DNA of 64,000 bases from sequence record LC788706.1. The stretch is one strand, 5' to 3'. A program made the position numbers and the translations under genes. The notes beneath the pieces were generated by a model. The model worked only from the letters and a program-made list of their open reading frames with translations, was not told where the DNA came from and did not search any database. Every line of letters begins with the position of its first letter. Within the stretch, counting starts at the first letter, position 1. The DNA is from Escherichia coli phage KS_S14. Of this stretch, positions 1 to 64,000 are shown piece after piece.

Positions 1-2
1 TA

Positions 3-1010
3 GTGCGCCGCATGTATTCAACCGGAACGGCGACGTTAAAAAACTATATCCAGCAAAAAGCAGGGCAAAAAGCCGAGGCGCTGCATAACTTCGGCGCGCT
101 GATTGTTGAGTTCGACGAGGACGGGGAATTTTTTGTTCGCCAGCTTGAAACAATGGATGAAAGCGGGGTGTTTTATGATCTGAACGTTTGCGCTACTCCT
201 GCCGGATGTTATGAAACATCGGGACATGTTTTAGGCTTGCAATATGGCGACATCCACGCAGAAAAATTAGATGAGGAGTGCGCCGCCGCATCTTGGGGGC
301 ATGGTGACACCTACGGGCTTGTGGATATTCTTAAACCAAAATATCAATTCGTCCATGACGTGCATGATTTTACATCACGCAACCATCACAACCGCGCATC
401 CGGTGTATTCCTAGCAAAACAATACGCCGCCGGACGTGATAAGGTATTAGATGATCTTATCGATACGGGGCGCGTATTGGAATCAATGGAGCGCGATTTT
501 TCTCAAACGATCATCGTAGAATCAAACCATGATTTAGCTTTATCCCGTTGGCTGGATGATCGTAACGCCAACATTAAAGACGACCCTGCAAACGCGGAAC
601 TATATCACCGCCTGAATGCCGCTATTTACGCCGCAATCGGTGAGCATGATGAAACGTTTAACGTGCTTGATTATGCGCTGCGCAAAGTTGCAGGTTGTGA
701 GTTTAACGCCATTTTCCTAACGACTGACCAGTCTTTCAAGATTGCAGGCATTGAATGCGGCGTACACGGTCACAATGGCATTAACGGCAGCCGTGGCAAT
801 CCTAAACAATTTAAGAAATTGGGCAAGTTAAACACGGGGCATACGCATACCGCCAGCATTTACGGCGGTGTATATACCGCTGGCGTGACTGGTAGTCTGG
901 ACATGGGTTACAACGTTGGCGCGTCTAGCTGGACTCAAACGCATATTATTACCTATGCAAACGGTCAACGCACTTTGATTGACTTTAAGAATGGTAAATT
1001 CTTTGCGTAA
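3..1010 (+). CDS. Metallophosphoesterase-domain protein, 5'-truncated by window edge; candidate homolog of T5 pre-early A1
   Basis: Frame open from window start; translation has calcineurin-like phosphoesterase motifs (GDIHAE, ESNHD, GVHGHNG, GHTHT). A1 assignment is from memory of T5 gene content and position, not a search. Confidence 0.5.
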   Translation: MRRMYSTGTATLKNYIQQKAGQKAEALHNFGALIVEFDEDGEFFVRQLETMDESGVFYDLNVCATPAGCYETSGHVLGLQYGDIHAEKLDEECAAASWGHGDTYGLVDILKPKYQFVHDVHDFTSRNHHNRASGVFLAKQYAAGRDKVLDDLIDTGRVLESMERDFSQTIIVESNHDLALSRWLDDRNANIKDDPANAELYHRLNAAIYAAIGEHDETFNVLDYALRKVAGCEFNAIFLTTDQSFKIAGIECGVHGHNGINGSRGNPKQFKKLGKLNTGHTHTASIYGGVYTAGVTGSLDMGYNVGASSWTQTHIITYANGQRTLIDFKNGKFFA

Positions 1011-1064
1011 TTAAATTATTCCCCTAGCGGCTTGAAATATAGCCGCTATTACAGGAGTCAAAAA

Positions 1065-1322
1065 ATGAAAGTTATTCTACCCAAAACACTAGACGAAAAA
1101 GCATTTATTTCCCCCGATGAAATGGAATCAAATAAAGTTTACAGCTTCGGGCCTATCCTAGCCGTCAAAACTGATACGGATGGCATTATTTCCATTGATT
1201 ATCGTGATAATGATGTTGTTCCTTTTGATGACGATAGCGCTTTTTATGAGTGGTTAAGCGATAATAATTTACCCGTAAATGGTGAATTAACGCCGTATCA
1301 AATGCAGATTATTATCAAATAA
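1065..1322 (+). CDS. Hypothetical small protein (pre-early block)
   Basis: ORF track 1032..1322; start moved to ATG at 1065, which has AGGAG about 9 nt upstream (track start is TTG). Confidence 0.4.
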   Translation: MKVILPKTLDEKAFISPDEMESNKVYSFGPILAVKTDTDGIISIDYRDNDVVPFDDDSAFYEWLSDNNLPVNGELTPYQMQIIIK

Positions 1323-1360
1323 TTTAAATCCTTTATTAAACTAACTGGAGTTTTATAAAT

Positions 1361-1753
1361 ATGAAAAAGCAAAATATTCCATTCGATCGCGCTCAGTCTT
1401 CTATTGTTCTGGTTTATTCTAATGGTGAACGTTACCACGTCGAGGCGGGGCACGTTATTGATGATCTATTAGATTTCAATGACGCTTTACAGGTTACTAC
1501 CTTTGCCTATACGCAAGGCCGCGCAAGTAGTTACATTAAGGCCGCAGGCGTTTATGTTGATACGGTGAAACAAGAAACGATTATCATCGACGCCGTAAAA
1601 TCCGGTCTAGCCTTTGCGGTTGTCGCGCCTTGCCCCGCTTGCCTTGATGATCAATTGATTTCTGCAAAAGTATATACTTGTGCTGGGATTCGTTCCCATG
1701 TATCAGGTGAGGATGTTAGTTTTATTGCCGATGCGTTGGCTTATGGTCTTTAA
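1361..1753 (+). CDS. Hypothetical protein, 130 aa
   Basis: ATG preceded by CTGGAG; compact spacing with neighbours. Contains H-V-E ... PCPAC, but the spacing is atypical for a deaminase. Confidence 0.45.
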   Translation: MKKQNIPFDRAQSSIVLVYSNGERYHVEAGHVIDDLLDFNDALQVTTFAYTQGRASSYIKAAGVYVDTVKQETIIIDAVKSGLAFAVVAPCPACLDDQLISAKVYTCAGIRSHVSGEDVSFIADALAYGL

Positions 1754-1832
1754 TAGTTGATTTATTATTGCCCGCTGATAAATAGCGGGCAATGCTGGAT
1801 AAACTAAATCCCTTTAATGGAGAACGTAACAA

Positions 1833-2567
1833 ATGAATAAAGCTATTATGAATATTTCCCGCAGCTTCCCGCATATTTCCCGCGTCATGATTTGGGATTT
1901 AGACGGCACTATCATTAATTCTTTCCACCGCGTAGCGCCTTGCTTTGATAGCGAGGGCAATTTAGATTTAAATAAGTATAAAAATGAAGCGTGTAAACAT
2001 CATTTAATAATGCAGGATACATTATTACCATTAGTTGAATACATGCGCCAGTGCATGAACGACGCAAATACTTTAAACATTATTTGTACCGCTCGACTAA
2101 TGAGCAAGTCGGACTATTATTATTTGCGTAAACAAGGGTTGCGCGGTCGTGGGGATAGTAATATCCGCGTTTTTTCCCGTGATACACTACACAAATATTT
2201 TGAGGCTGATAAAGTTAGCGAGATATACCACAGTAAGGACGCAGTTTATAAATCTTATTATTTTGAATTATTTAAACAGTTATATCCGAACGCTGATTTT
2301 ACAATGATTGATGATCATAAAGGTGTATTATCAGCGGCGGCATCATACGGATTTAAAACGCTGGACGCGCAAGCCGTTAACGATATTCTATCAATCGGCG
2401 TGGCATTAATAGGTGAAACCTTTATTGATGAATCCCTCGATGATGATAATGATTATCAATTCCTAGCCGACCGTTTAAAATTATGTTGGGAAGGTATGAC
2501 CGAGGAAGAACGCGCAGAATATAGTTGCAGCCCGCAACAATATATTGAGAAATTAAAAGTTGCGTAA
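1833..2567 (+). CDS. HAD-superfamily phosphatase, probable 5'-deoxyribonucleotidase (T5 Dmp-like)
   Basis: N-terminal HAD motif I (IWDLDGTI); 244 aa; sits in the pre-early gene block. Dmp identity is from memory. Confidence 0.6.
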   Translation: MNKAIMNISRSFPHISRVMIWDLDGTIINSFHRVAPCFDSEGNLDLNKYKNEACKHHLIMQDTLLPLVEYMRQCMNDANTLNIICTARLMSKSDYYYLRKQGLRGRGDSNIRVFSRDTLHKYFEADKVSEIYHSKDAVYKSYYFELFKQLYPNADFTMIDDHKGVLSAAASYGFKTLDAQAVNDILSIGVALIGETFIDESLDDDNDYQFLADRLKLCWEGMTEEERAEYSCSPQQYIEKLKVA

Positions 2568-2583
2568 TAATTAAAGTTGAAAC

Positions 2584-2622
2584 TGTTTCATCCTGTAATT
2601 AAAATGGTTGCAGGATGAAACA
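2584..2622. repeat. Inverted repeat (12-bp arms, tgtttcatcctg / caggatgaaaca) between convergent genes; possible terminator or protein-binding site
   Basis: Arms read directly from sequence; no clear T-run on either side. Confidence 0.4.
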
Positions 2623-2731
2623 ATTACCCTGCTAATAGTAACGGGAGTGGCGGTTAGCAGACTAAGTATTCTCCCCCAACCCACTGGGCACACCTCCATG
2701 TGTAATCTTATGAAATTTGGCAAAAGTCAAA

Positions 2732-2977
2732 TTAGCGCATAGAAGGGTCATCAAACCTGTATTCTGGTCTGAACTCACGGAATCTCTTCCGCGACGCCCG
2801 AGATCCATCCGACCACTCCCGCTCAAACTCCGCACGTTTCTCGTCAAACTTCCGCTCCCTTTCCGCAATCTCCCTCGTCACTCCCGCAATATATTTACGA
2901 TGCTTATTGATTGCCGCAGTCGTCCCGAAAACTCCCGCGAGTATCCCGATAATAAAAGCAATTATAATACTAAACAT
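2732..2977 (-). CDS. Small single-pass membrane protein, 81 aa
   Basis: N-terminal hydrophobic helix (FSIIIAFIIGILAGVFG) followed by a charged Arg/Glu-rich tail; start overlaps stop of the upstream ORF. Confidence 0.5.
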   Translation of the reverse strand: MFSIIIAFIIGILAGVFGTTAAINKHRKYIAGVTREIAERERKFDEKRAEFEREWSDGSRASRKRFREFRPEYRFDDPSMR

Positions 2978-3164
2978 CTAATTCCCTCTCAATTTGCAGA
3001 ATACGAGTGCTATCACAACGTTGCAGTAGTACTAGCTTTTCTAGAATAACTTGTTGTTGTTTCACTTGGGCTTCTAGAGTTTTTAGGCGGAGATACACGA
3101 CACGAGAGACAATAAGGATTACCCAGACTAATATTACTATTAGTGTAACTGCCACTTCCATCAT
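2970..3164 (-). CDS. Small single-pass membrane protein, 64 aa
   Basis: N-terminal hydrophobic helix (VAVTLIVILVWVILIV) then a coiled-coil-like segment; ATGA overlap with the upstream mini-ORF. Confidence 0.5.
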   Translation of the reverse strand: MMEVAVTLIVILVWVILIVSRVVYLRLKTLEAQVKQQQVILEKLVLLQRCDSTRILQIERELDV

Positions 3165-3268
3165 TTACGTTTCTCCGACAGTAGGGTTTCAATTCTAGCT
3201 AAGTGATTATCTAAAATACATTGACCAATAATCACAACCCCCAGTAGTGCAATAATTACCCATTCCAT
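3161..3268 (-). CDS. Mini-ORF, 35 aa, predicted membrane peptide
   Basis: Hand-translated (MEWVIIALLGVVIIGQCILDNHLARIETLLSEKRK); below the ORF-track size cut-off; TAATG overlap with upstream ORF. Confidence 0.3.
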   Translation of the reverse strand: MEWVIIALLGVVIIGQCILDNHLARIETLLSEKRK

Positions 3269-3396
3269 TATATCCACCCCGCCATAGCTGCTAACCAAAA
3301 ACCTACGAAAATAAAGAATAGGATAGTTCCGAACCCAAAACTATTTATCCAACTCTCATACACCTCTCCGCGTCTATTCTTTCTTTTGTTTGACAT
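3268..3396 (-). CDS. Mini-ORF, 42 aa, predicted membrane peptide
   Basis: Hand-translated (MSNKRKNRRGEVYESWINSFGFGTILFFIFVGFWLAAMAGWI); AGGAG about 10 nt upstream of this ATG. Confidence 0.3.
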   Translation of the reverse strand: MSNKRKNRRGEVYESWINSFGFGTILFFIFVGFWLAAMAGWI

Positions 3397-3572
3397 ATCT
3401 TTCATGCTCCTATAAGTGTGGTATTTGAAATATTCTATAACTTGTGCACAACCAACCGTGCCTATGAACTCCTAGAAGGACTTCTACTTTTCTTATATAG
3501 TGTTTTCTGCCAGTATACCGTCCAAGAAATAAAAAATTTAGTTTACTTGGATGTCTTTTTGTTTTATACTAA

Positions 3573-3839
3573 TTACAGGTAATTAGATTGCTCTAGTTTA
3601 AATTTACAATCACCGTATTTAAGGTCAAACTGACTGAGATCCCACCACCCAAACTTAGTACGGAGCTGTACTACTGGAAAGCGATCTCCCTTAATACGAA
3701 CTTTTTGAACCTTGAGGCCGTAATGTTCCTCTCCCGCACCACCAAAAGATTTTACAAATCCCATACAAAATGGTTTGGGGGCAGGTGCACAACCAGATAA
3801 CATAACTGTGGCAACTAGTGCAATCACAAACTTTTTCAT
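3573..3839 (-). CDS. llp: Lipoprotein precursor, Llp-like (receptor-blocking superinfection-exclusion lipoprotein of T5-like phages)
   Basis: Signal peptide with lipobox (VMLSGC); 88 aa; divergent from the adjacent receptor-binding protein gene as in T5; own early-type promoter. Confidence 0.6.
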   Translation of the reverse strand: MKKFVIALVATVMLSGCAPAPKPFCMGFVKSFGGAGEEHYGLKVQKVRIKGDRFPVVQLRTKFGWWDLSQFDLKYGDCKFKLEQSNYL

Positions 3840-3871
3840 ATTTATCTCTCCATTTCTAATTTATGAATCTA

Positions 3872-3900
3872 TTATAGCAAAATAGAGAGATGAAAGCAAA
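3872..3900 (-). promoter_or_regulatory. Sigma70-type early promoter (PN25 family) for llp
   Basis: On minus strand: TTGCTT, 17-nt spacer, TATAAT, then AGATTCATAAATT and GGAGAG RBS before the llp ATG. Confidence 0.5.
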
Positions 3901-3924
3901 TACATTTTTATAATAGGAGATTAT

Positions 3925-5682
3925 ATGGGTTTTTTCGCTGGAAAGTATAGCGATGGTAAGACCGTACTATCTTTAAATACTGAATCTGGTGGTGACATTA
4001 ATCGTCACTATAGTCCAAGTAATAATAGTATTTTTCATAGTGATATGCCATTTGTTCTAGTTGATGGTACTTATGAGGCAGGATTAGGTGATGCCGGGAA
4101 TGGGTTTTTCGTATGTCAGATGCCTCCTGATATAGTAAATATTAAATCTAATGATCCTGGTAGAGTTATACTAACTGCTATTGAGATTAATGGTACTCAC
4201 AGAGCTTTTCTTAATGGTACTCAGAGTAAAGTTGGTCAAACTATAGTTGCCACTCAAGCAGACCCCTTTAGATCTTTTGCTAGTGTTTCTCAAACCAGTG
4301 GATTTGCATTTGGTAATAGTCTAGCATCTGGAACTTATAATTATAACCCATCGATAGGGCACGAAGAATCTATTTCTAGGAGTGGTACAGGTGGTACTAC
4401 GTTACATAGTACCTACCATGGGATAGTTAGGCCTGGTGCGGGAGCTCCTGTAGGTGTTACTGTTGCAGAAGCCTTTGCACAGTTAGGTTTTCCTACTAAT
4501 AGTAGCACAGTACCTGTAGATGGGAATAACCCGTATTATTGGGATCCTGGATGGATGTCGCCTCTAGGAGCAGCACATAGAGGGCATGATTGGTTTTATG
4601 TTTGCAACTCTAATATACGTGGATACGGTGGGGTTAGACAAGGGCTCCCAGGTAATGTAAATACTATGTACCACGACGGTGGGAACAGATTTGTTTGTAG
4701 GGGATCTACTACTAATTTAGCTAACCAGTCGGGTGACTCTACAATACTACAGGATTGGTATAATATAACCCCTACTAAGGTTATTTGGTATGTTCTTAAT
4801 TTAAGGTACTCTAATGGTGGAATGAGTATTTCAGGCAACCCCTTTACTGGTTCTGATATTCTTATATCTCCTTCTAATTTCATAATTAAAGGGGTAAGTC
4901 TCCCTAATACCGGGTATAAATTTATAAATCAGAATGCTTTTGGTAACCTAGGTTACCGTCCTGATATGGAGTATATAGGAAATAACGCAGCGTATACCGG
5001 GGTTTTTGGGGATACCACGGCAAGGTGTGAACTTGTAGGGTCTAGTAATGGAGGATTATGGTCTCCTGTAGACTATGGTGGAGCTAAATCCCAAATTAGC
5101 ATTTACAAATTCGGAGCTGGTAAGCAATGGTATGTAAACTCTAGGGATAATACTATCGGTAATGAACACGGGGTTGTTTGGGGACCATCAGCAGTTCCAT
5201 TACGACTTTTTGGTGGAAATGTAGGTAGCTCTTACATGGGGGATGATATTACTCCCAGCTACCCGGGAACAGGGGATAGATACGTTGGTTTATCAACTAT
5301 TGGGCTAGGTATACCGGGTGGCAATGCTACAGTAATTCTTACCACTGAAGTTATATCAGGTAACCTTAACTGTGCAGGTGTTCCTGCTAATACATGGAAT
5401 AACGGTGTGTTTCAAGTGCAAGGAAGAAGAGCATATAGCTATAGTAATGGAGATGCAATATTCCACCAGATTTTAACATTACCAGTAGGGTATTTAGTAC
5501 CTTTTCATACTACATCTGCTTTTAGATACACACCTAACAATGCCCTAAGTAGAAATAGTTTTATATACACTGCTAAAAATCTGGGGAATGGAAATGTAGA
5601 GTTAGGGGTAGTTATGCACGTAAGTTTAGGTAGTGCAGTTTTCCTACCGAGATTAAGAGTAACAGTTCAACGCCTTACCTAA
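3925..5682 (+). CDS. Receptor-binding tail protein (pb5/Oad-like)
   Basis: 585 aa, rich in Gly/Asn/Ser/Thr/Tyr; divergently adjacent to llp, the T5 oad-llp arrangement. Confidence 0.55.
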
Positions 5683-5692
5683 AGGAGGAAAT

Positions 5693-6175
5693 ATGGCAAA
5701 TGATGTATTAGTACCAGATCTTATGTCCCCTGAAGGGATGGATGTAATTGAAGCATATTTACAGTGTGGCAGCGATGTGCCTTCTGCCGCACGTAGTCTT
5801 GGGATGTCCGAAATTGCTTTTCGAGATATTATGAATCGTAGTGAAGTTAAGAACTACTTAAATGATATTTTTATGGAGAGTGGTTTCCGTAACAGAGATC
5901 GTTTATTTGGTGTTCTGGATGAAGTTATCAAGCGTAAACTAGAGGAACTAGAAGAAACTGGCATGGGTTCTGACCAAGATATTATGGATATTCTCTGGAA
6001 AGCACATAAAATGAAAATGGAAGAAATGAAAATGATGGTAGAACTGGAGAAAGTGAAGGCAGCAGCCCGTACTCCAGCTAACCAGACCAACATCCAGAAT
6101 AATATTATTGCTGGAGCTGGGGATCAAAACTACATGGACTTAATTACTTCCCTAGCTACTGGAGGTAAGAAGTAA
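5693..6175 (+). CDS. Putative terminase small subunit
   Basis: 160 aa with an HTH-like segment ([17 protein letters not shown]); stop overlaps the start of the large terminase. Confidence 0.5.
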
Positions 6176-7491
6176 TGGAAGTATCAAGACCTTACGTTAA
6201 TACAGTAGATGTTATTGATTTCGGAATAGATAAACGTTTCTTTCGTCTACCTGTTTCGGGAATACTAGCACAAGAAGGTATTACACCTAATGGTCCTCAA
6301 ATAGCGATTATTAATGCTCTAGAGGATCCTAGACATCGTTTTGTAACGGCGTGTGTATCACGCCGTGTAGGTAAATCCTTCATCGCATATACTCTTGGGT
6401 TCCTAAAATTGCTGGAACCTAATGTGAAGGTGTTAGTAGTTGCTCCTAACTATTCACTGGCCAACATCGGATGGTCTCAGATTCGTGGTCTTATTAAAAA
6501 ATATGGCCTACAAACTGAACGTGAGAACGCTAAAGATAAGGAAATTGAGTTAGCTAATGGTTCTCTGTTTAAACTAGCTTCCGCTGCTCAGGCTGACTCC
6601 GCAGTTGGACGTTCATATGATTTTATCATCTTTGACGAGGCGGCAATTTCCGATGTGGGTGGTGATGCCTTCAGGGTTCAGCTGCGTCCTACTCTAGATA
6701 AACCTAATTCTAAGGCTCTATTTATTTCCACACCTCGTGGAGGTAACTGGTTTAAAGAGTTTTACGCCTACGGATTTGATGATACGTTGCCTAACTGGGT
6801 ATCTATTCATGGTACATATCGTGATAACCCTCGTGCTGACCTGAATGATATAGAAGAAGCACGTCGTACGGTTAGTAAAAACTACTTCCGCCAGGAATAT
6901 GAAGCTGACTTCTCTGTATTTGAAGGTCAGATTTTTGATACTTTCAATGCTATTGACCATGTTAAAGACCTTAAGGGTATGCGTCATTTCTTTAAAGATG
7001 ATGAAGCATTCGAAACGTTGCTTGGTATCGACGTTGGTTATCGTGATCCTACAGCAGTTCTTACTATTAAGTATCATTACGATACGGATACTTACTATGT
7101 ATTAGAAGAGTATCAGCAGGCGGAGAAAACTACAGCTCAGCATGCTGCTTACATTCAGCACTGTATAGATCGTTATAAAGTTGATCGTATTTTTGTTGAC
7201 TCCGCGGCAGCTCAGTTCCGTCAAGACTTAGCTTATGAGCATGAAATTGCATCAGCTCCAGCTAAAAAATCTGTCCTAGATGGCCTAGCATGCCTGCAAG
7301 CACTGTTCCAACAGGGTAAGATTATTGTAGATGCCTCATGCTCCTCCTTAATTCATGCACTGCAGAACTATAAGTGGGACTTCCAAGAAGGTGAAGAGAA
7401 ATTATCACGTGAAAAACCACGTCATGATGCTAATTCTCACCTTTGTGATGCGCTGCGCTATGGAATTTACTCTATTTCCCGTGGTAAATAA
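6175..7491 (+). CDS. Terminase large subunit
   Basis: 438 aa; Walker A-like (VSRRVGKSF) and Walker B-like (FIIFDEAA) motifs in the N-terminal ATPase, nuclease-type acidic residues C-terminally; located immediately before the portal. Confidence 0.85.
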   Translation: MEVSRPYVNTVDVIDFGIDKRFFRLPVSGILAQEGITPNGPQIAIINALEDPRHRFVTACVSRRVGKSFIAYTLGFLKLLEPNVKVLVVAPNYSLANIGWSQIRGLIKKYGLQTERENAKDKEIELANGSLFKLASAAQADSAVGRSYDFIIFDEAAISDVGGDAFRVQLRPTLDKPNSKALFISTPRGGNWFKEFYAYGFDDTLPNWVSIHGTYRDNPRADLNDIEEARRTVSKNYFRQEYEADFSVFEGQIFDTFNAIDHVKDLKGMRHFFKDDEAFETLLGIDVGYRDPTAVLTIKYHYDTDTYYVLEEYQQAEKTTAQHAAYIQHCIDRYKVDRIFVDSAAAQFRQDLAYEHEIASAPAKKSVLDGLACLQALFQQGKIIVDASCSSLIHALQNYKWDFQEGEEKLSREKPRHDANSHLCDALRYGIYSISRGK

Positions 7492-7662
7492 ATAAATATA
7501 GGATGGGATACTACTCAGTTGGTATCCCATTCCTGTATTTTAAAATCCCCTTTACAAATTCGATACGATTATGTATACTATATTCATTGATCGGGAGAAC
7601 TTCTCCCATAATAGAACGTAAACAAGAAAAATTAATGCTCTACATGGGGTGTAGGAGATTCT

Positions 7663-8337
7663 ATGGGTCGACAAAAGCTAACAATAAAAGATATAAATAT
7701 TAGATTAGCTGATCGTGGAATCCAAATTGTCGGTGAGTATGTAAACCAACGTACAAAAACAGTATTTAAATGCCAGAGAGCACATGTTTGGGAAGCAACA
7801 CCACATTCTATACTCCATATGGGGAGAGGTTGTCCACACTGCTCCAATAATACAATATCGTTAGATGAAGTTAATAACAGAATATCTAATATAGGGTATA
7901 CTCTGTTAAGCAGCTATACTAATGCTAAAACAAAACTACATCTACGCTGCAATAATGGTCATGACTGTTTAATTACCTTAGATGGATTGACTCAAGGTAA
8001 GAGATGTCCTTATTGTTCTCTTAAGTGGGAGAATGGCGGATTCCTCTATATCATGTCCTCCTCTAGTGGTACTAAAGTAGGCATAAGCTTATACCCTGAG
8101 AAACGGCTGAATGAAGTTAAAAGAGAATCTGGATTTTCTGACCTATACTTGTTCACCATGTATCATCTGCCAGATAGAGAGACTGCTTTAGATTTAGAAA
8201 AGGAAGTTCACAGAGAATATTATAATAAAAACTGTGGGTTTTCTAATTTTACAGGAAGCACGGAATTTTTTAATGTTGCTCCTGAGGATATAGTAATCTT
8301 TCTAAGTAGCTTTGGATTGGAGGATTATGGCCACTAA
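7663..8337 (+). CDS. Putative homing-type endonuclease: duplicated zinc-finger module plus T5orf172/GIY-YIG-like domain
   Basis: Two repeats each ending in C-P-x-C (GCPHCS, RCPYCS); C-terminal GFLYIMSSSSGTKVGIS motif resembles the T5orf172 family; AGGAG 7 nt upstream of ATG. Confidence 0.5.
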   Translation: MGRQKLTIKDINIRLADRGIQIVGEYVNQRTKTVFKCQRAHVWEATPHSILHMGRGCPHCSNNTISLDEVNNRISNIGYTLLSSYTNAKTKLHLRCNNGHDCLITLDGLTQGKRCPYCSLKWENGGFLYIMSSSSGTKVGISLYPEKRLNEVKRESGFSDLYLFTMYHLPDRETALDLEKEVHREYYNKNCGFSNFTGSTEFFNVAPEDIVIFLSSFGLEDYGH

Positions 8338-8764
8338 TACTAAGTACAAACGTGATGCCATTTCCATAATGAGGGATGGTATAAAATCTAGGTATAGTAA
8401 GGATGGTTGCTGTGCTATATGTGGTAGTAGTGAAGACCTAGAACTTCACCATTATCATACTATATCTCAGCTAATAAAAAAATTTGCTAAAGAACTCCAG
8501 CTGGATTTCACTGATGAGAATATCGTCCTTTCAAATAGGGAAGCATTCTACAAGAAATATGAGCATGAGTTAGTTAGGGACGTGGTAACATTGTGCCAGC
8601 ACCATCACCAATTATTACATAAGGTTTACACAAAAGAACCTCCTTTATTTTCTGCTAATAAGCAAAAAGCGTGGGTTCAAAAGCAGAAAGACAAATTACA
8701 GAATCCTCAAGAAAAGACACAAGTCAAGACTGAAACAAAATCAGGATTCGCAAGGTTCTTATAA
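8327..8764 (+). CDS. HNH endonuclease
   Basis: CAICGS...LELHHYH...CQHHHQLLH motif set; start taken as the internal ATG at 8327 (track start 8312 is TTG). Confidence 0.7.
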   Translation: MATNTKYKRDAISIMRDGIKSRYSKDGCCAICGSSEDLELHHYHTISQLIKKFAKELQLDFTDENIVLSNREAFYKKYEHELVRDVVTLCQHHHQLLHKVYTKEPPLFSANKQKAWVQKQKDKLQNPQEKTQVKTETKSGFARFL

Positions 8765-9981
8765 TGGGTTTTAAAAGCTGGATTACTGAAAAGCTAAATC
8801 CGGGTCAACGTATTATAAGAGACATGGAACCAGTTAGTCATCGCACTAACCGTAAGCCTTTTACCACTGGACAAGCCTATAGCAAGATTGAGATTCTCAA
8901 TCGAACTGCCAATATGGTTATAGATAGTGCGGCGGAGTGTTCTTATACTGTCGGAGATAAATATAATATTGTTACGTACGCTAATGGCGTCAAAACAAAG
9001 ACTCTAGACACTCTCTTAAATGTACGACCTAATCCATTCATGGATATAAGTACATTCCGTAGACTTGTAGTCACTGACCTACTTTTTGAAGGTTGTGCAT
9101 ACATCTATTGGGATGGCACATCGCTTTACCATGTCCCGGCTGCTCTTATGCAGGTCGAGGCAGATGCCAATAAGTTTATCAAAAAATTTACATTTAATAA
9201 TCAGATAGACTATCGCGTAGATGAGATTATCTTTATAAAGGATAACAGTTACGTGTGTGGCACAAATTCTCAAATTTCTGGACAATCTCGTGTTGCTACT
9301 GTTATTGATTCTCTTGAAAAGCGTTCTAAGATGCTTAACTTTAAAGAGAAATTCTTAGATAACGGAACCGTGATTGGTCTTATTCTTGAGACGGATGAAA
9401 TCCTGAACAAGAAATTGCGTGAGCGTAAACAAGAAGAATTACAACTCGATTATAATCCTAGTACGGGTCAGTCTTCTGTCCTGATTCTAGATGGTGGTAT
9501 GAAAGCTAAACCGTACTCCCAAATATCCTCTTTTAAAGATCTAGACTTTAAGGAAGACATCGAAGGATTTAATAAATCTATTTGTCTAGCCTTTGGAGTT
9601 CCGCAAGTACTGCTTGATGGTGGTAATAATGCGAATATTCGACCAAACATCGAATTGTTCTATTATATGACTATCATTCCTATGCTGAACAAACTGACTA
9701 GTTCTCTTACTTTCTTTTTTGGTTATAAGATTACCCCTAATACTAAGGAGGTAGCTGCATTAACACCAGATAAAGAAGCTGAGGCTAAACATTTAACCTC
9801 ATTGGTTAATAATGGTATTATGACTGGTAACGAAGCTCGTTTAGAGCTGAACCTTGAACCTTTAGATGATGAGCAGATGGATAGGATTCGTATTCCTGCT
9901 AACGTTGCTGGTTCTGCAACAGGTGTATCTGGTCAAGAAGGTGGTAGACCTCAAGGTTCCACCGAGGGAGATAAAGAATGA
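8764..9981 (+). CDS. Portal protein
   Basis: 405 aa; position between terminase and protease/capsid; length matches my memory of T5 pb7. Confidence 0.8.
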   Translation: MGFKSWITEKLNPGQRIIRDMEPVSHRTNRKPFTTGQAYSKIEILNRTANMVIDSAAECSYTVGDKYNIVTYANGVKTKTLDTLLNVRPNPFMDISTFRRLVVTDLLFEGCAYIYWDGTSLYHVPAALMQVEADANKFIKKFTFNNQIDYRVDEIIFIKDNSYVCGTNSQISGQSRVATVIDSLEKRSKMLNFKEKFLDNGTVIGLILETDEILNKKLRERKQEELQLDYNPSTGQSSVLILDGGMKAKPYSQISSFKDLDFKEDIEGFNKSICLAFGVPQVLLDGGNNANIRPNIELFYYMTIIPMLNKLTSSLTFFFGYKITPNTKEVAALTPDKEAEAKHLTSLVNNGIMTGNEARLELNLEPLDDEQMDRIRIPANVAGSATGVSGQEGGRPQGSTEGDKE

Positions 9982-10472
9982 TTGATTATAATGGTCTAAA
10001 GACCATTTTTGGTGAAAAACTGCCAGAATCTCATATCTTCTTTGCTACGGTTGCTGCGCATAAATATGTTCCTAGCTATGCTTTTCTGCGTAGAGAACTA
10101 GGGCTTTCATCTGCGCATACTAACCGTAAAGTATGGAAGAAATTTGTAGAGGCTTATGGTAAAGCAGTTCCTCCTGCTCCACCGGCCCCACCGTTAACTC
10201 TTTCTAAAGATTTAACTGCTAGCATGTCAGTTGAAGAGGGAGCAGCATTAACACTTTCTGTTACTGCAACTGGTGGTACTGGTCCATATACTTATGCATG
10301 GACTAAAGATGGTTCTCCTATTCCGGATGCTTCAGGAGCTACCTATACTAAGCCTACAGCAGCAGCTGAGGATGCCGGCTCTTATAAAGTAACTGTAACA
10401 GATAGTAAGCAAGTAAGTAAGGACTCTACTACATGTGCTGTGACAGTTAATCCTACTGTTCCTGGAGGCTAA
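9978..10472 (+). CDS. Head decoration protein with C-terminal Ig-like domain (pb10-like)
   Basis: 164 aa; Pro-rich linker (PPAPPAPP) followed by an Ig-like beta-rich segment (GPYTYAW...SYKVTVTD). Confidence 0.55.
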   Translation: MIDYNGLKTIFGEKLPESHIFFATVAAHKYVPSYAFLRRELGLSSAHTNRKVWKKFVEAYGKAVPPAPPAPPLTLSKDLTASMSVEEGAALTLSVTATGGTGPYTYAWTKDGSPIPDASGATYTKPTAAAEDAGSYKVTVTDSKQVSKDSTTCAVTVNPTVPGG

Positions 10473-10475
10473 TAA

Positions 10476-11108
10476 ATGACACAAGCTGCTATTGACTATA
10501 ACAAGTTAAAATCAGCACCCGTTCATTTAGATGCTTATATTAAATCTATTGATAGCGAATCCAAAGAAGGTGTTGTAAAAATCCGTGGATTCGCTAATAC
10601 AATTAGTAAAGATCGCGCTGGTGATGTAATTCCTGCTTCTGCGTGGAAAACGTCTAATGCACTTACTAACTACATGAAAAACCCGATTATTCTTTTCGGA
10701 CACGATCATCGTCGTCCAATCGGTAAGTGTATTGATCTTAATCCTACTGAAATGGGTCTCGAAATCGAATGCGAGATCTATGAAAGTTCTGACCCGGCTA
10801 TCTTTTCACTAATTAAAAACGGTGTACTGAAAACTTTTAGTATCGGATTCCGCTGCCTAGATGCAGAGTGGGATGAAGCTACTGATATATTTATTATTAA
10901 AGATTTAGAACTATACGAAGTCTCGGTAGTTTCTGTACCTTGTAATCAGGACTCAACATTCAATCTCGCTAAGAGCATGAATGGTCATGATTATACTGAA
11001 TGGCGTAAATCTTTTACTGCAATAAGTTCTAAAGCTGTCCCAGCTCAAGAACGTAATCTTTCTGAACTAGAAAAACTTGCGATAGCTTTAGGCTACGTTA
11101 AAGAATAA
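10476..11108 (+). CDS. Prohead protease (pb11-like)
   Basis: 210 aa; located between decoration and major capsid genes. Confidence 0.6.
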   Translation: MTQAAIDYNKLKSAPVHLDAYIKSIDSESKEGVVKIRGFANTISKDRAGDVIPASAWKTSNALTNYMKNPIILFGHDHRRPIGKCIDLNPTEMGLEIECEIYESSDPAIFSLIKNGVLKTFSIGFRCLDAEWDEATDIFIIKDLELYEVSVVSVPCNQDSTFNLAKSMNGHDYTEWRKSFTAISSKAVPAQERNLSELEKLAIALGYVKE

Positions 11109-11125
11109 CGGAGAATTATTTAAAA

Positions 11126-12502
11126 ATGACTATTGATATTAATAAGCTGAAAGAAGAACTTGGTCTGGGTGATCTGGCTAAATCTCTGGAAGGTCTGACC
11201 GCTGCTCAGAAAGCTGCCGAAGCTGAACGTATGCGCAAAGAGCAGGAAGAAAAAGAACTGGCTCGTATGAATGATCTGGTTTCTAAAGCAGTTGGTGAAG
11301 ATCGTCAGAAGCTAGAAGAAGCTCTGGAACTGGTTAAATCCCTGGATGAAAAATCTAAAAAGAGCGCAGAACTGTTTGCACAGACTGTAGAAAAACAGCA
11401 GGAAACTATTATTGGTCTTCAGGACGAAATCAAATCTCTACTGGCAGCTCGTGAAGGACGTTCCTTCGTCGGTGATAGCGTAGCTAAAGCACTGTATGGT
11501 ACTCAGGAAGCTTTCGAAGATGAAGTTGAAAAACTAGTTCTGCTATCTTATGTAATGGAAAAAGGCGTATTCGAAACTGAACATGGTCAGAATCACCTTA
11601 AAGCTGTAAACACCTCTTCTTCAGTTCAGGTTTCTAATGAAAACTATGAAACTATTTTCTCCCAGCGTATCATTCGTGATCTGCAGAAAGAGCTGGTAGT
11701 TGGTGCACTGTTCGAAGAATTGCCGATGTCTAGTAAGATTCTTACTATGCTAGTTGAACCAGATGCTGGTAAAGCTACTTGGGTTGCTGCTTCTACTTAT
11801 GGTACTGATGCAACTACTGGTGAAGAAGTTAAAGGTGCTCTGACTGAAATTCATTTCAGTACTTACAAATTAGCTGCTAAGTCCTTCATTACTGATGAAA
11901 CTGAAGAAGATGCAATCTTCTCTCTGCTGCCTCTGCTGCGTAAACGCCTGATTGAAGCACACGCTGTTTCTATCGAAGAAGCTTTCATGACTGGTGATGG
12001 TTCTGGTAAGCCGAAAGGTCTGCTGACCCTTGCTAGCGAAGATAGTGCTAAGGTTGTTACCGAGGCTAAAGCTGATGGTTCTGTATTAGTAACTGCTAAA
12101 ACTATTTCTAAACTGCGTCGTAAACTGGGCCGTCATGGTCTGAAACTTAGCAAACTAGTACTGATCGTATCTATGGATGCTTATTACGATCTGCTGGAAG
12201 ATGAAGAATGGCAGGATGTTGCACAGGTTGGTAACGATGCTGTTAAACTGCAAGGTCAGGTTGGTCGTATTTATGGTCTGCCAGTTGTAGTTTCTGAATA
12301 CTTCCCTGCTAAAGCTGCTTCCGCAGAATTCGCAGTTATCGTTTATAAAGATAACTTTGTAATGCCGCGTCAGCGTGCTGTTACTGTTGAACGTGAGCGC
12401 CAAGCTGGTAAACAGCGTGACGCGTACTACGTTACCCAGCGTGTTAACCTGCAACGTTACTTTAATAACGGCGTTGTATCCGGTACTTACGCTGCATCTT
12501 AA
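11126..12502 (+). CDS. Major capsid protein precursor
   Basis: 458 aa; N-terminal coiled-coil scaffold-like segment followed by a capsid-like domain; strong codon bias; followed by a strong terminator. Confidence 0.85.
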   Translation: MTIDINKLKEELGLGDLAKSLEGLTAAQKAAEAERMRKEQEEKELARMNDLVSKAVGEDRQKLEEALELVKSLDEKSKKSAELFAQTVEKQQETIIGLQDEIKSLLAAREGRSFVGDSVAKALYGTQEAFEDEVEKLVLLSYVMEKGVFETEHGQNHLKAVNTSSSVQVSNENYETIFSQRIIRDLQKELVVGALFEELPMSSKILTMLVEPDAGKATWVAASTYGTDATTGEEVKGALTEIHFSTYKLAAKSFITDETEEDAIFSLLPLLRKRLIEAHAVSIEEAFMTGDGSGKPKGLLTLASEDSAKVVTEAKADGSVLVTAKTISKLRRKLGRHGLKLSKLVLIVSMDAYYDLLEDEEWQDVAQVGNDAVKLQGQVGRIYGLPVVVSEYFPAKAASAEFAVIVYKDNFVMPRQRAVTVERERQAGKQRDAYYVTQRVNLQRYFNNGVVSGTYAAS

Positions 12503-12523
12503 TACAGGCTTTTCAGCCGATAA

Positions 12524-12550
12524 GGAGAGCTTCGGCTCTCCTTTTTTATT
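12524..12550 (+). terminator. Rho-independent terminator after the capsid gene
   Basis: GGAGAGC-TTCG-GCTCTCC hairpin followed by TTTTTTATT. Confidence 0.7.
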
Positions 12551-12561
12551 GGGAAAAATAA

Positions 12562-13074
12562 ATGCAAATCATCACAGCCGAAGATTATAGATTATATGGT
12601 GGTTTAAAACGACCTGAATTAGAATCTGGTGTAGAAATGATGATTACTGCTGCCAATGCGCTGATTACGAGCCTTCTAGGCATGGATGATGCTGATGCGG
12701 TAGACCAGTTAATCAATACAAAACCTACACGTAGGAAATATTTTCTGAGCTCACCATCTGCTACCTCCGTAACTAAAGTGACGATTAACGATAAGGAGAT
12801 TGACCCAGAGCAGTATAAGCTATACTCTGATGGTATTATCCTTCTCAAATTTAATCCTCCAGAAGGTTATATGGATGTAGCATATACACAAGGTGGATTC
12901 AATCCAATACCTGAAGATCTCAAACTTGCAGCATGTATGTTAGTAGATCATTGGCACAAACAAGATTACCGCCAAGCTAAAACAATTGGTGGAGAAACAG
13001 TTACTTTTAATAATACTAAGTCTGGTATTCCAGAGCATATTCGTACTATTATTGAAGTTTACAGGAGAGTATAA
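12562..13074 (+). CDS. Putative head completion / adaptor protein
   Basis: 170 aa; position directly after the capsid gene; stop overlaps the next start. Confidence 0.4.
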   Translation: MQIITAEDYRLYGGLKRPELESGVEMMITAANALITSLLGMDDADAVDQLINTKPTRRKYFLSSPSATSVTKVTINDKEIDPEQYKLYSDGIILLKFNPPEGYMDVAYTQGGFNPIPEDLKLAACMLVDHWHKQDYRQAKTIGGETVTFNNTKSGIPEHIRTIIEVYRRV

Positions 13075-13841
13075 TGTCTCTTTCTGATTTAGCTACACAA
13101 ATTATCAAGGAGCAATTAGATACTGCGGGACGTTCCGAGAATAATAAGAATACCGTTGTATATTCTGTTGAAACAGGACTGAAAGATCCTACTAGAGATG
13201 GTACTGTTGCTCAGGTATCTTTTAAATTCTCAAAACCTGTATCCCAAGACCTCCTTAATGTTAGGACCGCTTCTATTCTAAAAGCAGTTTCTTCTAGCTT
13301 AGATCTAACAGGAGACTTAGGTGCTTTAGAAAGTCTTATTCAAGCAACCTCTGGTAAAAAATCCTCTGTAGGTAAAAAACGTTCTACTGGTAGAGTTCAA
13401 GTAAACTTTGGAGACCCTAGAGACGTAGAAGATGGATATTCTGGTGCAGTAACAGGTGCTTCAGGACGTTTTGTATCTAATAGCAATATGAAGGTTATTC
13501 TGGAGTTGGTTGCTAAAGAATACTTAATAAAGGATATGAAAAAAGCAGGAGCTCCACTTAAATTTAGAACAGGTCGTTTTGCAAATTCTCTAAAAGTTAA
13601 AGATGTTATGCTTAGAGATACTGGAACTAGCAAAGGTGCTCCTGAATTAAATGTTACATATAATTATATGGTACGTCCATATTCAGTATTTAACCCCGCA
13701 GTGTCTACATATCGAAGATTATCATTACGACCATATCCAGGTGCTAGAAACCCCCAAAAATTAATTGGAGAGGCGATAGCTAAAGCTGCAAGAGACCTAA
13801 TTCACTCCAGATACAAAATTAAGGTTAATCAAGGAACCTAA
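13074..13841 (+). CDS. Structural-module protein, function unknown
   Basis: 255 aa; tightly packed between adaptor-like and tail-completion-like genes. Confidence 0.35.
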   Translation: MSLSDLATQIIKEQLDTAGRSENNKNTVVYSVETGLKDPTRDGTVAQVSFKFSKPVSQDLLNVRTASILKAVSSSLDLTGDLGALESLIQATSGKKSSVGKKRSTGRVQVNFGDPRDVEDGYSGAVTGASGRFVSNSNMKVILELVAKEYLIKDMKKAGAPLKFRTGRFANSLKVKDVMLRDTGTSKGAPELNVTYNYMVRPYSVFNPAVSTYRRLSLRPYPGARNPQKLIGEAIAKAARDLIHSRYKIKVNQGT

Positions 13842-13844
13842 TAA

Positions 13845-14330
13845 ATGGATCACAGAACAAGTATAGCACAAGCTCTGGTTGATCGAATAGCCAAACAAAT
13901 GGATGGCTCTCAACCAGATGAATATTTTAATAACTTGTATGGAAACGTCTCACGTCAAACTTATAAGTTTGAGGAGATACGAGAGTTTCCTTATGTTGCA
14001 GTTCATATCGGAACTGAAACTGGGCAATATCTTCCCTCAGGTCAACAGTGGATGTTTTTAGAACTTCCTATCCTGGTGTATGATAAAGAGAAAACAGACA
14101 TTCAAGAGCAACTTGAAAAACTCGTAGCGGATATAAAAACCGTTATTGACACAGGTGGAAATTTAGAATATACTGTTAGTAAACCTAATGGATCGACCTT
14201 CCCATGTGAGGCGACTGATATGAGCATTACATCAGTTAGTACAGATGAGGGTCTACTGGCCCCATATGGTTTAGCAGAAATAAATGTAACAGTGAGGTAT
14301 CAGCCTCCACGTAGGTCACTTCGCAGATAA
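13845..14330 (+). CDS. Putative tail completion protein (p142-like)
   Basis: 161 aa; immediately upstream of the tail tube gene. Confidence 0.4.
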   Translation: MDHRTSIAQALVDRIAKQMDGSQPDEYFNNLYGNVSRQTYKFEEIREFPYVAVHIGTETGQYLPSGQQWMFLELPILVYDKEKTDIQEQLEKLVADIKTVIDTGGNLEYTVSKPNGSTFPCEATDMSITSVSTDEGLLAPYGLAEINVTVRYQPPRRSLRR

Positions 14331-14356
14331 GTTACAGATTAGGAGAAAATAATTAA

Positions 14357-15754
14357 ATGTCTTTACAACTATTACGTAATACTCGAATCTTCGTGTCTAC
14401 GGTTAAGACTGGTCACAACAAGACCAACACGCAAGAGATTCTAGTTCAGGATGATATTTCTTGGGGTCAGGACAGTAACTCAACAGATATTACTGTTAAC
14501 GAAGCTGGTCCGCGTCCTACTCGTGGTTCTAAACGATTTAACGATTCCTTAAACGCAGCTGAGTGGAGTTTTTCTACTTATATCCTGCCATATATCAATA
14601 AAGATGATCAGAAGCAAATCGTTCCTGACTATATGTTATGGCATGCACTTTCTAGTGGTAAAGCTATTAACTTAGGAGGTAATACAGGAGCACACAATAA
14701 CGAAGCTAACTTCATGGTTAACTTCAAAGATAACTCCTATCATGAGTTAGCAATGTTACATATTTATATTCTGACTGATAAAGCATGGAGTTATATCGAT
14801 TCCTGTCAGATTAACCAGGCAGAAGTTAACGTTGATATTGAGGATATTGGTCGTGTAACTTGGTCCGGTAATGGTAATCAGCTTATTCCTCTGGATGAGC
14901 AACCATTTGACCCAGATGAGTTAGGTATTGATGATGAAACTTATATGACTATCCAGGGTTCTTATATTAAGAACAAACTAACGATCTTGAAGATCAAGGA
15001 TATGGATACCAATAAGTCTTATGACATACCTATTACTGGTGGTACTTTCACTATTAATAACAACATCACGTACCTAACCCCGAATATTATGTCTCGTGTT
15101 AATATTCCGATCGGTTCATTTACTGGCGCATTTGAACTAACTGGTTCATTAACTGCTTATCTGAATGATAAATCTCTTGGTTCTATGGAGCTATACAAAG
15201 ATCTTATCAAGACTCTGAAGGTAGTTAACCGCTTCGAAATTGCTCTAGTACTTGGTGGTGAATACGATGAAGAACGTCCTGCGGCTATTCTGGTAGCTAA
15301 ACAAGCACACGTTAATATTCCTACTATTGAAACTGATGATGTACTTGGTACTTCAGTAGAGTTTAAAGCTATTCCATCTGATCTGGATGCTGGTGATGAA
15401 GGTTACTTAGGCTTCTCTAGTAAATATACCAAAACAACTATTAATAACTTGATTGTTAATGGTGATGGTGCTACTAATGCTGTAACCGCAATTACTGTTA
15501 AATCTGCTGGTGATGCTACTACAGTAAATAACTCGGCTACTCTTCAAATGAGTGTTGAAGTTACTCCTTCTTCCGCAAAGAATAAGGAAGTTACTTGGGC
15601 TATCACTGCCGGTGATGCAGCTACAATTGATCCAGAATCTGGCCTATTAACTGCGGACACCACTAAAACTGGTGAAGTAACTGTAGAAGCTACTGCTAAA
15701 GATGGTTCTGGAGTTAAAGGTACTAAACAGATTACTGTAACAGCAGGTGGCTAA
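14357..15754 (+). CDS. Tail tube protein (pb6-like) with C-terminal Ig-like (Big_2-type) domain
   Basis: 465 aa; C-terminal segment (ATLQMSVEVTP...EVTVEATAKDGSGV) is Ig-like; length and position match T5 pb6 as I recall it. Confidence 0.8.
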   Translation: MSLQLLRNTRIFVSTVKTGHNKTNTQEILVQDDISWGQDSNSTDITVNEAGPRPTRGSKRFNDSLNAAEWSFSTYILPYINKDDQKQIVPDYMLWHALSSGKAINLGGNTGAHNNEANFMVNFKDNSYHELAMLHIYILTDKAWSYIDSCQINQAEVNVDIEDIGRVTWSGNGNQLIPLDEQPFDPDELGIDDETYMTIQGSYIKNKLTILKIKDMDTNKSYDIPITGGTFTINNNITYLTPNIMSRVNIPIGSFTGAFELTGSLTAYLNDKSLGSMELYKDLIKTLKVVNRFEIALVLGGEYDEERPAAILVAKQAHVNIPTIETDDVLGTSVEFKAIPSDLDAGDEGYLGFSSKYTKTTINNLIVNGDGATNAVTAITVKSAGDATTVNNSATLQMSVEVTPSSAKNKEVTWAITAGDAATIDPESGLLTADTTKTGEVTVEATAKDGSGVKGTKQITVTAGG

Positions 15755-15758
15755 TTAA

Positions 15759-16658
15759 ATGTACTACTCTCTAATGAGAGAGTCAAAAGTTATAGTTGAG
15801 TATGATGGTAGGGCATTTCATTTTGATGCCCTATCAAACTATGATATACAGACTTCCTACGAGGAATTCAAGACTCTTCGTAGGACTGTTCATCGTAGAA
15901 CTAACTATGCAGACTCTATTATAAATGCTCAAACCCCTTCTTCTATCTCTCTAGCAGTAAATTTTAGTAATACTCTTACTGAAGCTAACTTCTTTGAATG
16001 GTTAGGTTTTGATAGAAAAGGTAATACTTTCTTACTCCCATTATATAGTAATAATATTGAACCTATTATGTTCAATATCTATATAGTAAACAAAGATAAT
16101 AACTGTGTATATTTTGAAAACTGTTATGTATCTACAGTAGATTTTTCTTTAGATAAGAATATACCAATTCTTAATATTGGTATTGAGTCTGGGAAATTCT
16201 CAGAAGTATCTACCTATAGAGAAGCAGCTTCTATTATACAGGGTGAAGTAATGTCTTACAGCCCAGTAATAGCTTCTACTAATGGCAGCATCTTACCCGG
16301 TCTTATCTCTGCTTCCTTATCTTTCCAACAGCAGTGCTCCTGGAGAGAGGATAAGAGTGTTTTTGATATAAATAAAATTTATAATAATAAAAGAGCCTAT
16401 GTAACTGAAATGAATGCTTCGGCAACCATTTCTCTATACTACTTAAAACGTTTTGCAGGAGATATGGTTTACAATATCGAACCGGAGACAGATGTACCTT
16501 TAAATATAAGAAATAATAATATTTCTATAGATTTTCCTTCAGCACGTATTACAAAACGCCTAGAGTTCTCAGATGTGTATAGAGTTGAGTGGGATGTTAT
16601 ACCTACTGCTTCTTCAGACCCAGTGAGAATAGATTTCTTTGGAGAAATTAAAAAATGA
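15759..16658 (+). CDS. Tail-associated protein (p140-like)
   Basis: 299 aa; between the tail tube and the chaperone-like ORFs. Confidence 0.4.
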   Translation: MYYSLMRESKVIVEYDGRAFHFDALSNYDIQTSYEEFKTLRRTVHRRTNYADSIINAQTPSSISLAVNFSNTLTEANFFEWLGFDRKGNTFLLPLYSNNIEPIMFNIYIVNKDNNCVYFENCYVSTVDFSLDKNIPILNIGIESGKFSEVSTYREAASIIQGEVMSYSPVIASTNGSILPGLISASLSFQQQCSWREDKSVFDINKIYNNKRAYVTEMNASATISLYYLKRFAGDMVYNIEPETDVPLNIRNNNISIDFPSARITKRLEFSDVYRVEWDVIPTASSDPVRIDFFGEIKK

Positions 16659-17059
16659 TTAATTTAAAAGATATTACTCTTGATACTCGTACTATTACTC
16701 TTTCCTACCCAGGTATGCCGAATTTTAAACTAGAACTTAACTATATGTCTCGTGCTACCTCTAAACGTGTTATTTCTTCTGCTAAACGTGATGAATGGGT
16801 TAATGGTACGCTGATACAAGTACAGGATGATGATAAGTTTATTGAAGCCTTTGTTGATGCAGCTATTAAAGGCTGGACTGGCTTAACTGTTGGTGACGTT
16901 GAAAAACTGATGCTGATTGAAACTGATGCTGATCCTGAAACTGAAGTTCCTTTTAGCCGCGACAATGCTGTAATGCTTATGCAGAACTCTGCTGCGTTTG
17001 ATTCTTGGATCAACCAGACAGTGTTCCACTTAGACACTTTTCGTAGCCCAAAAGCGTAA
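16655..17059 (+). CDS. Putative tail assembly chaperone
   Basis: 134 aa, acidic; upstream of the tape measure gene. Confidence 0.35.
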   Translation: MINLKDITLDTRTITLSYPGMPNFKLELNYMSRATSKRVISSAKRDEWVNGTLIQVQDDDKFIEAFVDAAIKGWTGLTVGDVEKLMLIETDADPETEVPFSRDNAVMLMQNSAAFDSWINQTVFHLDTFRSPKA

Positions 17060-17120
17060 AGAACTCCTAGATGCTGTTGCTGATTTTGCAGATAAGTGTA
17101 TTAAAAGCTCAGCATCTAAA

Positions 17121-17489
17121 ATGACTAAACAACAATATTTAATACTTTGTGAATCAATGGGTATAGAGCCTGATCCTAAGGCCATACCTGTTGAACTTGA
17201 AGACTTTCCACCTATTGTAGCTACTAGTATGAATATTTATAATAGTCTAATTGACTGTTTCATACCTGGTGACTTCCCTATCTTTATAGGTAAAGACAAA
17301 GCTGCTCTAGGTGTTTTATTTGATATTTATGGGATTACTGATCCTATAGAAAAAGAATTTGTTCTACACATTATCAATATATTTGATGCTAAAGCTGTAG
17401 ATGCTGCACGTAAACGTGCTGAGAAGCATAAACCGCAAAACGGAAGGATTCCTAACGTTAAGCCACATGCTAGATCTCGTGCACGGTAA
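17121..17489 (+). CDS. Putative tail assembly protein; its frame is open upstream to 17034
   Basis: 122 aa from the first ATG; the same frame is stop-free from 17034 and overlaps the end of the previous ORF. Confidence 0.35.
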   Translation: MTKQQYLILCESMGIEPDPKAIPVELEDFPPIVATSMNIYNSLIDCFIPGDFPIFIGKDKAALGVLFDIYGITDPIEKEFVLHIINIFDAKAVDAARKRAEKHKPQNGRIPNVKPHARSRAR

Positions 17490-17523
17490 AAGTTTCCTCC
17501 AATGGGCGTTCCACGATGAGGCT

Positions 17524-17557
17524 TGGCTCTGGGTGATTTGCCCAGAGCCTTTTTTTA
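17524..17557 (+). terminator. Rho-independent terminator
   Basis: GGCTCTGGG-loop-CCCAGAGCC hairpin followed by TTTTTTTATT. Confidence 0.7.
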
Positions 17558-17573
17558 TTGGGAAAAATAAAAC

Positions 17574-20500
17574 ATGACTGATAAGCTAATACGAGAATTA
17601 CTAATAGACGTTAAACAGAAGGGGGCAACTCGTACTGCAAAGTCTATTGAAAACGTATCTGATGCGTTGGAAAATGCTGCTGCTGCTTCCGAACTGACAA
17701 ATGAGCAGTTAGGTAAAATGCCCAAAACTCTTTATTCCATTGAGAGGGCAGCAGACAGAGCAGCAAAAAGTCTTACTAAAATGCAAGCTAGTAGGGGTAT
17801 GGCTGGTATCACCAAATCTATTAATGATATTGGTGATAAACTAGATTACCTAGCTATCCAACTTATTGAAGTAACAGATAAACTAGAAATTGGATTCGAT
17901 GGAGTTTCTAGATCTGTTAAAACAATGGGCAATGATGTTGCAGCTGCAACAGAGAAAGTTCAAGATAGGTTATACGATACTAATAGAGTTTTAGGCGGTA
18001 CAACCAGAGGTTTTAATGATACTGCTGGTGCCGCTGGTAGAGCGTCTAGAGCCATTGGTAATACTTCTGGTTCAGCACGTGGTGCAACTCGTGATTTTGC
18101 AGCAATGGCTAAGATAGGTGGTAGTTTACCTATTATGTACGCAGCTCTTGCTTCCAACATCTTCGTTTTGCAATCAGCATTTGAACAACTTAAACTAGGT
18201 GATCAGCTAAATCGTTTAGAAAAATTTGGTGTTATAGTAGGTACTCAGACAGGTACTCCTGTTCAGACCCTTGCTAGATCACTACAAGAAGCTGCTGGAT
18301 ATGCTATTTCTTTTGAGGAAGCAATGAGACAGGCATCTTCAGCATCAGCTTATGGGTTTGATGCCGAACAACTTAATAAATTTGGTTTAGTAGCTCGTCG
18401 TGCGGCTGCTGTTCTTGGCGTTGATATGACTGATGCACTTAACCGTGTAATTAAGGGCGTATCTAAACAAGAAATCGAACTTCTGGATGAACTTGGTGTC
18501 ACCATTCGTCTTAATGACGCATACGCTGATTATGTTAAACAGTTAAATGCTGCAAACACAGGTATAACATATAATGTTAATAGTCTTACCACTTTCCAGA
18601 AGCAACAAGCATACGCTAATGCGGTAATTGCTGAATCTACTAAGCGTTTTGGCTACCTAGATGAAGTACTACGTGCAACTCCATGGGAGCAATTTGCTGC
18701 TAATGCAGATGCTGCACTAAGAAAAATACAACAAGCTGCTGCTAAGTATTTAGGGCCAGTAATTGATGCTATCAACACAGTATTTTATACATCTCAGGCT
18801 TCTATATCTGCTGAGGCAGCTAGGGCCCAAGAAAAAACTAATAGACAGATAGACCCTACCAACGTTGGTGCTGTTGCTTTAAGTTTAGCTGCATCTGAAG
18901 AAGGCTATAATAAAGCTCTAGATATGTATAAGGAATCTCTTGATAAGCGTAATAAGCTAAAATCTGAGTTCGATAAACGAATGGAACAAGCAGATTTCTA
19001 TACAAAACTAGCTATACGTCAAGTTGGTGAAGGTATTCCTATTGGTCTTGCAGCAGCAGGTGCCTCGGAGGCCAATAAGCAATTTGTAGCAGAAACTGCA
19101 GCTATGGGTCTACAAGTAACTAGACTTGGTAAGGAAGTAGAGGATTCTACAGAGAACCTCAATGCTTGGAAATCAGCGTATCAAGCTGCCGGGGCTGCTG
19201 CTGCAAAGGCTAGTCCAGAGTTTCAGAAGCAAATTAATCTACAGAGAGATACTACTGATCCTGGTGCTGTATATGATTTTAACTCTACTGTATTAAAAGG
19301 ACTAACTGAGCAGCAGAAAGCATACAATCAGACTAAGAAAACTGCTAGTGACTTAGCTAATGATATACAGAACGTTGCTCAGAATACAGATACTGCTGCT
19401 AAAACTAGTGCTACTTTAGCAGATGCTATAAAAAACATAGAATCTCTATCTCTAGGTACTGGTAAGAGTGCTGATGAATACGTTAAAAATCTTAACCTAG
19501 GCTATAATACTCTGTCTGAAATGAAAACTGCGTCTCAGGCCTTATCTGAGTACGTTAAACTAACTGGTAATGAGACTAAGAACCAGTTAGCAGTTCAACA
19601 GAAGATAGCTGACGTATACAACCAAACTAAAGATAAAGAAAAAGCACAGGAAGCTGGTAGGCGTTTAGAACTCCAACAGTTAGAAGAGCAAGAAGCTGCT
19701 TTACGCCGTGTACTTCAAACTAATCAGGGAAATAAAGCTGTTGAGAAAGAAATTGAAAAAATTCAGCTGGAGAAACTTAAACTTACTAATCAGGGTATGG
19801 AGGCTCAGAAGAAGGTTAAGGATTATACAGATAAAATCCTGGGTGTAGATCGTGAGATAGCTCTCTTAAATAACCGTACTATGACAGATACTCAGTATCG
19901 TCTAGCACAGTTAAATCTTGAATTGACCATTGAAAAGGAAAAGTACGAATGGTATACAAAACAAGCTGATAAACAGAAAGAGGCTGAACAGTCTAGACGT
20001 GCTCAAGCCCAAATTGAACGTGAAATCTGGAAATTCCGCCAAGATCAGATTGCTTCAATGGCTGCTGGTAGAGAGGAAGAACAGCAAAGACAATTTACTG
20101 CTAAACCACTAATGGGAAATGCGGAGCGCTTACAGGAACAGCTAAAATTATATGAAGACTTAAAGCAGAAAACATTAGGTAATGCTGCGGCACAAGCGGA
20201 GTATAATAAAAAGATAGCTGAAACTAGGGCACAACTAGCAGGTTTAAGGGCACAGAGAAATGCGGAGATGCAAGCTTCTGTTGGATCTTCTTTAGGTGCT
20301 GTGTATACTCCTACAACTGGACTATCTGGAGAAGATAAAGATTTTGCTGATATGGGAAATAGAATGGCTTCTTATGATCAGGCAATTTCTAAACTATCTG
20401 AGTTAAATTCCGAAGCAACTGCTGTAGCTCAAAGCATGGGTAATTTAACCAATGCTATGATTCAGTTCTCTATGGGGTCTTTAGACACTACTTCCACGAT

Positions 20501-21254
20501 CGCAGCAGGTATGCAGACTGTAGCCTCTATGATTCAATATAGTACTAGTCAACAGGTTAGTGCGATTGATCAGGCTATTGCAGCAGAGCAGAAACGAGAT
20601 GGTAAATCAGAAGCATCTAAAGCTAAGTTGAAGAAGTTGGAAGCTGAAAAGCTGAAGATTCAACAAGACGCAGCTAAGAAGCAGATTATCATCCAAACTG
20701 CAGTAGCTGTAATGCAGGCAGCCACCGCTGTTCCATATCCGTTCTCTATTCCACTAATGGTTGCGGCAGGTTTGGCGGGTGCCTTAGCTCTTGCTCAAGC
20801 ATCTTCTGCTTCTAGTATGTCAAGTATTGCTGATTCGGGAGCTGATACAACTAGTTACTTAACCTTAGGAGAGCGTCAGAAGAATATAGATGTGTCTATG
20901 TCTGCTAATGCAGGTGAACTATCTTATATTCGTGGAGATAAAGGCATAGGCGGTGCTAACTCTTTCGTTCCTCGCGCTGAGGGTGGTAATATGTACCCTG
21001 GGGTTAGCTATCAAATGGGTGAGCATGGTACAGAAGTAGTTACCCCTATGGTTCCTATGAAAGCTACACCTAATGATGAGCTAAAAACCTCATCTAACTC
21101 AACTTCAGGAAGACCTATCATCTTGAATATTAGTGCTATGGATGCTGCAAGTTTCAGAGAGTTTGCTTCTAGTAATAGTAGTGCTCTAAGAGACGCAGTA
21201 GAATTAGCTCTGAATGAGAACGGTGCTAGTTTGAAAACATTAGGAAATTCTTAA
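17574..21254 (+). CDS. Tail tape measure protein (pb2-like)
   Basis: 1226 aa, largely alpha-helical/coiled-coil with Ala/Gln-rich repeats and a hydrophobic segment near the C-terminus (VMQAATAVPYPFSIPLMVAAGLAGALALA). Confidence 0.85.
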   Translation: MTDKLIRELLIDVKQKGATRTAKSIENVSDALENAAAASELTNEQLGKMPKTLYSIERAADRAAKSLTKMQASRGMAGITKSINDIGDKLDYLAIQLIEVTDKLEIGFDGVSRSVKTMGNDVAAATEKVQDRLYDTNRVLGGTTRGFNDTAGAAGRASRAIGNTSGSARGATRDFAAMAKIGGSLPIMYAALASNIFVLQSAFEQLKLGDQLNRLEKFGVIVGTQTGTPVQTLARSLQEAAGYAISFEEAMRQASSASAYGFDAEQLNKFGLVARRAAAVLGVDMTDALNRVIKGVSKQEIELLDELGVTIRLNDAYADYVKQLNAANTGITYNVNSLTTFQKQQAYANAVIAESTKRFGYLDEVLRATPWEQFAANADAALRKIQQAAAKYLGPVIDAINTVFYTSQASISAEAARAQEKTNRQIDPTNVGAVALSLAASEEGYNKALDMYKESLDKRNKLKSEFDKRMEQADFYTKLAIRQVGEGIPIGLAAAGASEANKQFVAETAAMGLQVTRLGKEVEDSTENLNAWKSAYQAAGAAAAKASPEFQKQINLQRDTTDPGAVYDFNSTVLKGLTEQQKAYNQTKKTASDLANDIQNVAQNTDTAAKTSATLADAIKNIESLSLGTGKSADEYVKNLNLGYNTLSEMKTASQALSEYVKLTGNETKNQLAVQQKIADVYNQTKDKEKAQEAGRRLELQQLEEQEAALRRVLQTNQGNKAVEKEIEKIQLEKLKLTNQGMEAQKKVKDYTDKILGVDREIALLNNRTMTDTQYRLAQLNLELTIEKEKYEWYTKQADKQKEAEQSRRAQAQIEREIWKFRQDQIASMAAGREEEQQRQFTAKPLMGNAERLQEQLKLYEDLKQKTLGNAAAQAEYNKKIAETRAQLAGLRAQRNAEMQASVGSSLGAVYTPTTGLSGEDKDFADMGNRMASYDQAISKLSELNSEATAVAQSMGNLTNAMIQFSMGSLDTTSTIAAGMQTVASMIQYSTSQQVSAIDQAIAAEQKRDGKSEASKAKLKKLEAEKLKIQQDAAKKQIIIQTAVAVMQAATAVPYPFSIPLMVAAGLAGALALAQASSASSMSSIADSGADTTSYLTLGERQKNIDVSMSANAGELSYIRGDKGIGGANSFVPRAEGGNMYPGVSYQMGEHGTEVVTPMVPMKATPNDELKTSSNSTSGRPIILNISAMDAASFREFASSNSSALRDAVELALNENGASLKTLGNS

Positions 21255-21258
21255 AACT

Positions 21259-21290
21259 GGAGGAGGACTTTGAGTCCTCCTTTTCTTTAT
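21259..21290 (+). terminator. Rho-independent terminator
   Basis: GGAGGACT-TTGA-GTCCTCC hairpin followed by TTTTCTTTAT. Confidence 0.7.
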
Positions 21291-21363
21291 GGAAAAATAA
21301 AAATTTCTTGATAAAATTTTCTAATACTATTATAATATTGTTATTAAAGAGGAGAAATTAACT

Positions 21364-21978
21364 ATGAGATTACCAGACCCATACACGAATCCAGAACTTT
21401 CAGGCTTAGGATTCGAAAGTGTTAACCTGATTGATAATGACCCAGTAATTCGTGATGAGTTACCAAATGGTAAAGTTAACGAAGTTAAGGTATCTGCTCA
21501 ATACTGGGGTATAAATATTTCTTATCCAGAATTATTTCCAGATGAATATAGTGTTCTAGATGCATTTATTCTAGAATACAAAAGGACTGGTGGTTATATA
21601 GATGTTATATTACCACAATACGAAGCTTTTAGAGTTAGAGGTAATACTAGCCTAGTAAATATACCTGCTGGACAGAAGGGTTCTAATATAACTATGGATA
21701 CAAAAGGACTTCTCACAGGTATTCCAAAACCAGGGGATCTATTTAAGCTATCTAACCATCCAAAAGTATATAAAATAACATCATTCAATAAATCAGGCAA
21801 TACGTGGTCTATAAACTTATACCCTGATTTATTTATAACTACTACTGGGGCTGAGAAACCAGTGTTTAACGGAATACTATTTAGAACAAAACTCATGAAT
21901 GGTGATGCTTTCGGATCTACATTAAATAATAACGGAACATATTCCGGCATCTCATTAAATTTACGGGAAAGTTTATGA
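21364..21978 (+). CDS. Distal tail protein (Dit, pb9-like)
   Basis: 204 aa; first gene after the tape measure; RBS context ATTAAAGAGGAGAAATTAACTATG. Confidence 0.6.
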   Translation: MRLPDPYTNPELSGLGFESVNLIDNDPVIRDELPNGKVNEVKVSAQYWGINISYPELFPDEYSVLDAFILEYKRTGGYIDVILPQYEAFRVRGNTSLVNIPAGQKGSNITMDTKGLLTGIPKPGDLFKLSNHPKVYKITSFNKSGNTWSINLYPDLFITTTGAEKPVFNGILFRTKLMNGDAFGSTLNNNGTYSGISLNLRESL

Positions 21979-24824
21979 AGAAAATACTAGATAGTGCTAG
22001 AAACTACTTAAAAAATAATAGCAGAATAAAAACTGCTAGTCTAATTTCCCTAGAATTACCTGGCTCTACTGGTACTAGTACTGCTTTTATTTATTTAACT
22101 GATTATTTTAGAGATGTACTATATAATGGTATTTTGTACCAGGCCGGTAAGGTTAAGTCCATTAGCACACATAAACAAAATAGAGATTTATCTATTGGCA
22201 GTCTATCTTTTACTATTACGGGTACAGCGCAGGATGAAGTACTGAAATTAGTGCAGAATGGTGTGTCCTTTTTAGATAGAATAGTAACAATCCACCAAGC
22301 AATTATTACAGAGGATGGTTCTATTTTACCTGTAGACCCAGACACAAATGGCCCTTTATTATACTTTAGAGGGAGAATTACCGGTGGGGGTATTAAGGAC
22401 AACATTAGTACTTCTGGGGTTGGAACCTCCACAATTACTTGGAATTGTTCTAACCAATTCTATGACTTTGATAGGGTTAACGGTAGATTTACTGATGATG
22501 CTTCTCATAGAGGGCTTGAGGTTGTAGCAGGGCAATTAGTTCCATCTAACGGGGCTAAAAGACTTGAGTACCAAGAAGATTATGGGTTCTTTCATGCTAA
22601 TAAAAGTATCTCTATTTTAGCAAAATATCAGGTACAGGAAGAGAGATACAAGCTAAAGTCTAAGAAAAAGCTATTTGGCCTATCTAGAAGCTATAGTCTT
22701 AAAAAGTATTATGAGACTGTTACTAAAGAAGTAGATATAGATTTTAACCTTGCTGCTAAGTATATACCAGTAGTTTATGGTGTACAGAAAATACCAGGAA
22801 TACCTATTTTTGCGGATACGGAACTACACAATCCTAATATAGTTTATGTAGTATACGCCTTTGCTGAAGGGGAGATAGACGGTTTTCTTGACTTTTCCTT
22901 CGGGGATAACCCTATGATTTGTATGGACTCTAATGATAGCTCTGCTAGAACCTGTTTCGGTGTTAAAAAAGTAGCAGGAGACACCATGCAAAGAATAGCA
23001 TCAGGAATATCTTCTAGTAGTCCTTCTGTGCATGGTCAGGAATATAAGTATAATGATGGTAATGGTGATATAAGGATTTGGACTTATCATGGAAAAGCTG
23101 ATCAAACGGCTTCTGAAGTATTAGTAGACATAGCGAAAGAACGTGGGTTCTACCTTCAGAATATGAATGGCAATGGACCGGAGTACTGGGATGCTAGGTA
23201 TAAACTACTAGATACTGCATACGCAGTGGTGCGCTTCACTATTAATGAAAATAGGACTGAGATTCCTGAAGTTAGTGCTGAAATTCAAGGTAAAAAAGTA
23301 AAAGTCTATCATTCTGATGGTAGAGTAACTGCTAATAGTACTAGTTTAAATGGTATTTGGCAAACACTTGACTACTTAACCTCCGATAGATACGGTGCTA
23401 ATATTACCATTGATCAGTTCCCTCTTCAGCAATTAATACAGGAAGCAGCTATTTTAGATATTATAGATGAATCCTATCAGGTATCTTGGCAGCCATATTG
23501 GAGATACGTTGGGTGGACTGATCCACTAGCAGAAAATAGACAAATAGTACAAATGAATACTATTCTGGATACATCTGAATCAGTATTTAAAAATGTGCAA
23601 GGTTTATTAGAGTCCTACGGTGGGGCTATTAACAACTTATCTGGCCAGTACAGGATTACTGTAGAAAAATACTCTAATACTCCATTAGAGATTAATTTTC
23701 TAGATACTTACGGTGATTTGGAGCTATCAGATACTACTGGTAGAAATAAATTCAACTCAGTTCAAGCATCTATCGTAGATCCAGCCCTTAGCTGGAAAAC
23801 TAATTCCATTACATTCTATAACTCCAAGTATAAGGAACAGGACAAGAACCTAGACAAAAAATTACAATTATCTTTTGCAAATATAACTAACTACTATACT
23901 GCTAGAAGTTTTGCAGACAGAGAACTTAAGAAATCTAGGTATTCTAGAACCCTCTCATTTTCTTTACCATATCAATTCATTGGTATTGAGCCTAATGATG
24001 CTATTGCATTTACATACGACCGTTACGGATGGGATAAGAAGTACTTTTTAGTAGATGAAGTCGAAAACTCTAGGGAAGGAAAGATAAATGTTACTCTACA
24101 GGAGTATGGAAAAGATGTATTCATCAACTCTGATCAAGTAGATAATAGTGGTAATGATATACCAGATATTAGTAACAACGTTCTTCCTCCTAGAGATTTT
24201 AAGTATACTCCTACACCCGGTGGCTTAGTTGGTTCTATAGGTAAAAATGGTGAGTTATCCTGGCTTCCGAGTCTAACCAATAATGTAGTTTATTACTCTA
24301 TTGTGCACTCAGGCCATGCCGAACCTTACATAGTACAACAGTTAGAGACCAATCCTAACGAACGTATGATCCAAGAAATAATTGGGGAACCAGCAGGTCT
24401 GGCTATATTTGAGATAAGAGCAGTAGATATTAATGGTAGAAGAAGTTCCCCGGTGACTCTGTCTATAGAACTTAACTCTGCTAAAAACCTTAGTGTAGTA
24501 TCTAATTTTAGGGTAACTAATACTGCTTCTGGAGATGTAACTGAGTTTGTTGGCCCAGATGTAAAACTAGCTTGGGATAGAATACCTGAAGAAGATATAA
24601 TAGAGAGTATATTTTATACACTTGAAATACACGATTCGCAAAATAGGATGTTAAGAAGTGTACGTATTGAAAATCAGTATACTTATGACTATTTATTAAC
24701 ATATAATAAGGCAGACTTTGCTCTCCAGAACAGCGGTGCTCTAGGTATAAATAGAAAATTGTATTTTCGTATTAGGGCTGAAGGGGATGATGGAGAACAG
24801 TCTGTGGAGTGGGCATCCATTTAA
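21975..24824 (+). CDS. Baseplate hub / tail tip protein (pb3-like)
   Basis: 949 aa; follows Dit; length matches my recollection of T5 pb3. Confidence 0.7.
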   Translation: MKKILDSARNYLKNNSRIKTASLISLELPGSTGTSTAFIYLTDYFRDVLYNGILYQAGKVKSISTHKQNRDLSIGSLSFTITGTAQDEVLKLVQNGVSFLDRIVTIHQAIITEDGSILPVDPDTNGPLLYFRGRITGGGIKDNISTSGVGTSTITWNCSNQFYDFDRVNGRFTDDASHRGLEVVAGQLVPSNGAKRLEYQEDYGFFHANKSISILAKYQVQEERYKLKSKKKLFGLSRSYSLKKYYETVTKEVDIDFNLAAKYIPVVYGVQKIPGIPIFADTELHNPNIVYVVYAFAEGEIDGFLDFSFGDNPMICMDSNDSSARTCFGVKKVAGDTMQRIASGISSSSPSVHGQEYKYNDGNGDIRIWTYHGKADQTASEVLVDIAKERGFYLQNMNGNGPEYWDARYKLLDTAYAVVRFTINENRTEIPEVSAEIQGKKVKVYHSDGRVTANSTSLNGIWQTLDYLTSDRYGANITIDQFPLQQLIQEAAILDIIDESYQVSWQPYWRYVGWTDPLAENRQIVQMNTILDTSESVFKNVQGLLESYGGAINNLSGQYRITVEKYSNTPLEINFLDTYGDLELSDTTGRNKFNSVQASIVDPALSWKTNSITFYNSKYKEQDKNLDKKLQLSFANITNYYTARSFADRELKKSRYSRTLSFSLPYQFIGIEPNDAIAFTYDRYGWDKKYFLVDEVENSREGKINVTLQEYGKDVFINSDQVDNSGNDIPDISNNVLPPRDFKYTPTPGGLVGSIGKNGELSWLPSLTNNVVYYSIVHSGHAEPYIVQQLETNPNERMIQEIIGEPAGLAIFEIRAVDINGRRSSPVTLSIELNSAKNLSVVSNFRVTNTASGDVTEFVGPDVKLAWDRIPEEDIIESIFYTLEIHDSQNRMLRSVRIENQYTYDYLLTYNKADFALQNSGALGINRKLYFRIRAEGDDGEQSVEWASI

Positions 24825-26881
24825 TGATTTCAAATAATGCACCAGCCAAAATGGTCTTAAATAGTATAATGACTGGATATACTTTGGCTTATGTCCAGCA
24901 CTCCATTTATACTGATTATGATGTTATTGGTAGATCTTTTTGGTTAAAAATAGGAGAAAGTATAGATAGACGTGATTACACCGGTATAGATACTTTCTTC
25001 GTAATGATTAATAATTTAACCCCCTCTACCTCCTATGAGATTCAGGGGGCTTTCTATGACTCAATTATTGACTCAGAGTTACTAGAAGCTAAGATTGGTA
25101 TCAACCTCTCTAATGAAACTAACTTTAGAACAAAGGAAAAGCCAATAATTACTGCAGCAAGATCTGAATCAGAACCCGTTGACGTTGGTGTTGGTGCTCC
25201 AATAGTTGTTGTAGAGACTGCTGGTGAGGCTAGTTACTGCACTATTGAATTAAAAAGTACTGCATCAGAAGATAGTGAATGGGTTAAATATTACATAGGA
25301 GCACTGGGACCTACTATCAAATTTGGTGGTGTTCCTGTTGGCAACTATAAGATCAGAATATCTGGTCAAGTTACTATGCCAGATGGTGTTACAGTTGACT
25401 CATCTGGCTATTATGAATATCCTAGCGTTTTCACTGTAGCTTATAATTTCGTACCACCTACTGCACCTACTAACATTGACTTTAAAGCTGCACGAATCGC
25501 AGACGGTAAGGAACGATATGATGTTAGAATAGAGTGGGACTGGGAACGTGGTGCTGGTGCTAATGTCCGTGAATTTCTGGTTACTTATATAAACTCTGAA
25601 GAATATTCTAAGACTGGCTGGGCTAAAGCTCAAAAGATAAACGTTGGTGCTGCCAGAGCCGCAACGATTATATCATTCCCATGGAAAGTTGAGCATACTT
25701 TTAAGGTATCATCAATTGCCTGGGGACCAAATAAGCAAGATATAGCAGAATCAGCTCCTGTAACGTTTATACTTAATGAAGATACTCCTCTAGACAACAG
25801 CTTTGTCAATGAGACTGGTATTGATGTTAACTATGCCTTTATTAAGGGCAGCATGAAAGATGGAGAAATCTGGAGACAGACATTCTTAATCGACGCAGCT
25901 ACTGGTGCTATTAACATTGGTCTGCTAGATGAAGAAGGAAAAGCACCTATTTCTTTTGACCCTATAAACCGTGTTGTTAACGTTGATGGTAAAGTAATTA
26001 CTAGAGATATTAATGCTGCGAACTTTATCATGACTAACTTATCTGGTAAGGATAATCCAGCAATTTACACTCAAGGTAAATCTTGGGGTGATAATAACTC
26101 CGGTATTTGGATGGGTATGGATAATACTTCTGCCAAAGCTAAACTAGACATTGGTAACGCCACACAATGGATACGTTATGATGGTGATGTGCTACGTATT
26201 TCTAGTGGAGTAGTTATTGGAACTCCTAATGGCGATGTAGATCTGGGTACTGGTATGCAAGGTAAGCAAACAGTATTTGTTTATAAGTTAGCAACATCTC
26301 TACCTGCTAAACCACTAGAACAAGATTATCCGCCTCCTGGTTGGTCAAAAACTCCACCTAACCGTACAGATATGACACAAAATATCTATACCACTACAGG
26401 TACGCTTGATCCAGTTACTAATAGGTTATTAGAGGGTACTAGCTGGTCGGATGTAGTTCAGTGGAGTGGTACTGAAGGTACTATAGGGCATGATGGACAA
26501 CGTGGTCCTGGGATGTATTCTGTAGGTATAGCAGGTTTAGGTGGTTGGGATGATGGACAAGCTAATTCCTTCTTTCAAAGTAACTTCGGTTCTCCACCAG
26601 TTAAATACGATGTATTAACTGAATTTAATAGTAATGCCCCCCAATCAGCATTTACAAGGCAATGGAATGGGTCTGGTTGGGTTAACCCTGCAATGGTTCT
26701 CCATGGAAACATGATTGTTAATGGGACGGTGACGGCAGATAAAATTGTAGCAGGAAATGCTTTCTTATCTCAGATCGGTGTTAACATCATTTATGATAGG
26801 AATGCTGCATTATCGGGAAACCCTGAGGCATACTACAAGATGAAGATAGACCTAAATAGTGGGTATATCCATATAAGGTAA
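24824..26881 (+). CDS. Central straight fibre / tail tip protein (pb4-like)
   Basis: About 685 aa from the ATG at 24824 (TAATG overlap with pb3; track start 24809 is GTG); beta-rich with repeated domain-like segments. Confidence 0.55.
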   Translation: MISNNAPAKMVLNSIMTGYTLAYVQHSIYTDYDVIGRSFWLKIGESIDRRDYTGIDTFFVMINNLTPSTSYEIQGAFYDSIIDSELLEAKIGINLSNETNFRTKEKPIITAARSESEPVDVGVGAPIVVVETAGEASYCTIELKSTASEDSEWVKYYIGALGPTIKFGGVPVGNYKIRISGQVTMPDGVTVDSSGYYEYPSVFTVAYNFVPPTAPTNIDFKAARIADGKERYDVRIEWDWERGAGANVREFLVTYINSEEYSKTGWAKAQKINVGAARAATIISFPWKVEHTFKVSSIAWGPNKQDIAESAPVTFILNEDTPLDNSFVNETGIDVNYAFIKGSMKDGEIWRQTFLIDAATGAINIGLLDEEGKAPISFDPINRVVNVDGKVITRDINAANFIMTNLSGKDNPAIYTQGKSWGDNNSGIWMGMDNTSAKAKLDIGNATQWIRYDGDVLRISSGVVIGTPNGDVDLGTGMQGKQTVFVYKLATSLPAKPLEQDYPPPGWSKTPPNRTDMTQNIYTTTGTLDPVTNRLLEGTSWSDVVQWSGTEGTIGHDGQRGPGMYSVGIAGLGGWDDGQANSFFQSNFGSPPVKYDVLTEFNSNAPQSAFTRQWNGSGWVNPAMVLHGNMIVNGTVTADKIVAGNAFLSQIGVNIIYDRNAALSGNPEAYYKMKIDLNSGYIHIR

Positions 26882-26887
26882 TAAATA

Positions 26888-27310
26888 ATGAGTACTGAAA
26901 ATAGAGTTATAGACTTAGTAATAGATGAAAAAGTACCTTATGGTCTAATGATGCAATTCTTAGATGTTGATGATAGTACTTATCCACCTACAAATACCCC
27001 TGTTAACTTAACAGGGTATTCCCTAAGGGGTACTATAAAGGCGGGGCTTGATGAGAACGCGGAAACTTTGGCATCTTTTACTACTAAAATTATTGATGCT
27101 GCTCAAGGTGCTATAGCTATAAGTTTACCTGTAGAGGCGGTAGATAATATTGGTGAAAAAGCTACCAAAGAGAGAGATAAGTATAACCCTCGCCAACGTT
27201 TTGCAGGATACTATGATATAATTATGACACGAGATGTCATAGGATCAGCTATTAGCTCTTTTCGTATAATGGAGGGTAAAGTATTTATCAGTGATGGGGT
27301 AACTAGATAA
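26888..27310 (+). CDS. Small tail protein (p132-like collar protein)
   Basis: 140 aa; position between pb4 and the fibre genes. Confidence 0.45.
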
Positions 27311-28983
27311 TGGCAATAACTACTAAGATTATTGTACAACAAATATTAAATATTGATGATACTAAAGCTACTGCTAGTAAATTTCCTAGATACACAGTAA
27401 CTCTTGGAAATTCTATTAGCTCTATTACTGCTAATGAGTTAGTATCTTCTATAGAGGCTGCTGCTAAATCTGCTGCGGCTGCAAAAGATTCTGAAATAGC
27501 TGCTAAAACCTCAGAACTTAATGCTAAGAACTCTGAACAGAAAGCTGCTATTTCTGCTACTGAAGCAGGAAAACAAGCTACTAATGCTGCTAATAGTGCT
27601 AATACTGCTAAAACTGAAGCCGATCGTTCAAAAACTGAGGCTGATAGATCAGAAGCTGCTGCTAATTCTACCCCCGACATTCAACCTCTTCCAGATGTAT
27701 GGATACCGTTTAACGATTCTCTAGATATGATCACCGGCTTTGCGCCAGGCTATAAAAAAATAACAGTCGGTGATGAGGAAATAACACTGCCCAGTGACAA
27801 GATTGTTAGCTTTACACGTGCATCAACTGCGACATATATTAATAAATCAGGTGTATTAACTGTTGCGGGGATTGATGAACCTAGATTTGAAAAGGATGGT
27901 TTGCTCATTGAGGGGCAAAGAACTAACTATCATCTTAACTCACTTACGCCATCTAAGTGGGGAGCTACAACAAGTGTAACTATAACAGAAAGTGGTGTTG
28001 ATGAGTTTGGATTTACTTATGGGCGGTTTCAAATAAAGGACGAAAAAATTGGGACAAATACGGCAATGAATATCGCTGCGATTTCAGGAGGAAGAGGTGT
28101 CGATGTTACCGGAACTGAAAAGTATGTTACAACATCATGTCGTGTAAAAAGCGATAGTGCTAATATACAATGTCGTATAAGATTTGAAAGATATGACGGA
28201 TCCGCATATTTTTATCTAGCAGATGCATATCTTAATATAACAGATATGTCCATTAGAAAAACGGGAGTAGGGGCTGCAAGAATAACCGCCCGAGCGGAGA
28301 AAGAATCTAATGGATGGATTTATTTCGAGGTTACATATCAATCTGAAGCTATTGATAATATGGTTGGCTCTCAGATCCAAATTGCTCCACCTGTTTCACC
28401 TGGCACTTATTCTGGTGGAGAGTACTTACAGGTAGCTACCCCTCAAGTTGAAGGCGGGGCGTGCGCTTCATCGTTTATTATTACAGAAGCGACTCCAGTA
28501 ACACGGGCAAGCGATATGGTCACATTACCAATAAAAAACAACCTTTACAATTTGCCGTTTACAGTACTTGTGGAAGCTCATAAAAACTGGAGTATAACGC
28601 CAAATGCAGCGCCACGTGTTTTTGATACCAGCGGTCATCAAACCGGAGCGGCTATTATTCTTGCTTTCGGATCTGCCGAAGGCGATAATGATGGTTTCCC
28701 TTATTGCGATATAGGTAAATCAAACAGAAGGGTTTACGAGAATGCAAAACTAAAAAAGATGATCATGGGAATGAGAGTAAAGAGTGATTACAATACTTGC
28801 TGTGTAAGTAATGCCAGAATATCAAGCGAAACAAAAACGGAATGGAGATACATACAATCAACGGCTACTATAAGGATTGGAGGACAAACAACTACGGGCG
28901 GACGTCATCTTTTCGGGCACGTTAGAAACTTTAGAATCTGGCATAAGGAACTAACTGATAGACAAATGAAGGAGTATGTATGA
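27310..28983 (+). CDS. Tail fibre protein: N-terminal Ala/Lys/Ser-rich fibre-shaft repeats, C-terminal lectin-like (LamG-type?) domain
   Basis: N-terminal AAKSAAAAKDSEIAAKTSELNAKNSEQKAA... repeats resemble side-tail-fibre shafts; C-terminus ends ...HVRNFRIWHKELTDRQM, reminiscent of concanavalin-like lectin domains. Confidence 0.5.
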   Translation: MAITTKIIVQQILNIDDTKATASKFPRYTVTLGNSISSITANELVSSIEAAAKSAAAAKDSEIAAKTSELNAKNSEQKAAISATEAGKQATNAANSANTAKTEADRSKTEADRSEAAANSTPDIQPLPDVWIPFNDSLDMITGFAPGYKKITVGDEEITLPSDKIVSFTRASTATYINKSGVLTVAGIDEPRFEKDGLLIEGQRTNYHLNSLTPSKWGATTSVTITESGVDEFGFTYGRFQIKDEKIGTNTAMNIAAISGGRGVDVTGTEKYVTTSCRVKSDSANIQCRIRFERYDGSAYFYLADAYLNITDMSIRKTGVGAARITARAEKESNGWIYFEVTYQSEAIDNMVGSQIQIAPPVSPGTYSGGEYLQVATPQVEGGACASSFIITEATPVTRASDMVTLPIKNNLYNLPFTVLVEAHKNWSITPNAAPRVFDTSGHQTGAAIILAFGSAEGDNDGFPYCDIGKSNRRVYENAKLKKMIMGMRVKSDYNTCCVSNARISSETKTEWRYIQSTATIRIGGQTTTGGRHLFGHVRNFRIWHKELTDRQMKEYV

Positions 28984-29258
28984 GAGATATAATCCTAAAA
29001 TTCACGGATAAATCAGCATATAAAGATTTTCTCTTAAAAATAGAGTGGGATACTAATGAAAATTTGCAAAACCAAATAATGCTTGACGAAATTGGATATA
29101 CTTATACTGAAATCTCTCCGCTAGGTGATGAGGAACCTAGATGCATCCGTAATGAAGGGTATTATATTAATGTAAGGATTCTTGATGAATCCTTTACTTA
29201 CGAATCCTTCGAGCCTTTTATAGTTCAGCTAGAACAGCCTCTTAGAGTATGGGCATAA
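28980..29258 (+). CDS. Hypothetical protein between the two fibre genes
   Basis: 92 aa; stop/start overlap with upstream fibre gene. Confidence 0.4.
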   Translation: MRDIILKFTDKSAYKDFLLKIEWDTNENLQNQIMLDEIGYTYTEISPLGDEEPRCIRNEGYYINVRILDESFTYESFEPFIVQLEQPLRVWA

Positions 29259-29267
29259 GGTTTTATA

Positions 29268-31036
29268 ATGGTAACTAAAACAGTAATTCCTACGGATATT
29301 ACAAAACTTAAAAATGAGTCACTTAATAAAAATAATAACCTGAGTGACTTAGCAGACCGTGCAGCAGCATGGCTAAATGTGCGTCCTATTGGATCTACCC
29401 CTCTTGCTGGAGATCCTGTTAGTGACTATGATGCCGCAACTAAGCGTTGGGTGGAGAACAAACTTAATACTGGCACAGTAGGACCCACAATGAATGGTGT
29501 TATGAACTACGGGGTGGGGGATTTTCATCTTCGAGATAGCCGTGCGTATATTCAACCTTATGAGGTAGTTTCTGATGGGCAGCTTCTTAACAGGGCTGAC
29601 TGGCCTGAACTTTGGGCGTATGCACAAATGGTTGGAGCTATAGATGATTCAGTTTGGTTAGCAGATGTAGGACAACGTGGGAAATATTCTACGGGAGATG
29701 GTACCACTACTTTCCGCGTCCCAGATCGTAATGGTGTGCAACTAAATTCAATCAAAGGGTTATTCGCTCGTGGTGACGGTGGGGGGATGCTGGTCAAGCT
29801 GGTTCAATATCAGAAGCTGCAGCACCCAATATTACTGGTAGTTTTCCTGGCGCTATTGCTGGTGCATATGAAGAAGCGCTTAATAGATATTCATCTAGAT
29901 TTGGTCTTATTGGGGCGATTGGTGGTGAAAACGGCTTAGGTGCCGCTCCTGGAGGTGCATCTAAATCATTCGCCGTAGTTAATCCTGATAACCAATACGG
30001 ATTTAGTTTTGATGCAAACTTAGCGGACCCTGTTTATGGGCGTTATGGAATAAAAGGTACTATTATTCCAAACAGCTTTATAGGTGTCTGGGTAATCCGT
30101 GCTTCTGGTGGGTTCGTGGCTGCAAAGACTTCGTGGAGTGTTATTAGTGGTGATGCTGTCAAACCTAATACTGGTACTACTGTTTATGGCGGGAGTGTAC
30201 TATCTGAGTATAAAGTAGGTACTAGTAGTGAGGCTGTAAGTACACTACGAGCTAAAGCTACTATTGGTGGCACCTACTCTACTGAACTACTAATAGACAA
30301 TAAATCTACCGGTAAATCGAATTCCGCCCAGCTTGTAGATAATGGGGATTTTGTAACGGATCGTTTTAAAGCTAGATTAGTTACTGGCATGGCGTGGTCT
30401 CAGACTGGCTGGGTACAAGGTACTCTTTCTCAGAACGAGGTCAATATAGGTAGTACATTTAACTTTAATAGTATATTGAGCGGTTCCCAGTCTTCTTCCG
30501 CAGGGTATAAGACATCTGCACATTTTGGATTAATTCATAATGACTTAGGCTCATTTGCAGATTCTTGTTGGCAGGTAGCGGGAGATGATGATAATAAATT
30601 TGGTGTGCGTTTAAAAATTCAGCCGAATAATAATAGTATTTATTTTTATTCTTGGTGGCCAGGTGCTTCAGCAACCTATACTTTGCAATTAAATGCTGTA
30701 TCTGATTCTCGCTTAAAGCATGATATTAAGGCTATAGACGCAACTAAGTCCATCGAGGTATTAAAAGGATTAGAATTCCAATCCTTTGTATATAATAACG
30801 ATGAAAAATCTCGTGTCCGACGTGGGGTTATTGCTCAGCAAGTAGAGACTATAGAACCACTTTATGTAAAAACTAGAAAATTTTATAATGATGACGGAAT
30901 AGAGCAGGAGCAAAAGGAATTAGATACAACTCCAATGCTTCTTGACACTATGCATGTTGTGCAAGATCTTATTAAACGGATTGAAGATCTAGAGAAAGAG
31001 CTTGAGCAATTAAAGGTACAATTAGTATCACAATAA
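29268..31036 (+). CDS. Tail fibre protein with phage-tail-collar domain and C-terminal intramolecular-chaperone (S74-like) domain; reading frame interrupted at a G6 run
   Basis: N-terminal part (29268..29939) carries a collar-type motif (RADWPELWAYAQ...TTFRVPDRNG); C-terminal part (30116..31036, other frame) ends in a chaperone-like segment (SDSRLKHDIKAID...). The second frame is open from 29777, and a 1-nt shift at GGGGGG (29781-29786) joins both parts into about 589 aa. Confidence 0.6.
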
Positions 31037-31037
31037 A

Positions 31038-31078
31038 AGAAAACCCCAGTGGACAAAATCCACTGGGGTTTATTATTT
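31038..31078. terminator. Bidirectional rho-independent terminator between the convergent fibre and dut genes
   Basis: CCCCAGTGG-loop-CCACTGGGG hairpin flanked by an A-run upstream and a T-run downstream. Confidence 0.6.
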
Positions 31079-31092
31079 ATTTTATATGTAGA

Positions 31093-31539
31093 TTACTTAC
31101 TTCCTGAACTTCCAAATCCTCCTTCTCCACGTACAGTCTCTTCTAACTCATCAACGATTTCAAAATTATGAGTTGAGTAATGTGGCAATACCACTAGCTG
31201 ACAAAGTCTCTCGAAATTCTCCAGAGTTTGCATTTCAGAACCGTAATTATAGAGGTTCATCTTAATAGTACCACGATAGTCTGAGTCGATCACCCCTGCG
31301 GTGTTTGCAATCATCAAATAGCGCTTACCTAAAGAGCTACGAGGAACCACCAAACCGAACCAACCTCGCGGAATTTCTACCGCGACACCGGTGTCAATCA
31401 TTAGGGATTTGCCTGGCGCAATAGCACGTAAATCTGCGGCAGGGTTTGTACCAAAGAATGCTCGCAGATCCATACCTGCGGCATCTTCGGAACCAATCTT
31501 AGGCATACAATCTGGATTAGTTAATTTAATTTTAATCAT
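31093..31539 (-). CDS. dut: dUTP pyrophosphatase
   Basis: Conserved dUTPase motifs (AAGMDLRA, PRSSLGK, GVIDSDYRG, RGEGGFGSSG); 148 aa. Confidence 0.9.
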   Translation of the reverse strand: MIKIKLTNPDCMPKIGSEDAAGMDLRAFFGTNPAADLRAIAPGKSLMIDTGVAVEIPRGWFGLVVPRSSLGKRYLMIANTAGVIDSDYRGTIKMNLYNYGSEMQTLENFERLCQLVVLPHYSTHNFEIVDELEETVRGEGGFGSSGSK

Positions 31540-32411
31540 TGTTCTGCAATCTCCAAAATATCTTTTGTAAACTTATCTAATACATCTTGACCTACAGCAG
31601 CAATAGCGTCCACACAGTAGGTAGGTAAATCAACTAAAATTAGGTTTCGATAAAGCAATTCTTCCGAAGCATTTAAATTCTGTATATATTTCTGTTTTCC
31701 AGGTAGTGGAAGCTGATCAATAATATCCAGAACGTTACCAAATTCACGAATAATATTATACCCGCGTTTTGCCCCAATACCTTCAACACCACGGATATTA
31801 TCCCCTAAATCACCCATAATTGCTTTCAGAGAGATAAACTGCTCTACATCGTCAACATTATGGTGCTCATACATATCACGAAGATGATATTCACGACGTG
31901 TTGTAAAAGAGAAGCGAGAAACTTTATCAGTTAATAAAGTATCCCAGTCACCATCGGTAGAAATTAGCCAAACATGATCATATAGATGCCCAATCAGCTT
32001 AACAATATAAGCTGCCATATCATCTGCTTCTACACCACGAATAGTGAAGGTTGGGAATGTAGTTTCACATAGTTCGAAAGCATCTTTCAAATACTCGAAA
32101 AACTGCTCATCTAACGCTTTTTCCTCTTCCGTACGCTGAGAGTATTTCTCATCTCGATTCCCTTTATACTCTGGAAGATGCTCTAGGCGGAATGCAGACT
32201 TTCCTTTATCCCCTAAAACTATTGTAGTTCTAGCAGAATAAGATTTTGCTAGAGACTGAATAGTGGAAACATAACTTGAGGCAAATGGTTTTTTACTATT
32301 GTTATGTTTGAAGCGGAAGCCTAAGTTAGTTCCATCAACAATCATTAGGTTACGACGGGAAGCCATTTCAGCTTCCTCTTCTTCAATAAATTTTCCCCAG
32401 GATTTACTCAT
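31536..32411 (-). CDS. Flap endonuclease / 5'-3' exonuclease (T5 D15-like)
   Basis: 291 aa; N-terminal LMIVDGTNLGFRF and acidic metal-binding clusters typical of 5' nucleases; helix-hairpin-helix-like GIGAKRG segment. Confidence 0.9.
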   Translation of the reverse strand: MSKSWGKFIEEEEAEMASRRNLMIVDGTNLGFRFKHNNSKKPFASSYVSTIQSLAKSYSARTTIVLGDKGKSAFRLEHLPEYKGNRDEKYSQRTEEEKALDEQFFEYLKDAFELCETTFPTFTIRGVEADDMAAYIVKLIGHLYDHVWLISTDGDWDTLLTDKVSRFSFTTRREYHLRDMYEHHNVDDVEQFISLKAIMGDLGDNIRGVEGIGAKRGYNIIREFGNVLDIIDQLPLPGKQKYIQNLNASEELLYRNLILVDLPTYCVDAIAAVGQDVLDKFTKDILEIAEQ

Positions 32412-32893
32412 TATTTAATTAAGTCCTCAACAGATGCATGATGTAGCCACGGTTCAAATAAACCAATTACGATTTCCATGTCTTTCTTATTTAACACCAT
32501 ATGGGTACGACTCATTAAGTTGTCAACCATCGGGTCTGCGCTATCCAAAGCTATTAACCACTGTCCTCTGTCTTTTTTGAATATTAATGCAGACTTGGAG
32601 TTCATCTGCTCACCTTCACGTGAGCATTGCTGCCACCACTTCTCTAGAGTGGATTCACCGACATTAAATAAATTACTTGATATATTATCATCTTTATACC
32701 ACTTAACTTCGAAGCAGTATTTACTAATGTGTCCGCTTTGTGGTGGAAGGTAGATGTCACCTTTCAGTCCGTGGCTCTGGCCAAAAGCACCAGAGCCAGG
32801 AACACGTTCCCACTCAAGACCTGTACGCTCGCGTAGAATATCTCTTACCTGATATTCACCACGTTTACCTTTCTCTCTACTATCTACAGCCAT
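32411..32893 (-). CDS. Putative PD-(D/E)xK-type nuclease (D14-like)
   Basis: 160 aa; GKRGEYQV ... GDIY ... FEVKWYK arrangement is compatible with a resolvase-like nuclease fold; weak. Confidence 0.4.
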   Translation of the reverse strand: MAVDSREKGKRGEYQVRDILRERTGLEWERVPGSGAFGQSHGLKGDIYLPPQSGHISKYCFEVKWYKDDNISSNLFNVGESTLEKWWQQCSREGEQMNSKSALIFKKDRGQWLIALDSADPMVDNLMSRTHMVLNKKDMEIVIGLFEPWLHHASVEDLIK

Positions 32894-32896
32894 GTT

Positions 32897-34735
32897 TTAT
32901 TCTAAGTAGGAAAATCCTTCTGCATCTTTTTTGACAGTAATCTTATGGGCCAATGGATGCGTATGCCCATGAGAAACAATGATAGAGTTTAGACTTTCTT
33001 CCTCATTTAATAATTCAACAAGGGTGTCAAGTCCTTTCGTATCAATAAAGCTAATTACTTCATCAAGGAATAGAAGATTAATATTAACTTTACTAATAGA
33101 TGTTAGTAGCATTCGAATAGCTAACAGAGTTGCTAGGTTGATTCGACTTTGCTGACCAGTAGAGCAGTTCTCCATACTGGTACGGTTTCCATCATTGAAG
33201 ATTACTACTTGTAATTTTGTTTCATCAAGTTCAAATCCAAGTGCGAACTTACCACCAGTCATAATGGAAAGGTATTTATTAATTAGTTCTTCAAATACTT
33301 TCACACTATGCTCTAGCTTATACCCTACCAGATTTTTCAATGCGGCGATCAGAATATCGAGATCAGCAACAGCTTCTGATACTTCATCCAGTTTGGAAGT
33401 AATCTCAGACATTTCTGCCTCAGCTTTCTCAATCTGTTCTAGTTTCGCTTTATATTTTGCATTGGCTAATTCAACATTTGCATTATGCTCTTTGGCAATT
33501 GCAACCTTAGAACGTCCATCAGCAATTTCCTGTTCTAATTGTCGTATTTGCACCTGTAGGTTTTGCACATTGAGTTCTTCAAAAGAAGCATCACTCATTG
33601 AATTTTTGAACTCGTCTCTAGCTGCTACTGCTTTATCCAAAGCATCCTTTGCTCTAATATACGTAGTGTACTCAAGTTGTTCTTTCTTCAGCTGTTCTAG
33701 CTTGGTTTCAAGAGATTGCTTCTCTTTGAACAGAGGATCATATTCTGTTCTAGCCATATCCATTGCTTTTTGAGCAGCAGTTGTATCCAGGTGAGTACCA
33801 CAAGTAGGACATTCAGTATTTGAAGCCTCTTGCTTGAACTTCTGATAACGTTTCTTGACTTCGCCCGCACGTGAGGTCACAATCGTTAGGTCACGCGTAA
33901 CACTCGAGATCTCTTCATTTTGGTCGGTGGGCGCAGGCAAATTTTTGAAAGGCTCGAAAGATTGTTCGGCAACTTGTACAGCTTTGTCCAAATTACGCAA
34001 TTTAGTAATATTAGCCTCTTGAGACTTGGCTAATGCCGCCTTAATTTTCGATTCTGTAAGTTCTTGTGCTAATGGTTCTTCATCAAATTCTGGTACTTCG
34101 ACTGGTTCTTGTAAGGTTCCCAAGTTATTCTTTCCATTAAGGATTTTTGTAATTACAGCCATTTGGCCCTGCAAATTATTTAAGGTATTTGCTATTTCTT
34201 TACGGTCAGCCTTAATAGTTTCTGACATTTCTTTATACTGTTCTTGATTGAACAAGTTAACAAGAAAAGCCTTACGTGTTGCATCTGTTGCTTTGAGGAA
34301 GTCTAGATTGGAACCAACAGATTGATAGATTAGTTTAGTGAATGTTTGGAAGTCACCACCCATAATCTCTTCAATCATCTTGTACGTTTGAGTTGCTGTG
34401 TGTCCACTGATATCTTCTCCATTCTTAATCAGTGTAACCTTAGCAGTTGATTTAACTACTTTATGCAATTCATACTCATCTTCATCTTTCGAGAAGTAAG
34501 CATGCATATCATACTCTTTCTTCGGAGAACCCCAAGAGAATAGGGCGTCCTTCTTGATACCACGTGAGTTCTTGTTATAAAACAATTCCTCAATAACAGT
34601 AGCAATAGTGGACTTCCCTAGACCGTTTCCTCCGATTAACTGAGTAACTGGATTCTTATCGAAATGAATTACGATGTCCCTACCGTAAGACATAACGTTA
34701 CTAAATTTTAGTGTCTTAATTGTAATCTTTGACAT
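32897..34735 (-). CDS. SbcC/Rad50-like recombination ATPase (D13-like)
   Basis: Walker A (GGNGLGKST), long coiled-coil middle, CxxC zinc hook (CPTCG), C-terminal Walker B (LLFLDEV). Start moved to internal ATG at 34735, overlapping the SbcD-like gene end. Confidence 0.8.
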   Translation of the reverse strand: MSKITIKTLKFSNVMSYGRDIVIHFDKNPVTQLIGGNGLGKSTIATVIEELFYNKNSRGIKKDALFSWGSPKKEYDMHAYFSKDEDEYELHKVVKSTAKVTLIKNGEDISGHTATQTYKMIEEIMGGDFQTFTKLIYQSVGSNLDFLKATDATRKAFLVNLFNQEQYKEMSETIKADRKEIANTLNNLQGQMAVITKILNGKNNLGTLQEPVEVPEFDEEPLAQELTESKIKAALAKSQEANITKLRNLDKAVQVAEQSFEPFKNLPAPTDQNEEISSVTRDLTIVTSRAGEVKKRYQKFKQEASNTECPTCGTHLDTTAAQKAMDMARTEYDPLFKEKQSLETKLEQLKKEQLEYTTYIRAKDALDKAVAARDEFKNSMSDASFEELNVQNLQVQIRQLEQEIADGRSKVAIAKEHNANVELANAKYKAKLEQIEKAEAEMSEITSKLDEVSEAVADLDILIAALKNLVGYKLEHSVKVFEELINKYLSIMTGGKFALGFELDETKLQVVIFNDGNRTSMENCSTGQQSRINLATLLAIRMLLTSISKVNINLLFLDEVISFIDTKGLDTLVELLNEEESLNSIIVSHGHTHPLAHKITVKKDAEGFSYLE

Positions 34736-35693
34736 ATTTCGCAGCTCTAGCCAAGATTCTATCAATGTCGCCTTGAGACAGCTTCTCGACTTCACGGAAG
34801 TAAAGTTCAAGTTCCCCTAACATATCAAGATCAACAAGATTTAACTTAGCGTCTTTAGTAACTCGATGGTTAATCTTCTTATCTAACAAATCAGAGTCTT
34901 TAATAGACTTTAATTGAACAACGTCACCAGTAACTTCATAGACTACACGATCATAATCACTAGGTTCCATCTCTTCACCTGCTCCGATTGTTTTACGAAT
35001 CAGTTGTGGTAAATCACCTAGTTCAATCCATTCTACTTTTAATGTGTCGGTATCAATGATAAAGCAACCATTTGTACCTTTTGTGCGTTCTCTATGGAAC
35101 GATGTAGTTAATGGAGATCCTGGGTAGAGAAGTCTAGTAGATCCGATAGTCTGGCTATTAGTATAAGAATGTAAATCGCCAGCAATTACAGTATCATAAC
35201 AGTTGTACTTAGTTAGATCAATTTCTGGTTTTACATGTGGAGGGATTTCACCACGAACATGCGTGAAACATAGTTTTGATACAGGAGGTTTCCACTTAGA
35301 TTTATGGATTTCGTCATATGGAACAATATCAAATTCAGGGGAACGATATGGTTTGGTAATTACTTCCCACTTACCACTCGTTACTTTATTAATAACTCCT
35401 GCATAATGATATAGGCATGAAATAGTCTTAGTTATTAATTCATGATTACCTGTAAATACCATTCCTATATGATCTAGCCTAGACATAAATTTTTCTAGAA
35501 GTTCTACTTCTTCCGACGACGGGTCGGAATGATCAAATAAATCACCACCAATAATATGCAAATCACAGTTATGATTATGGAATATATCATTTAACCGTTC
35601 TCCTAGCATCAGGAAGCGACGCTTCTGCCATTCTTTGGGTATCTTATCTTGGCCCAGCTTAATATGATGATCAGCACTAAATAATATTCTCAT
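34716..35693 (-). CDS. SbcD/Mre11-like nuclease (D12-like)
   Basis: Metallophosphoesterase motifs (SADHH, GGDLFDH, TGNHE, GDLHS); upstream partner of the SbcC-like gene. Confidence 0.8.
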   Translation of the reverse strand: MRILFSADHHIKLGQDKIPKEWQKRRFLMLGERLNDIFHNHNCDLHIIGGDLFDHSDPSSEEVELLEKFMSRLDHIGMVFTGNHELITKTISCLYHYAGVINKVTSGKWEVITKPYRSPEFDIVPYDEIHKSKWKPPVSKLCFTHVRGEIPPHVKPEIDLTKYNCYDTVIAGDLHSYTNSQTIGSTRLLYPGSPLTTSFHRERTKGTNGCFIIDTDTLKVEWIELGDLPQLIRKTIGAGEEMEPSDYDRVVYEVTGDVVQLKSIKDSDLLDKKINHRVTKDAKLNLVDLDMLGELELYFREVEKLSQGDIDRILARAAKYVKDYN

Positions 35694-35697
35694 AAGT

Positions 35698-35728
35698 TAA
35701 AAAGAAAGGGGCCGAAGCCCCTCTATTT
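35698..35728 (-). terminator. Rho-independent terminator (minus strand)
   Basis: AGGGGC-TTCG-GCCCCT hairpin followed on the minus strand by TTTCTTT. Confidence 0.5.
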
Positions 35729-35729
35729 A

Positions 35730-36503
35730 TTAGTCGTCCAGATCGCTTGCAGCTTCTGTGTCAATACCTTTCTGGGAGCCTGCATTGCTATTACCAGATT
35801 TGGCATCATCATCTTTATTCTCACGACCCTCCATGAAGGCTTGAATTGCTTCTTTCTGCTCTTCATAGGTAGGAACCGGATAGGTTTGTTCCAGAGAAGG
35901 AACTTTTTCGAACTTAATGATGTCGCCATCTTCATCACACATAGCTTCACCGATCAGATCTACATCTGCAGCATATTGCTTAGATTCTGCACTGTTAGGA
36001 TCTTGCAGCTTAATCTGGAACTGCATAGCAGCAATCTGCTGTACATCATACTCAGTATCGAAACCTTTACCTTTTTTCTCGATAGAAATATCAATATCAA
36101 ACGGAGTTGCCAGATTCAACTGCTTCATGATAGACTGGATGCCTTTCAGAATAGTAGCCTTGACTTCCATTACTTTCAGTTTGTTATCAGAACGGTCGAT
36201 AACAAAAGCGATATAGTTTTTCTTCGGTTTCAGCGGAACACGATTACCGTCTTTATCCAGCTCTTTCTCGAAGAAGCCCATCTCATGAACCGGATCAGCT
36301 TTACCACGAACAAAGCTCTCTTTGTCACGGTTAAAACGGAGACATTCAAAAGGAGCTACGTTACCCTCTTTATTAGTCAGCCAATAGACATAACGTGGAA
36401 GAACACCAGAAACGATACGGACACGAGTGATACCGTTGTTGAACTTCAGGAATTCGATTTTATCGTTAGAACCGCCAGTAGTTTCGCCCCAAGACTTAGC
36501 CAT
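35730..36503 (-). CDS. Hypothetical early protein with acidic C-terminal tail (D11-position)
   Basis: 257 aa; C-terminus ...DTEAASDLDD is acidic like SSB-type tails; function not established. Confidence 0.4.
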   Translation of the reverse strand: MAKSWGETTGGSNDKIEFLKFNNGITRVRIVSGVLPRYVYWLTNKEGNVAPFECLRFNRDKESFVRGKADPVHEMGFFEKELDKDGNRVPLKPKKNYIAFVIDRSDNKLKVMEVKATILKGIQSIMKQLNLATPFDIDISIEKKGKGFDTEYDVQQIAAMQFQIKLQDPNSAESKQYAADVDLIGEAMCDEDGDIIKFEKVPSLEQTYPVPTYEEQKEAIQAFMEGRENKDDDAKSGNSNAGSQKGIDTEAASDLDD

Positions 36504-36780
36504 ATTTTATTTCCTCTTTAAAGATTAATTTCGATTTGTTAATTGCGATTAGTGGGTTAGTGTCGATTACTAAACGTGGTATCCATACTGGAACATATTG
36601 TATGTTCAAACTAGGATCGTTTGTAAACTTGTATTCGGCATAATTTCGTAGACTTAAAATTCCTAGATATTCTGCCAGTTGTCTATTAGACAATTTATTT
36701 GGATTATCAACTATTGTTGACTCATTCAAAATGAATGAGTAACCGACCAATAATTGGTGAACATCAGGCTCTATGAGCAT
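36496..36780 (-). CDS. Hypothetical protein
   Basis: 94 aa; preceded by an early-type promoter copy. Confidence 0.4.
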   Translation of the reverse strand: MLIEPDVHQLLVGYSFILNESTIVDNPNKLSNRQLAEYLGILSLRNYAEYKFTNDPSLNIQYVPVWIPRLVIDTNPLIAINKSKLIFKEEIKYG

Positions 36781-36862
36781 TCTTTTGAATAACTTAATAA
36801 TTAGGTCGGAATTTCCTCTAGCTAGTAAGTATAGCTTTTCATAATCGAAGAATTTAATTTTT

Positions 36863-36997
36863 GTTTTCTCCTCGAATTTATGTATATATTATACTAGATT
36901 TCGAGAGAATTTAGCAACTAAAATTTTTATTTTTCTGCTTCGGACTTTCTTATCAATCCGAAACTTTCTCTCTCAAATTTATGTATATATTATACAT
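36863..36997 (-). promoter_or_regulatory. Two copies of a roughly 21-bp early promoter core (..AATTTATGTATATATTATAC..) about 110 bp apart
   Basis: Copies at 36865-36884 and 36976-36995; on the minus strand each reads GTATAATATATACATAAATT, containing TATAAT. Confidence 0.45.
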
Positions 36998-37000
36998 CAT

Positions 37001-38353
37001 TTATGAGCTGTTGCCAAATGCAATTTTAGCTAATTGAACTGCTTTCTCAGGAGTCATGGTAATAGTTTTCCACCCATTGTTACGATATACTGCCATACGT
37101 CCAGAAGCCTGCCTTAGTCCAGTGCCACCTTTCATAATTAGATCTACAACAATAGGGTCGAGTTTACCATCGACAATACGTTGAACACGTCCTGCAAGCT
37201 GTTCAATGAGAGATTCATTATTAATGAGGCTTCCCATTATTAAACAAGACAGCTCATTAAGGGAAATACCTTCAGAGAAGATACTTTGAGCTGCTGCAAG
37301 TACACAAGGCCCACCTTTTGCTATATCTTCCTGAATTTTTAATCGGTCATCCAAGTGAGTTGCCCCTATAATTTCATATGTTGTAACACCACGTTGTGCA
37401 AGAGCTTCTAGTACTGTTTGGATTAACTCTGTTCTATCACTTACAATGAGTACTTTATGTCCCATATTCACATATAAATGTGCTAGGTTTATAATAGTTT
37501 CTCGATATTCAGGATGATTATACACATCATTAGCACGTAATGCCCACGGTACGTTTTGGTTTCCAGACAACTCAACTGGTACGGAGTACCTGTGGATTGT
37601 AGGTGCAACAGTATTATTAACCGGTGGGCTAAAGATCTTATATCCAAAGAAATCTTTGAACATAACTTGTAGACCATCTTTACGTTTTAATGTTCCAGAT
37701 AGCCCAATCTTATAGCGAGCACATGATATTTCTAGGAAGTTAGTGAAAGTTGTAGCCACACAATGGTGAACTTCATCAACTATAACAGTACCGAATACTT
37801 TAGAAAGATTATTCGCATGTTTATTCACTGTTTGAATATTACTGACTACAATTGGTGGATCAATATTGTATTTCCCAGAACCTATAATACCTGGCTCAAA
37901 TCCAAACCATTTACGAACTTCTGCTGCCCACATCTCACGAATAGATGTGTTAGTACAAATTACCAGAGTTTTCTGGCCAAATTTATACGCAAGTGCAAGG
38001 GCTAGGATAGTTTTGCCAAATCCAGGCTTACCATTAATAATACAGGTATCATCACACTCTTCATATATTGGGAGCTGGTCTTCTTCACGCAGCTTGAACT
38101 TAGGTTTTGGTATATCTACCGGAGCTAATGTGCGTTTATCGACTAATTCGTATTTTACTCCTTTAGCATCTAGTAAGTCCAGACGCGTAATAGGAATCCA
38201 CTTAATCTCTTTGGCAACAACACCACTATTCTTATACATAATAGGGTATTTACTAGTCATTGTCTCAATGTGATAAGTGGTTTGCTTACTACAATAATCC
38301 CAAAGTTCATCATCGGGCTTGAAATAGGCTTTATTAGATATAACAACCTTCAT
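37001..38353 (-). CDS. DNA helicase, SF2 (D10-like)
   Basis: Walker A (GKPGFGKT), DEVH box (VIVDEVHH), C-terminal helicase motifs; 450 aa. Confidence 0.8.
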   Translation of the reverse strand: MKVVISNKAYFKPDDELWDYCSKQTTYHIETMTSKYPIMYKNSGVVAKEIKWIPITRLDLLDAKGVKYELVDKRTLAPVDIPKPKFKLREEDQLPIYEECDDTCIINGKPGFGKTILALALAYKFGQKTLVICTNTSIREMWAAEVRKWFGFEPGIIGSGKYNIDPPIVVSNIQTVNKHANNLSKVFGTVIVDEVHHCVATTFTNFLEISCARYKIGLSGTLKRKDGLQVMFKDFFGYKIFSPPVNNTVAPTIHRYSVPVELSGNQNVPWALRANDVYNHPEYRETIINLAHLYVNMGHKVLIVSDRTELIQTVLEALAQRGVTTYEIIGATHLDDRLKIQEDIAKGGPCVLAAAQSIFSEGISLNELSCLIMGSLINNESLIEQLAGRVQRIVDGKLDPIVVDLIMKGGTGLRQASGRMAVYRNNGWKTITMTPEKAVQLAKIAFGNSS

Positions 38354-38847
38354 AATTTTATTCTAAGTCTAGGAATTTCAGGCTCCTCTTGATGGACTTG
38401 ATAAATAACAGGGCTATTATTTACCAGAATATAGCTTATATAAGCTGGAACATAGGATAATACAAATGGATAAGGAACTTTAGCCACATAGCATTGGTAT
38501 TTTCCATTATAAATTCTAGCTGAATGCAAAACTTTAGAGGTGACAACATCATAGAACGTAGTTTTCTTCCAGTTAATAAGATTTCCATCAGAATCTATAA
38601 ATTGGCTACGCTTTGACCCAACTAATTGAGACAACATTGATATTCTACCTCTAATAGGGTAGAGCTTGTATGGTAATTCTTTCCGTTTCTCAAATAGAAT
38701 AAGTCTACGTTGAGAAAACGTGCCAGGCAACTTCCTGTTATCTAGCACATATTTATTATATCTTGTTGTAATTACGGAATAATCACCTTCTTGCTCAATT
38801 GATACAAACGCCCGTAAAGCATATACGGGCAATTTGAAATTAAGCAC
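38350..38847 (-). CDS. Hypothetical protein
   Basis: 165 aa; overlaps polymerase stop and helicase start. Confidence 0.4.
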   Translation of the reverse strand: MLNFKLPVYALRAFVSIEQEGDYSVITTRYNKYVLDNRKLPGTFSQRRLILFEKRKELPYKLYPIRGRISMLSQLVGSKRSQFIDSDGNLINWKKTTFYDVVTSKVLHSARIYNGKYQCYVAKVPYPFVLSYVPAYISYILVNNSPVIYQVHQEEPEIPRLRIKL

Positions 38848-41407
38848 CGAGAATCCTTCTCACGTTATCCAAATCTTTACATATAGCAATAAACTTATCA
38901 TCCTTGTACTTGCTATGATCTGGATGCTCTTTATCCATTGCAGCTAGTTTCTTATACTCGAACTCTGCATCAAGTAATACACCCTTGACATAACGAGTAT
39001 ATTCATCATCATCAATACAAGCGATTGATGGGTGCTGTTTCTTCATCTTACCACAAGAATAGTCACGAGAACCTCCTGCTTCAGAATCTGAATCAATACC
39101 AATCGGACAGCCAGGAATACTAATACCACGGTCTTTCTGAATATTACGAATCAGGATTTCATTGTATTGGTCGATCAAGTCTTCACGAACAATAGCAACT
39201 ACGGAGTCATGAACTAGCATAACAATCTTCATCTCTTGTTCTAGGCCAAGAGAAATGATCTCATTATCTGCATCTACAGCACCTAAAAGGAGACTGTCGG
39301 AAGAAGCAGACTGAATGATTGCGTTAAATCCAGAACGGATTTCTTCACCCTGAACACCACGGTCTTCGGAATGGATATTATGCAGACGACGTTTACGACC
39401 AAAGTGACTATAGATAAATCCATGATTCTTGATCTGGTCGTGACACTTATCAATCCAACGCTTAAGCTGCGGGAACTGACCGAAGTAAGTTTCGATATAG
39501 TCCTTCGCATCCGCAACAGTACACTCTACAAACGGTTCACCTGTCTTAGCAGCCTGTTCCAGAAGAGCTTCGTTAACAGAATGAGCTACTTTAGCCGGGC
39601 CAGAACCATACAGAATACCAAAGGTGATTGCTTTAGCAGCCTGACGCAGAGCTGGGAATAACTTTTTAACATCACGAGGCTCGCATTGGAGTTTAAATAC
39701 CATGTGTGCGATGTTAGAGTGGAAGTCAGGGTATTTATCAGGTTCATTTCTCATGTTGATAAATACTTGTTGCATATTTCTATCCCCAGATAGAACAGCA
39801 GCATAATAAACTTCCGCAGTTGTTAAGTCCCATGCAATTACACGATACCCGGGAGGAGCTACTACACAACCCTTGATAATAGATTCATCACGAGGTAACT
39901 GTTGCAGGTTCAGTTTACCAGAAGAACTCAGACGACCAGAAGTAGTCATATGTTCATGGAAACCAGTACGAATGCAACCATCTGCATCAATACTCAGAAG
40001 AATCTTCTCAACATAAGTAGAGATCAGCTTAGTCAGCTTACGAATCTCTAGTAGAGTCTTAGCAATTGGATGCTGCGTAGCCAGTTCATTCAGAGCTTCT
40101 GCATCTGTAGAGTCTGCCCCAGTATCCGTCAATTTACCTGTTGGAGTTAAGCCAACATAATCAAACAGAAGAACACGCAGTTGCTTAACAGAGTTTGGGT
40201 TAAACGCCTCGTTCTGGTCTTTTTCTAGCTGAACGACTTCTGGATAAGTATACAGTTTCTCACGAGCCTTATTCAGATTATGGGTTAACTGGTACTGAGC
40301 TTCTTTTAAACGATCAATAGAAATAGGTACACCACGATCCTCAACACGCTGGAGAAATACACAACCAGGCATTAGGACATCATAATACAGACTGCAAAGT
40401 TTTTCATTCTTCTCAATTTTTGGTAAGAAGAAGTTGTGCAAACGTATGGTGGCATCGGTATCTTTTGCAGCGTAAGGCCACATAATATCAAACGGAATTA
40501 AATCATAGGTGAAATCTTCTTTCTTGATTTTATGTGCTTTGCAGTAATCCTCCTTGAACTTATCTAGTTCAAAGTCATAGTCGCCCATATCGGTATACTT
40601 CATTGCTAGAGATTTCAAGCCATGAGTACCACGACGCTCATCTAGAACATAATGCTGCAACATGGTATCATGGAGCCTGCGTTCTTTATGTGCTTTATCA
40701 AAAGTAAGTCCCAGATGGTACTTATAAAAGTGCATATCAAACTTCAAGTTGTGAAAAACAATAGTGTGGTTTTCACTATCCAGAATTTTCTGGAGATAAT
40801 ATACTGCAACCTCTGTGAGACAATCAGAATCGATATATACACCCTGATACTCTTGGTGAGACATAGAAACACCAAGCAGATAACCATCTCGACAGTATAG
40901 TGCTGAGGTTTCGGAGTCGAATGCGACAGGTCCGATAACCATATTATACACCATCTTGATATATTCTTCCGCCTCGTCAGGGTCAGTAATAGGACGGTAA
41001 TCACCAGCTTTTGCAATCTTCTCACGACCATTGATAATATCGTGGATATTCTCTACTGTTGCATCGAAAACTGGTTTCATTTCAGGCTTAAAGTGTAACT
41101 GGGCGGGGCTGATACTCGCAATCCAGTTAGCATATCCATTATACTCTACACGTTTACCAGTATAGTCACCAATGCCTTTCTTACCTGCAAAGTACAGGAA
41201 AGGCTCGGCACCTACCAGTATAACAAAATCATAATCATTCGGGTCAAATGGGTTTTCCGGAGTCCCGATAGTAATATGCTTTTTGAGCAAACGACCGGAT
41301 AACTTCTCGTTACACATATGGAATACATCAACTTCCTCGCCGTATAGCTGGAAATGTTTATCATAACGAGTGTTATTTAGAGCTTTATCAACTACTGCGA
41401 TTTTCAA
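38840..41407 (-). CDS. DNA polymerase, family A, with 3'-5' exonuclease domain
   Basis: Exo motif (VAFDSETSALY), Pol A motif A (IAWDLTTAEVYYA), motif B (RQAAKAITFGILYGSG), motif C (VMLVHDSVV); 855 aa. Confidence 0.95.
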   Translation of the reverse strand: MKIAVVDKALNNTRYDKHFQLYGEEVDVFHMCNEKLSGRLLKKHITIGTPENPFDPNDYDFVILVGAEPFLYFAGKKGIGDYTGKRVEYNGYANWIASISPAQLHFKPEMKPVFDATVENIHDIINGREKIAKAGDYRPITDPDEAEEYIKMVYNMVIGPVAFDSETSALYCRDGYLLGVSMSHQEYQGVYIDSDCLTEVAVYYLQKILDSENHTIVFHNLKFDMHFYKYHLGLTFDKAHKERRLHDTMLQHYVLDERRGTHGLKSLAMKYTDMGDYDFELDKFKEDYCKAHKIKKEDFTYDLIPFDIMWPYAAKDTDATIRLHNFFLPKIEKNEKLCSLYYDVLMPGCVFLQRVEDRGVPISIDRLKEAQYQLTHNLNKAREKLYTYPEVVQLEKDQNEAFNPNSVKQLRVLLFDYVGLTPTGKLTDTGADSTDAEALNELATQHPIAKTLLEIRKLTKLISTYVEKILLSIDADGCIRTGFHEHMTTSGRLSSSGKLNLQQLPRDESIIKGCVVAPPGYRVIAWDLTTAEVYYAAVLSGDRNMQQVFINMRNEPDKYPDFHSNIAHMVFKLQCEPRDVKKLFPALRQAAKAITFGILYGSGPAKVAHSVNEALLEQAAKTGEPFVECTVADAKDYIETYFGQFPQLKRWIDKCHDQIKNHGFIYSHFGRKRRLHNIHSEDRGVQGEEIRSGFNAIIQSASSDSLLLGAVDADNEIISLGLEQEMKIVMLVHDSVVAIVREDLIDQYNEILIRNIQKDRGISIPGCPIGIDSDSEAGGSRDYSCGKMKKQHPSIACIDDDEYTRYVKGVLLDAEFEYKKLAAMDKEHPDHSKYKDDKFIAICKDLDNVRRILGA

Positions 41408-41500
41408 ATTTAATCTCCTCTTGGTAAGTAAGTATAACTTCAGTGTTTCTTCTCTAACTTACCAATATATTATATCAAAATATTGGGATAATAGCAAATA

Positions 41501-41830
41501 CTATTTATAGGTGTGAAGTAATTTACGCATTTCATTGCGCTGCTTTTCTAGTACCCGAAATTCTTCATCTATACGCAGAAAAGCATCTAGCGCTTTCATA
41601 GATTGCTCAGTATTTTCTACAACAGCCCAATCATATGTTAGGTATACCTCTTGACCTGTATCTTTTACTTTAAAGTAAATATAAGATGCAGGTAATTTAG
41701 GATCACCAAATAAATGGAAATTCTTTCGTTTATTAAGGGACTCCAGTGTTGTAAACCGCTCTAGTTTAACCTCTTTGTGTGTTACACTATCATACACTGG
41801 AACATCCGCATAAATATATACATATTCCAT
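41501..41830 (-). CDS. Hypothetical protein
   Basis: 109 aa between primase and polymerase. Confidence 0.4.
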   Translation of the reverse strand: MEYVYIYADVPVYDSVTHKEVKLERFTTLESLNKRKNFHLFGDPKLPASYIYFKVKDTGQEVYLTYDWAVVENTEQSMKALDAFLRIDEEFRVLEKQRNEMRKLLHTYK

Positions 41831-41856
41831 AGTAGCTCCTCAGTTATTTAGGACTA

Positions 41857-42747
41857 TTATACCAAATCTTTAAGCGATTCAGCAACTAAAATTTCAATAC
41901 GTTTTGCTAACATATCAATTTCATCTTTGTTTAAATCACCTGGATCTTTGCCTTCAGGTAGGAGAAAGTTAGCAACTACAGGTGTTAAACGCGTTTTTGT
42001 ACGAATTAGCTTAGCCAATGCTTGTGCAGCTTTATTACCAGAAGCATCATTATCTAGTAAGATAACAACAACTTTTACACCAGCAATAATATAAGGACTG
42101 AACTTATCTGCAATGTTATCCGAAGTAAACTGATGTGTACCAAAGCAGCAAGAAGCATAGTCTATACCATTATCCTCTAGGTTCAGCATATCAAAGATAC
42201 CTTCAACTAGAATAAGAACTGGAGTATTATATCGTACAGGGAAAATCGGTGGTGAAACTTGTTTTGGTTTTACTAAGTATTTAGGAGGGGCAGAACTGTT
42301 TATAGAACGACCCAAAAATAGGATATTGCGTCCAACAGCATCTGTGATTGGGAATACAATTCTGCCTTCCCAGTCTGCTTGGTGTTGGAAAGCAAAATAT
42401 TTCTTCAAGGTCTTAGAACTTATACCTCGGAAATCACCTTCGAAAAGGTAAGCAGATTCAGGAATTGCAAGATTCGTAGATCCATTCCTAATCTCTGAAA
42501 TCTTTTTACGTACCTGCGATAGTCTTGGAGACTGTCGGTACTGAGTCTCATTAAAATAATGGTAAATGCTCGGTATACCTTTACCGAAGCCACAACTCAA
42601 GCAGTGCATAATACCTGTTTCAGGGTCAATACGCAAACTTGGGTGTTTATCGTCATGATCTGGATTGAGACAACAGATGAGGATGTCCCCACCTGTGTCT
42701 TTATATTCAATGCCTTTCAGATCAAGTAGTTCTGTTATTCTACTCAT
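41857..42747 (-). CDS. DNA primase (DnaG-like zinc finger + TOPRIM)
   Basis: Zinc-binding CCLNPDHDDKHPS...CLSCG and TOPRIM-like LVEGIFDMLN ... LLDNDASG. Confidence 0.8.
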   Translation of the reverse strand: MSRITELLDLKGIEYKDTGGDILICCLNPDHDDKHPSLRIDPETGIMHCLSCGFGKGIPSIYHYFNETQYRQSPRLSQVRKKISEIRNGSTNLAIPESAYLFEGDFRGISSKTLKKYFAFQHQADWEGRIVFPITDAVGRNILFLGRSINSSAPPKYLVKPKQVSPPIFPVRYNTPVLILVEGIFDMLNLEDNGIDYASCCFGTHQFTSDNIADKFSPYIIAGVKVVVILLDNDASGNKAAQALAKLIRTKTRLTPVVANFLLPEGKDPGDLNKDEIDMLAKRIEILVAESLKDLV

Positions 42748-44216
42748 ATATCGCTGGCCTGTTCACCTGTTGAATTTTCAGCTTTGTCTTTCTTAGCACG
42801 TTTAGATTGAGCCGGCTTATCCTTCTCAATAGGGATAACGAACTCAGCTTCCATTTGAGATATATCTTCCATTGCTAGGTTGGTAGTGTTATCCATCCGC
42901 AGGGTTTCCCAGTTCATTTTAGGCATAAACTTCACGCTATCAGAAGAACGAGTCTTAACGAAGTCAAACATAATAGCACCTTGACCATTATCAGCTTTTG
43001 CAGCATTAAGATTAGCAGCCATGTCTGCAGAATCAAGAATCCCCTTTGACATACGTGTTCTACCATCTTGATCGATCTGGTAAGGAGCTACACCAGCCAC
43101 GTTATGTTTCTGGCAGATGGATTTGAAAGACGAGCTAACAACCATCTGTTCTTTCCAGTCATACATATCAATGGTTTTAGAGTCTGGAAGTCTGGTTTGG
43201 TTAATATAGTCCAGTAAAGCTACTGTAACTTTATCCCCATATCTAGCAACTAATTTATTTAATTCTACATCAACTGTTGTAATAGACAGCTCAGGGTCAT
43301 AAACAATAATCATAGGAGTATGTAGCTCATACCCTTCTATTAGCTTACTCTCCATATCGTAGAAATCACTCATCTTAGCCATTGTGTACTGTTTAACGAA
43401 GTTGTCGAAAAGCTCTTCACCACCATTAAACATTCTAGCTCTAGTTCTGGCTAATCTCAACAGAGCTGCACCTTCTAGAGTATTATTACGCATTGCTAGT
43501 GCTGATACACCAGCTAACATGGCTAGATTACGTCTAAATACTTCATGTTCTTTCATTTCAATTGAGAAGTATGGAGCAATATCTCCATTCAAATATTGCT
43601 GAACCTGTATGTTTGAACAGATAATGGATTTACCAGTACCACGCCAACCACCAAGCAGTAACGTTTCTGTGCGAGCTAAACCAATTTGAGCGTCGAACTC
43701 ATTACAAATACCAAGAGCGATTAAGTTCAGTTTGGTATCTTCTTCTCTCTGGAAAATACGCATGTTATCTGCGTTGAATACTTTTCCAGTATTCGTTACT
43801 TTCTCTTCTAATTTTAAGTGAAGGGAGGCAACTCGGTTGAGAATTTCTCCCTGATCCAGCATTGTTAAATCTTGAAGCACGTCTGTTTCTAGAAGCTTCA
43901 GGAATAAATCCTGTGTATATTCAGCCTCTAGGACTTCAAGTGCCTGTTCCATGCTAACTTCTGGAATTTGAGTGTTAGCTAAAACGACTAGAGCTTGAGA
44001 AAGGCGGGCGTTCCTATTAGCCTCAAGCATCAGTGCGTCAATGGACGGCATTGTGTTATATTTTTTATAATAATTCTGGACGGCTTGGTAAATTGAGGAG
44101 AAAGCGTCATTAAAATGATCTTTATGCAGTTTTGAGAATGTTTCCAATGCTATTTGCTTCTGTTCGGAAGCTAGAAGCATCTTCAACACTACAGCTTGCA
44201 CGTTAAACAAGGTCAT
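42744..44216 (-). CDS. Putative replicative helicase (RecA-fold, DnaB-like)
   Basis: Walker A-like LLGGWRGTGKS in the C-terminal half; translationally coupled to the primase. Start uncertain (ATG at 44216 or in-frame TTG 6 nt downstream; AGGAG upstream). Confidence 0.5.
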   Translation of the reverse strand: MTLFNVQAVVLKMLLASEQKQIALETFSKLHKDHFNDAFSSIYQAVQNYYKKYNTMPSIDALMLEANRNARLSQALVVLANTQIPEVSMEQALEVLEAEYTQDLFLKLLETDVLQDLTMLDQGEILNRVASLHLKLEEKVTNTGKVFNADNMRIFQREEDTKLNLIALGICNEFDAQIGLARTETLLLGGWRGTGKSIICSNIQVQQYLNGDIAPYFSIEMKEHEVFRRNLAMLAGVSALAMRNNTLEGAALLRLARTRARMFNGGEELFDNFVKQYTMAKMSDFYDMESKLIEGYELHTPMIIVYDPELSITTVDVELNKLVARYGDKVTVALLDYINQTRLPDSKTIDMYDWKEQMVVSSSFKSICQKHNVAGVAPYQIDQDGRTRMSKGILDSADMAANLNAAKADNGQGAIMFDFVKTRSSDSVKFMPKMNWETLRMDNTTNLAMEDISQMEAEFVIPIEKDKPAQSKRAKKDKAENSTGEQASDI

Positions 44217-44298
44217 TCTCCTTTGCACGCTTTCGTGCCTTCTAAATGCAAAAAGGGGAAGGAGCATAGCCCCCTCCCCTTAGGTTTAATTTACCAGA

Positions 44299-45066
44299 TT
44301 ATTCAGCAGCCGCAGCTTTTGCATCCAGTTTAGCACGCTTAGCGGCACCATCATAGTCCTTAGCAACCAGACCACGACGAGACAACATAGATTTAACACC
44401 ACGCTCAGACTTACCAGTTTTCTCAGCGATCTCAGCAACGGTCATGTTAACCAGATCCAGACCTTCTAGCAGATCTTCACGAGTTTTAGCACTTGAAGTT
44501 TCCTGTACCGGCATAGCAGCGATACGACCTTCACGAAGCAGGCTCAGAGCTTTACCACGGATCTGCTTGATATTACGACCGAAGTGAGCAGCGATAGCTT
44601 CAATAGTAGCTCCAGCAACAACCTGATTAACAAAATCGGTTTCTTCATCAGGAGTGAAGGAACGAACAGCAGCAGCTTTTTCAGTTGGTTTAACAGAGGC
44701 GGTCATTTCCAGACTCAGGATCTTACCCTGTACCTGCTTAGCACCAAATTGACCACCAACTACAGCAGCAGCGATTTCAGCATAAGTATACTGACCAGCA
44801 TGAGCGTTCAGGAAATCAACCAGTTCAGCTTCCTGCTCAGGAGTCCATGGGGATTTCTGTACTTCGTTAGCTTTCTGTACTTCAAAACCTTCTTTACGCA
44901 GTTTAGAGCCAACAGAGCGAGCAGTAACATCTTTGCCAGTTTCAGCAGCCAGTTCAGCAGCAATAGCAGCTACTTGTTCTTGAGAGATTACAGAAACACC
45001 CAGAGCGGTGGCTTTTGCTTTCAGAGACTCGGTTACACCTTCTACGTTCCAGTTCAGTTTAGACAT
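44299..45066 (-). CDS. DNA-binding protein with three tandem HTH-like repeats (D5-like)
   Basis: 255 aa; three related segments (AEIAAAVVG...KILSL / IEAIAAHFG...KALSL / VAEIAEKTG...KSMLS); Ala-rich. Confidence 0.45.
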   Translation of the reverse strand: MSKLNWNVEGVTESLKAKATALGVSVISQEQVAAIAAELAAETGKDVTARSVGSKLRKEGFEVQKANEVQKSPWTPEQEAELVDFLNAHAGQYTYAEIAAAVVGGQFGAKQVQGKILSLEMTASVKPTEKAAAVRSFTPDEETDFVNQVVAGATIEAIAAHFGRNIKQIRGKALSLLREGRIAAMPVQETSSAKTREDLLEGLDLVNMTVAEIAEKTGKSERGVKSMLSRRGLVAKDYDGAAKRAKLDAKAAAAE

Positions 45067-45832
45067 TATTATTTTTCTCCAATAGTTCTTTAATCGACAG
45101 GATTTCTATCCCATTCGTTTCGGCTTTCTTATAAGATGAGGAAGAACGCTTCGATTCATCCTCACAGATTAGGTATTTGACGTCTTTGGTAACGGATTTC
45201 TTAACCGTGTATCCTAGACCTTCTAAATAGTTTGTTGCATCCGTTCGGTTTGCAAAGTCTTGCAAAGATCCGGTAATACATACCGCGATTCCATTTGGCT
45301 GGGCAACTAAATCATCAGTAACGACGGTTTTAGCTTTAGCACCAGTTGAGAATTTCCACGGTAATTCGATAACATCCTTGCCTTGTGGGGAATTTAGCCA
45401 GGCTTTATAGTTTTCTCCAGCCTTGCCGTCAGCCTTCACATCGTGAAAGCCAGTGCAATTTTGGGATAATTTCTTTGCTGCAACCTCTCCAATTAGAGGG
45501 ATTCCTAAAGAACCGAGAACTGAACCAAAGTCAATGTCTCCGCGAACTTTAGTATTTAATTCGCTAATTAACTTAGCGGCAACCTTGCTACCCACGGCTC
45601 TAACCAAATCTTCTTCGGTTAGGTAAAATAGTTCTGAAATCTTCGTCAGCTCCAGCTTCTCAATAGTTTTCGGGCCAAAGCCCTTTAACTTCATTTTTGT
45701 ACAGAAGTTCTCAATTAACTTACTTGATTGCGCTGGACAGTTGGACTTATTCCGACAGAATAATTGTCCGTTGACAAGATCTAGCTTAGAACCACAAGAG
45801 GGACATTGTGTTGGAATTTCGATTTTCATCAA
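45059..45832 (-). CDS. NAD-dependent DNA ligase, C-terminal portion (Zn finger, HhH, BRCT)
   Basis: C4 zinc finger (CPSCGSKLD...CRNKSNC), HhH-like GIPLIGEVAAKKL, BRCT-like tail; separate ORF from the adenylation domain. Confidence 0.85.
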   Translation of the reverse strand: MMKIEIPTQCPSCGSKLDLVNGQLFCRNKSNCPAQSSKLIENFCTKMKLKGFGPKTIEKLELTKISELFYLTEEDLVRAVGSKVAAKLISELNTKVRGDIDFGSVLGSLGIPLIGEVAAKKLSQNCTGFHDVKADGKAGENYKAWLNSPQGKDVIELPWKFSTGAKAKTVVTDDLVAQPNGIAVCITGSLQDFANRTDATNYLEGLGYTVKKSVTKDVKYLICEDESKRSSSSYKKAETNGIEILSIKELLEKNNNV

Positions 45833-46031
45833 ATTTCTTCCTTATCAATTTATATAAATATTATAGCAAGTATTTAAGCATTTAGCAACTACAATTTTAA
45901 CTAACTTTGCTTACCCTCGCCATAACTTTCTATCCCTCAACTGAATGATAATAGTATATACCTAAGCGGCGAAAATGTCAATAACCACTTTATAATTCCG
46001 ATATGGTAGATGGGTAGCAAAGGGTTATGTA

Positions 46032-47003
46032 TTAATCATATACTCGCTCTACTATGCACGGGATTACACCACCAGCACGAATCACTCGAATCTGGCAACC
46101 GATCTCTAGATCAAGAGAGTTAATATAATCAACGTTATTAAGAGTCGCTTTAACAATTGTAGCATCATCAATAATTACCGGTTCGAAATAACCAACTGGA
46201 GTTACTTTACCAGAGGCCCCTACCTGCCACTCAACTTTAGTAAGAGTAGTAATCTCACCTTCTTCATCCTCTTTAATAGCGAATGCTCCACGAGGGAATT
46301 TATTAGTCCAGCCTTCTCGGAAGAATTTGTTGTTGTCATTAATACGAACAACTTTACCATCCGTTGGAATCCACTTAAAGAAGGAACGCACATTAACAAC
46401 TGTTAAGAAATCTTCATTCTCTAGCCAAAGCATATCTTTTAAATACGTTTCTGTAATACCTACAGATTCAGCAGAACACTGGATACCATATGCAACGAAG
46501 ATTAAACCACCTTCCCCTATACGTTGTACGAAATCATCGCTATCTTTGAGGTTAATAGCACCAGAGGCAAAGTTACGTTTATTTTCTACTTCTTTTGTAA
46601 TTAGAACTTCACCAGTGATTTGAGTAGGTACTTTTTGGGAAATCTTTTGAGGGATGTTCAGCAATCTTACGTTGCTTGTGACATCATTCCCTAGAATACC
46701 ATTACCACGAGTTAGTGCTTGAACAAATTCGCCATTAATATATAACAGAGAAATCGCACAACCATCTAACTTATCAGTTTCTACCTGACCTAATGGGTTA
46801 AACGGAGGTTTATCTCCACGATTATAATAAACTTTCTGTAAAGAATACATACGATACAGATGTGGAATATCGCCCTTAGGCCCGATCTCTTCTTCTAACG
46901 GAAATCTTTTAATCAGACGATCATATTCTTCGTCAGAGATTAAAGACATTCCCTGGTAATATGCTTCTTGGCAACGTTTAATAAAGTCTTTTACATTAGT
47001 CAT
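46032..47003 (-). CDS. NAD-dependent DNA ligase, N-terminal portion (adenylation + OB domain)
   Basis: LigA-type N-terminus (EAYYQG...SDEEYD) and KxDG adenylation motif (KLDGCAISL); ends before the Zn-finger segment. Confidence 0.85.
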   Translation of the reverse strand: MTNVKDFIKRCQEAYYQGMSLISDEEYDRLIKRFPLEEEIGPKGDIPHLYRMYSLQKVYYNRGDKPPFNPLGQVETDKLDGCAISLLYINGEFVQALTRGNGILGNDVTSNVRLLNIPQKISQKVPTQITGEVLITKEVENKRNFASGAINLKDSDDFVQRIGEGGLIFVAYGIQCSAESVGITETYLKDMLWLENEDFLTVVNVRSFFKWIPTDGKVVRINDNNKFFREGWTNKFPRGAFAIKEDEEGEITTLTKVEWQVGASGKVTPVGYFEPVIIDDATIVKATLNNVDYINSLDLEIGCQIRVIRAGGVIPCIVERVYD

Positions 47004-47090
47004 TTATTTGTATCTCTCATTAATTTATATAAATATTATATAACAAAACTGAGTTGAAAGCAAATACATTTATAAAGAAAAAGCCAAGAA

Positions 47091-47399
47091 CTAGGCATTC
47101 TTGGCTTTGAGTTCTTCAGCTCGTTTCTGTACTTCATGTAAAACCTCAGATTCGCTAAGAATCTGTGTAAACGCATAGAAAAGCTGCGATGTTGTTTCTA
47201 GGGTGTAAGGAAAAGAGAAGCCAGATTTCGTTGGAAACCATTCATCATTAATATCAAGAAGCCAGTAACGAATACCCATGTATAGATTCCCACGAAATTC
47301 AGATACTGTTAATCTTACTTGTTCTCCCTCCTTCTCCCAGAGTATGATGGACTGGTCATCAACGTGTCCTTCATAGTTTTGATTTACCTGTTCGCTCAT
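47091..47399 (-). CDS. Hypothetical protein, possibly PC4-like ssDNA-binding fold
   Basis: 102 aa; RLTVSEFRG...IRYW...W pattern resembles PC4/YdbC-type proteins; weak. Confidence 0.3.
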   Translation of the reverse strand: MSEQVNQNYEGHVDDQSIILWEKEGEQVRLTVSEFRGNLYMGIRYWLLDINDEWFPTKSGFSFPYTLETTSQLFYAFTQILSESEVLHEVQKRAEELKAKNA

Positions 47400-47449
47400 T
47401 TACATATCCCAAATACACAAAAAGCCCCATATAGGGGCTAATTGGTTTC

Positions 47450-47746
47450 TTATCGGCCTACTGGAGAAGCACGATCTAACTCTGATTGGAGGCTAGTCAC
47501 ACGACGGACTTTCTCGACAGGAATAAAACGGAAGCTATCATTAGTACGAGAGAAGACAAGGATCTCATCATCTTTCGCTTTACGAATACGTTCACGTTTA
47601 ATACGCTCAGCCAGATATTTATCTTGGGCTGGATCAAATTCCATCGTACCCTGAAGGTACGTGGTTCCTTTCTGACGAAGTTTCTCGTAATGAAGATAAA
47701 ACTCACCAAATTTTTCACATTGTGCGATAATTTCAGCTTTGGTCAT
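47450..47746 (-). CDS. Hypothetical protein
   Basis: 98 aa; flanked by a hairpin terminator at about 47404-47428. Confidence 0.4.
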   Translation of the reverse strand: MTKAEIIAQCEKFGEFYLHYEKLRQKGTTYLQGTMEFDPAQDKYLAERIKRERIRKAKDDEILVFSRTNDSFRFIPVEKVRRVTSLQSELDRASPVGR

Positions 47747-47782
47747 AACTGTGTTCCTTTTGTTGGTGGATTTATCTAAAAA

Positions 47783-48193
47783 TTACTTAGTGATAGCTCG
47801 GATTGCTTCTGCCAGATGAGCAGCCGCTTTACCAGTCAGTTTGTCGATAATTGCATCATCCAGAAAATCTGGTGCTAAGCCAGCATCAGAGAATGCTGAA
47901 CGAAGATCGGCATGAGCTTGGGCTTTGGAAGTACGAGAACCACCAGAAGCTTTTTCTCCAGTAGATGCGCTAGATTTAGAAGCAGAGCCAGCAGCTTTCT
48001 TGATATACACACCTGCTTTAGTTAGCTTCATACGAAAACCGTTCGGAGTTACACCATTTTCCTGGGCAATTTCGCTAACAATTTCCATGCTAACACCCGG
48101 ACGTTCATCCTCTGGGAATTGCTCCATACGAGCAACGTATTCGGAAGACATTTTTTCGAACAGTTCATCAGTCCACTGAGTTGGAGTAGTCAT
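47783..48193 (-). CDS. Hypothetical protein with Ser/Ala/Lys-rich low-complexity middle
   Basis: 136 aa; AGGAAAT-type RBS. Confidence 0.4.
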   Translation of the reverse strand: MTTPTQWTDELFEKMSSEYVARMEQFPEDERPGVSMEIVSEIAQENGVTPNGFRMKLTKAGVYIKKAAGSASKSSASTGEKASGGSRTSKAQAHADLRSAFSDAGLAPDFLDDAIIDKLTGKAAAHLAEAIRAITK

Positions 48194-48299
48194 ATTTTAT
48201 ATTTCCTTAATTAATAATTAAACAGAATAGTTCTTTCAAACTATGAGAATATTATATCAAGAATTATAGGATTAAGCAACTGAAATTTTTCTGTAATTG

Positions 48300-48587
48300 C
48301 TACACATCTAGCTCAACGATCTCCCAATCATCCGCCAGAGCTTCTTCTAGGGTTAGGGAGGAGGTTTTCCATGTTGCGTCTTTTATATCGAACTTGGTAT
48401 ACCCATCTTCATTGGGCCACCAGGTAAACTCGACAATATCATTATTATCAACATCTACTTTTATAATGGTAGAGTAATAAGTACGAGCGTCCCAATTACC
48501 CCAGCTATCCCGCTGGAGATATTTTACATCTCCATCTTTAAGCAAATCTGTTAGCTTACTCACGGCGTTTTCCTTTTTCTTTATCAA
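48300..48587 (-). CDS. Hypothetical protein
   Basis: 95 aa. Confidence 0.4.
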   Translation of the reverse strand: MIKKKENAVSKLTDLLKDGDVKYLQRDSWGNWDARTYYSTIIKVDVDNNDIVEFTWWPNEDGYTKFDIKDATWKTSSLTLEEALADDWEIVELDV

Positions 48588-49260
48588 GCTTCAGGGCGGC
48601 CTTAACAGCTTCGTTAATCAACGTAATAATTTCTTCACGAGTCCACTTGTACCCTAGAGATTTTACGTCAACCCCTAACTTTTCTAGATGCTTAACAGAG
48701 GCCAACTCGTAATTCATATAATGGACGTTCTGTTGTTTGCCTTCCGATAGAAGCCATACACGGTAACAACCAACAGGATTATCCATTGCTTTTTTGATTT
48801 CACCGATACACTGGTATCCAGGAACCCAAACAAGCTCACCAACTGCAAATTCTTCTGCTACAGCATCATCAGGAATAATTGGAGGATTCAATGGATCTAC
48901 AATATCGTTCAAACGAAGTAGAGCACCATATCGTTCCAGAACAGATTTAACCATTGCTACAGAGCGGTAATTACGATCGGCAATTTCTTCAAAAGAATCA
49001 CCAGATAAATACTGCTCAATAACGTTAGCTAACTCAATGCCTTCAATGAGTGTGCCACGTTTCTTTTTCTTCATTTCGGCAACTTGAATCTGGCGGTCTT
49101 GCCATTCTTCAATCATTCTTTCCATAGTTGGATTAGATGATACGCCGAGCATTTCACATGCTGCTTTCTTAGTACCACCGTTCTCCAGATGCTCTATAAC
49201 CTTTTTAAAGACTTCATCCGGGATTTCATGGATATGTTTCTTTCTACGAGAACCAGCCAT
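48556..49260 (-). CDS. Putative HTH DNA-binding protein (early)
   Basis: 234 aa; N-terminal HTH-like segment (TKKAACEMLGVSSNPTMERMI); first gene behind a PN25-like promoter. Confidence 0.45.
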   Translation of the reverse strand: MAGSRRKKHIHEIPDEVFKKVIEHLENGGTKKAACEMLGVSSNPTMERMIEEWQDRQIQVAEMKKKKRGTLIEGIELANVIEQYLSGDSFEEIADRNYRSVAMVKSVLERYGALLRLNDIVDPLNPPIIPDDAVAEEFAVGELVWVPGYQCIGEIKKAMDNPVGCYRVWLLSEGKQQNVHYMNYELASVKHLEKLGVDVKSLGYKWTREEIITLINEAVKAALKLDKEKGKRRE

Positions 49261-49291
49261 ATTTAAACTCCTCTCTCAAATTTATGAATCT

Positions 49292-49321
49292 ATTATACAG
49301 AAATTTTTTGCACTATGCAAA
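49292..49321 (-). promoter_or_regulatory. Strong sigma70-type early promoter, near-identical to the T5 PN25 promoter
   Basis: Minus strand reads TTTATTTGCAT...CTGTATAATAGATTCATAAATTTGAGAGAGGAGTTTAAATATG; the part from CTGTATAAT onward matches PN25 as I remember it. Confidence 0.65.
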
Positions 49322-49328
49322 TAAATTT

Positions 49329-49571
49329 TTACGATTCCTTGAGCAAAGAAGCAAGTTCAGCATAGACTTTATCTAATTCAAAGCCGATGCGAAGAGACAC
49401 GTTTGTTTTCCGTTGTTTAAGTAACCACTCGGATATGTTAGGGATGCCAGCTAATCTATGCGGTACCACCCTACATAGCTTTTCCGAAGTGTCGTAAACA
49501 GGAACTTTACGTTCTTTTACTGGAAACTTCCTTGTTTCCCATTTTTTATTCTTCACTGTCATTTCTAGCAC
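49329..49571 (-). CDS. Hypothetical protein
   Basis: 80 aa; overlaps the end of the large helicase-like gene. Confidence 0.35.
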   Translation of the reverse strand: MLEMTVKNKKWETRKFPVKERKVPVYDTSEKLCRVVPHRLAGIPNISEWLLKQRKTNVSLRIGFELDKVYAELASLLKES

Positions 49572-52335
49572 CTAGCTCTGCCATTGCTTCATCATGCATA
49601 TGTTTCTCCTCATCAGTCATAAACTTATACGGGATTGGCATACACTCGATTTTACAATAGGTTCTGTACCAGTCTACAATATTCTCCGTGTTCATATCCT
49701 TACCAATACCCATCATACCAAGATACATTCTAGCATATTTTGGGTTAGCACTCTGACCTGTTTTAAGGAAGAAATCTTTCTTCTTACCTTTCAGAGCTTC
49801 TATAAATGGTTTGATAGTGACATTTGAACACTTCTTAATATCTTCCCAGAACATCTCGTGCATTTTATGGAAAAATGCCGCTCGATCATTCGGTTTATCC
49901 TTAATATATTGTTCAACATGCTCAACTGTTACATCTTTAATAGACTCAAGATGATAATAGCGAACAAGAAGTAGTTTAGCTTCATACGCATCAGCATGGC
50001 GTGGAGCACAATAATCAGGGGTTGAATATAAAATAGCTTTGATTCGCTCTTCCGTATATTCCTTCCCAGCACCTTCGATAGTTCCCCAGCTTTCACTGAA
50101 AATATCAATAGTTGCACCCTGATCAAGCAAGTAATAACGTAAAGTACTAGTATAGTTCCTAGATTCCAGCTCTCTACGACGTGCGTATAATTGCTGTGCT
50201 AACTCCAGCCAACCTTCATCAATGTTATATTGCTCAGAACCTGCGGAGAATCCACTCGTAGATTTATCAATAAAATAATAAATGTTCTGAGCGCCACGGT
50301 CGCGCCTGATTGCTTGAAAACGCATGTTTGGCGCTTGGTTGCTGGTTCTAGTAATAACGAATACGTTATCAAAATAGTTGAAGTCAACACCACTAGTTAC
50401 GGAGGGACTACATAATAAGCAATCAATTTGTTGATCAATTAGCTCATTAGTTGTGTAATCCAGAATACGTCGAATATCTACATCAGACGTAGAGTTTGAG
50501 TGGATTTCCTTAACTAACGCACCCGTATTACGACGCAGCGCCATACCCTTCTCATTCAGTTCATCCGGGCCACAATCAGATACCAGAATAGATTTCTCCC
50601 CCATTTCTAGAGAAGTCTGAAGTGCAACCCAAATACTGGATTCATCAGGGAACTCATAAGCATGAGCTTTTGACAGCATTTTACGGTGATGATTATAAAA
50701 TGCAACCGGTTTATCAAACTCAATTAAAGAACCATATGCTTCAATTGTTTCTGCACTAATATCCCCATCAGATAATATAATAATTTTTGCAGTTGCAAGA
50801 ATGTCACGTAGAACTTGAATACATTCGCGACGTTGTTTAACAACCGGGGCGAATAATAGGTCATTCATTACAGCATCACATTCATCGATAAAGATTGCAT
50901 CAATTTGACCAATAAAACTCTTGAACTTATGCAAAGAGTGAATAGTTGTGGACATACGGTCAATAGCACCACGCTTAAAATTAAGCATATCTACAGACTT
51001 ATCATATTGTCCTGCACTAAATTTCTTAGCATTTGAAGATACCAGTGCTCGAGTATTGGTAATTGCTAAGAAATTACCTTTAATAACTCCTGAATCTAAC
51101 CAACGCACAACCGCCGTAGTTTTACCTGTACCTAGACTTGCTTTTACAAAAGTCATATAACCTTCTGGTGGTACAGTATTTAATTTCAAGAAGTTATCAG
51201 TTTCTAGAGAATTAGTTTCTAGCTTTTTAAGTGGAATACCTTTTAAAACATCAGGTATATCGCGTTTAGAATTATTAACAAACGCTTTCAGAGCCTGTTT
51301 ACGGCCGTTATTAAAGTAATCTTGAATATTACGACTATTATCTTTAGTTGCAATATATTCTGATAAGGCTGGACGGATTTCTTTTTCTAGCCATGCAAAA
51401 TCAACACCATCCTCCAAAGCTCTATGATAGAGTTTAGGTATAATACGTAGATACACCCCATCCTCAGCTTCTTCTAGTTCGCTGATAGTTTCCTCTACTT
51501 TATCAGAGGCAGCTTTTTTACCTTTAATTTGATCGAGTAAAGAGTAAAACTCCTCCTTAAACTCACCTCTAGTTGTTTCATAGTCAACCAGATTATTGGG
51601 TAAATTTACTTTAGAACCCTTAACAAATACCAGACGTGAAGCACCCTCCGCTTTAAACGGATCTACTATACCATCGGTAAATAACGGATCTGCAAAATAA
51701 TGGAGCTGTACGGAAGAGTAATACGCTAAGTCGGCAATATCAAAGCCATACTTTTGTCTACTACTTTCGTTGATAGATGTAAATAAGAATTTGATTTGAC
51801 CCTGAGTTACTTTAACATTAGATTCTAGTATTAAGTGCATTCGGATACCTGGTTTTAGCCCAGACGAAGACGATGCATGAGCGATAAACCCTGCATCAAG
51901 AGGAAACATATCCTCACTAATACTATTTAACATTCTAATAATATGTCGAGCCATGCCAACAAGATCAAACTTGTTACAACCACCTGTATCTACAATACCA
52001 TCCACGTCCATTGCAATTATATGACTTGGGTTAGATACATTAAAGTTGCCCTTCTTACGTCGCACATTATTTTTAGGTGCAAGACATCGACCTCGTACCG
52101 CAACGATATGAGGGTCAGACGTTAAACGTCTCATAAGAGGGAGCATTTCTACTAGGGTTTGAGGATCAACTTCATCAATTACATCAAACTTGAAGGGCAT
52201 TGAAGCTGGTTTACCTTCAGGATGCTTTGAGGAAAATCTTTTAGCAAAAAGATAGTCTTCTGCTTTAACTTCTCGCCAATTGCCTGTGGCTAAATCGCGA
52301 TGAAATCCTGCATGACCTTGTAGGATTGAGAACAC
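49546..52335 (-). CDS. Large SF2-type helicase/ATPase (D2-like putative origin-binding protein)
   Basis: Walker A (ASLGTGKTTAV) and DExD-like (IFIDECDAV) in the second half; start set at GTG 52335 with AGGAG 7 nt upstream (track starts 78 nt earlier at an ATG lacking an RBS). Confidence 0.6.
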   Translation of the reverse strand: MFSILQGHAGFHRDLATGNWREVKAEDYLFAKRFSSKHPEGKPASMPFKFDVIDEVDPQTLVEMLPLMRRLTSDPHIVAVRGRCLAPKNNVRRKKGNFNVSNPSHIIAMDVDGIVDTGGCNKFDLVGMARHIIRMLNSISEDMFPLDAGFIAHASSSSGLKPGIRMHLILESNVKVTQGQIKFLFTSINESSRQKYGFDIADLAYYSSVQLHYFADPLFTDGIVDPFKAEGASRLVFVKGSKVNLPNNLVDYETTRGEFKEEFYSLLDQIKGKKAASDKVEETISELEEAEDGVYLRIIPKLYHRALEDGVDFAWLEKEIRPALSEYIATKDNSRNIQDYFNNGRKQALKAFVNNSKRDIPDVLKGIPLKKLETNSLETDNFLKLNTVPPEGYMTFVKASLGTGKTTAVVRWLDSGVIKGNFLAITNTRALVSSNAKKFSAGQYDKSVDMLNFKRGAIDRMSTTIHSLHKFKSFIGQIDAIFIDECDAVMNDLLFAPVVKQRRECIQVLRDILATAKIIILSDGDISAETIEAYGSLIEFDKPVAFYNHHRKMLSKAHAYEFPDESSIWVALQTSLEMGEKSILVSDCGPDELNEKGMALRRNTGALVKEIHSNSTSDVDIRRILDYTTNELIDQQIDCLLCSPSVTSGVDFNYFDNVFVITRTSNQAPNMRFQAIRRDRGAQNIYYFIDKSTSGFSAGSEQYNIDEGWLELAQQLYARRRELESRNYTSTLRYYLLDQGATIDIFSESWGTIEGAGKEYTEERIKAILYSTPDYCAPRHADAYEAKLLLVRYYHLESIKDVTVEHVEQYIKDKPNDRAAFFHKMHEMFWEDIKKCSNVTIKPFIEALKGKKKDFFLKTGQSANPKYARMYLGMMGIGKDMNTENIVDWYRTYCKIECMPIPYKFMTDEEKHMHDEAMAELGARNDSEE

Positions 52336-52834
52336 AACGATACTCCTGTGTTGGAAATGAAATAAGTTTTCTTTAGGACTATTCAGAAAGAATAGAACAA
52401 CTGTTACTGTCAATTTCTCAACAAATTAATTGCAAATACTGAAGTGGGGTGGCAACTTCCACTTTCACGCTACACTGCCGCTTCACTATACCGCACAAAT
52501 CCTTGAGGATGGCCGCTAAGCCAGATTTGCTCACCTAATGCTTCATGTACTAGCTCATACTAGATGTAGTATACCTTACGTCATCACTTCTCAGAGTTTT
52601 TCACTCTTCCCGTCTCACTTCACAACCACCTCACACTAGGTTGCTTCGAGGCCTTACCAGGGTTCCTACGGGATGTAGATCGCTAAGTATTCTATTAATT
52701 ATTTGTTTAAAAACTAACACGTAACAGTTAAAACAACCCTTAATGGGGCAGCCTAACTGTTCCGTATCGCGGATTGTAAACAAGAAAAATTAGCAAAATC
52801 AATTTTTACTAATGTCTCTCAATTCAATATAAAT
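52336..52834 (-). other. ORF-free, GC-enriched region of about 500 nt: long 5' leader or non-coding RNA candidate
   Basis: No ORF of 60 codons or more in any frame, and no ATG ORF longer than 3 codons found on the minus strand; lies between a consensus promoter and the helicase start; short CACTTC/GTGAAG-type repeats and local inverted repeats. Confidence 0.3.
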
Positions 52835-52863
52835 ATTATATCAAGATTTTGGGCATCCTGCAA
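52835..52863 (-). promoter_or_regulatory. Sigma70-type promoter (minus strand)
   Basis: TTGCAG, 17-nt spacer, TATAAT. Confidence 0.5.
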
Positions 52864-52902
52864 GTAAAATTTTCCGGATGGTGCTATCATTGGTCTTGAG
52901 TA

Positions 52903-52930
52903 CGGATAAAACCGAGCCAAAATGACTCGG
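52903..52930 (-). terminator. Rho-independent terminator (minus strand)
   Basis: CCGAG-loop-CTCGG hairpin followed on the minus strand by TTTTATCC. Confidence 0.45.
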
Positions 52931-52939
52931 TTATGTGGA

Positions 52940-53137
52940 TTAGACACTTAAAATACTTCTAATCTCTTCTATATACTTATCTACTTTTTTAGCATCTACT
53001 TTACTTAGTTTTCCTATGTCAAAATCAGGATCAGTAAACATTCTAGCTATCTCTATCTCTAGAGACTTACTAATTTTCCCTGTAGTATTCCACTTAGAAA
53101 TCTTCCCTTTTATTTTCCAAAATTCCTTATTCATCAT
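52940..53137 (-). CDS. Hypothetical protein
   Basis: 65 aa, Lys-rich. Confidence 0.35.
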   Translation of the reverse strand: MMNKEFWKIKGKISKWNTTGKISKSLEIEIARMFTDPDFDIGKLSKVDAKKVDKYIEEIRSILSV

Positions 53138-53519
53138 TTAATCCCGGAACATATACCCCAACACGATTTAATTGTTCTTTAGCTTCTTTGAGAATATCTG
53201 GAGTGTACTCCCAAATATCATCTTCCACCTGTAAAAGATGGGGCGAACAACTATCATCAGGCACACGACATATGGCCAAACCACGTGGATGGAACAAAGA
53301 GAAGTTTAGGGCAACAATCAAGCCCATAGCAGACAACTCATTCCAATCCAGTTCCCATTCCCCGGCGTATCCAGACAGGAAAACGCCAATGCATGGATCA
53401 TCTATTTGCTGCTCAGGAAAAGTGAAGGAGGCTTGTCTTACCCCCAACCAACGTTGTAGCAGCTTCTCCGCACGTTTCACCAAACTAGGGTCAATCTGAC
53501 GCCAATATACTTGTTCCAT
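53127..53519 (-). CDS. Hypothetical protein, paralog A of a tandem pair
   Basis: 130 aa; shares PCIG..., W.EL..MGL..ALN..LF.P and ...VPGL motifs in the same order with the adjacent 142-aa ORF. Confidence 0.5.
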   Translation of the reverse strand: MEQVYWRQIDPSLVKRAEKLLQRWLGVRQASFTFPEQQIDDPCIGVFLSGYAGEWELDWNELSAMGLIVALNFSLFHPRGLAICRVPDDSCSPHLLQVEDDIWEYTPDILKEAKEQLNRVGVYVPGLNDE

Positions 53520-53528
53520 TGTGCCCCC

Positions 53529-53957
53529 TTAGGCGGTTAAACCCGGAATTTGATAACCAAAACGACGAAGTTTTTGGATACCATCATTTACTTCTTCTGG
53601 TGAGTAAGACCAACCATACCGTTCATTAACTTGAAAACCAGGAGATTCGTTGGTTTTATAGTTAACAACAATACGGTGTTTATTAGGCATAAACAGCCTA
53701 TAGTTTAACGCAAAAACCAAGCCCATTTCATCCAACTCTTTCCAGCCAACAATCTCTTCAAGACCCTCCTCTACCTGCACAATTAAACCAATACAGGGAG
53801 CTTCTTCAATCTCGCCTTTAAAAGCAAAGGAGATTTCATTATTCTCACACCATATTTTCAGAGCATTAATAGCCTCATTGTACAGGTTGGCTGGAAGAGT
53901 ACGCCAAAAATTAACCAATATCGGGTTAGCCTCTTTAGAGAATACATTATTGAACAT
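53529..53957 (-). CDS. Hypothetical protein, paralog B of a tandem pair
   Basis: 142 aa; see paralog A. Confidence 0.5.
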   Translation of the reverse strand: MFNNVFSKEANPILVNFWRTLPANLYNEAINALKIWCENNEISFAFKGEIEEAPCIGLIVQVEEGLEEIVGWKELDEMGLVFALNYRLFMPNKHRIVVNYKTNESPGFQVNERYGWSYSPEEVNDGIQKLRRFGYQIPGLTA

Positions 53958-53959
53958 AT

Positions 53960-54466
53960 TTACACCTTAAATTGTTGTAGGGCTTTACACATTTCAAGAT
54001 CTGGGCTAAATTCTAACATATAGCTAACAGCTCTTAAATCTTGAAGATTTATTCCAGTTCTACCATTGACTATAACCGTTGGATACTGATACATCATAGC
54101 ACCAGCATCATCCAGCACACACCAATGTTTGAGCCTATGCTTTTCAACGAAGCGAAGAACAGAATTACCCCTAGATAATCCACCACCAGTAAAATCCGTT
54201 GTACCAAGAAAACGATCAATAAGATCTAATCCGGTCATAATCTGAACGTTCTCCATCTCATTCCTGACAGAGAACCATGAAGATACTCCAACAATCATTA
54301 TTGGGGAAGGACGAATAAAGTCCTGAAAAGCCTTGAGAAGCGGTTTAAAAACCCAGTCACTTCCAAAGAAAATCTTTTCATCATCAGGTGCATGGTGATG
54401 GGAGATGCTCGAGTTGAGCACCCCATCAATATCTAGAAAAATAATTGGAGTATTACTTATTTCCAT
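53960..54466 (-). CDS. HAD-superfamily phosphatase
   Basis: Motif I FLDIDGVLNS near the N-terminus, DD motif (CVLDDAG) later; 168 aa. Confidence 0.55.
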   Translation of the reverse strand: MEISNTPIIFLDIDGVLNSSISHHHAPDDEKIFFGSDWVFKPLLKAFQDFIRPSPIMIVGVSSWFSVRNEMENVQIMTGLDLIDRFLGTTDFTGGGLSRGNSVLRFVEKHRLKHWCVLDDAGAMMYQYPTVIVNGRTGINLQDLRAVSYMLEFSPDLEMCKALQQFKV

Positions 54467-54635
54467 TTTTGTCCCTTTCTAAGAACGTATCATACTCAAC
54501 CGTATCAACATATATGACACCATAGTCATCGGATTTATAGTCCATTTCCCATAGCTCACACCGATAGCACCAACTACCATCCGCCCATACAAATATATCA
54601 TCTGGATGTGTATACACAGATTTAACTATGGACAT
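54453..54635 (-). CDS. Hypothetical protein
   Basis: 60 aa; overlaps both neighbours. Confidence 0.3.
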   Translation of the reverse strand: MSIVKSVYTHPDDIFVWADGSWCYRCELWEMDYKSDDYGVIYVDTVEYDTFLERDKNGNK

Positions 54636-55450
54636 ATTTGTTTTCCCGGCATATAAGGTCTACCCTCTAAATGGGCTTCCACACGAGCAATAAAACCAGG
54701 GTCACTGAAAGCATCTACCGCACCTTTACTCCAGTAAGAAATACCCCGATCTTCCAGTTGGTACATATCACTACGAGTCATGCCTTGATAGCCTGGTTCT
54801 GCCGCTAGGGCACTATCGTAGTAGTTAACCACCATAAGTTTCGCAGCAGTCAAATTAAGAATAGGAAATAATTCCCAGTAGAAGTTAATTACTTGGTTAG
54901 AGCAACCAACTACAACGATCATATCTTGACTGGTAATACCATCAAAAATATTGTACATTTCTGCGTACGCTGGAGCATGCTCACCAAAGAAGATTACATT
55001 AGGTTTAACCCATTTATAATCATCTGGGTCAATAGAGCTATACCCAACATCAATAACTCGTTTATTGCTACTATTGTAGCTGTCAGCTACAACAACCTCT
55101 TTTAAATACCCATGAATATGCAAAATGTCACTATGCGGAACACCAGCACGCTCAATAAGGTCATCAACGTTAGTAGTCAAATTTACTACTTGACCCGGAT
55201 ATTTCTTATACCATTCACCAATACGCAAGTGTGCAAGATTGGGTTCAACAGTTTTTAGCTCTTCACGTCGCTTGTTGTAAAACATATGGGTTTTATGATA
55301 AAAATTACCACGAAAGGCATGAATATTACATACCTCTTCTAAGTCATACTCATCCCACAATGCTTTACCACTGGCAGTATCAGTACGGAAGGCTCGTACA
55401 CCACTTTCGACACTCAAACCCGCACCGCTAATAATAATTAATCTACGCAT
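54626..55450 (-). CDS. Sir2-family (sirtuin-like) NAD-binding domain protein lacking the zinc ribbon
   Basis: N-terminal ISGAGLSVESGVRAFR (sirtuin GAG...FR NAD-binding motif), later HIHG and FFGE; no CxxC...CxxC zinc module visible. Confidence 0.6.
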   Translation of the reverse strand: MRRLIIISGAGLSVESGVRAFRTDTASGKALWDEYDLEEVCNIHAFRGNFYHKTHMFYNKRREELKTVEPNLAHLRIGEWYKKYPGQVVNLTTNVDDLIERAGVPHSDILHIHGYLKEVVVADSYNSSNKRVIDVGYSSIDPDDYKWVKPNVIFFGEHAPAYAEMYNIFDGITSQDMIVVVGCSNQVINFYWELFPILNLTAAKLMVVNYYDSALAAEPGYQGMTRSDMYQLEDRGISYWSKGAVDAFSDPGFIARVEAHLEGRPYMPGKQICP

Positions 55451-55664
55451 TTTTCACCTGTTCTCTGAAGTTTTGCCCAATACTGTCTAATAGCTCAGCT
55501 AATTCTTTATTGCCTTCCTCCATTAAGGTATTAGCAATAACTTCTAGCATAGTAGCGCAGGATTCAACACCATCCTTATAGCCAGTTTCCCAGTGCTGCA
55601 TTAATGCGTTTTCCAAAGCGGCGTTTAAACCCTTATCTGGTAGCATCGGCTTCGAGAATGCCAT
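55443..55664 (-). CDS. Hypothetical protein
   Basis: 73 aa. Confidence 0.35.
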   Translation of the reverse strand: MAFSKPMLPDKGLNAALENALMQHWETGYKDGVESCATMLEVIANTLMEEGNKELAELLDSIGQNFREQVKNA

Positions 55665-55836
55665 AAAGTTTCTCCTCTAGTTCCATAACACGATTTTCAT
55701 AAGAGGCACGCAACTTTTCAATTGCCAGCGCACGCACTGTAACCTCATTAGAATTAATAGCTAACTGGGCCAGATCTTCTGTTTCCATACGTCCGTTGTA
55801 AATTAAGCGATATTTAAGATGTTTTACGTTTTTCAT
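55633..55836 (-). CDS. Hypothetical protein
   Basis: 67 aa. Confidence 0.35.
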   Translation of the reverse strand: MKNVKHLKYRLIYNGRMETEDLAQLAINSNEVTVRALAIEKLRASYENRVMELEEKLYGILEADATR

Positions 55837-55845
55837 TCTTGTTCC

Positions 55846-56127
55846 TTAGTTCTGTACTGTAAATTCATTCTTATCACAGTGAGCATAATAATACCCATAC
55901 ATACGATAAATTTTCACAGCCTTAGTAGACCCCTTCGATTCTTCATAATCAATCCAGAGCCACTTGTCTTTACCTACATAATGTACCCGAAACTTCTTAA
56001 CTTTCTTATCATTCCATGTTGCAACAACACGACGATAATCAAATCCGCCCAACCAATCTAGAGCCTTACGTTCTTCACTAGGCCCCCCAAGATGGGAGAC
56101 ATCTACTTTAGGAAGCAATTCGCTCAT
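55846..56127 (-). CDS. Hypothetical protein
   Basis: 93 aa; directly behind a PN25-family promoter (TTTGCTTTCAGCC...TATATAATAGATTTATAAATTTGAGAGGAG). Confidence 0.4.
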   Translation of the reverse strand: MSELLPKVDVSHLGGPSEERKALDWLGGFDYRRVVATWNDKKVKKFRVHYVGKDKWLWIDYEESKGSTKAVKIYRMYGYYYAHCDKNEFTVQN

Positions 56128-56226
56128 AGCTTTCTCCTCTCAAATTTATAAATCTATTATATATAAATTTTTGGCTGAAAGCAAATAAAATAAAAGCCAG
56201 GTCGACTAGCAACCCGGCTGATTAGC

Positions 56227-58101
56227 TTATTTAGCTCGAATATCCTGATGTTTCACCCTGCCCATAACCTCGTGCTGTTTGCCGGGGTTAAATGGACGAG
56301 CACCTGGATTTCCAAGATACCCACAAACTCGACGAGTTACTTCAAGAGTTTCGGGGTCATGATTACCACAGATAGGGCACTTAAATCCATCTTCGGATGC
56401 TACTGTTTCACCTAAGAATCCACATTTACCGCAAGAATCCACTGGAGTATTAATACCGAAGTAATGAACCTTACTAGCAGCATAATTAATAACCCATTCC
56501 AGTGCATCTGGGAATCGTTTCATATCTGGTAGTTCTACATAAGAGATACACCCACCAGAAGCAATCGGAGTAAAGTTAGATTCATAATCAAACTTCACGT
56601 TAGGAGCAACTTTTCGTTCCACATCAAGGTGGTGAGAGTTAGTGTAGTATCCTTTGGACAGAATATCTTCATGCTCCGGGAAATATTCACGGTCTAGACG
56701 ACAAAAACGGTCACATAGGGATTCTGATGGTGTAGCATACAGGCTATAACCTAACTTAGTTTCTTCCTTCTTCTGATCGACTCTATCCCGCATGTACTGC
56801 AATACACGCTGAACAAACTTGATGCAGGTCTCGGACATTGTGTCTACATCTTTGCCAAACATGAACTGTAGCATTTCATGGCAACCAATATACCCCAGAG
56901 ATACAGAAGCACGGTTATAAAAATGATCAAATACATATTCATCAGGCTCCAAGCGTAACCCAAAGGCTCCTGACATATAGAGGATGGGTGCAGCTTTAGC
57001 TTGGATGTATTTTAAGCGATCAACTCTCCACTCCAATGCTTTTAACGCTGTATCCACACGTAGCTCAAGCAAATCAAAGAATAGATCAATATTTCCTTCA
57101 GCTTCGATAGCAATTCTAGGCAAGTTTACAGAAACAACACCTAAGTTATTACGGCCAGCAGTTTCACCATCTTCTGCAGCAGCTAGGAATGAACGGCAGC
57201 CCATAGAAACTTTGTAGTCTCCAGTAACTTCTACAACTTTGTCATAGCTGATATAATCTGGATACATACGTTCAGCAGTACATTTCATAGCTAACTTCTT
57301 GATGTCATAATTAACATCTCCTGGTTTCATATTTACGCCATCACGAAGTACAAATACCAGTTTCGGGAAGATAGCTGTACGTTTATTGATACCTAAACCA
57401 TCCATGCGTACTTTCAGTATTGCCCTCTGTACTAGACGTGCTTCCCAAGAAGTTCCTAGACCAAAACCAAAGGTAATAAATGGACTCTGACCATTAGAGT
57501 TGAACATGGTATTGATTTCATATTCTAAACCCTGACAAGCGTCATAGACTTCTTTTTCAGTCATCTCCGTAGCCATTACGGATGCTTTGGCTTCATCCTT
57601 AGTCCAACGTTTTGCAAACGCATGATTTTTATCATAGGACTTACGAACATAAGGGGCTAATACTTCATCTAATCGGTCTACAGAAGTACCACCATACTGA
57701 TGGGAGCTAACCTGTGTGATAATCTGAGCTGTAATAGCAGCAGCAGTAGTGATAGAGTTTGGAGTGCTAATTTCAGCATTACCAACCTTCATACCATTCT
57801 TCAACATATCTTCCAGAGCTACCAGACAACAGTTAGTCATGCCTAATGCGGCATAATCAGCATCATGGAAATGAATATCTCCAATCATATGAGCATTTCG
57901 AATCTGAATTGGCATTTCTTCTAGAATCAGATACTTACTCAATTCACCTGCAAGCATATCCCTTTGTGTAGGGAAACGTTCTGAGGGTTTATTGGCATTA
58001 TTAAACAGCAGCTCTTCATCTGCTGATCCTTCGATAATCTCTTTGCAGTTTCTAATTAACGCCTGCATTTCTTTATACTTTAGTTCTTCATTACGATTCA
58101 T
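56227..58101 (-). CDS. nrdD: Anaerobic ribonucleoside-triphosphate reductase
   Basis: C-terminal glycyl-radical motif (RRVCGYLGNP) and zinc ribbon (CGKCGF...CPICG); 624 aa. Confidence 0.9.
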   Translation of the reverse strand: MNRNEELKYKEMQALIRNCKEIIEGSADEELLFNNANKPSERFPTQRDMLAGELSKYLILEEMPIQIRNAHMIGDIHFHDADYAALGMTNCCLVALEDMLKNGMKVGNAEISTPNSITTAAAITAQIITQVSSHQYGGTSVDRLDEVLAPYVRKSYDKNHAFAKRWTKDEAKASVMATEMTEKEVYDACQGLEYEINTMFNSNGQSPFITFGFGLGTSWEARLVQRAILKVRMDGLGINKRTAIFPKLVFVLRDGVNMKPGDVNYDIKKLAMKCTAERMYPDYISYDKVVEVTGDYKVSMGCRSFLAAAEDGETAGRNNLGVVSVNLPRIAIEAEGNIDLFFDLLELRVDTALKALEWRVDRLKYIQAKAAPILYMSGAFGLRLEPDEYVFDHFYNRASVSLGYIGCHEMLQFMFGKDVDTMSETCIKFVQRVLQYMRDRVDQKKEETKLGYSLYATPSESLCDRFCRLDREYFPEHEDILSKGYYTNSHHLDVERKVAPNVKFDYESNFTPIASGGCISYVELPDMKRFPDALEWVINYAASKVHYFGINTPVDSCGKCGFLGETVASEDGFKCPICGNHDPETLEVTRRVCGYLGNPGARPFNPGKQHEVMGRVKHQDIRAK

Positions 58102-58130
58102 TATACTCTCCTTCTCTAACTAAGACTACT

Positions 58131-58159
58131 ATTATAACTCATTCGAGGGCGGATGTCAA
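58131..58159 (-). promoter_or_regulatory. Consensus sigma70 promoter for nrdD (minus strand)
   Basis: TTGACA, 17-nt spacer, TATAAT, then GAAGGAGAG RBS before the nrdD ATG. Confidence 0.6.
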
Positions 58160-58210
58160 CAATATTTTACTATAAAGTTCTGTAACATGATCTGAGTCAA
58201 AAAATTTTAT

Positions 58211-58239
58211 TTGCCAATCTCTATTAAAAATTATATAAT
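58211..58239 (+). promoter_or_regulatory. Sigma70-type promoter (plus strand), distal
   Basis: TTGCCA, 17-nt spacer, TATAAT, with an A/T-rich upstream element. Confidence 0.5.
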
Positions 58240-58351
58240 CACGCACTCGTGCACGCGATATAAAATGATTATCTAGTATCACACATCTCACGTTAAAAGC
58301 AAGCAAATTTTTTATTTAAATGCAATATCATAGGCTTATTTAAAATTGTAG

Positions 58352-58380
58352 TTGCTTTTTACTGTATATATTGGTATAAT
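58352..58380 (+). promoter_or_regulatory. Sigma70-type promoter (plus strand), proximal to phoH
   Basis: TTGCTT, 17-nt spacer, TATAAT. Confidence 0.55.
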
Positions 58381-58453
58381 ATATTTGTAAGTTGATAAAC
58401 AAGATCTTTTTGTTGATCCTCTGTTAGCGAAGTACACTATAGGAGTGTTATTT

Positions 58454-59206
58454 ATGGGAAAAGCACGTCAAAAAAGAGAGAACCGCAATGGTTCAAGAAA
58501 GCGTGGCAACAAATATGAGAATAACGTAATTCAGGCTGATTTTTCTAATGATTACGCTAACCCAGTTGCTAAATCCCTAGTAGGTAAAAACCGCGAGCAA
58601 AAATCATATATCAATATGATCAAGAACAACACAGTGACTGTGGGTATTGGTGAGCCAGGTACTGGTAAAACCTTTATCCCGTCTGTTCTTGCAGCTCAGG
58701 AACTCGTAGACATTCACTCAGATATTGAGCAAGTGATTCTCGTACGTCCTAATGAACCTCTAGGTAAGTCTCTTGGTATGCTTCCTGGTGATCTAGCAGA
58801 AAAGCTAGAGCCTTGGTTAGAGCCAATAGCTGATGGTATGAAATGGGCCATCGGTGATCATGCGTATAAAGGATATGTCGAACGTCAGAAAATTAAATTT
58901 TTGGCTATAGAACATGCTCGTGGCAGAACTTTCAACAACTCCTATGTAATTGTCGATGAAGCTCAGAATATTTCCGTTGAGGCAATGGTTTGTCTCCTAA
59001 CTCGTGTAGGACAAGACTGCCGTTTAATTATCTGCGGAGATATAGCTCAGAAGGACATTAAAGGTGACTCAGGTCTAGCACTTCTTATGGAAGTTTATGA
59101 GAAATATGAAAATGCTCCATTCTCAATGATCGAATTGATTGATAACGTTCGTTCTGCTGAGTCTAAAGCATTCTACGATATTTTTAAAGACATGGGAAAG
59201 GTGTAA
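58454..59206 (+). CDS. phoH: PhoH-like ATPase
   Basis: Walker A (GEPGTGKTF) and PhoH-type core (VIVDEAQN); start moved to ATG 58454 with AGGAG 8 nt upstream. Confidence 0.85.
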   Translation: MGKARQKRENRNGSRKRGNKYENNVIQADFSNDYANPVAKSLVGKNREQKSYINMIKNNTVTVGIGEPGTGKTFIPSVLAAQELVDIHSDIEQVILVRPNEPLGKSLGMLPGDLAEKLEPWLEPIADGMKWAIGDHAYKGYVERQKIKFLAIEHARGRTFNNSYVIVDEAQNISVEAMVCLLTRVGQDCRLIICGDIAQKDIKGDSGLALLMEVYEKYENAPFSMIELIDNVRSAESKAFYDIFKDMGKV

Positions 59207-59207
59207 T

Positions 59208-59429
59208 ATGGGAAACGTCGTTCATCTGAGCCGTAAAACTAAAATACATCGTACTTCACTGAGTGCTGCTAATATGATTACACGTAAGGAAGGGGAAGAA
59301 AGTCCTAAGACAACCCTAGCGTGGAAAATTGTAACCTCAAATCCAAATAAACCATTCAATTATAACGAGCTGAGCACCTCCATAGATATTCTATTAAAAG
59401 AAGTAGCTAGAGCTAAAGTAATTGAATAA
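59208..59429 (+). CDS. Hypothetical protein
   Basis: 73 aa from the internal ATG; the track ORF is extended upstream into phoH. Confidence 0.35.
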   Translation: MGNVVHLSRKTKIHRTSLSAANMITRKEGEESPKTTLAWKIVTSNPNKPFNYNELSTSIDILLKEVARAKVIE

Positions 59430-59571
59430 GCTAAAAAGCTAGACTGGTAATACATAAGGCCTGGGTATGAAAATACTCGGGCCTTTTCTATCAGAAAATT
59501 TTATTTGCCTAATGACCAATAATAAAGTAGAATATTCCTTAAATCCTGATAACTATAAAAAGGAAAGCCAA

Positions 59572-61902
59572 ATGAGCCATCGCATTGAAAAAGTAATTAA
59601 ACGTGACGGTACTGTAGAAGACTTTGCTCCTGAAAAACTCAATGGTTGGGCGGAGTATGGTTGCAAAACAGTTGATGTAAGTTGGTCAGCCATTACTATG
59701 GCTGCTCAAAAAACTCTGCCTAAAGGGGTTGTAGATTCCGATACTCTGATGGATGCGTTAATTAAAGCTGCTGAAAGTCTTATCAAAGATAATCCAGCAT
59801 ACGACGTACCAGCAAAGGAACTACGTCTTGCGCAGATGCGTAAACGTCTTTATGATTCCTTCGAACCACCTTCTCTACGCTTCTTCCACGACCATATGGT
59901 TAGTGTAGGTGCATGGGAAGACATGAGTGCATGGATTACCGATGAGCAGTTTGAGGCTTTGAATCAGGTTATTGACCATGATCGCGACCGTCTTTTCACT
60001 AGCGGAGGATTGAAACAATTCTTTGATAAGTATTCCCGTCGTAATATCGCAACTGGCGAAATTTACGAAACCCCGCAATTTGCCTATATGGGCATGGCAA
60101 TGGCGATGTTATCTCAACCTAATTGGACAATTCTAGATGCAATCGACCTCTACAACGCAATGTCGCTACACAAAATCAACATTCCTACGCCGCCATTGGT
60201 TGGCTTGCGCTCTAGTGACCGTGGATTTGCTAGTTGTTGCCTCGTTGATTCCACTGACACATTGGATTCAATCGACACAGCCGAACACATCGTCTTCAAA
60301 ATGGTCGCAGCCAGAGCGGGAATCGGGTATCATCTTGAAAGCCGATCAATTGCTGATCCGGTGCGAAATGGGGCATTCCCGCATTCCGGAAAACTGCCAT
60401 ATTATCGACACATTGACCGTTCAGTAAAGGCTAATACTCAGCAAACTCGTGGTGGTTCTGCTACTGTATCCTATCCTTACTTTGACCCTGAAATCATTCA
60501 ATTGATGCAGGTTAAGCAACAACGTGCTACAGATGAGAATAAAATCGATAAGATGGATTATTCTCTGAGCTTCAACAATCTTTTGTTAAAACGTTATCTG
60601 AAAAATGAAGATATTACGCTAATGTCATACTTCTATGCTCCAGAAGTTCATGAAGCGTTTTATAGTGATGACGAGGCTAAATTTGAAGAAATCTATGTGG
60701 CAGCGGAGAAACGTGTGGCATCTCTTACAAAGATCGACCACGAAGGAAAAACAGTTCCAGCAGCTCCTAAAGTCTCTGCAAAAGAAAGCCTAGATACTTG
60801 GCTACGTATCCGAATGGAAACAGGACGTATGTATGCTCACCACATCGGGGAATCTAATCGTCACGGTAACTTCCTTGATCCGATCCGTATGACAAACCTT
60901 TGTGTTGAAATTACTCAGCCTACACGTCCGTTCCATCATATCACGGAACTGTATAAAACAAAAGAACAACTTGATCAAATGAAGCCGGAGGATATTGGTG
61001 AAGTATCTCTGTGTAACTTAGGTGGTGTTGTACTAGGACGCATGGAATCTCTGGCTGAGTGGGAAAAGACTTGCTATATTCTTCTGAAATTCGTTGATAC
61101 CATCATTGAAATTCAGGACTATCCGTTCCCAACTATGGAATATACAGCTAAGAAACGTCGTAACGTTGGTATTGGCCTTATGAACGCAGCAGGTGCAATG
61201 GCAGCAGAAGGTCTGGCTTATGAAGGCGTTGAAGCACGTAACTGGATCCATCGTGAAGCTGAAAAACTGTCTTACTTCCTGCATAAAGCCTCTGTACGTC
61301 TAGCCAAAGAGCAAGGTGCATGTGAATGGTTCGATCGTACTAAACCATCTAAAGGAATACTAGTAATCGACACGTACAAGAAAACTGTTGATGAACTGGT
61401 ATCAGTAGGTCTAGAAATGGACTGGGAATCTCTGCGTGCAGATATTTTGAAATACGGTATGCGTAACTCTGTTCTGACTGCGCAGATGCCGGGAGAGAGT
61501 TCTTCCGTTCTGTTAGGGGTTACAAACTCAATTGAGCCACCTCGTAAGATTGTATCTATCAAGGGTAGTGCAGTGAATAAAGTAATTGCAATTGCTCCAG
61601 GTGCAACTGACTGGGATACTCTCATGAGCTATAAACTGGCTTATGATGTGGATCGTATTGAATGGATCAAATGGGTAGCAACTATGCAGAAATTCTTCAG
61701 CCAGTCTATCAGTACTAATATGTACTACGACTACACCAAGTTTGAGAATGAAATCATTCCTGGCCCGGTAGTAGTTCGTGATTTCATGACTGCTGTTAAA
61801 TATGGTTGGAAGACTTGGTACTACGCAAACTTCAACACTGCAAATGGTGGTGGGGCTGGAGAAGAAGCAGCTGGTTGTGCTTCTGGTGGTTGCCAGTTAT
61901 AA
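59572..61902 (+). CDS. nrdA: Ribonucleoside-diphosphate reductase, alpha subunit
   Basis: N-terminal ATP-cone (VIKRDGTVEDF), class I large-subunit core, C-terminal Cys pair (CASGGCQL); start moved to ATG 59572 (AGGAAAG upstream). Confidence 0.9.
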   Translation: MSHRIEKVIKRDGTVEDFAPEKLNGWAEYGCKTVDVSWSAITMAAQKTLPKGVVDSDTLMDALIKAAESLIKDNPAYDVPAKELRLAQMRKRLYDSFEPPSLRFFHDHMVSVGAWEDMSAWITDEQFEALNQVIDHDRDRLFTSGGLKQFFDKYSRRNIATGEIYETPQFAYMGMAMAMLSQPNWTILDAIDLYNAMSLHKINIPTPPLVGLRSSDRGFASCCLVDSTDTLDSIDTAEHIVFKMVAARAGIGYHLESRSIADPVRNGAFPHSGKLPYYRHIDRSVKANTQQTRGGSATVSYPYFDPEIIQLMQVKQQRATDENKIDKMDYSLSFNNLLLKRYLKNEDITLMSYFYAPEVHEAFYSDDEAKFEEIYVAAEKRVASLTKIDHEGKTVPAAPKVSAKESLDTWLRIRMETGRMYAHHIGESNRHGNFLDPIRMTNLCVEITQPTRPFHHITELYKTKEQLDQMKPEDIGEVSLCNLGGVVLGRMESLAEWEKTCYILLKFVDTIIEIQDYPFPTMEYTAKKRRNVGIGLMNAAGAMAAEGLAYEGVEARNWIHREAEKLSYFLHKASVRLAKEQGACEWFDRTKPSKGILVIDTYKKTVDELVSVGLEMDWESLRADILKYGMRNSVLTAQMPGESSSVLLGVTNSIEPPRKIVSIKGSAVNKVIAIAPGATDWDTLMSYKLAYDVDRIEWIKWVATMQKFFSQSISTNMYYDYTKFENEIIPGPVVVRDFMTAVKYGWKTWYYANFNTANGGGAGEEAAGCASGGCQL

Positions 61903-61911
61903 TAAAAACAA

Positions 61912-61938
61912 GGAGATCTTCGGGTCTCCTTTTTCTTT
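61912..61938 (+). terminator. Rho-independent terminator after nrdA
   Basis: GGAGATC-TTCG-GGTCTCC hairpin followed by TTTTTCTTT. Confidence 0.65.
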
Positions 61939-61948
61939 GAAATTTTAC

Positions 61949-61977
61949 TTGCTAATCGCTACCTGATTTGCTATAAT
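61949..61977 (+). promoter_or_regulatory. Sigma70-type promoter upstream of nrdB
   Basis: TTGCTA, 17-nt spacer, TATAAT. Confidence 0.5.
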
Positions 61978-62008
61978 ATTCCTGAAATAGTGAGAAAGAG
62001 GAAAATCA

Positions 62009-63154
62009 ATGACTACTTTATTAAACCTGAATTGGGATCATACTAACGCTGATCTTTTCCTGGGCGATTCTCTAGGTATCGCAGATTATGTACGCGTAGC
62101 ACATCCAGAATTAGAGCGTCTGGCACTTCTGCAACGCTCTCAATTTTGGACTGAAACTGAAATCAGCCTGGAAGCAGATAAGAAACAATGGCCTAACCTC
62201 CCACGTGAAATTCAGGAAATTACACTTCTGAATTTAGCATGGCAGACTCAAACTGATTCCTTTATCAGTCGAGCACCTGAAGCAGCTATTATGCCACTTG
62301 TAAGTCGTCCAGAATTGGAAGGTATGCTAAAGCAGTGGAGCTACTTCGAAGACCTGCATAGTCGTGCCTATAGCAATATTATTCGTAATGTGCTGACTGA
62401 TCCAGCAGAATTTATTGATTCTGTAACTAAAAACCAAGAAGCATTTGCACGTATCGCAGATTCTGTTGAACTGTTCGATGAACTGTACCAGTTAGGTCAG
62501 TATTTCATCGCAGTACGTGATCATCGTGGTGACAATACATATCCAGAAACTGAGTTCCCTGAAGTTAAGCGTGAAACTCAGGCTAAACTGTTAGATGCTT
62601 ATTTTGCAATCTACGGTCTGGAAGCAATGCAGTTCTACGCATCCTTTGCATGTACTTTTGCTCTAGCAGAGAACGATATTCTGCAAGGTATTGCTAAAAA
62701 TCTGCAATTAATCGCTAAAGATGAGGCTCTGCACACCCAGATGTCTAAAGCAATCATCCAGATTATGTTCCAGCAGTTTGATAAAGATCTGGTAGATGAA
62801 GCAGTGGCTAAAGCACCAGCACAGCTCCTGAAAACTCTGAAAACTGAAATTGAATGGGGTCATTTCATTTTCAAAGGTCGTAGTCTGATTGGTTTGAATG
62901 CAGAACTTCTAGAAGAATACTTGTACTTTGTGGGACGTAATGCATTTATGCACATTGGTGTAGAATGGCCTAGTCACTTACCAGTAATCACCAAAAACCC
63001 TATTCCGTGGATCATGAACTGGTTGGATACTACTTCTCTACAGCCTGCTCCACAAGAAATCCAGATTGGTGCAGCCTACCGTGTAGGTCAGGTAACTGAG
63101 ACCTCTACTGATACTCTGAAAGATCTGGGCAATGAATTTGGAGATTTCCTATGA
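62009..63154 (+). CDS. nrdB: Ribonucleoside-diphosphate reductase, beta subunit
   Basis: 381 aa; ferritin-like di-iron fold with spaced Glu/His ligand residues; immediately follows nrdA. Confidence 0.85.
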   Translation: MTTLLNLNWDHTNADLFLGDSLGIADYVRVAHPELERLALLQRSQFWTETEISLEADKKQWPNLPREIQEITLLNLAWQTQTDSFISRAPEAAIMPLVSRPELEGMLKQWSYFEDLHSRAYSNIIRNVLTDPAEFIDSVTKNQEAFARIADSVELFDELYQLGQYFIAVRDHRGDNTYPETEFPEVKRETQAKLLDAYFAIYGLEAMQFYASFACTFALAENDILQGIAKNLQLIAKDEALHTQMSKAIIQIMFQQFDKDLVDEAVAKAPAQLLKTLKTEIEWGHFIFKGRSLIGLNAELLEEYLYFVGRNAFMHIGVEWPSHLPVITKNPIPWIMNWLDTTSLQPAPQEIQIGAAYRVGQVTETSTDTLKDLGNEFGDFL

Positions 63155-63684
63155 TTACAGCAATGTACGCAGTTGGGCCGAATGGAGAGTTCGGCCTCCG
63201 AGGTAAGCTTCCCTGGGGTTCTTTTAAAGAAGAACTAGATGCTTTTTATTCACAATTAGATGTACTAAATCCTGATAATATTATTATTGGGGCAGGTACT
63301 TATTTAGCTCTTCCATACGCCGTTAGGGAACGTATGATTGGAGCTTCTGACCTATTTATTCGTGCTGATCGTCCACTGCCAGATGATATTACACACGATA
63401 TTTACACTCCCATATCAATGATAGGTGATACATTACCTACTTTTCTAAAAGATCAGCAAACAGTAGTTCTAGGTGGAGCTAATCTTCTTCTAGAAATGTA
63501 CCAACATGGACATATTGAAAGTGCTTTTGTATCTACAATTTTTAGCGAGCAGAAGCTAGAGGCAGATACACACCTAGATAGTATGATACTGGATTATAAC
63601 TATGAATCCACTCGATTAGTCTATGCAGTTGGCGCAAACAGTGATAACAGCCTGCGATTTGTACAGGAATTGGTTACTTATTAA
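63151..63684 (+). CDS. Dihydrofolate reductase
   Basis: 177 aa; N-terminal ITAMYAVGPNGEFG and LPW motifs typical of DHFR; translationally coupled to nrdB and thyA. Confidence 0.75.
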   Translation: MITAMYAVGPNGEFGLRGKLPWGSFKEELDAFYSQLDVLNPDNIIIGAGTYLALPYAVRERMIGASDLFIRADRPLPDDITHDIYTPISMIGDTLPTFLKDQQTVVLGGANLLLEMYQHGHIESAFVSTIFSEQKLEADTHLDSMILDYNYESTRLVYAVGANSDNSLRFVQELVTY

Positions 63685-64000
63685 TGCAACAATACTTAAA
63701 AATTTTGACAGATGTAATTTTACTAGGTGAACCCCGTAATGACCGTACAGGAACAGGCACAGTTTCAATTTTTGATTCCTATGCTAAGTTTGACCTACGT
63801 GAAGGGTTCCCGGCTGTAACTACTAAACGCCTGGCCTGGAAATCAGTAGTAGGAGAACTTTTATGGTTCTTGTCTGGTTCCACAAATCTTCATGATCTAC
63901 GTGTATTCACATTTGGGCGTGACGAAGGACAGTGGACCATCTGGACTCCAAATTATGAAGACCAAGCCATAAGTATGGGGTATGATAAGGGTAATCTAGG
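63684..64000 (+). CDS. thyA: Thymidylate synthase, 3'-truncated by window edge
   Basis: Hand-translated N-terminus MQQYLKILTDVILLGEPRNDRTGTGTVSIF...KRLAWKSVVGELLWFLSGSTN closely parallels the ThyA N-terminus (NDRTGTGT, ELLWFL). Confidence 0.85.
   Translation, partial: MQQYLKILTDVILLGEPRNDRTGTGTVSIFDSYAKFDLREGFPAVTTKRLAWKSVVGELLWFLSGSTNLHDLRVFTFGRDEGQWTIWTPNYEDQAISMGYDKGNL

Follow-up and report, generated by a model that had tools for sequence, protein, structure and literature searches.

What are the four very short open reading frames (ORFs) that lie between the lipoprotein gene llp and the right terminal repeat of Escherichia coli phage KS_S14, and what might their products do? We analyzed a window of 64,000 nucleotides (sequence record LC788706.1). 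A sequence-only reading of this DNA had picked out four consecutive minus-strand ORFs at positions 2732-3396, and we re-derived their coordinates and their lengths (42, 35, 64 and 81 aa) exactly. The ORFs, called orf1-orf4 here, and the features around them are as follows.

3573-3839, minus strand: llp, encoding the receptor-blocking lipoprotein (88 aa, lipobox LSGC; matches phrog_1119, Cor superinfection exclusion, E = 4.7e-25, and LPAM_1)
3397-3572, minus strand: llp-orf1 spacer, containing the orf1 ribosome-binding site and a decayed gene remnant
3268-3396, minus strand: orf1, 42 aa, beginning MSNKRK; T5.159 homologue (phrog_8596, E = 5.7e-32, whole profile)
3161-3268, minus strand: orf2, 35 aa; T5.160 homologue (phrog_6369, E = 2e-26, whole profile)
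2970-3164, minus strand: orf3, 64 aa, or 63 aa if the second ATG is used; T5.161 homologue (phrog_5851, E = 8.4e-31, whole profile)
2732-2977, minus strand: orf4, 81 aa; T5.162 homologue (phrog_6447, 'membrane protein', E = 2.7e-47, whole profile)
2581-2625, no strand: inverted repeat between the convergent orf4 and dmp (18-nt arms, 15-bp stem in the RNA fold)
1833-2567, plus strand: dmp, convergent with orf4

We found that these four ORFs are already known. They are orf1-orf4 of phage T5 (X75922, Decker et al. 1994), that is, T5.159-T5.162 (NC_005859). The T5 genes have the same order, strand, lengths (42, 35, 63-64 and 81 aa) and overlaps, and the same place between llp and the right terminal repeat. 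The KS_S14 genes share this synteny: they are downstream of llp, stop ~40 nt short of the terminal repeat and converge with dmp. The differences from T5 are allelic only, with protein identities of 93% (orf1), 97% (orf2), 75% (orf3) and 89% (orf4). The KS_S14 orf3 allele is 100% identical to that of Salmonella phage LmqsSP1. The suggestion that standard annotation would miss some of these ORFs was wrong. They have been in T5 records since 1994, and NC_005859 carries the label 'contains single transmembrane domain'. Records of BF23 and the BASEL phages annotate them as well, and each of the four has a PHROG family. Some records, e.g., that of EPS7, leave out one or two cassette genes. One record (MT577844) labels orf2 'receptor blocking protein', a label that we consider unsupported; there is no lipobox in any of the four peptides. 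A literature search found no mention of T5.159-T5.162, and a paper on the structure of Llp leaves the downstream ORFs undiscussed. The sequence feature itself is a rediscovery of genes from a classical model phage.

The genes are tightly linked. As had been noted from the sequence, stop and start codons overlap at the orf1/orf2 junction (TAATG, 1 nt) and at the orf2/orf3 junction (ATGA, 4 nt). The orf3/orf4 junction is ATGTTTAG, an 8-nt overlap. Shine-Dalgarno motifs (GGAG, GGGGTGGA, GGAG and GAGAGGGA for orf1 through orf4) are 4-10 nt 5' of the starts. These junctions and motifs were retained across 36/36 T5-like loci. The four-gene arrangement is conserved in related phages: the order orf1-orf2-orf3-orf4 was present in 25 of the 36 loci, and the remaining variants had only lost orf3 or gained orf2b, a 51-aa orf2 paralogue (hhalign 95%) inserted upstream in some relatives. 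For orf2 against orf3, hhalign gave a probability of just 25%, and we do not claim that they are paralogues. In loci that lack orf3, orf2 overlaps orf4 directly via TAATG, and coupling is also kept where orf2b has been added. That is, the overlaps and Shine-Dalgarno motifs survive gene gain and loss among the 36 loci, and the coupled translation that had been suggested is plausible. A 45-aa form of orf1 (MKDM...) is not the gene because its upstream ATG is not conserved, being AAG, ACG, ATA or ATT in relatives. The orf1 PHROG match spans residues 4-45 of this form, which is the 42-aa protein.

Each of the four reading frames is under purifying selection. The pooled in-frame dN/dS for the 36 T5-like loci was 0.11 for orf1, 0.18 for orf2, 0.43 for orf3 and 0.26 for orf4 (computed over codons 1-66). 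In shifted frames at the same loci, dN/dS was 0.64-2.34. Third codon positions were enriched for variable sites. Thus, conservation is not at the level of DNA only. The window contains 9 hydrophobic small ORFs, defined as ATG-ORFs of 35-90 aa having a 17-residue window with a mean Kyte-Doolittle value of at least 2.2. Four of these are the adjacent cassette ORFs, and several of the other 5 (e.g., 6899-7105) fall within the coordinates of longer genes. Shuffled sequence gave 3.5 +/- 1.4 such ORFs per whole 64-kb window, and the clustering at the cassette is not due to chance. We conclude that orf1-orf4 are, almost certainly, real genes for inner-membrane mini-proteins.

The opposite reading is that the ORFs are spurious and that a DNA or RNA element, not proteins, is conserved, such as a recombination arm beside the swappable receptor module or a signal at the terminal-repeat boundary. 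In favor of this reading, the cassette borders the exchangeable receptor-binding/llp module, one dataset has almost no RNA counts for orf1 and orf2, and protein-level detection of orf1-orf4 (Ribo-seq, mass spectrometry) was not found. However, the selection is frame-specific, indels among relatives are multiples of three, and start codons, Shine-Dalgarno motifs and overlaps are all conserved. In addition, orf3 preserves its frame, its helix and its heptad a/d register in Epseptimavirus versions that are only ~40% identical, the local clustering of hydrophobic small ORFs is improbable, and no RNA family (Rfam) was found at the cassette. The dN/dS values effectively refute a DNA or RNA element as the explanation, and we regard it as extremely improbable.

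The four peptides are predicted to be bitopic inner-membrane mini-proteins with almost no periplasmic part. It had been proposed that each begins with a hydrophobic helix followed by a tail. This held for orf2, orf3 and orf4, but not for orf1, in which the helix is C-terminal. The orf1 product has a basic N-terminus (MSNKRKNRRGEVYE) and a transmembrane helix at about residues 15-42 that runs to the last residue. Its charge pattern, basic at the N-terminus with nothing beyond the helix, is uniform across family members, and orf1 is predicted to be a C-tail-anchored peptide, N-in. The orf2 product has an N-terminal transmembrane helix, ME-WVIIALLGVVIIGQCIL, and then a 16-residue amphipathic tail, predicted to be cytoplasmic. 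In orf3, an N-terminal transmembrane helix is followed by a heptad-repeat helix, also predicted to be cytoplasmic; AlphaFold2 gave one helix from residue 2 to 63 (pLDDT 87). The orf3 gene is the most variable member of the cassette and is missing in 8/36 loci. The orf4 product has a transmembrane helix from residue 1, a KHRK stop-transfer motif, a Glu/Arg/Lys-rich helical tail and a variable, disordered C-end, and its AlphaFold2 model is helical across residues 2-69 (pLDDT 73). Its relatives have indels in the tail and alternative C-ends, and some are truncated or internally deleted. In every family member of orf2, orf3 and orf4, the N-terminal flank has a net charge of -1 or 0 and basic residues follow the helix. 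This pattern points to an N-out/C-in orientation with helical tails in the cytoplasm, the orf3 tail probably forming a heptad coiled coil and the orf4 tail a Glu/Arg/Lys-rich helix.

Peptides of this kind could be lysis-timing factors, that is, holin-, antiholin- or pinholin-like proteins that tune depolarization and the time of lysis. They are small, with one transmembrane helix and highly charged, predicted-cytoplasmic C-termini; orf2, orf3 and orf4 have no positive charge before the helix; and the several paralogous or variable members are reminiscent of holin/antiholin pairs. However, known single-helix holins have a topology opposite to that of the cassette peptides. The cassette has llp, the receptor-binding protein gene and dmp as its neighbors, and no endolysin or spanin gene is adjacent. 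None of the peptides matched a lysis family in PHROG or Pfam, and none could be assigned to the holins or antiholins. In the account of a T5 knock-down screen (bioRxiv 10.1101/2023.09.18.558157), the separate T5 holin C1 is among the genes named as fit and the cassette genes are not. A function in lysis timing is quite unlikely. The peptides do not fit the i-spanins (Rz type) either: the predicted topology is opposite to N-in/C-out in all members, the chains do not reach half the length that i-spanins usually have, and the nearby lipoprotein is the characterized Llp.

The anchors and long helices of orf3 and orf4 are also what might be expected of membrane tethers for phage DNA or for a replication or packaging complex, comparable to phi29 p16.7. 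The anchor plus coiled coil would dimerize, with nucleic acid bound by the Arg-rich end of orf4. The orf4 product has the N-terminal anchor and a long helix terminating in SRASRKRFREFRP, and the cassette adjoins the terminal repeat, near the terminase genes. Against this, no part of orf4 is less conserved than its Arg-rich C-end, which has four unrelated replacement endings and is deletable. No DNA-binding domain was detected in Pfam or NCBIfam, or in the PDB profile search with orf4, and the cassette genes seem dispensable from what is named in the knock-down screen. We consider tethering very unlikely.

We also examined the surroundings of the cassette. The upstream co-oriented neighbor is llp, whose product is 98% identical to the BF23 receptor-blocking protein, and llp is probably the first gene of the transcription unit that contains the cassette. 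The remnant in the llp-orf1 spacer has in-frame stops and comes from a 104-aa gene, of which Epseptimavirus has an intact copy (tblastn with the EPS7 protein; alignment). In Epseptimavirus, llp, the 104-aa gene and orf1-orf4 form a chain with short or overlapping junctions. A consensus scan of the spacer for a minus-strand promoter or terminator found none that was convincing. The BF23 record has a spacer 'promoter, absent in T5' by an unstated method; promoters next to it are labelled as Sigma70Pred predictions. Two internal 'promoters' in the cassette (3294-3267 and 2992-2964) are positioned on gene junctions, and we treat them as chance matches because the transcript could not contain the next start codon. 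Relatives have a 28-aa basic ORF in the spacer, for which the KS_S14 window lacks a start codon.

On the other side, the terminal-repeat boundary in T5 and BF23 is 41 nt past the orf4 stop codon, and the cassette is in the last transcription unit of unique sequence ahead of the right terminal repeat. The inverted repeat at 2581-2625 is just inside the expected boundary (about 2690) and is a candidate bidirectional terminator; X75922 has a repeat_region annotated at this place in T5. An ORF of 42/50 aa 3' of orf4 (2571-2723, minus strand) was rejected, its frame being broken or shifted in many relatives. This ORF overlies both the hairpin and the terminal-repeat boundary.

The cassette is transcribed after the pre-early stage. 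In phage Bas33 at 20 min, the TPM of the cassette region was of the same order as that of llp, and counts for the region were zero when infection was arrested at the pre-early stage with daunorubicin (PMC13250531 Dataset S1). These RNA-seq data (PMC13250531) are not strand-specific, and per-gene counts zig-zag, dropping to near 0 at orf1 and orf2, which probably reflects an artefact of read assignment. Cassette RNA is present only after the second step of DNA transfer. Control of DNA transfer had been listed among the possible roles of the peptides. We consider control of the phage's own DNA transfer unlikely because the genes are outside the DNA of the first-step transfer and there is no RNA at the pre-early arrest. 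In a T5 CRISPRi-ART study, T5.159-162 are absent among the Fit and Semi-Fit genes named in passages of Supplementary Text S3 (bioRxiv 10.1101/2023.09.18.558157), and going by those passages the cassette looks dispensable in the laboratory (K-12 host). The absence of orf3 from some loci and the truncated or internally deleted versions of orf4 also indicate that these genes are accessory.

The cassette families are confined to T5-like phages. In searches of 5.8 billion proteins, orf1, orf3 and orf4 matched T5-like phage proteins exclusively, and an orf4 profile searched against 1.84 billion cluster representatives had 5 matches, all in the same family. At E<=0.01, each peptide matched its own PHROG only (function unannotated or 'membrane protein'). 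Scans of all four peptides with NCBIfam and PADLOC, and a PDB profile search with orf4 only, gave nothing usable. None of the four belongs with the Llp/Cor lipoproteins; only the neighboring llp matches phrog_1119 and LPAM_1. One of the weak matches was between orf4 and LapA_dom (PF06305, positions 23-62, E = 1.3e-4). At 22.2 bits it is below the gathering cut-off of 28, and orf4 is not assigned to this domain. The alignment covers the orf4 transmembrane helix and the basic helix that follows, and the match was found in 8/10 orf4 family members (best E-value among relatives, 1.2e-4, no improvement on the sub-threshold match of the KS_S14 protein). Other sub-threshold orf4 matches were to ZapG-like (0.13) and FtsL (0.03). 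The host proteins LapA and ZapG/YhcB have an N-terminal anchor and cytoplasmic helices like orf4, a similarity that is architectural or compositional. We rejected the Pfam matches to LapA_dom, ZapG and OmpH, all sub-threshold, on these grounds, and there were no LapA or ZapG proteins among the matches of the exhaustive orf4 profile search.

The cassette is conserved independently of the receptor-binding/Llp module. KS_S14 has a BF23-type (BtuB-type) module and T5 has a FhuA-type module. The Llp of T5 is unrelated and its receptor-binding protein is 30% identical, yet orf1, orf2 and orf4 are 93%, 97% and 89% identical. We tentatively suggest, as the likeliest of the purposes considered but with low confidence, that the cassette is an accessory system for receptor-independent exclusion at the inner membrane. 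Translational coupling would yield the peptides in fixed proportion. Once inserted in the cytoplasmic membrane, they would interact with one another via their transmembrane helices and tails and would bind a larger membrane-embedded target, as small membrane proteins of bacteria do. At the inner membrane of the infected cell, secondary T5-like phages would then be prevented from forming a channel or from delivering their DNA. The cassette would be a second layer behind the receptor-specific Llp and would not be needed for virion production.

Some known systems share features with the cassette. T4 Imm, T4 Spackle and HK97 gp15, which are early or moron-encoded and block DNA entry or superinfection, are likewise small, membrane-anchored, accessory proteins of a resident phage that act at the envelope, and in KS_S14 the cassette is co-oriented in one unit with a proven exclusion gene, llp. 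However, there is no detected similarity to these proteins, and the cassette consists of four coupled peptides with essentially no periplasmic domain. The contrast with Spackle counts against exclusion, as does the lack of similarity to known exclusion proteins (PHROG, Pfam, NCBIfam and PADLOC for all four peptides, and the PDB profile search for orf4). It is known that T5 can co-infect and recombine with BF23, so any exclusion can be neither immediate nor absolute. The cassette peptides also resemble AcrZ, KdpF, MgrB, MgtS and CydX, which are single-helix peptides of 30-80 aa in lineage-restricted families. For peptides of this build, helix-helix binding to a larger membrane complex is the only plausible mode of action. 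There is no homology to these proteins and, unlike them, the cassette is a phage-encoded, translationally coupled set in which two members have long cytoplasmic helices.

It is also conceivable, though somewhat improbable, that the peptides serve host takeover or anti-defence by binding host inner-membrane proteins and inhibiting or redirecting them. Candidate targets would be the machinery of envelope synthesis or division, the FtsH/LapB axis, transporters, or abortive-infection sensors anchored in the membrane. In other systems, small membrane peptides made early by phages are known to work in this way. The build of the cassette peptides, in which a short helix in the cytoplasm accompanies a transmembrane helix, is like that of small membrane-protein regulators; orf4 has its weak matches to like-built host proteins; and the families are lineage-restricted with rapid turnover. 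Dispensability on laboratory K-12, as far as the genes named in the screen indicate it, is what would be expected of host-range or defence accessory genes. Recent papers report on small membrane peptides of phages whose targets are peptidoglycan synthesis or division (PMC11237401; bioRxiv 10.64898/2026.09.14.751387). However, the Pfam and NCBIfam matches are all below curated cut-offs and explicable by composition alone, no relative of LapA or ZapG came out of the exhaustive orf4 profile search, and there is no PADLOC link. Should the peptides form a complex in the inner membrane for exclusion or host modulation, T5 'lytic conversion' would gain a second layer that does not depend on the receptor, and phages would provide an example of regulation through very small membrane proteins. 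Should no phenotype emerge, the genes are ordinary accessory ORFans. The comparative results (selection, soluble parts predicted to face the cytoplasm, receptor independence, apparent dispensability on K-12, timing and distant analogues) sharpen the choice of tests.

A broader reading, which we consider unlikely, is that the cassette exemplifies a module found throughout the Demerecviridae, conserved in position and divergent in sequence, whose translationally coupled mini membrane proteins would form a hetero-oligomeric complex in the inner membrane. The complex would complement the receptor-specific Llp, either as a second, receptor-independent line of exclusion or by resealing the DNA-injection channel. 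Such a module would explain why the cassette is constant while the adjoining receptor-binding/Llp module is swapped. Five lineages were sampled, and the comparison used one genome per lineage. Mini-membrane genes are present at the same locus and with the same strand logic, flanked by the receptor-binding or terminase genes on one side and by dmp or the terminal repeat on the other, in Providencia phage PSTCR5, Pectobacterium phage My1 (gene 149) and Klebsiella phage Riker_ER52 (CDS0192/0193); a cluster was not found at the corresponding locus of Vibrio phage JSF12. The analogues are tiny single-helix ORFs that abut or overlap. One of them is tail-anchored, as orf1 is, and several resemble orf3 in having an N-terminal helix and coiled coil. 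They differ from the cassette in having no detectable sequence similarity to it and in their number and size (five of 29-46 aa, one of 103 aa, and 74 plus 152 aa). The distant analogues persist without an adjacent lipoprotein gene. Thus, the association of the cassette is with its position in the genome and not with llp, and the argument for exclusion from the proximity of llp is weakened to that extent.

We found that the four overlapping mini-genes beside llp (the receptor-blocking lipoprotein gene) are conserved as protein-coding sequences in relatives of this T5-like phage (Demerecviridae, Tequintavirus). A sequence-only reading of this DNA had described four minus-strand ORFs, linked by overlapping stop and start codons and located between the pre-early block and llp. 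Their positions and lengths were exact. The overlaps are TAATG, ATGA and an additional 8-nt overlap (ATGTTTAG), and the gene order is dmp (plus strand), the four ORFs (minus strand) and llp (minus strand).

The four mini-genes, with dN/dS in frame (pooled Nei-Gojobori, codon alignments of distinct sequences)
3268-3396, minus strand: orf1, 42 aa; dN/dS 0.11
3161-3268, minus strand: orf2, 35 aa; dN/dS 0.18
2970-3164, minus strand: orf3, 64 aa; dN/dS 0.43
2732-2977, minus strand: orf4, 81 aa; dN/dS 0.26 (codons 1-66)

Our comparison covered 36 loci: the window itself, T5, BF23, 26 IMG/VR contigs, and several genomes of Tequintavirus and Epseptimavirus. Shifting the reading frame of the alignments by one or two positions gave dN/dS of 0.64-2.34, compared to 0.11-0.43 in frame. 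That is, conservation was not at the DNA level only, the pattern expected of spurious ORFs. Third codon positions were enriched for variable columns in the orf1-orf4 alignments, and length differences were whole codons. Epseptimavirus orf3 has ~40% identity but still keeps its length, N-terminal helix, and hydrophobic heptad a/d positions, as read from the sequences. Frame-specific selection, the whole-codon differences, and the retention of helix and heptads in orf3 indicate that orf1-orf4 encode proteins; that the ORFs are spurious, ranked fifth and last among our readings, is extremely improbable.

Purine-rich Shine-Dalgarno motifs are present 4-10 nt ahead of all four starts. Across the whole 64-kb window, nine ATG-ORFs of 35-90 aa have a 17-residue segment that is strongly hydrophobic. 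Four of these nine are the adjacent orf1-orf4, and several of the other five (e.g., 6899-7105) are inside the coordinates of longer genes. This clustering is not due to chance. An ORF finder gave a 45-aa form of orf1, which we rejected because its ATG is AAG, ACG, ATA or ATT in relatives, and the second ATG and a GGAG 10 nt upstream are retained in the alignment.

The genes of the cassette had been catalogued before, and the earlier observation of them is correct. Decker et al. (1994) placed orf1-orf4 downstream of llp in X75922 (T5 llp, oad and dmp), at 42, 35, 63 and 81 aa. In the T5 reference genome they are T5.159-T5.162, each noted 'contains single transmembrane domain', and they are also annotated in BF23 and the BASEL phages. 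The expectation that standard annotation would miss them thus holds for some records (e.g., EPS7) but not for these. Each has its own length-matched PHROG: 8596, 6369, 5851 and 6447 ('membrane protein'). T5.159-T5.162 were unmentioned in the literature searched. The cassette would not surprise a T5 specialist; it marks a well-defined, testable gap.

The order orf1-orf2-orf3-orf4 was present in 25 of the 36 loci. Eight loci lacked orf3, and there orf2 overlaps orf4 by TAATG. In four of the 36 loci, a 51-aa paralogue of orf2 (orf2b) lies between orf1 and orf2, flanked by TAATG junctions on both sides. It occurs in some Tequintaviruses (L002 2135-2290, L003 2134-2289, L038 2162-2317) and is absent from the window; orf2b and orf2 have in common a MEWVII start and a RIETLLEERK end (hhalign 95%). 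HNH homing-endonuclease genes were found between llp and orf1 (L025, L034) and directly after orf4 (L027, L028, L030, L031, about 3700-4200), where they overlap and replace the last 10-15 orf4 codons (endings such as ...RRRFKINGKS). Further, orf4 stops after 35 aa in L024, and an in-frame deletion removes 26 aa from it in L031. All of these changes leave the overlapping junctions and Shine-Dalgarno motifs in place. This persistence is the best support for the coupled translation proposed earlier, which is plausible.

The cassette is separate from the receptor genes next to it. For window positions 2500-3900, identity is 95% to Salmonella phage vB_StyS-LmqsSP1, and 91-93% to many T5-like phages of Escherichia and Salmonella, BF23 among them.

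Features of the first 7.5 kb of the window
plus strand: A1 C-terminus, two small genes and dmp (1833-2567); inner end of the terminal repeat, pre-early genes
2581-2625: inverted repeat between convergent orf4 and dmp; 18-nt arms, 15-bp RNA stem
minus strand: orf1-orf4 and llp (3573-3839)
3397-3572, minus strand: llp-orf1 spacer, 176 nt; remnant of a decayed 104-aa acidic gene, with in-frame stop codons
plus strand: receptor-binding protein gene (585 aa), small and large terminase genes

Between T5 (FhuA type) and this phage, the receptor-binding proteins are 30% identical and Llp is unrelated (no llp match), whereas orf1, orf2 and orf4 are 93%, 97% and 89% identical. Homology breaks ~45 nt upstream of orf1. 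Across 3573-5682 (receptor-binding protein and llp), other relatives are of 66-74% and 95-99% types; the terminase small subunit flank is 95-100% identical, and the cassette is also conserved beside the swapped module. Mondigler et al. 2006 (cited in PMC10644984) described a swappable receptor-binding/receptor-blocking module. The high identity of orf1, orf2 and orf4 despite an unrelated Llp indicates that the cassette is a conserved flank of this module, not part of it, and that its role, whatever its nature, is independent of receptor type.

Epseptimavirus has the 104-aa gene in intact form (EPS7 AGC_0169, fuchur gp019), and similar remnants are present in T5 and other Tequintaviruses. The intact gene connects llp to orf1 through junctions that are short or overlap, and its 3' end overlaps the orf1 start; this arrangement suggests that llp to orf4 is one transcription unit. 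A promoter and terminator scan of the spacer gave no convincing separate promoter or terminator. At the other end, the right terminal repeat starts 41 nt past the orf4 stop in T5 and BF23. By this spacing, we would place the repeat boundary here near 2690, which would make everything from window position 1 to ~2690 repeat (pre-early) DNA. The hairpin at 2581-2625 is a candidate terminator; a repeat_region is marked at the same spot in X75922. A 42/50-aa ORF overlapping it (2571-2723, minus strand) is probably not a gene, because many relatives do not keep its frame intact.

RNA-seq of Tequintavirus Bas33 (MZ501074), 20 min post infection; TPM in two replicates, not strand-specific (PMC13250531 Dataset S1)
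llp: 219 / 127
orf1: 0.8 / 1.0
orf2b: 162 / 137
orf2: 0.5 / 1.2
orf3: 462 / 408
orf4: 22 / 13

Daunorubicin arrests infection at the pre-early stage, and llp and all of the mini-genes (bas33_0187-0192) had zero counts under daunorubicin (PMC13250531). Therefore, the cassette genes are not pre-early; in these data, which are not strand-specific, transcript levels of the region are roughly those of llp. The alternating TPM (orf1 and orf2 near 0, orf2b and orf3 137-462) is probably a read-assignment artefact of overlapping genes shorter than a read, and published per-gene expression of such cassettes should not be read literally. The cassette genes are real, selected, and expressed after second-step transfer.

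T5.159-T5.162 are not among the genes that Supplementary Text S3 of the genome-wide T5 CRISPRi-ART knock-down names as Fit or Semi-Fit, in the portion consulted; its authors describe weaker consistency outside the pre-early region (bioRxiv 10.1101/2023.09.18.558157). Based on the genes named there, and given that some relatives have lost orf3 or carry a shortened orf4, the cassette is accessory or dispensable under laboratory conditions. A function in lysis timing, ranked third, is unlikely: the cassette has no lysis neighbours, and a separate, fitness-relevant holin exists.

Each peptide had been described as beginning with a hydrophobic helix. This is true of orf2, orf3 and orf4, but orf1 has a basic start (MSNKRKNRRGEVYE) and its helix at the end. 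In all 16 orf1 variants the N-terminal flank is net positive and no residue follows the helix; it is a predicted C-tail-anchored peptide with its N-terminus inside. Every product of orf2, orf2b or orf3 has M-E or M-x-E/D at its start, with the helix directly after and then basic residues; in orf4 the helix runs from residue 1 and is followed by KHRK. The positive-inside rule predicts that every soluble part is cytoplasmic, with at most three residues reaching the periplasm. AlphaFold2 models have a single helix in orf3 (residues 2-63, pLDDT 87) and in orf4 (residues 2-69, disordered end, pLDDT 73). The orf4 tail is rich in Glu, Arg and Lys (54% charged) and in relatives has in-frame deletions, one duplication and four unrelated C-terminal endings. 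Tethering of DNA or of replication, ranked fourth, is very unlikely, given that the basic end of orf4 is poorly conserved.

Searches of 5.8 billion proteins with orf4, orf1 and orf3 found only T5-like phage proteins, and the five hits of an exhaustive orf4 profile search, which covered 1.84 billion cluster representatives, all belong to the same family. Nothing came up when orf4 was used for a profile search of the PDB, or when all four peptides were scanned against NCBIfam and PADLOC. The best Pfam match, LapA_dom, was sub-threshold (22 bits, cut-off 28) and fits the composition of a transmembrane helix plus a basic helix.

The products would be bitopic peptides of the inner membrane whose helical tails lie in the cytoplasm; they are presumably made in a fixed ratio and likely associate among themselves and with a larger membrane protein. 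Our first-ranked but tentative reading is that they shield the inner membrane of the infected cell against secondary DNA entry, independently of receptor and behind Llp. Co-orientation with llp, independence of receptor type, and accessory status favour shielding. It is weakened by the predicted lack of a periplasmic domain, by the lack of likeness to known exclusion proteins, and by analogous clusters that persist without an adjacent lipoprotein gene. It is also possible, though we hold this with slightly less confidence and rank it second, that the peptides modulate host inner-membrane proteins in host takeover or anti-defence.

Analogous clusters occupy the equivalent locus in distant Demerecviridae. 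In Providencia phage PSTCR5 (L040 1797-2345) there are five single-helix ORFs (29-46 aa) that abut or overlap, one of them tail-anchored like orf1. In Pectobacterium phage My1 (L036 5392-5703), the last gene before the repeat encodes 103 aa with an N-terminal helix and a coiled coil, and Klebsiella phage Riker_ER52 (L037 155-841) has 74-aa and 152-aa proteins of the same build. Vibrio phage JSF12 (L039) has no such mini-genes at this locus. Because these clusters have no sequence similarity to the cassette and each lineage is represented by one genome, the positional analogy counts as a lead only.

Several GenBank records (MT577844, KY677846 and others) carry unsupported names for the mini-genes and dmp: orf4 is wrongly called 'tail fiber protein', orf3 or dmp 'tail assembly protein', and orf2 or orf1 'receptor blocking/binding protein'. 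Unsupported names for the mini-genes and dmp have now propagated into UniRef cluster names.

Follow-up and report, generated by a model that had tools for sequence, protein, structure and literature searches.

Phage T5 carries a receptor-binding protein (RBP), pb5, and a small lipoprotein, Llp, both of which act on the outer-membrane receptor FhuA (PDB 8a8c and 8b14; van den Berg et al. 2022; Degroux et al. 2023). T5 Llp binds FhuA from the periplasm and jams its plug, with EL7 and EL8 folded inward, and its N- and C-terminal parts are joined by a disulphide between Cys11 and Cys58 in mature numbering (PMC9586334). Early expression is known only for T5 llp, from a paper title (Decker et al. 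1994, cited in PMC8624392). Phages BF23 and DT571/2 use BtuB as their receptor (PMC4728585; PMC8624392), and receptor blocking by BF23 Llp is ascribed to Mondigler 2006 as cited within PMC4728585. For DT57C and DT571/2, the llp genes of which are identical, BtuB use and Llp-mediated exclusion have been demonstrated (Golomidova et al. 2016); when DT57C llp was expressed, BF23, DT57C and DT571/2 plated with an efficiency reduced by a factor of more than 100, and T5 was unaffected (PMC4728585). The RBP clusters of these phages predict the receptor, and the majority of Markadamsvirinae target BtuB (PMC8594841). A further survey lists 23 BtuB-binding Demerecviridae with a homologue ~30% identical to pb5, and FhuA was used by only T5 and CEV2 in a 25-phage panel (bioRxiv 10.64898/2026.04.02.716166). 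The Cor lipoproteins of T1-like and lambdoid phages are likewise small outer-membrane proteins that have a conserved cysteine pair and inactivate their own TonB-dependent receptor, which for classical Cor proteins is FhuA (PMC9586334); their genes differ in that they lie 3′ of a gpJ-type tail-tip locus, in phages of unrelated backbone.

Here we compare the corresponding locus of Escherichia coli phage KS_S14 with these systems. The window, that is, the whole stretch of 64,000 nucleotides analysed (LC788706.1), derives from a Tequintavirus with ~95% nucleotide identity to vB_Eco_mar004NP2 and SPLA5b. The first 25 kb of the window are only ~95% identical overall to the SPLA5b/mar004NP2 type, and KS_S14 is therefore a distinct though related isolate. 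We conclude that the two divergent genes examined here very probably form the module by which a BF23-type Tequintavirus recognizes the host and blocks the receptor, and we found no evidence contradicting this reading in our analysis.

The llp gene (3573..3839, minus strand) encodes an 88-residue superinfection exclusion (receptor-blocking) lipoprotein of the BF23/BtuB type, and the RBP gene (3925..5682, plus strand), an oad/hrs homologue assigned to the BtuB class, encodes 585 residues; an 85-bp divergent intergenic region (3840..3924) separates them. Shine–Dalgarno motifs were read from the sequence on both sides, GGAG for llp (3848..3851, minus strand; 8 nt upstream of the ATG) and AGGAG for the RBP gene (3915..3919, plus strand; 5 nt upstream of the ATG). 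The RBP gene is followed by the genes for the small terminase subunit (terS; 5693..6175, plus strand; PHROG 3802, E 6.5e-91) and the large terminase subunit (terL; 6175..7491), both ~100% nucleotide-identical to those of SPLA5b. On the other flank, four small open reading frames lie downstream of llp on the same strand (2732..3405, minus strand; PHROG 8596 for 3268..3405). They are homologues of T5.159-162 and of BF23 Orf1-4, which are likewise located 3′ of llp; the T5 record annotates its four as single-transmembrane proteins, and the gene order is common to the T5, BF23 and SPLA5b records. In SPLA5b and mar004NP2, these small open reading frames differ, being ~90% identical to those of KS_S14. 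The BF23 locus (DQ097178; Mondigler, Ayoub & Heller 2006) has the same divergent order, small open reading frames, terminase gene and receptor class, and the T5 record has the identical divergent order, terS–oad–llp. An RBP gene directly upstream of terS and divergent from llp was found in KS_S14, T5 and ten other phages among the records compared, in line with the positional rule stated in PMC8594841 and bioRxiv 10.64898/2026.04.02.716166. The original prediction of a T5-like divergent pair with a 585-residue RBP thus agrees exactly with the open reading frame coordinates and with the T5 record, and the length of roughly 640 residues that it gave for pb5 was confirmed as 640, which makes the KS_S14 protein 55 residues shorter. 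Both genes are genuine: their products match PHROG 4815 and PHROG 1119, respectively, from end to end and have hundreds of homologous records in tblastn searches.

The RBP matches PHROG 4815 ('receptor binding tail protein') with an E-value of 2.3e-273, residues 1 to 585 covering profile positions 1 to 650, and T5 pb5 falls into the same family. In a PDB sequence search, the pb5 chains 8b14_B and 8a8c_B were matched at E 1e-49, and tblastn retrieved homologues from 540 phage records; Pfam and NCBIfam contain no model for the protein. Homology and gene position thus both place it in the pb5/Oad/Hrs tail-tip family. Its closest relatives are the RBPs of SPLA5b and mar004NP2, to each of which it is identical at 584 of 585 residues (99.8%). 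It is 73.7% identical to DT571/2 Hrs (586 residues), 70% to the Stitch protein, 66% to BF23 Hrs (BLASTP) and 57% to the phiR2-01 protein, and only ~34–35% identical, by global alignment, to the ~640-residue RBPs of T5 (FhuA) and S124 (FepA-type). The EPS7 RBP was left out of these figures, as its deposited sequence has frameshifts and ten in-frame stops. SPLA5b forms no plaques on a btuB deletion strain, and btuB is the susceptibility gene identified for it by TraDIS, a transposon screen (PMC10949491). The KS_S14 protein is predicted to belong to the BtuB class because of the 584/585 match to the SPLA5b RBP and the 66–74% identity to the Hrs proteins of BF23 and DT571/2; it clusters with those of proven BtuB users and has the ~30% identity to pb5 typical of this subclass. 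The proposal that the shorter protein has a specificity other than that of T5 is borne out by this assignment, and high identity to pb5 along the whole length, which would have spoken against it, was not found: BLASTP gave 30% identity over the full length, with 95 gap positions. The BtuB-type RBP is no unusual variant; it is the majority type, carried by most T5-like phages (PMC8594841; bioRxiv 10.64898/2026.04.02.716166), and T5 itself is the exception.

The divergence of the RBP from other BtuB-type proteins is centred on two regions, which are also those that set the 585-residue allele apart from the 595-residue BF23 allele. The main variable region (residues ~101–270; 4225..4734, plus strand) has the lowest identity, at 42–62% of amino acids in most bins against 73–96% in the flanking bins, and 47–73% nucleotide identity to the aligned alleles. 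DT571/2 is an exception here, with ~80% identity over residues 91–180; its RBP is a different mosaic, closer to that of KS_S14 in this segment and more distant in residues 316–405. The phiR2-01 protein has lower identity throughout, not only in the variable regions. The main variable region corresponds by homology to the segment of pb5 bearing the FhuA-inserting loops L1 and L2 (loop residues from PMC9586334): T5 Gln115 aligns with residue 114 of the KS_S14 protein, and T5 Phe170 lies within a T5-specific insertion after residue 171. The second variable region (residues ~451–550; 5275..5574, plus strand; 51–73% amino-acid identity to other BtuB-type proteins, phiR2-01 excluded) covers the equivalent of pb5 loop L4; in KS_S14, this loop is shorter. 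T5 L4 (residues 570–590) corresponds to residues 529–540 of the KS_S14 protein, with 12 and 6 extra residues in T5, and BF23 Hrs has a seven-residue insertion at the equivalent place. The alignment gaps to pb5 concentrate at the loops that pb5 inserts into FhuA, and the difference between 585 and 640 residues comes from shorter loops at these places.

The 88-residue Llp begins MKKFVIALVATVMLSGC and carries a signal peptide with the lipobox L-S-G-C at residues 14–17 (3789..3839, minus strand), recognized by the Pfam lipid-attachment model LPAM_1 over residues 1–18 (24 bits against a curated cut-off of 20). Cys17 is the predicted lipidated first residue, leaving a mature protein of 72 residues; the Llp alignment shows a conserved LSGC motif, with no variation at G16 and C17. 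In the Lol pathway, the +2 residue decides the sorting of lipoproteins, and alanine is compatible with the outer membrane. The +2 residue of the KS_S14 protein is alanine and, by this general rule, would be compatible with outer-membrane sorting. The lipobox model was the sole match in Pfam and NCBIfam, which hold no family model for Llp, and a weak match to DUF5746, below its cut-off, was set aside. A PDB sequence search with Llp yielded only chance-level matches (best E 0.22, a signal-peptide similarity to TrwH) and did not retrieve T5 Llp, and the relationship was therefore tested through PHROG profiles and hhalign. The protein matches PHROG 1119 ('Cor superinfection exclusion protein') over the whole profile with an E-value of 4.7e-25, and T5 Llp falls into the same family (E 1.1e-19); hhalign gave probabilities of 83.6% for T5 Llp and 97.4% for a Drexlerviridae Cor protein (phage vojen). 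Lipobox and profile homology together thus assign it to the Llp/Cor family, and tblastn found homologues in 399 phage records. T5 Llp, at 77 residues, is related only weakly by BLASTP (E 1e-4, due partly to the signal peptide; ~28–30% identity). Within the BtuB type, conservation is far tighter: the KS_S14 protein is identical to that of pork27, differs from DT571/2 Llp at one residue (98.9% identity) and from SPLA5b Llp by four substitutions (95.5%), and is 97.7% identical to BF23 Llp. The S124 'receptor blocking protein' was excluded from this comparison, as the annotated protein is no lipoprotein. Two further cysteines, C25 and C78, are invariant in six BtuB-type Llps; the alignment reveals the residues and not the bond itself. 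C25 aligns with the T5 Llp cysteine at precursor position 26, which is mature Cys11, and C78 aligns with the C-terminal cysteine of a Cor protein. The expectation that the lipoprotein masks the receptor of its neighbouring RBP fits these data well, as Llp is of the BF23 type and the DT57C protein, which differs at one residue, excludes BF23-type phages and not T5.

A promoter of the T5 early, PN25-like type precedes llp (3864..3899, minus strand), with a −35 element TTGCTT (3899..3894), a 17-bp spacer and a −10 element TATAAT (3876..3871), followed by AGATTCA. A generic promoter scan did not list it, because TTGCTT matches only three of the six positions of TTGACA, and a dedicated composite-pattern search was used in its place. 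The composite pattern matched at llp with zero mismatches, and the window contains three such matches, where chance alone would give 0.04. The site has all the hallmarks of the PN25 type, namely an A-rich upstream block, TTGCTT, the 17-bp spacer, TATAAT and the conserved downstream sequence AGATTCATAAATT, and it is identical to PN25 at 45 of 66 ungapped positions; the PN25 reference sequence is itself present at 100% in T5, under a 'promoter' feature. The llp promoter of BF23 is all but identical, with 97% mean column identity over the aligned stretch of promoter and early llp, and the BF23 record annotates the same hexamers as the −35 and −10 elements of llp. In the T5 record, the region equivalent to 3840..3924 carries annotated promoters in both directions. 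The prediction that llp has its own PN25-family promoter is thereby confirmed.

These features suggest how the module may operate. KS_S14 shares with T5 the PHROG families, the genomic position and the promoter type and presumably has a similar mode of action. Its RBP would be a monomeric protein, present in a single copy where the straight central tail fibre ends; it would bind BtuB, the TonB-dependent vitamin-B12 transporter, irreversibly and thereby trigger DNA ejection. Llp would be produced early, under the control of a strong PN25-type sigma-70 promoter of its own, and would bind BtuB, probably from the periplasm or at the plug. In the manner of T5 Llp on FhuA, it may lock the extracellular loops of BtuB in a conformation that refuses the RBP; blocking of BtuB would exclude superinfection and spare progeny from adsorbing to debris. 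PDB sequence searches with the RBP and Llp found no solved BtuB-type RBP or BtuB-type Llp, and the binding geometry and allosteric blocking proposed here are therefore extrapolated from FhuA.

Other receptors have to be weighed against BtuB. The low identity of residues 101–270 to most other BtuB-type alleles might indicate that the central variable region confers a new specificity, for FepA or an undescribed outer-membrane protein, and the authors of the SIA3lw report speculated on another receptor for a near-identical RBP, as S. Typhimurium was reportedly not infected. The SIA3lw locus is 97.5% nucleotide-identical to that of KS_S14, and O-antigen shielding or tail-fibre differences would explain that failure equally well. 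Another receptor is very improbable: SPLA5b, with a single RBP residue different, strictly needs btuB, RBPs of the FepA and FhuA types are far more distant and longer, the adjoining Llp is of the BtuB-blocking type, and DT57C Hrs is similarly divergent from BF23 Hrs yet uses BtuB. We attach next to no weight to the idea that the protein is a functional equivalent of pb5 that binds FhuA, its length being irrelevant. Fold family and genomic position are indeed common to the two, but the identity is low, the 95 gap positions cluster at the very loops that enter FhuA, the DT57C lipoprotein gives no protection against T5, and T5 and CEV2 are the sole FhuA users in the panel cited above. FhuA specificity, FepA specificity and a novel receptor class were accordingly rejected on the SPLA5b match, the Llp type and the divergence from the pb5 and S124 proteins.

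A separate question is whether Llp, while still blocking BtuB, acts unlike T5 Llp, for example at the cell surface or through direct steric occlusion. Its weak similarity to T5 Llp and the lack of a BtuB–Llp structure among the PDB search results leave room for such a mechanism, and van den Berg et al. deem surface-exposed exclusion lipoproteins conceivable for other receptors (PMC9586334). The same authors argue, however, that jamming should generalize across TonB-dependent transporters with a plug, of which BtuB, like FhuA, is one, and both the cysteine pair and the Cor/Llp profile as a whole are conserved; we regard a different mechanism as unlikely.

Nucleotides 3840..3924 are 98–99% identical to BF23, DT571/2 and Kenya-K16, identity to the same phages drops to 77% over the opening 150 nt of the RBP gene, and it returns to 92–96% in terS. 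The 85-bp intergenic region and terS mark the left and right recombination boundaries of an RBP cassette. Across phages in which the RBP gene has been swapped by recombination, llp remains 96–99% identical, a pattern of exchange beside a conserved llp noted earlier by Golomidova et al. 2016 (PMC4728585). The original prediction had the lipoprotein co-evolving with the RBP; this stands between receptor classes, but not within the BtuB class, in which llp is near-invariant and the RBP gene is exchanged as a cassette. As a tentative explanation, which we hold to be possible though rather doubtful, the 585-residue allele of the mar004NP2/SPLA5b type may contact BtuB through loops other than those used by the BF23 and DT57C alleles, and allele swapping beside an unchanging llp may allow phages to track or evade variation in the surface loops of BtuB between E. 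coli, Salmonella and other hosts while the same periplasmic blocker is kept. If so, RBP alleles of one receptor class would vary in their host range or in how sensitive they are to btuB point mutants.

Earlier publications had already described the module, its receptor, the function of the lipoprotein, the promoter and the recombination pattern, and about a hundred deposited phage genomes carry the 585-residue RBP allele. Structural questions for the whole class concern the docking of a pb5-like RBP on BtuB and whether plug jamming, known for T5 Llp on FhuA, is also the way in which a BtuB-type Llp acts. For annotation, it can be predicted with high confidence that BtuB is the terminal receptor of KS_S14. 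The phage is also predicted to exclude BF23-type but not T5-type phages, which would be relevant to the composition of phage cocktails.

The gene for the small receptor-blocking lipoprotein Llp (llp; an 88-residue open reading frame (ORF), 3573..3839, minus strand) and the gene for the receptor-binding tail-tip protein (RBP; a 585-residue ORF, 3925..5682, plus strand) diverge from an 85-bp intergenic region, and the sequence and ORF list agree exactly with the coordinates originally predicted. The terminase small subunit gene (terS; 5693..6175) and large subunit gene (6175..7491) lie downstream of the RBP gene. The predicted T5-like arrangement is borne out by the T5 reference genome, which contains terS, oad (encoding the FhuA-binding RBP pb5; 640 residues, in line with the length of about 640 originally given) and a divergent llp. 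Beyond llp, T5 carries four small membrane-protein ORFs and then the terminal repeat, and the four small ORFs downstream of llp in KS_S14 (2732-3405, minus strand) have counterparts in T5 (T5.159-162, annotated as single-transmembrane proteins), BF23 (Orf1-4) and SPLA5b. The final ORF of the KS_S14 set gives a LapA_dom match of 22 bits, below the cut-off of 28. Over its first 25 kb, the window shares ~95% nucleotide identity with Escherichia phage vB_Eco_mar004NP2 and Salmonella phage SPLA5b; for many further Tequintavirus genomes the figure is 92-94%. The 2.4-kb llp/RBP locus is 98.7% identical to those of mar004NP2 and SPLA5b, and at least 80% of it is covered in 116 phage records.

By comparison with BF23, whose record carries a 'right terminal redundant region' feature, the terminal-repeat boundary falls at approximately 2691 (70 of 85 aligned positions identical), and, granted this approximate boundary, positions 1-2691 would be terminal-repeat DNA. 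In a 244-residue ORF (1833-2567, plus strand), a DLDGT motif of the HAD type lies close to the N terminus, and no Pfam model matches. The ORF presumably resembles the T5 dmp 5′-deoxyribonucleotidase, and the 'polynucleotide kinase' annotation of its SPLA5b homologue may therefore be wrong.

The RBP matches phrog_4815 ('receptor binding tail protein'; PHROGs) end to end (E 2e-273), and tblastn detected homologues in 540 phage records that fall into clear identity bands: at least 90% (104 records, such as mar004NP2 and SPLA5b), 60-80% (293 records, such as DT571/2, Stitch and EPS7), ~55% (such as Yersinia phage phiR2-01) and ~24-31% (such as T5, FepA-type phages, and Klebsiella and Proteus phages). 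The original prediction of a specificity class different from that of T5 holds, as identity to pb5 is 30% with 95 gap positions, rather than high along the whole length, and the RBP is identical at 584 of 585 residues (sole difference D46E) to that of SPLA5b, a phage for which a TraDIS screen identified btuB, encoding the vitamin B12 transporter, as the susceptibility gene and which formed no plaques once btuB was deleted (PMC10949491). Conservation with pb5 is best over the first ~110 residues and between residues ~270 and ~531; these parts also align with the pb5 chains of known structure (8b14_B and 8a8c_B, E 1e-49). The RBP is 66% identical to BF23 Hrs (595 residues, GenBank DQ097178) and 73.7% identical to DT571/2 Hrs (586 residues). 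BF23, DT57C, DT571/2, EPS7, SPC35 and phiR2-01 are established BtuB users (PMC8624392; PMC4728585), and according to the BASEL study BtuB is the target of 'the vast majority' of Markadamsvirinae and the receptor is predictable from RBP clusters (PMC8594841). A 2026 preprint describes 23 BtuB-binding Demerecviridae, with RBPs 'approximately 30%' identical to pb5, versus only two FhuA users (bioRxiv 10.64898/2026.04.02.716166). Together, the near-identity to SPLA5b, the known BtuB users and these surveys indicate that the 585-residue RBP is, judged by its sequence, of the common BtuB type, the unusual one being that of T5 itself. The EPS7 RBP gene (901-2682 of comparison locus L008) is frameshifted in the deposited sequence: the expected frame contains 10 stops, tblastn aligns the gene in three pieces and no CDS is annotated. 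The protein is not directly readable from CP000917.

In pb5, loops L1 (tip Gln115), L2 (Phe170) and L4 (residues 570-590) insert into FhuA (PMC9586334). Mapped by global alignment, Gln115 corresponds to RBP residue 114, Phe170 sits within an eight-residue T5-specific insertion after residue 171, and the counterpart of L4 is residues 529-540, a stretch in which T5 is longer by 12 + 6 residues; T5 also carries insertions after residues 226, 234, 256 and 266. Variation among BtuB-type alleles is greatest in residues ~101-270 and ~451-550 (42-62% identity in most bins, versus 73-96% in flanking bins), and the T5-specific loop insertions fall in the same regions. We infer that the receptor-contacting end of the molecule would be the site of both the shortening relative to pb5 and the differences between alleles.

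The Llp N terminus, MKKFVIALVATVMLSGC, passes the Pfam lipid-attachment model LPAM_1 (24 bits, cut-off 20), and Llp matches phrog_1119 ('Cor superinfection exclusion protein'; E 5e-25), the PHROG that also holds T5 Llp. Identity is 100% to Pork27 and related phages, 98.9% to DT571/2 (one residue, M26T), 97.7% to BF23, 95.5% to SPLA5b, 67% to the Epseptimavirus proteins of Stitch and TrudiGerster, 51% to phiR2-01 gp145 and ~28-30% to T5. In the BtuB-type Llp alignment, the lipobox cysteine is Cys17, and two further cysteines, C25 and C78, are invariant; C25 aligns with a cysteine of the T5 Llp Cys11-Cys58 disulphide, which ties the two termini together (PMC9586334). A profile of six BtuB-type Llps matched the Cor-like lipoprotein of the T1-like Drexlerviridae phage vojen (NC_049824; 3501-3728 of locus L013; 38% identity to the profile) at 97.4% probability and T5 Llp at 83.6% (hhalign). 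The closer match to vojen is a hint that resemblance among these lipoproteins might follow the receptor and not phage ancestry. In the FepA-type phage S124 (MH370375), the gene labelled 'receptor blocking protein, T5 Llp-like' (467-778 of locus L011, minus strand) encodes a 103-residue acidic protein without a signal peptide or lipobox; the label seems questionable, and FepA-class phages may carry their actual exclusion gene at another position.

The anticipated masking of the same receptor is supported by the single-residue difference from DT571/2 Llp and by plasmid-borne DT57C llp, which lowered the plating of BF23, DT57C and DT571/2 by a factor of more than 100 and had no effect on T5; BtuB blocking is also reported for BF23 Llp (PMC4728585). 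T5 Llp is periplasmic and engages the FhuA plug in a non-native state, whereupon loops EL7 and EL8 turn inward and cover the pb5 site; the authors of that study proposed such 'jamming' as general to other TonB-dependent transporters (PMC9586334). By analogy, we infer that the KS_S14 protein would jam BtuB as T5 Llp jams FhuA. A sequence search of the PDB found no structure of a BtuB-type RBP or Llp.

On the llp strand, the intergenic region reads ...AAAAATGTATTTGCTTTCATCTCTCTATTTTGCTATAATAGATTCATAAATTAGAAATGGAGAGATAAAT-ATG, with a −35 element TTGCTT (3899..3894), a 17-bp spacer, a −10 element TATAAT (3876..3871) and GGAG (3851..3848), all on the minus strand. The proposed PN25-family promoter is recovered here: when it is aligned without gaps to the T5 early promoter PN25, 45 of 66 positions are identical, among them the A-tract upstream, both hexamers and 13 bases beyond the −10 element. 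The PN25 sequence used for the comparison occurs at 100% identity in T5 under a 'promoter' feature. The BF23 depositors annotate exactly these hexamers for llp, and the T5 llp promoter has the same layout. A generic promoter scan of the window did not list this promoter because TTGCTT matches TTGACA at only three of six positions; a composite pattern gave three matches, against 0.04 expected by chance. Two further PN25-like promoters (49285-49320 and 56149-56184, both minus strand) follow the pattern TTGC.-N18-TATAATAGATT.A, and the latter, TTGCTTTCAGCCAAAAATTTATATATAATAGATTTA, is closest to PN25 itself and precedes a Shine-Dalgarno sequence and ATG. Documented early expression is confined to T5 llp (Decker et al. 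1994, cited in PMC8624392); KS_S14 llp would likewise be expressed early.

The suggested co-evolution of llp and RBP holds between receptor classes (T5 versus KS_S14: RBP 35% by global alignment, Llp 28%), but not within the BtuB class. Against BF23, DT571/2 and Kenya-K16, nucleotide identity is 97-99% in llp and the intergenic region, ~77% in the first 150 nt of the RBP gene and 92-96% in terS; in the middle of the RBP gene it is 47-65% (BF23 and Kenya-K16) or 63-73% (DT571/2). SPLA5b shows the opposite pattern: identity is 99-100% across the RBP gene, terS and terL but falls to 96% in llp and to 90% beyond it on the left. The sharp identity steps at both RBP gene ends (3840-3924 and 5683-5692) against the former three phages, together with the different step near llp against SPLA5b, indicate repeated recombination at the gene borders. 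This identity pattern argues that the RBP gene acts as a recombination cassette, one edge of which falls within the intergenic region. Exactly this conclusion was already drawn by Golomidova et al. (2016), who argued that the swap is tolerated because Llp recognizes the receptor, not the RBP (PMC4728585). The original observation is thus confirmed and its interpretation supported, and the llp/RBP module, every part of which has been described before, is very common.

Follow-up and report, generated by a model that had tools for sequence, protein, structure and literature searches.

The sequence that recurs behind three terminator hairpins in the late region of this phage is, with a probability of about 0.85, not one element but two ordinary A-rich signals that look alike and that both adjoin the T-tail of a terminator. 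At the first two sites, behind the major capsid gene (site 1) and behind the tail chaperone genes (site 2), an intrinsic (Rho-independent) terminator contributes TTTTTT(T)ATT as its U-tract, and the following gene contributes a weak Shine-Dalgarno (SD) sequence, GGGA, and the A-rich spacer AAAATAA(AAC) ahead of its ATG. At the third, behind the tape measure gene (site 3), the A-rich string appears to be the upstream block of the sigma-70 promoter PG25. Public records already contain annotations of the terminators, the ribosome-binding sites, and PG25, and explaining this striking repeat in a T5-like late operon requires no new regulator. The observation made in the earlier note is confirmed, and its interpretation is partly supported.

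Occurrence and constraint of the repeat

The 64-kb window, that is, the whole stretch of DNA analyzed, belongs to a T5-like phage (Demerecviridae) and shows 96% identity to phage OSYSP. Unless stated otherwise, the features described below lie on its plus strand. The 17-mer TTATTGGGAAAAATAAA has exact copies at 12546 and 17555, sites 1 and 2 have an exact 21-mer in common, and a search of both strands of the window for the 11-mer GGAAAAATAAA returned 3 copies, at 12552, 17561, and 21291. All 3 copies lie on one strand and in one context, directly 3' of a strong terminator hairpin, and the motif is thus real at each of the sites where the earlier note had placed it. In an A+T-rich genome, such likeness could be a chance product of low-complexity A/T-rich sequence, and the 17-mer with up to 3 mismatches is indeed not rarer than in shuffled sequences (2 found versus 0.83 expected). 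However, the 11-mer is expected only 0.13 times in shuffles and three exact copies were reached in 0 of 100 of them, and this result, together with the single strand, the single context, and the conservation in relatives, refutes chance as the explanation.

For a whole-genome motif search we used the complete genome of the closest relative, OSYSP (110,901 bp), in which GGAAAAATAAA is present at the 3 syntenic sites only; outside the T5 group the core of the motif is replaced. Within approximately 25 T5-group genomes the 11-mer is nearly invariant while synonymous sites vary. Across 25 distinct T5-group sequences, 3% to 11% of the intergenic columns vary versus 45% to 78% of third codon positions, and the whole intergenic regions are constrained as much as first and second codon positions. 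This constraint exceeds the needs of a generic terminator plus SD. Likewise, the identity of the 21-mer at sites 1 and 2 and of the 11-mer, which includes site 3, goes beyond the demands of function, and shared ancestry or an extra constraint may contribute to it.

Terminators joined to start regions at the capsid and tape measure junctions

The site-1 terminator, 3' of the major capsid gene, is the hairpin GGAGAGC-UUCG-GCUCUCC (12524–12541), which A-U pairs can extend to 12522–12543 (−12.0 kcal/mol for the core, −14.5 kcal/mol extended). In the DNA, GGAGAGC-TTCG-GCTCTCC is followed by TTTTTTATTGGGAAAAATAA (12542–12561) and by the ATG of the head-tail adaptor gene at 12562. This interval consists of the U-tract TTTTTTATT (12542–12550), which forms the first half of the reported motif and is retained in Escherichia, Klebsiella, Proteus, and Providencia phages and in Vibrio phage phi3, and of a translation initiation region (12551–12561) with the weak SD GGGA (12551–12554) and the A-rich spacer AAAATAA. 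The SD core reads GGGT, GGAGG, ATGGGT, TAGGT, AGGAG, GGGG, or GGAG in relatives. A weak AU hairpin displaying the SD (UUUAUU-GGGAAA-AAUAAA) is also predicted here, but its energy is marginal and it is a trivial result of a T-run beside an A-run.

The site-2 terminator, 3' of the tail chaperone genes, is the hairpin GGCUCUGGGU-GAUUU-GCCCAGAGCC (17525–17549, −19.1 kcal/mol). The order in the DNA is GGCTCTGGGT-GATTT-GCCCAGAGCC, then TTTTTTTATTGGGAAAAATAAAAC (17550–17573), and then the ATG of the tape measure gene (pb2) at 17574, with the U-tract TTTTTTTATT at 17550–17559 and a translation initiation region at 17560–17573 that comprises the weak SD GGGA (17560–17563) and the spacer AAAATAAAAC. In close relatives the core is constant, and this spacer varies in length and sequence (AAAAC, AAAAT, AAATT, or none). 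The site-2 region has no similarity to E. coli DNA.

The 3 hairpins rank among the most stable terminator-like structures of the late region (−14.5, −19.1, and −14.8 kcal/mol for sites 1 to 3), start 5 to 36 nt after the stop codons at 12502, 17489, and 21254, and have the build of intrinsic terminators, with a G+C-rich hairpin past the stop and a U-rich tract of approximately 7 to 9 nt. All three are annotated as Rho-independent terminators in the T5 record (NC_005859), where the same hairpins and T-tails occupy the same gene junctions and the site-1 sequence is identical. T5 differs at site 2, at which the leader and its motif copy are replaced by an inserted endonuclease-like gene, T5.141, and its record is silent on the shared 11-mer. 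Among 11 relatives the site-1 hairpin is fully (100%) paired, and 5 of its 9 pairs have changed in a compensatory manner; the site-2 hairpin is likewise fully paired among 10 relatives, and 6 of its 9 pairs have so changed. The covariation score of these two sites was reached in 0 of 500 shuffles and all cells were paired. This shows that structure rather than sequence is under selection in the hairpins. Moreover, the layout of sites 1 and 2 (hairpin, T-tail, SD, A-rich spacer, ATG) recurs in Klebsiella, Serratia, Proteus, Providencia, Enterobacter, Erwinia, and Vibrio phages and is kept where protein identity falls to approximately 29%.

In one reading offered by the earlier note, the motif unites a terminator tail and a GGGA-type ribosome-binding site, and at sites 1 and 2 this reading is supported. 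The distance from the end of GGGA to the ATG is 7 nt at site 1 and 10 nt at site 2, GGGA pairs with the anti-SD sequence, the homologous position in distant relatives carries SD variants (GGGT, GGAA, GGAGG, AGGAG, GGTG, AGGTG, GGGG, or GGAG), and a ribosome-binding site behind the terminator is already annotated at both sites in phages Spivey and Slocum. The GGGA:anti-SD duplex is weak (−4.2 kcal/mol; −6 to −11.6 kcal/mol for most genes of the late operon). A GGGA-type SD also precedes pb3, where no terminator is present, and such weak SDs are therefore not specific to the terminator sites. The possibility that the motif at sites 1 and 2 contains a promoter was rejected, since it lacks a −35/−10 pair and the space ahead of the ATG is too small.

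Since no promoter fits between hairpin and ATG, the adaptor and tape measure genes would be transcribed by read-through only, and they probably depend on read-through of the terminators. No strong promoter-like site is present between the site-2 hairpin and 17574, nor from 12562 to the late promoter PJ5 (14146–14174; TTGACA, 17-nt spacer, TATACT), which is identical to the P-J5 feature of T5. PJ5 is the next strong promoter past site 1 and starts the unit that is closed by the site-2 terminator. We propose that most transcripts stop after the genes for high-copy proteins (the major capsid protein at site 1, the tail tube and chaperones at site 2), and that the share reading through is translated from the weak SD, possibly with the U- and A-rich flanks aiding ribosome binding via protein S1. 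The outcome would be small amounts of the low-copy adaptor and tape measure proteins. Partial termination, its purpose in dosage, and a role for S1 are inferred, and the compact joining of terminator and start region probably sets the dosage gap between capsid or tail tube and adaptor or tape measure. Internal terminators that set dosage are known from T7 (T-phi, after capsid gene 10), from the rplL-rpoB attenuator, and from the E. coli rpsU-dnaG terminator. As in these systems, an intra-operon hairpin with a U-tract follows a highly expressed gene and promoterless downstream genes need read-through; unlike them, the U-tract runs directly into the start region of the following gene, with 9 to 10 nt from hairpin to SD, and partial termination is here a proposal. 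The layout, conserved from Escherichia to Vibrio phages, is useful for annotating operon boundaries and true start codons. For phage engineering, inserts at these junctions, of which T5.141 is a natural case, alter the leader of the downstream gene.

The exact 21-mer that sites 1 and 2 have in common could also stem from a terminator-plus-leader cassette that was moved or copied by recombination or gene conversion, or that was mobile in the manner of the T4-type PeSL, regulatory modules made of an early promoter and a stem-loop. The site-2 spacer of SH9-type phages, which matches that of site 1 exactly, and the mobile endonuclease-like genes that insert at these very junctions are in line with copying. 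However, the three hairpins have mutually unrelated sequences, the sites are syntenic throughout the family back to the Vibrio phages, and the complete OSYSP genome holds no extra copies. In addition, the site-1 and site-2 leaders largely group by site and not by genome, and within Spivey, RP7, and phi3 the two leaders differ, with no consistent concerted evolution. The arrangement resembles the T4 modules in that a stem-loop and an expression signal recur between genes and mobile genes adjoin, and differs from them in its syntenic positions, its unrelated hairpins, the lack of a promoter at 2 of the 3 sites, and the absence of evidence for mobility. We therefore consider cassette copying very improbable.

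The third copy and promoter PG25

The site-3 terminator, 3' of the tape measure gene, is a hairpin at 21259–21283 (−14.8 kcal/mol) followed by TCTTTATGGAAAAATAAAAATTTC, with TTTTCTTTAT as its U-rich tract. The sequence of the hairpin differs in every genus and relative, yet it is perfectly paired. A related version of the motif is present behind it, as the earlier note had reported, but what comes next is a sigma-70 promoter and not a start codon. The string GGAAAAATAAAAATTT (21291–21306) ends 1 nt ahead of the PG25 core promoter (TTGATA, 17-nt spacer, TATAAT; 21308–21336), which has 11 of 12 consensus matches and is nearly identical to the annotated P-G25 of T5. In the T5 record the P-G25 feature begins at TATGGAAAAATAAAAATTTC, with the promoter placed from TATGGAAAAATAAAA onward; the feature differs by 1 nt from the sequence of the window and starts with the site-3 motif. 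PG25 drives Dit (ATG at 21364; strong SD GAGGAG at 21349–21354) and the distal tail genes. Late transcripts from PG25 and PJ5 have been mapped in vivo, those from PG25 by primer extension (PMC7472727). Literature searches returned nothing beyond that study, neither transcript-end data for T5-like phages nor a described motif, and the BF23 paper contained no nick-site consensus for comparison.

An SD region was not found at site 3, where the motif is not followed by the start codon of a gene: the nearest gene ATG lies 63 nt past the motif and the GAGGAG of Dit 58 nt downstream, and the sole ATG at the motif is that of an overlapping 3-codon frame, ATG-GAA-AAA-TAA. An UP-like position was found at this site only. 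The 15-mer GAAAAATAAAAATTT recurs ahead of the −35 element of an early promoter on the minus strand (36935–36921), and an ATAAAAA block near −43 is common among the promoters of the window. The site-3 motif is kept only in the T5 group and in Erwinia phage KEY. Further out it gives way to unrelated A/T sequence, and it is instead an ATAAAA block, at constant spacing from the −35 element, that is conserved. Judged by its sequence and position, the site-3 copy is the A-rich upstream block (approximately −43, UP-like) of PG25, and it may function as an UP element. Strong sigma-70 promoters such as rrnB P1 carry an UP element or A-tract upstream block, and the group of Bujard reportedly described an A+T-rich −43 block in T5 promoters. 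The likeness consists of an A-rich run directly before a near-consensus −35 element that recurs at other promoters of the window. The match of site 3 to the UP consensus is only rough, and sites 1 and 2, being promoterless, are not UP elements. According to the mechanism proposed above, the site-3 terminator would close the tape measure unit and PG25 would restart transcription for the tail-tip genes.

These results bear on the suggestion in the earlier note of a late regulatory element before late genes. The motif stands before 2 of approximately 28 late-strand gene starts and at 1 of the late promoters, and on the late strand of the window it is absent from PJ5 and from the remaining late genes; it is not a general late-gene signal. 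A narrower possibility is that GGAAAAATAAA, which contains a loose dyad (TTATT-N6-AATAA), is the sequence-specific site of one late regulator, for example an antiterminator or translational repressor that binds DNA or RNA at each of the 3 terminators. The restriction of the 11-mer to terminators in both the window and OSYSP, its near-invariance in the T5 group, and the capacity of the weak AU hairpin to show GGGAAA in its loop would all fit such a site. However, outside the T5 group the core shifts in an SD-like manner (GGGT, GGAGG, AGGAG, GGTG) and its position relative to the T-tail moves. The loss of conservation at site 3 beyond the T5 group and KEY, the sharing of the site-3 version with an early promoter, the absence from PJ5 and other late genes, and the viability of T5 without the site-2 copy also argue against it. 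A common regulator is accordingly quite improbable, and two separate signals remain our preferred reading.

Conserved blocks upstream of the site-2 terminator

Approximately 32 nt directly upstream of the site-2 hairpin (17493–17524) are conserved family-wide, beyond the level of the neighboring proteins. They contain the non-coding blocks TTTCCTCCA (17493–17501, block A), GGGCGTTCCACGA (17504–17516, block B), and TGAGGCTT. Blocks A and B occur in one copy per genome, and a pattern scan of viral contigs matched T5-like genomes only, with one exception: an unrelated G+C-rich contig of 43.6 kb, evidently a chance match. An Rfam scan of 11000–22500 at E values up to 10 gave sub-threshold noise only.

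These blocks could belong to an RNA module with a post-transcriptional role, approximately 90 nt long and present at site 2 throughout the family, that would run from the CU-rich UUUCCUCCA and the block GGGCGUUCCACGA through the terminator and U-tail to the weak SD. In one version of this model, a helix enclosing the terminator forms between the upstream blocks on one side and the U-tract and SD on the other, a clamp in the read-through mRNA that would repress translation of the next gene. In the other, the blocks are the seed of an sRNA derived from the abundant tail-tube/chaperone transcript, whose terminated 3' end would be released; sRNAs of 3' origin typically consist of a CU-rich stretch, a terminator, and a U-tail. 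In the minimum-free-energy structure of the window, UUCC.CGAUGAGG is paired with UUUUAUUGGGAA, giving the SD a predicted pairing probability of 0.90, and the predictions for Slocum, PR1, phi3, and Thalassa show similar pairs. This and the exceptional conservation of the blocks are consistent with the module. However, the putative outer helix shows no covariation, consists mostly of G-U pairs, and is broken in several relatives, and the predicted folds of KEY, RP7, and KKP3711 differ and leave the SD open. The blocks are also unchanged whichever SD is present, and site 1 has the same motif without such blocks. An RNA module at site 2 is thus possible but rather unlikely, and we favor an ordinary terminator tail followed by a weak SD at this site as well.

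Two other roles for blocks A and B were rejected. One is that of an antiterminator of the site-2 hairpin, with whose 5' arm they have no complementarity. The other is that of a coding sequence: their translation as FPPMGVPR-stop is attractive, and phage KEY carries a synonymous-looking change from CCACGA to CCTAGA, but their frame relative to the upstream stop codon differs among phages and indels of 1 to 2 nt break it.

Hairpin and motif at three late junctions

All 550 phage records matching positions 12000-18000 were T5-like phages of the family Demerecviridae, the best being Escherichia phage OSYSP (96% identity). The late structural operon (1 to ~31036, + strand) encodes, all on this strand, the major capsid protein (11126-12502), the head-tail adaptor (12562-13074), the tail tube protein pb6 (14357-15754), two tail chaperones (16655-17059 and 17121-17489), the tape measure protein pb2 (17574-21254), and the distal tail protein (21364-21978). 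Where the late and early units converge there is a hairpin (31041-31071, both strands, 13-14 bp, T-runs on both strands), whose T5 counterpart is annotated as an efficient bidirectional terminator.

The earlier note described a recurrent hairpin-plus-motif cassette at 12524-21303, and direct reading of all three sites (all + strand) bears this out. Site 1, after the capsid gene, consists of the hairpin GGAGAGC-TTCG-GCTCTCC (12524-12541), TTTTTTATTGGGAAAAATAA, and the ATG at 12562; site 2, before the tape measure gene, of a hairpin (17525-17549), TTTTTTTATTGGGAAAAATAAAAC, and the ATG at 17574; and site 3, after the tape measure gene, of a hairpin (21259-21283) and TCTTTATGGAAAAATAAAAATTTC, with no gene start after the motif. 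Exact copies of the 17-mer common to sites 1 and 2 start at 12546 and 17555. The 11-mer core shared by all three sites, GGAAAAATAAA, occurred 3 times in the window (both strands searched) versus 0.13 expected, a count reached in 0 of 100 shuffles, and every copy lies directly behind a terminator-like hairpin that ranks among the stronger ones on the late strand (-14.5, -19.1, and -14.8 kcal/mol). The motif search extended to relatives gave the same picture: the 11-mer was present solely at the same three syntenic sites in the complete OSYSP genome (110,901 bp) and was confined to them in 28 T5-group contigs (~20 kb each).

Terminator tails and weak ribosome-binding sites

The motif has two identities: at sites 1 and 2 it is a terminator tail joined to a weak ribosome-binding site, and at site 3 it is the upstream block of a promoter. 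The proposal that it combines a terminator tail with a GGGA-type ribosome-binding site holds for sites 1 and 2 but not for site 3. At sites 1 and 2, its initial 9-10 bases, TTTTTT(T)ATT, form the terminator U-tract, GGGA lies 7 nt (site 1) or 10 nt (site 2) from the ATG, and the portion past GGGA is an A-rich spacer. Pairing of GGGA with the 16S 3' end (-4.2 kcal/mol) is among the weaker in the operon, most late genes reaching -6 to -11.6 kcal/mol. Both junctions were compared in phages Klebsiella Spivey, Serratia Slocum, Proteus RP7, Providencia PR1, Enterobacter KKP_3711, and Erwinia KEY, and in the Vibrio phages phi3, D51, Thalassa, and pVp-1, in which adaptor protein identity falls to 26-35%. 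The order hairpin, T-tail, G-rich core, A-rich spacer, ATG was kept at both, with GGGT, GGAA, GGAGG, AGGAG, GGTG, AGGTG, GGGG, or GGAG as core. Because the core changes among Shine-Dalgarno (SD)-like forms while the layout persists, this sequence comparison settles the question: the core varies as an SD sequence would, unlike a specific protein site. The annotation of Spivey and Slocum already marks a terminator and then a ribosome-binding site at both junctions, and the T5 reference record labels each of the three hairpins a putative Rho-independent terminator. For T5 and relatives, the terminators, ribosome-binding sites, and the late promoter PG25 have already been annotated or published. 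The exact leader identity between sites 1 and 2 in KS_S14 exceeds strict functional need.

The other role suggested for the motif, a dedicated late regulatory element, was not borne out, since it is found at just 2 of ~28 late-strand starts, is absent from the late promoter PJ5, and is replaced at site 2 of T5. There, T5.141, an endonuclease-like gene with CapR and treble-clef domains, is inserted immediately 3' of TTTTTTATT, displacing GGGAAAAATAAA, and pb2 has a different leader. A mobile cassette is also improbable because the three hairpins are mutually unrelated and the sites are syntenic across Demerecviridae. A gene of the same kind as T5.141, which in T5 lies precisely at the junction of the site-2 U-tract with pb2, follows the terminase terminator in the window (7663-8337, + strand; 224 aa; CapR, treble-clef zinc-finger (DUF4379), and T5orf172 domains); the T5 locus in this comparison is L001 (25778-26530, - strand). 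Mobile endonuclease-like genes seem to land right behind terminators.

The hairpin-to-ATG gap is merely 20-24 nt at sites 1 and 2, no promoter-like site was found within it, and the first strong promoter past site 1 is PJ5 (14146-14174), identical to the T5 P-J5 feature. We therefore infer that the adaptor, tail completion, tail terminator, and tape measure genes are transcribed solely via read-through. The T5 virion contains hundreds of copies of the capsid and tail tube proteins, about a dozen of the adaptor, and three of the tape measure protein, and a leaky terminator combined with a weak SD would match this dosage step. The U-tract and A-rich spacer around the weak SD may serve as an unstructured, S1-binding sequence. 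Both sites resemble known internal terminators, T7 T-phi and the rplL-rpoB attenuator among them.

In the same operon, the second chaperone ORF almost lacks an SD (-0.1 kcal/mol) and its frame is open back to ~17034, overlapping the 3' end of the first, which suggests a +1/-2 recoding fusion (17034-17125, + strand) resembling that of G/GT chaperones in other siphophages. The region contains a CCCAAAA heptamer, but its -1 frame closes within a few codons.

Site 3 and the PG25 promoter

Site 3 continues as GGAAAAATAAAAATTT, 1 nt, TTGATA-17-TATAAT (11 of 12 matches), a strong SD (GAGGAG), and the ATG at 21364. The T5 P-G25 feature starts exactly at TATGGAAAAATAAAAATTTC and departs from the window sequence at one base, and PG25 and PJ5 transcripts were detected late in infection by primer extension (PMC7472727). 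The 15-mer GAAAAATAAAAATTT has a second window copy (36935-36921, - strand) directly upstream of the -35 of TTGCTA-18-TATAAT, an early promoter that is the counterpart of T5 P31B, and an ATAAAAA block lies at equal distance in other window promoters. Together with the PG25 position, these copies identify the site-3 motif as an A-rich, UP-like block lying upstream in a sigma-70 promoter. Beyond the T5 group, the 11-mer was kept at site 3 in Erwinia phage KEY alone among the relatives compared; the terminator, A/T block, and near-consensus promoter were retained.

Selection on hairpins and non-coding DNA

Across 10-11 diverse sequences, every cell of the site-1 and site-2 hairpins was paired, with both-side changes at 5 of 9 and 6 of 9 pairs, respectively, and covariation scores reached by 0 of 500 shuffles. 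Both hairpins are under structural selection. Among 25 distinct T5-group sequences, 3-11% of intergenic columns were variable versus 45-78% of third codon positions, which indicates purifying selection on the entire intergenic regions, beyond the motif alone.

Just 5' of the site-2 hairpin, past the chaperone stop, lies a 32-nt non-coding element (17493-17524, + strand: TTTCCTCCA, a 2-nt linker, GGGCGTTCCACGA, and TGAGGCTT), present once per genome and conserved in all Demerecviridae examined. Vibrio phages, whose gene past the terminator is not tape measure, carry it in the recognisable form GAGTCCTCAcGGGCATTCCACGAG. When viral contigs were scanned for its pattern, all matches fell in T5-like genomes, bar one evident chance match in an unrelated G+C-rich contig, and neither an Rfam match nor E. 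coli DNA similarity was found. Its variable linker length and an indel in the G-run exclude a coding sequence. This conserved element is the basis for a further reading, in which its two blocks (17493-17516), the terminator, U-tail, and weak SD act as one post-transcriptional module. In the predicted fold of the window, UUCC.CGAUGAGG forms a helix with the U-tract and SD that spans the terminator base (SD pairing probability 0.90); this helix showed no covariation and a different fold is predicted in several relatives, and we consider such a module unlikely.

The site-1 hairpin has kept almost the same sequence in phages ranging from Escherichia to Proteus and Providencia, despite only ~30-35% identity of the adjoining proteins. 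Upstream of it (12506-12523, + strand), a small GGC-loop-GCC hairpin and an invariant GCCG(G)A are kept in most enterobacterial relatives, with variation confined to the loop. A third case of a terminator immediately before an ATG, with neither G-rich SD core nor motif, lies in the early region of the window (35724-35693, - strand: hairpin AGAGGGGCTTCGGCCCCTTT, then CTTTTTAACTT, ATG at 35693), at what is the D11/D12 junction in T5. Three near-identical C(UUCG)G tetraloop terminators of the GGAGAGCTTCGGCTCTCC type are located at 12524-12541 (+), 35722-35707 (-), and 61934-61951 (+).

Follow-up and report, generated by a model that had tools for sequence, protein, structure and literature searches.

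The lateral tail fibre region of Escherichia coli phage KS_S14 raises the question of how many receptor-binding heads its fibres can carry and how these are arranged. We examined this region in the window, the whole 64,000-nt stretch of DNA that was analysed (sequence record LC788706.1). The module was identified as the lateral tail fibre (LTF) operon of a Tequintavirus, of the mar004NP2/IrisVonRoten type, and its four proteins were exact matches to GenBank BEU75850–75853 (phage KS_S14). The gene ltfC (26888–27310, + strand) encodes a collar protein of 140 aa, the anchor of the lateral fibres (Pfam LtfC PF23926, E 8.4e-15); its product is 84% identical to DT57C LtfC, and it lies directly upstream of the proximal fibre gene, as in other operons of this type. 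The stop codon of ltfC overlaps the start of the proximal fibre gene (TAATG), and the stop codon of the latter overlaps the start of a 92-aa gene (ATGA). A bidirectional terminator hairpin (31041–31071; stem of 13–14 bp, T-runs after the stem on both strands) separates the fibre operon from a convergent dUTPase gene. The layout of LtfC, lectin-headed proximal fibre, 92-aa protein, and S74-ended distal fibre has already been published (mar004NP2 2019; BASEL Bas32 2025), and the headline of an earlier sequence-only reading of this DNA, a fibre module of two genes, therefore adds little. Its view that the module has several genes rather than a single gene like that of T5 pb1 was borne out; anchor and tip are encoded in separate genes, and no single polypeptide running from anchor through chaperone tip was found here. 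A fused single-chain fibre variant exists in loci L016/L017. Apart from two indels, the module shared 99.9% nucleotide identity with vB_Eco_mar004NP2. Across ~25 kb at 99.0–99.6% identity to that phage, the only uncompensated indels were a deletion in the stalk of the proximal fibre and the loss of one G in the distal fibre gene.

The proximal lateral fibre gene, KSS14E_0910 (27310–28983, + strand), encodes 557 aa and carries a short-stalk allele. PHROG 5481/24369 matched residues 1–120 and PHROG 1419 matched residues 82–557. Residues 1–188 were 55% identical to DT57C LtfA 1–202, and the profile of the protein matched the LtfA chain of PDB 8hqz (E 1e-11). Homology to the LtfA/pb1 N-terminus suggests that residues 1–39 (27310–27426, + strand) form an anchor that inserts into the LtfC ring. 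In DT57C, a helix beginning at T40 comes after β-strand segments (PMC10713586); in the KS_S14 protein, AF2 placed strands at residues 28–39 and a helix at 41–118. This helical segment, rich in Ala/Ser/Thr/Lys, marks the remnant of the coiled-coil stalk (residues 40–118; 27427–27663, + strand). A β-sandwich domain related to the RcGTA head-spike fibre follows at residues 199–400 (27904–28509, + strand), matching NCBIfam GTA_spike_fiber (NF048003) at E 8.8e-16, which exceeds the curated cut-off, and PDB 6tb9 at E 1e-7. The mean pLDDT of the AF2 model was 56.7; residues 211–380 (pLDDT 64–92, mostly 76–92) were the sole confidently modelled part, and the model was poor outside them. A C-terminal ConA/LamG-like segment (residues 505–552; 28822–28965, + strand) gave a weak match to Pfam Laminin_G_3 (E 0.0021, under the cut-off) in a region of low AF2 confidence, and its motif RHLFGHVRNFRIWHK is nearly invariant across 48 homologues. 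A Foldseek search with the C-terminal part returned phage tail fibres, CBM4, and legume lectins, and the part shared with Bas32 Gp22 was 95–96% identical to it. The GTA_spike_fiber match, the Foldseek matches, and the identity to Gp22 indicate a lectin/galectin-like C-terminal head. No S74 chaperone was found in the 557-aa protein with Pfam. The 796-aa orthologue in mar004NP2 (gp053) is annotated as a "confirmed structural protein by MS". The sequence-only reading had described this ORF as a protein with a fibre shaft and a lectin-like C-terminus and had proposed homology searches as the way to unseat it as a fibre component; both the domain matches and the searches supported it.

The orthologue of the proximal fibre is 796 aa long in mar004NP2, PMBT29, SPLA5b, and IrisVonRoten, and the 557-aa protein is an in-frame deletion form of it that lacks 717 nt (239 aa). 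The deletion takes away most of the heptad coiled-coil stalk and leaves the pb1/LtfA-like anchor in place. The sequence-only reading had missed this relationship. The deleted DNA, as carried by the long allele, consists of 21-nt (heptad) tandem arrays, and the junction lies in an imperfect 15-nt direct repeat, GCTGCTAWTTCTGCT (27544–27558, + strand), where the two segments of the BLAST alignment to mar004NP2 share 15 nt and just 7 bases match perfectly. An in-frame loss of 239 aa between short direct repeats would shorten the stalk by ~35 nm if it is α-helical. An independent contig, L014 (ERR11478452), aligned without gaps at 94.6% nucleotide identity and also encodes 557 aa, with the 92-aa gene and then an unbroken distal fibre gene (576 aa) after it; L018 carries a variant of the 557-aa form longer by 7 aa. 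Stalk lengths ranged from 125 to 371 aa among 28 T5-like homologues. The short stalk is a naturally recurring allele found in independent samples, which is new here.

The middle gene, KSS14E_0920 (28980–29258, + strand; PHROG 1361), is conserved between the two fibre genes and encodes the 92-aa protein; this ORF and the 557-aa ORF were as the sequence-only reading had placed them. AF2 (pLDDT 80) gave a small α/β domain with an invariant, unmodelled tail (residues 68–92), and a fold search with this protein returned no significant match. Homologues occur at the same gene position in Dhillonvirus-like phages and lambdoid prophages. The distal fibre begins with a conserved N-terminal motif, MVTKTVIPTDITKLKNE (29268–29318, + strand), a candidate docking peptide. 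Of the 17 T5-like rows listed, 16 share the first 30 residues of the distal protein exactly and phC11 differs at one residue, and the identical N-terminus spans loci with unrelated receptor-binding domains. The first 17 residues were 70% identical to the distal proteins of Dhillonvirus-like cassettes, and the motif was recognisable in the prophage cassette; the remainder of the protein differs in both. The three-gene cassette, complete with a conserved 17-aa motif at the N-terminus of the distal protein, is present also in Dhillonvirus-like phages and lambdoid prophages, and this is new here. We infer that the N-terminal ~17–30 residues of the distal fibre dock onto the proximal head and/or the 92-aa protein. 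The motif shared by Tequintavirus, Dhillonvirus-like phages, and lambdoid prophages may then be a portable docking interface for swapping receptor-binding tips.

The distal fibre gene spans 29268–31036, which is 1769 nt and not a multiple of 3. The 5′ part, KSS14E_0930 (29268–29939, + strand), encodes a 223-aa product in which 173 native residues precede 50 that are read out of frame. The remainder lies in the −1 frame (29777–31036, + strand; 419 open codons) and was deposited as the 306-aa KSS14E_0940 with a GTG start at 30116; both the chaperone and the variable receptor-binding region are encoded in this remainder. The Peptidase_S74 intramolecular chaperone (30701–30859, + strand; Pfam PF13884, E 1.3e-12) occupies residues 196–248 of the 306-aa ORF. 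The sequence-only reading had claimed a second fibre gene of about 589 aa with collar and chaperone domains. No single ORF of that size is present, nor is any intact distal ORF (~575–590 aa) ending in the chaperone; of the two domains the chaperone stood, and the collar match fell short (E 0.0067, 16.8 bits, cut-off 24). The frame breaks at an out-of-frame run of six G (29781–29786, + strand), which sits where the conserved stem gives way to the variable receptor-binding region and is G7 in mar004NP2 and the closest relatives. Restoring one G in silico gave a 589-aa product that aligned end to end with DT57C LtfA 511–1073 (44% identity). Two unrelated runs, SRR31518524 and ERR11474195, yielded assemblies with exactly the same 223-aa truncated product. 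We infer that G6 is a real mutation, and that KS_S14 has lost its distal fibre; G6 in the record could also be a homopolymer miscall. With the distal reading frame interrupted as deposited, only the proximal lectin-like head is predicted to be made. The suggestion of two distinct heads therefore fails for KS_S14 as deposited, and it holds or is exceeded in intact relatives, since the Bas32 model combines a galectin-like domain with two distal receptor-binding domains.

The length of the G tract varies among relatives. On a near-identical background (≤3 differences per 900 nt), we observed G6 (KS_S14, L018, and L019), G7 (mar004NP2 and PMBT29), G8 (L022 and L023), and G10 (SPLA5b), and this variation is new here. 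Two divergent backgrounds (L015; L016/L017) also show G6 and G8, the tract in three phages reads GGGGGAG, interrupted by a synonymous A, and G13 occurred only in OR896837, an unreliable record. Lengths of 7, 10, and 13 are in frame, and lengths of 6 and 8 are out of frame. We surveyed 35 homopolymer runs of ≥5 nt in 24809–33000 across up to 13 loci; 32 of the 34 other runs were invariant, and the two exceptions were confined to one doubtful record. The tract is thus a frame-shifting homopolymer within a coding sequence that is more variable than its surroundings and than other homopolymers, as in phase-variable genes. In-frame alleles were much commoner, the 589-aa product P0137 being found in 40 blocks of the collection; out-of-frame alleles were ascertained by looking up truncated products, and their tally is no estimate of frequency. 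Another phage, NG_A1, is frameshifted at simple repeats in two genes, at (AG)n in ltfC and at T5/T6 in the distal fibre gene. Its accession numbers belong to the same series as those of KS_S14, which suggests that the submitter may be the same, and its frameshifts are compatible both with genuine loss of the lateral fibres during culture and with an error specific to the method.

We consider it probable that the locus is an LTF operon of the mar004NP2/IrisVonRoten type that carries the short-stalk allele together with a G7 to G6 contraction breaking the distal gene. In such an operon, the LtfC collar would hold a trimeric proximal fibre through its pb1/LtfA-like N-terminus, and the proximal fibre would consist of a heptad coiled-coil stalk and a C-terminal β-sandwich lectin-like head of ~430 aa. 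The 92-aa protein would be translationally coupled to the proximal fibre. The distal fibre would come last, docking by its N-terminus on the head and/or the 92-aa protein and bearing at its C-terminus a self-cleaving S74 chaperone as well as the variable receptor-binding domains. Loss of one base in the hypermutable tract would throw the distal gene out of frame, and with the stalk deletion the predicted virion would bear short lateral fibres with the lectin-like head as the sole end.

The sequence-only reading had likened the module to the branched fibre of DT57C, in which LtfA bears an LtfB side branch via a phiEco32 gp14/gp15-like interface. Two fibre proteins do lie downstream of ltfC, the first with an LtfA-like N-terminus and the second 57% identical to LtfB residues 206–528, and the mar004NP2 authors named the second protein an "ltfB" orthologue and inferred that it forms a fibre together with the upstream gene (Michniewski et al. 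2019, PMC6563131). The branched system is defined by the phiEco32 gp14-like region of LtfA and the N-terminal 45-aa gp15-like dock of LtfB (PMC4728585), and both are absent here, which makes this arrangement very unlikely. The gp14-like branch region is LtfA 223–471, and the blastp alignments of the long allele stop by LtfA 205 (1–202, 59–205); the distal protein aligns from LtfB 206 on, without the N-terminal 205 residues that include the dock, and the N-termini are unrelated. Moreover, the first protein has no S74 chaperone, whereas in DT57C each fibre protein has its own, the second matches the distal half of LtfA from end to end, and the 92-aa gene between the fibre genes is absent from DT57C. 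Both oddities of KS_S14 might instead be artefacts, the true genome encoding a 796-aa proximal and an intact 589-aa distal fibre and the record reflecting repeat collapse and a homopolymer miscall. Homopolymers are classic sites of sequencing error, the stalk DNA is repetitive, NG_A1 of the same accession series also has repeat-associated frameshifts in fibre genes, and OR896837, with its G13, other homopolymer anomalies, and a distal gene in three pieces, suggests that certain records cannot be trusted there. However, seven perfect bases in the junction repeat are too short for normal assembly collapse, no further homopolymer indel was found across the ~25 kb, and the short forms in L014 and L018 and the recurring 223-aa product were assembled independently; we regard an artefact as improbable. 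Bypass of the break by programmed ribosomal frameshifting or transcriptional slippage, by which the G6 allele would yield a full-length distal fibre, appears scarcely credible. Homopolymers can support slippage, and both frames overlap over the G run (29777–29939), but T GGG GGG A does not conform to X XXY YYZ, since a T precedes the run, and no stable downstream RNA structure was found (z = +0.55 against shuffles). The slippery heptamer and conserved stimulatory structure of a programmed −1 frameshift are thus both missing at this site. The closest relatives, which have G7 or GGGGGAG, encode the distal fibre in one frame, so that recoding is not conserved.

The out-of-frame alleles can be read in two ways that overlap, differing solely in whether the mutability is adaptive. 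In the first, they are ordinary loss-of-function changes that became fixed because rough laboratory hosts make LTFs unnecessary or even a burden, and the G run is the easiest target rather than an evolved switch. We give this reading considerable weight, if short of an even chance. DT57C LTFs are needed only on O-antigen-producing hosts (PMC10713586, PMC4728585), NG_A1 has two independent fibre-gene frameshifts at other simple repeats, and a synonymous A interrupts the tract in three phages. Against it stand the four tract lengths on a near-identical background, which include the in-frame +3 (G10), with +6 (G13) seen solely in OR896837, and the recurrence of out-of-frame lengths on divergent backgrounds. 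We propose tentatively that the tract may be a contingency locus in T5-like phages, at which replication slippage would keep yielding progeny of two sorts, those that have the distal fibre (G7, G10) and those that lack it (G6, G8). If so, some virions would show the proximal lectin-like head alone, a form of bet-hedging on O-antigen-diverse hosts that would be layered on repeat-driven variation in stalk length. Poly-G phase variation of receptor-binding proteins, so far a feature of Campylobacter phages, would then reach enterobacterial siphoviruses.

Annotators and host-range predictors would wrongly credit KS_S14 with a distal fibre that it probably cannot make. Fibre composition and length change repeatedly in otherwise identical phages at two kinds of simple-sequence site, the G tract and the 21-nt heptad arrays, and through them the host range of T5-like phage-therapy stocks may drift in propagation. 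The G tract is also a directly testable phase-variation candidate in a coliphage.

T5 pb1 is a single 1396-aa L-shaped fibre. It shares with the KS_S14 module a homologous N-terminal ~120 aa (PHROG 24369) and an S74 chaperone at the C-terminus of the receptor-binding tip. One polypeptide does both jobs in T5, whereas in KS_S14 anchor/stalk and tip are split, with a lectin-like head at the end of the first protein. IrisVonRoten (Bas32) has the same gene order as KS_S14: ltfC, proximal fibre (Gp22, 796 aa), 92-aa gene, and S74-bearing distal fibre (Gp24), whose first 30 residues are identical to those of KS_S14. In its published model, a galectin-like domain is borne by the proximal fibre and a pair of receptor-binding domains by a distal fibre described as "T-shaped" (Humolli et al. 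2025, PMC11990801). In KS_S14 the proximal stalk is 239 aa shorter, the distal receptor-binding region is a different cassette, and the distal gene is frameshifted, with the poly-G tract standing where Bas32 has GGTGGTCAA. The mar004NP2 genes (gp053/gp052/gp051) combine the 796-aa long allele with an in-frame G7 (589 aa), neither of which KS_S14 has. LtfA and LtfB of DT57C and DT571/2 (Golomidova et al. 2016; Ayala et al. 2023) have the LtfC collar, anchor, and helical stalk in common with KS_S14, and homology extends to the distal receptor-binding region and the S74 chaperone; KS_S14 differs in its extra 92-aa gene and in a distal protein that corresponds to the C-terminal half of LtfA, not to LtfB.

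Hypermutable poly-G tracts in receptor-binding genes of Campylobacter phages were reported by Sorensen et al. (2021, doi 10.1016/j.celrep.2021.109214), as outlined in PMC10579305. On that account, the two systems are alike in having a G homopolymer in a receptor-binding gene whose length switches the frame ON or OFF. The tract of the KS_S14 type is shorter (6–13, most often 7) than those outlined for Campylobacter phages, belongs to a siphovirus of Enterobacteria, and, unlike them, is known to vary from comparison between genomes alone. For the proximal head, a known relative is Rcc01080, the head spike fibre of the Rhodobacter capsulatus gene transfer agent (PDB 6tb9), whose β-sandwich is homologous to residues 199–400; this domain sits on a capsid spike in RcGTA, whereas in KS_S14 it forms the head of a tail fibre.

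The lateral fibre region consists of four tightly packed genes, which ORF calling in the window placed on the plus strand: the 140-aa gene ltfC (26888-27310), the gene for the 557-aa proximal fibre (27310-28983), a 92-aa ORF (28980-29258), and the distal fibre gene (29268-31036). Neighbouring genes overlap at their start and stop codons (TAATG and ATGA), and the gap between the third and fourth genes is only 9 nt. A bidirectional terminator (31041-31071) lies between the end of the operon and the convergent dUTPase gene. Consensus matches to internal promoters of the operon were no commoner than in shuffled sequence. The products of the four gene regions exactly matched GenBank BEU75850-75853 of Escherichia coli phage KS_S14, in whose record the fourth gene is entered as a pair of hypothetical proteins (223 and 306 aa); a literature search gave no relevant paper on this phage. 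The sequence-only reading had placed the 557-aa and 92-aa ORFs exactly, but its second fibre gene of about 589 aa is not a single ORF: the 1769-nt stretch 29268-31036 is interrupted, and the ORF beginning at 29268 stops at 29939.

In the phage collection searched, the nearest genomes were Tequintavirus vB_Eco_mar004NP2 (mar004NP2), Salmonella phages PMBT29 and SPLA5b, and phage IrisVonRoten. The window was 93.7% identical to mar004NP2 over 1-20014, 99.0-99.6% identical over 20280-46214, and 99.9% identical in the fibre module. The step in identity near 20014-20280 suggests that a recombination boundary lies there, upstream of the tail genes. The approximately 265 nt between the two blocks were left unjoined by the aligner. 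ARAGORN found no tRNA gene in the window (1-64000), which indicates that the tRNA cluster usually present in T5-like genomes sits outside it. In the approximately 25 kb that are near-identical to mar004NP2, the only uncompensated indels were a deletion in the proximal fibre stalk and the loss of a single G in the distal fibre gene.

The 140-aa protein was identified as LtfC (Pfam, E 8.4e-15) and is 84% identical to LtfC of DT57C, a phage with branched LtfA/LtfB fibres. Residues 1-188 of the proximal fibre share 55% identity with residues 1-202 of DT57C LtfA, and its profile matched the LtfA chain of PDB 8hqz. The N-terminus of DT57C LtfA threads into the LtfC ring, and its trimeric helix begins at T40 (PMC10713586); the AF2 model of the proximal fibre contains strands at residues 28-39 and a helix at residues 41-118. 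The full-length AF2 monomer was poor (pLDDT 56.7) and was used only for this helix and for residues 211-380, the only region modelled confidently. Residues 199-400 matched NCBIfam GTA_spike_fiber (E 8.8e-16, above the cut-off) and the RcGTA head-spike fibre 6tb9. Foldseek returned phage tail-fibre chains, CBM4/CBM30 modules, and legume lectins, and the C-terminal segment gave a weak LamG match. These matches make it reasonable to call the C-terminal head lectin-like, as had been proposed from the sequence. The proposal that the 557-aa protein is a fibre component is likewise borne out by its LtfA-like N-terminus, by the 8hqz match, and by its mar004NP2 orthologue, which is annotated as found in virions by MS.

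The proximal fibre comprises 796 aa in mar004NP2, PMBT29, SPLA5b, and IrisVonRoten. Relative to this form, residues 83-321 are missing from the window, a loss of 717 nt (239 aa). The junction falls within a 15-nt direct repeat that is imperfect (GCTGCTAWTTCTGCT, 27544-27558). The deleted DNA consists of 21-nt tandem arrays encoding heptads such as SETNAKA, which indicates that the missing part is coiled-coil stalk; if it is alpha-helical, approximately 35 nm of stalk would be lost (our own estimate, at 0.15 nm per residue). The short stalk is not unique to the KS_S14 record. An independent Logan contig (L014, from ERR11478452), 94.6% identical to the window without gaps, also encodes a 557-aa proximal fibre with the same junction register, and another locus (L018) carries the short-stalk form with one additional heptad. 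Among 28 T5-like homologues, the region before the conserved PLPDVWIPF motif ranged from 125 to 371 aa, and several of the steps in length were 7 or 14 aa. On both sides of the deletion the window matches the long mar004NP2 allele exactly, so the simplest explanation is that the deletion arose recently and that such events recur at this one microhomology. In L014, the 557-aa gene is followed by the 92-aa gene and then by an intact 576-aa distal fibre gene. A short stalk can thus coexist with an intact gene for the distal fibre, which places the docking site of the distal fibre outside residues 83-321.

In the distal fibre gene, the ORF from 29268 ends after 223 codons, and an open stretch in the -1 frame (29777-31036) carries the remainder of the gene. 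At 29781-29786 the window has a run of six Gs (G6), where mar004NP2 and PMBT29 have G7; restoring one G yields an uninterrupted 589-aa distal fibre. Residues 3-583 of this frame-restored protein aligned with residues 511-1073 of DT57C LtfA (44% identity, E 1e-143), and it carries an S74 chaperone, in agreement with the chaperone domain expected on the second fibre protein. The truncated product retains only 173 native residues, without the receptor-binding domains and the chaperone, and KS_S14 as deposited is therefore most likely unable to make the distal fibre. Its lateral fibres would most likely be short and end in the lectin-like head. Programmed frameshifting at G6 is unlikely, since there is no slippery heptamer and the relatives use a single frame. 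The RNA downstream of G6 folded no better than shuffled sequence (z = +0.55).

We compared every homopolymer of at least 5 nt in 24809-33000 across up to 13 loci. The G tract was out of frame as G6 (the window, L015, L018, and L019) and as G8 (L016/L017, L022, and L023). It was in frame as G7 (mar004NP2, PMBT29, phC11, an IMG/VR contig, a human-gut contig, and L021), as G10 (SPLA5b), as G13 (OR896837), and as the interrupted GGGGGAG (JLBYU40, Lindwurm, and WP85). Lengths of 6, 7, 8, and 10 occurred on one background with no more than 3 differing positions in 900 nt, and G6 and G8 were each seen again on a divergent background. Of the other runs, 32 of 34 were invariant, and both exceptions occurred only in OR896837. 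These results show that the G tract mutates much faster than its surroundings. The informative variants were found by exact-protein look-ups; searching for the tract in viral, metagenome, and IMG collections gave one locus each, both G7. A length of 6 alone is not unusual, as the window contains 3 G/C runs of 6 against approximately 5.7 expected. OR896837 was treated as unreliable because it combines the two homopolymer exceptions with G13 and a distal gene split three ways. This second "mar004NP2" record (OR896837.1) also shows A10 in place of A7 and G4 in place of G5, its proximal fibre is 685 aa long, and its distal gene is divided among three CDS; it may be an error-prone assembly and is not usable as sole evidence.

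Variability among relatives is no proof that the KS_S14 record gives the tract length correctly as G6. The exact 223-aa truncated product was also assembled from SRR31518524 and ERR11474195, which are runs from other archives. In phage NG_A1 (LC788705, with an accession number in the same series), a 2-nt (AG)n expansion cuts ltfC to 111 aa (2501-2925 of its locus, L028), and a T5/T6 homopolymer frameshift splits the distal fibre gene (5264-6993). The NG_A1 frameshifts fit both a real loss of lateral fibres during propagation or culture and a sequencing error shared through the method. The tract itself may be an evolved switch, or it may simply be the site that fails first when selection is relaxed on rough hosts, where lateral fibres are dispensable (PMC10713586, PMC4728585). 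Campylobacter phages offer a precedent for poly-G phase variation of receptor-binding genes (Sorensen 2021, as cited in PMC10579305). Our literature search found no report of poly-G phase variation in T5-like phages and no paper connecting Tequintavirus, homopolymers, and fibre frameshifts.

The 92-aa protein received no family assignment and no significant fold match. Its model is a small alpha/beta domain, and the tail at residues 68-92 is invariant yet unmodelled. A deep profile of this protein (28980-29258) matched several PKD-domain-rich proteins of 1300-1800 aa, with 3-8 repeated weak matches per protein to residues ~4-70, which probably reflect spurious matching of repeats. The same three-gene cassette (L024, 4001-6945; L026, 4001-7678), with a lectin-head fibre, a 92/93-aa protein, and a short fibre bearing S74, also occurs in Dhillonvirus-like phages of ~51 kb (659, 92, and 224 aa) and, immediately downstream of gpJ and lom, in lambdoid prophages of E. 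coli (792, 93, and 234 aa). The prophage cassette has an additional 97-aa hydrophobic ORF downstream. The heads of these cassettes are 64-67% identical to that of the window; for the small proteins, identity to the 92-aa protein is 46% and 36%. The third proteins share with the distal fibre only the chaperone and the first ~17 residues, which read MATVTVIPSDITKLK or MATSTVIPGDITTLK in the other cassettes and MVTKTVIPTDITKLK in the window. The first 30 distal-fibre residues were identical in 16 of the 17 T5-like rows examined, which include loci with unrelated receptor-binding regions; phC11 differed at one residue. In two Logan contigs (L016/L017, SRR23801862 and SRR23801920; 3191-5921), which have neither lectin head nor 92-aa gene, the same distal module, from its residue 27 onward, follows straight on from an LtfA-like anchor and stalk in a single chain. 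From this conservation, we infer that the N-terminal motif may attach the distal trimer to the head, to the 92-aa protein, or to both.

The interpretation in the sequence-only reading is partly supported, but the homologous system that it chose, the branched fibres of some T5-like phages, was the wrong one. Pairwise alignment ruled out docking of the DT57C type: DT57C has a gp14-like branch region in LtfA and a gp15-like 45-aa dock in LtfB (PMC4728585), and the window has neither. Unlike in the DT57C system, the first fibre protein of the window lacks a chaperone, and the 92-aa gene is absent from DT57C. In mar004NP2, an ltfB orthologue and two upstream genes were described, one of which probably completes the fibre (Michniewski et al. 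2019, PMC6563131). For the orthologous proteins of IrisVonRoten, a phage that infects K-12 with restored O16 antigen, the published model shows a galectin-like domain protruding from the proximal fibre, and a distal fibre that is "T-shaped" and has Gp12-like and T5-like receptor-binding domains and an intramolecular chaperone (Humolli et al. 2025, PMC11990801). These published descriptions indicate that the architecture of the fibre module is already known, and the new points are modest: a hypermutable G tract, recurrent stalk-length alleles, and a cross-lineage cassette with a putative docking motif.
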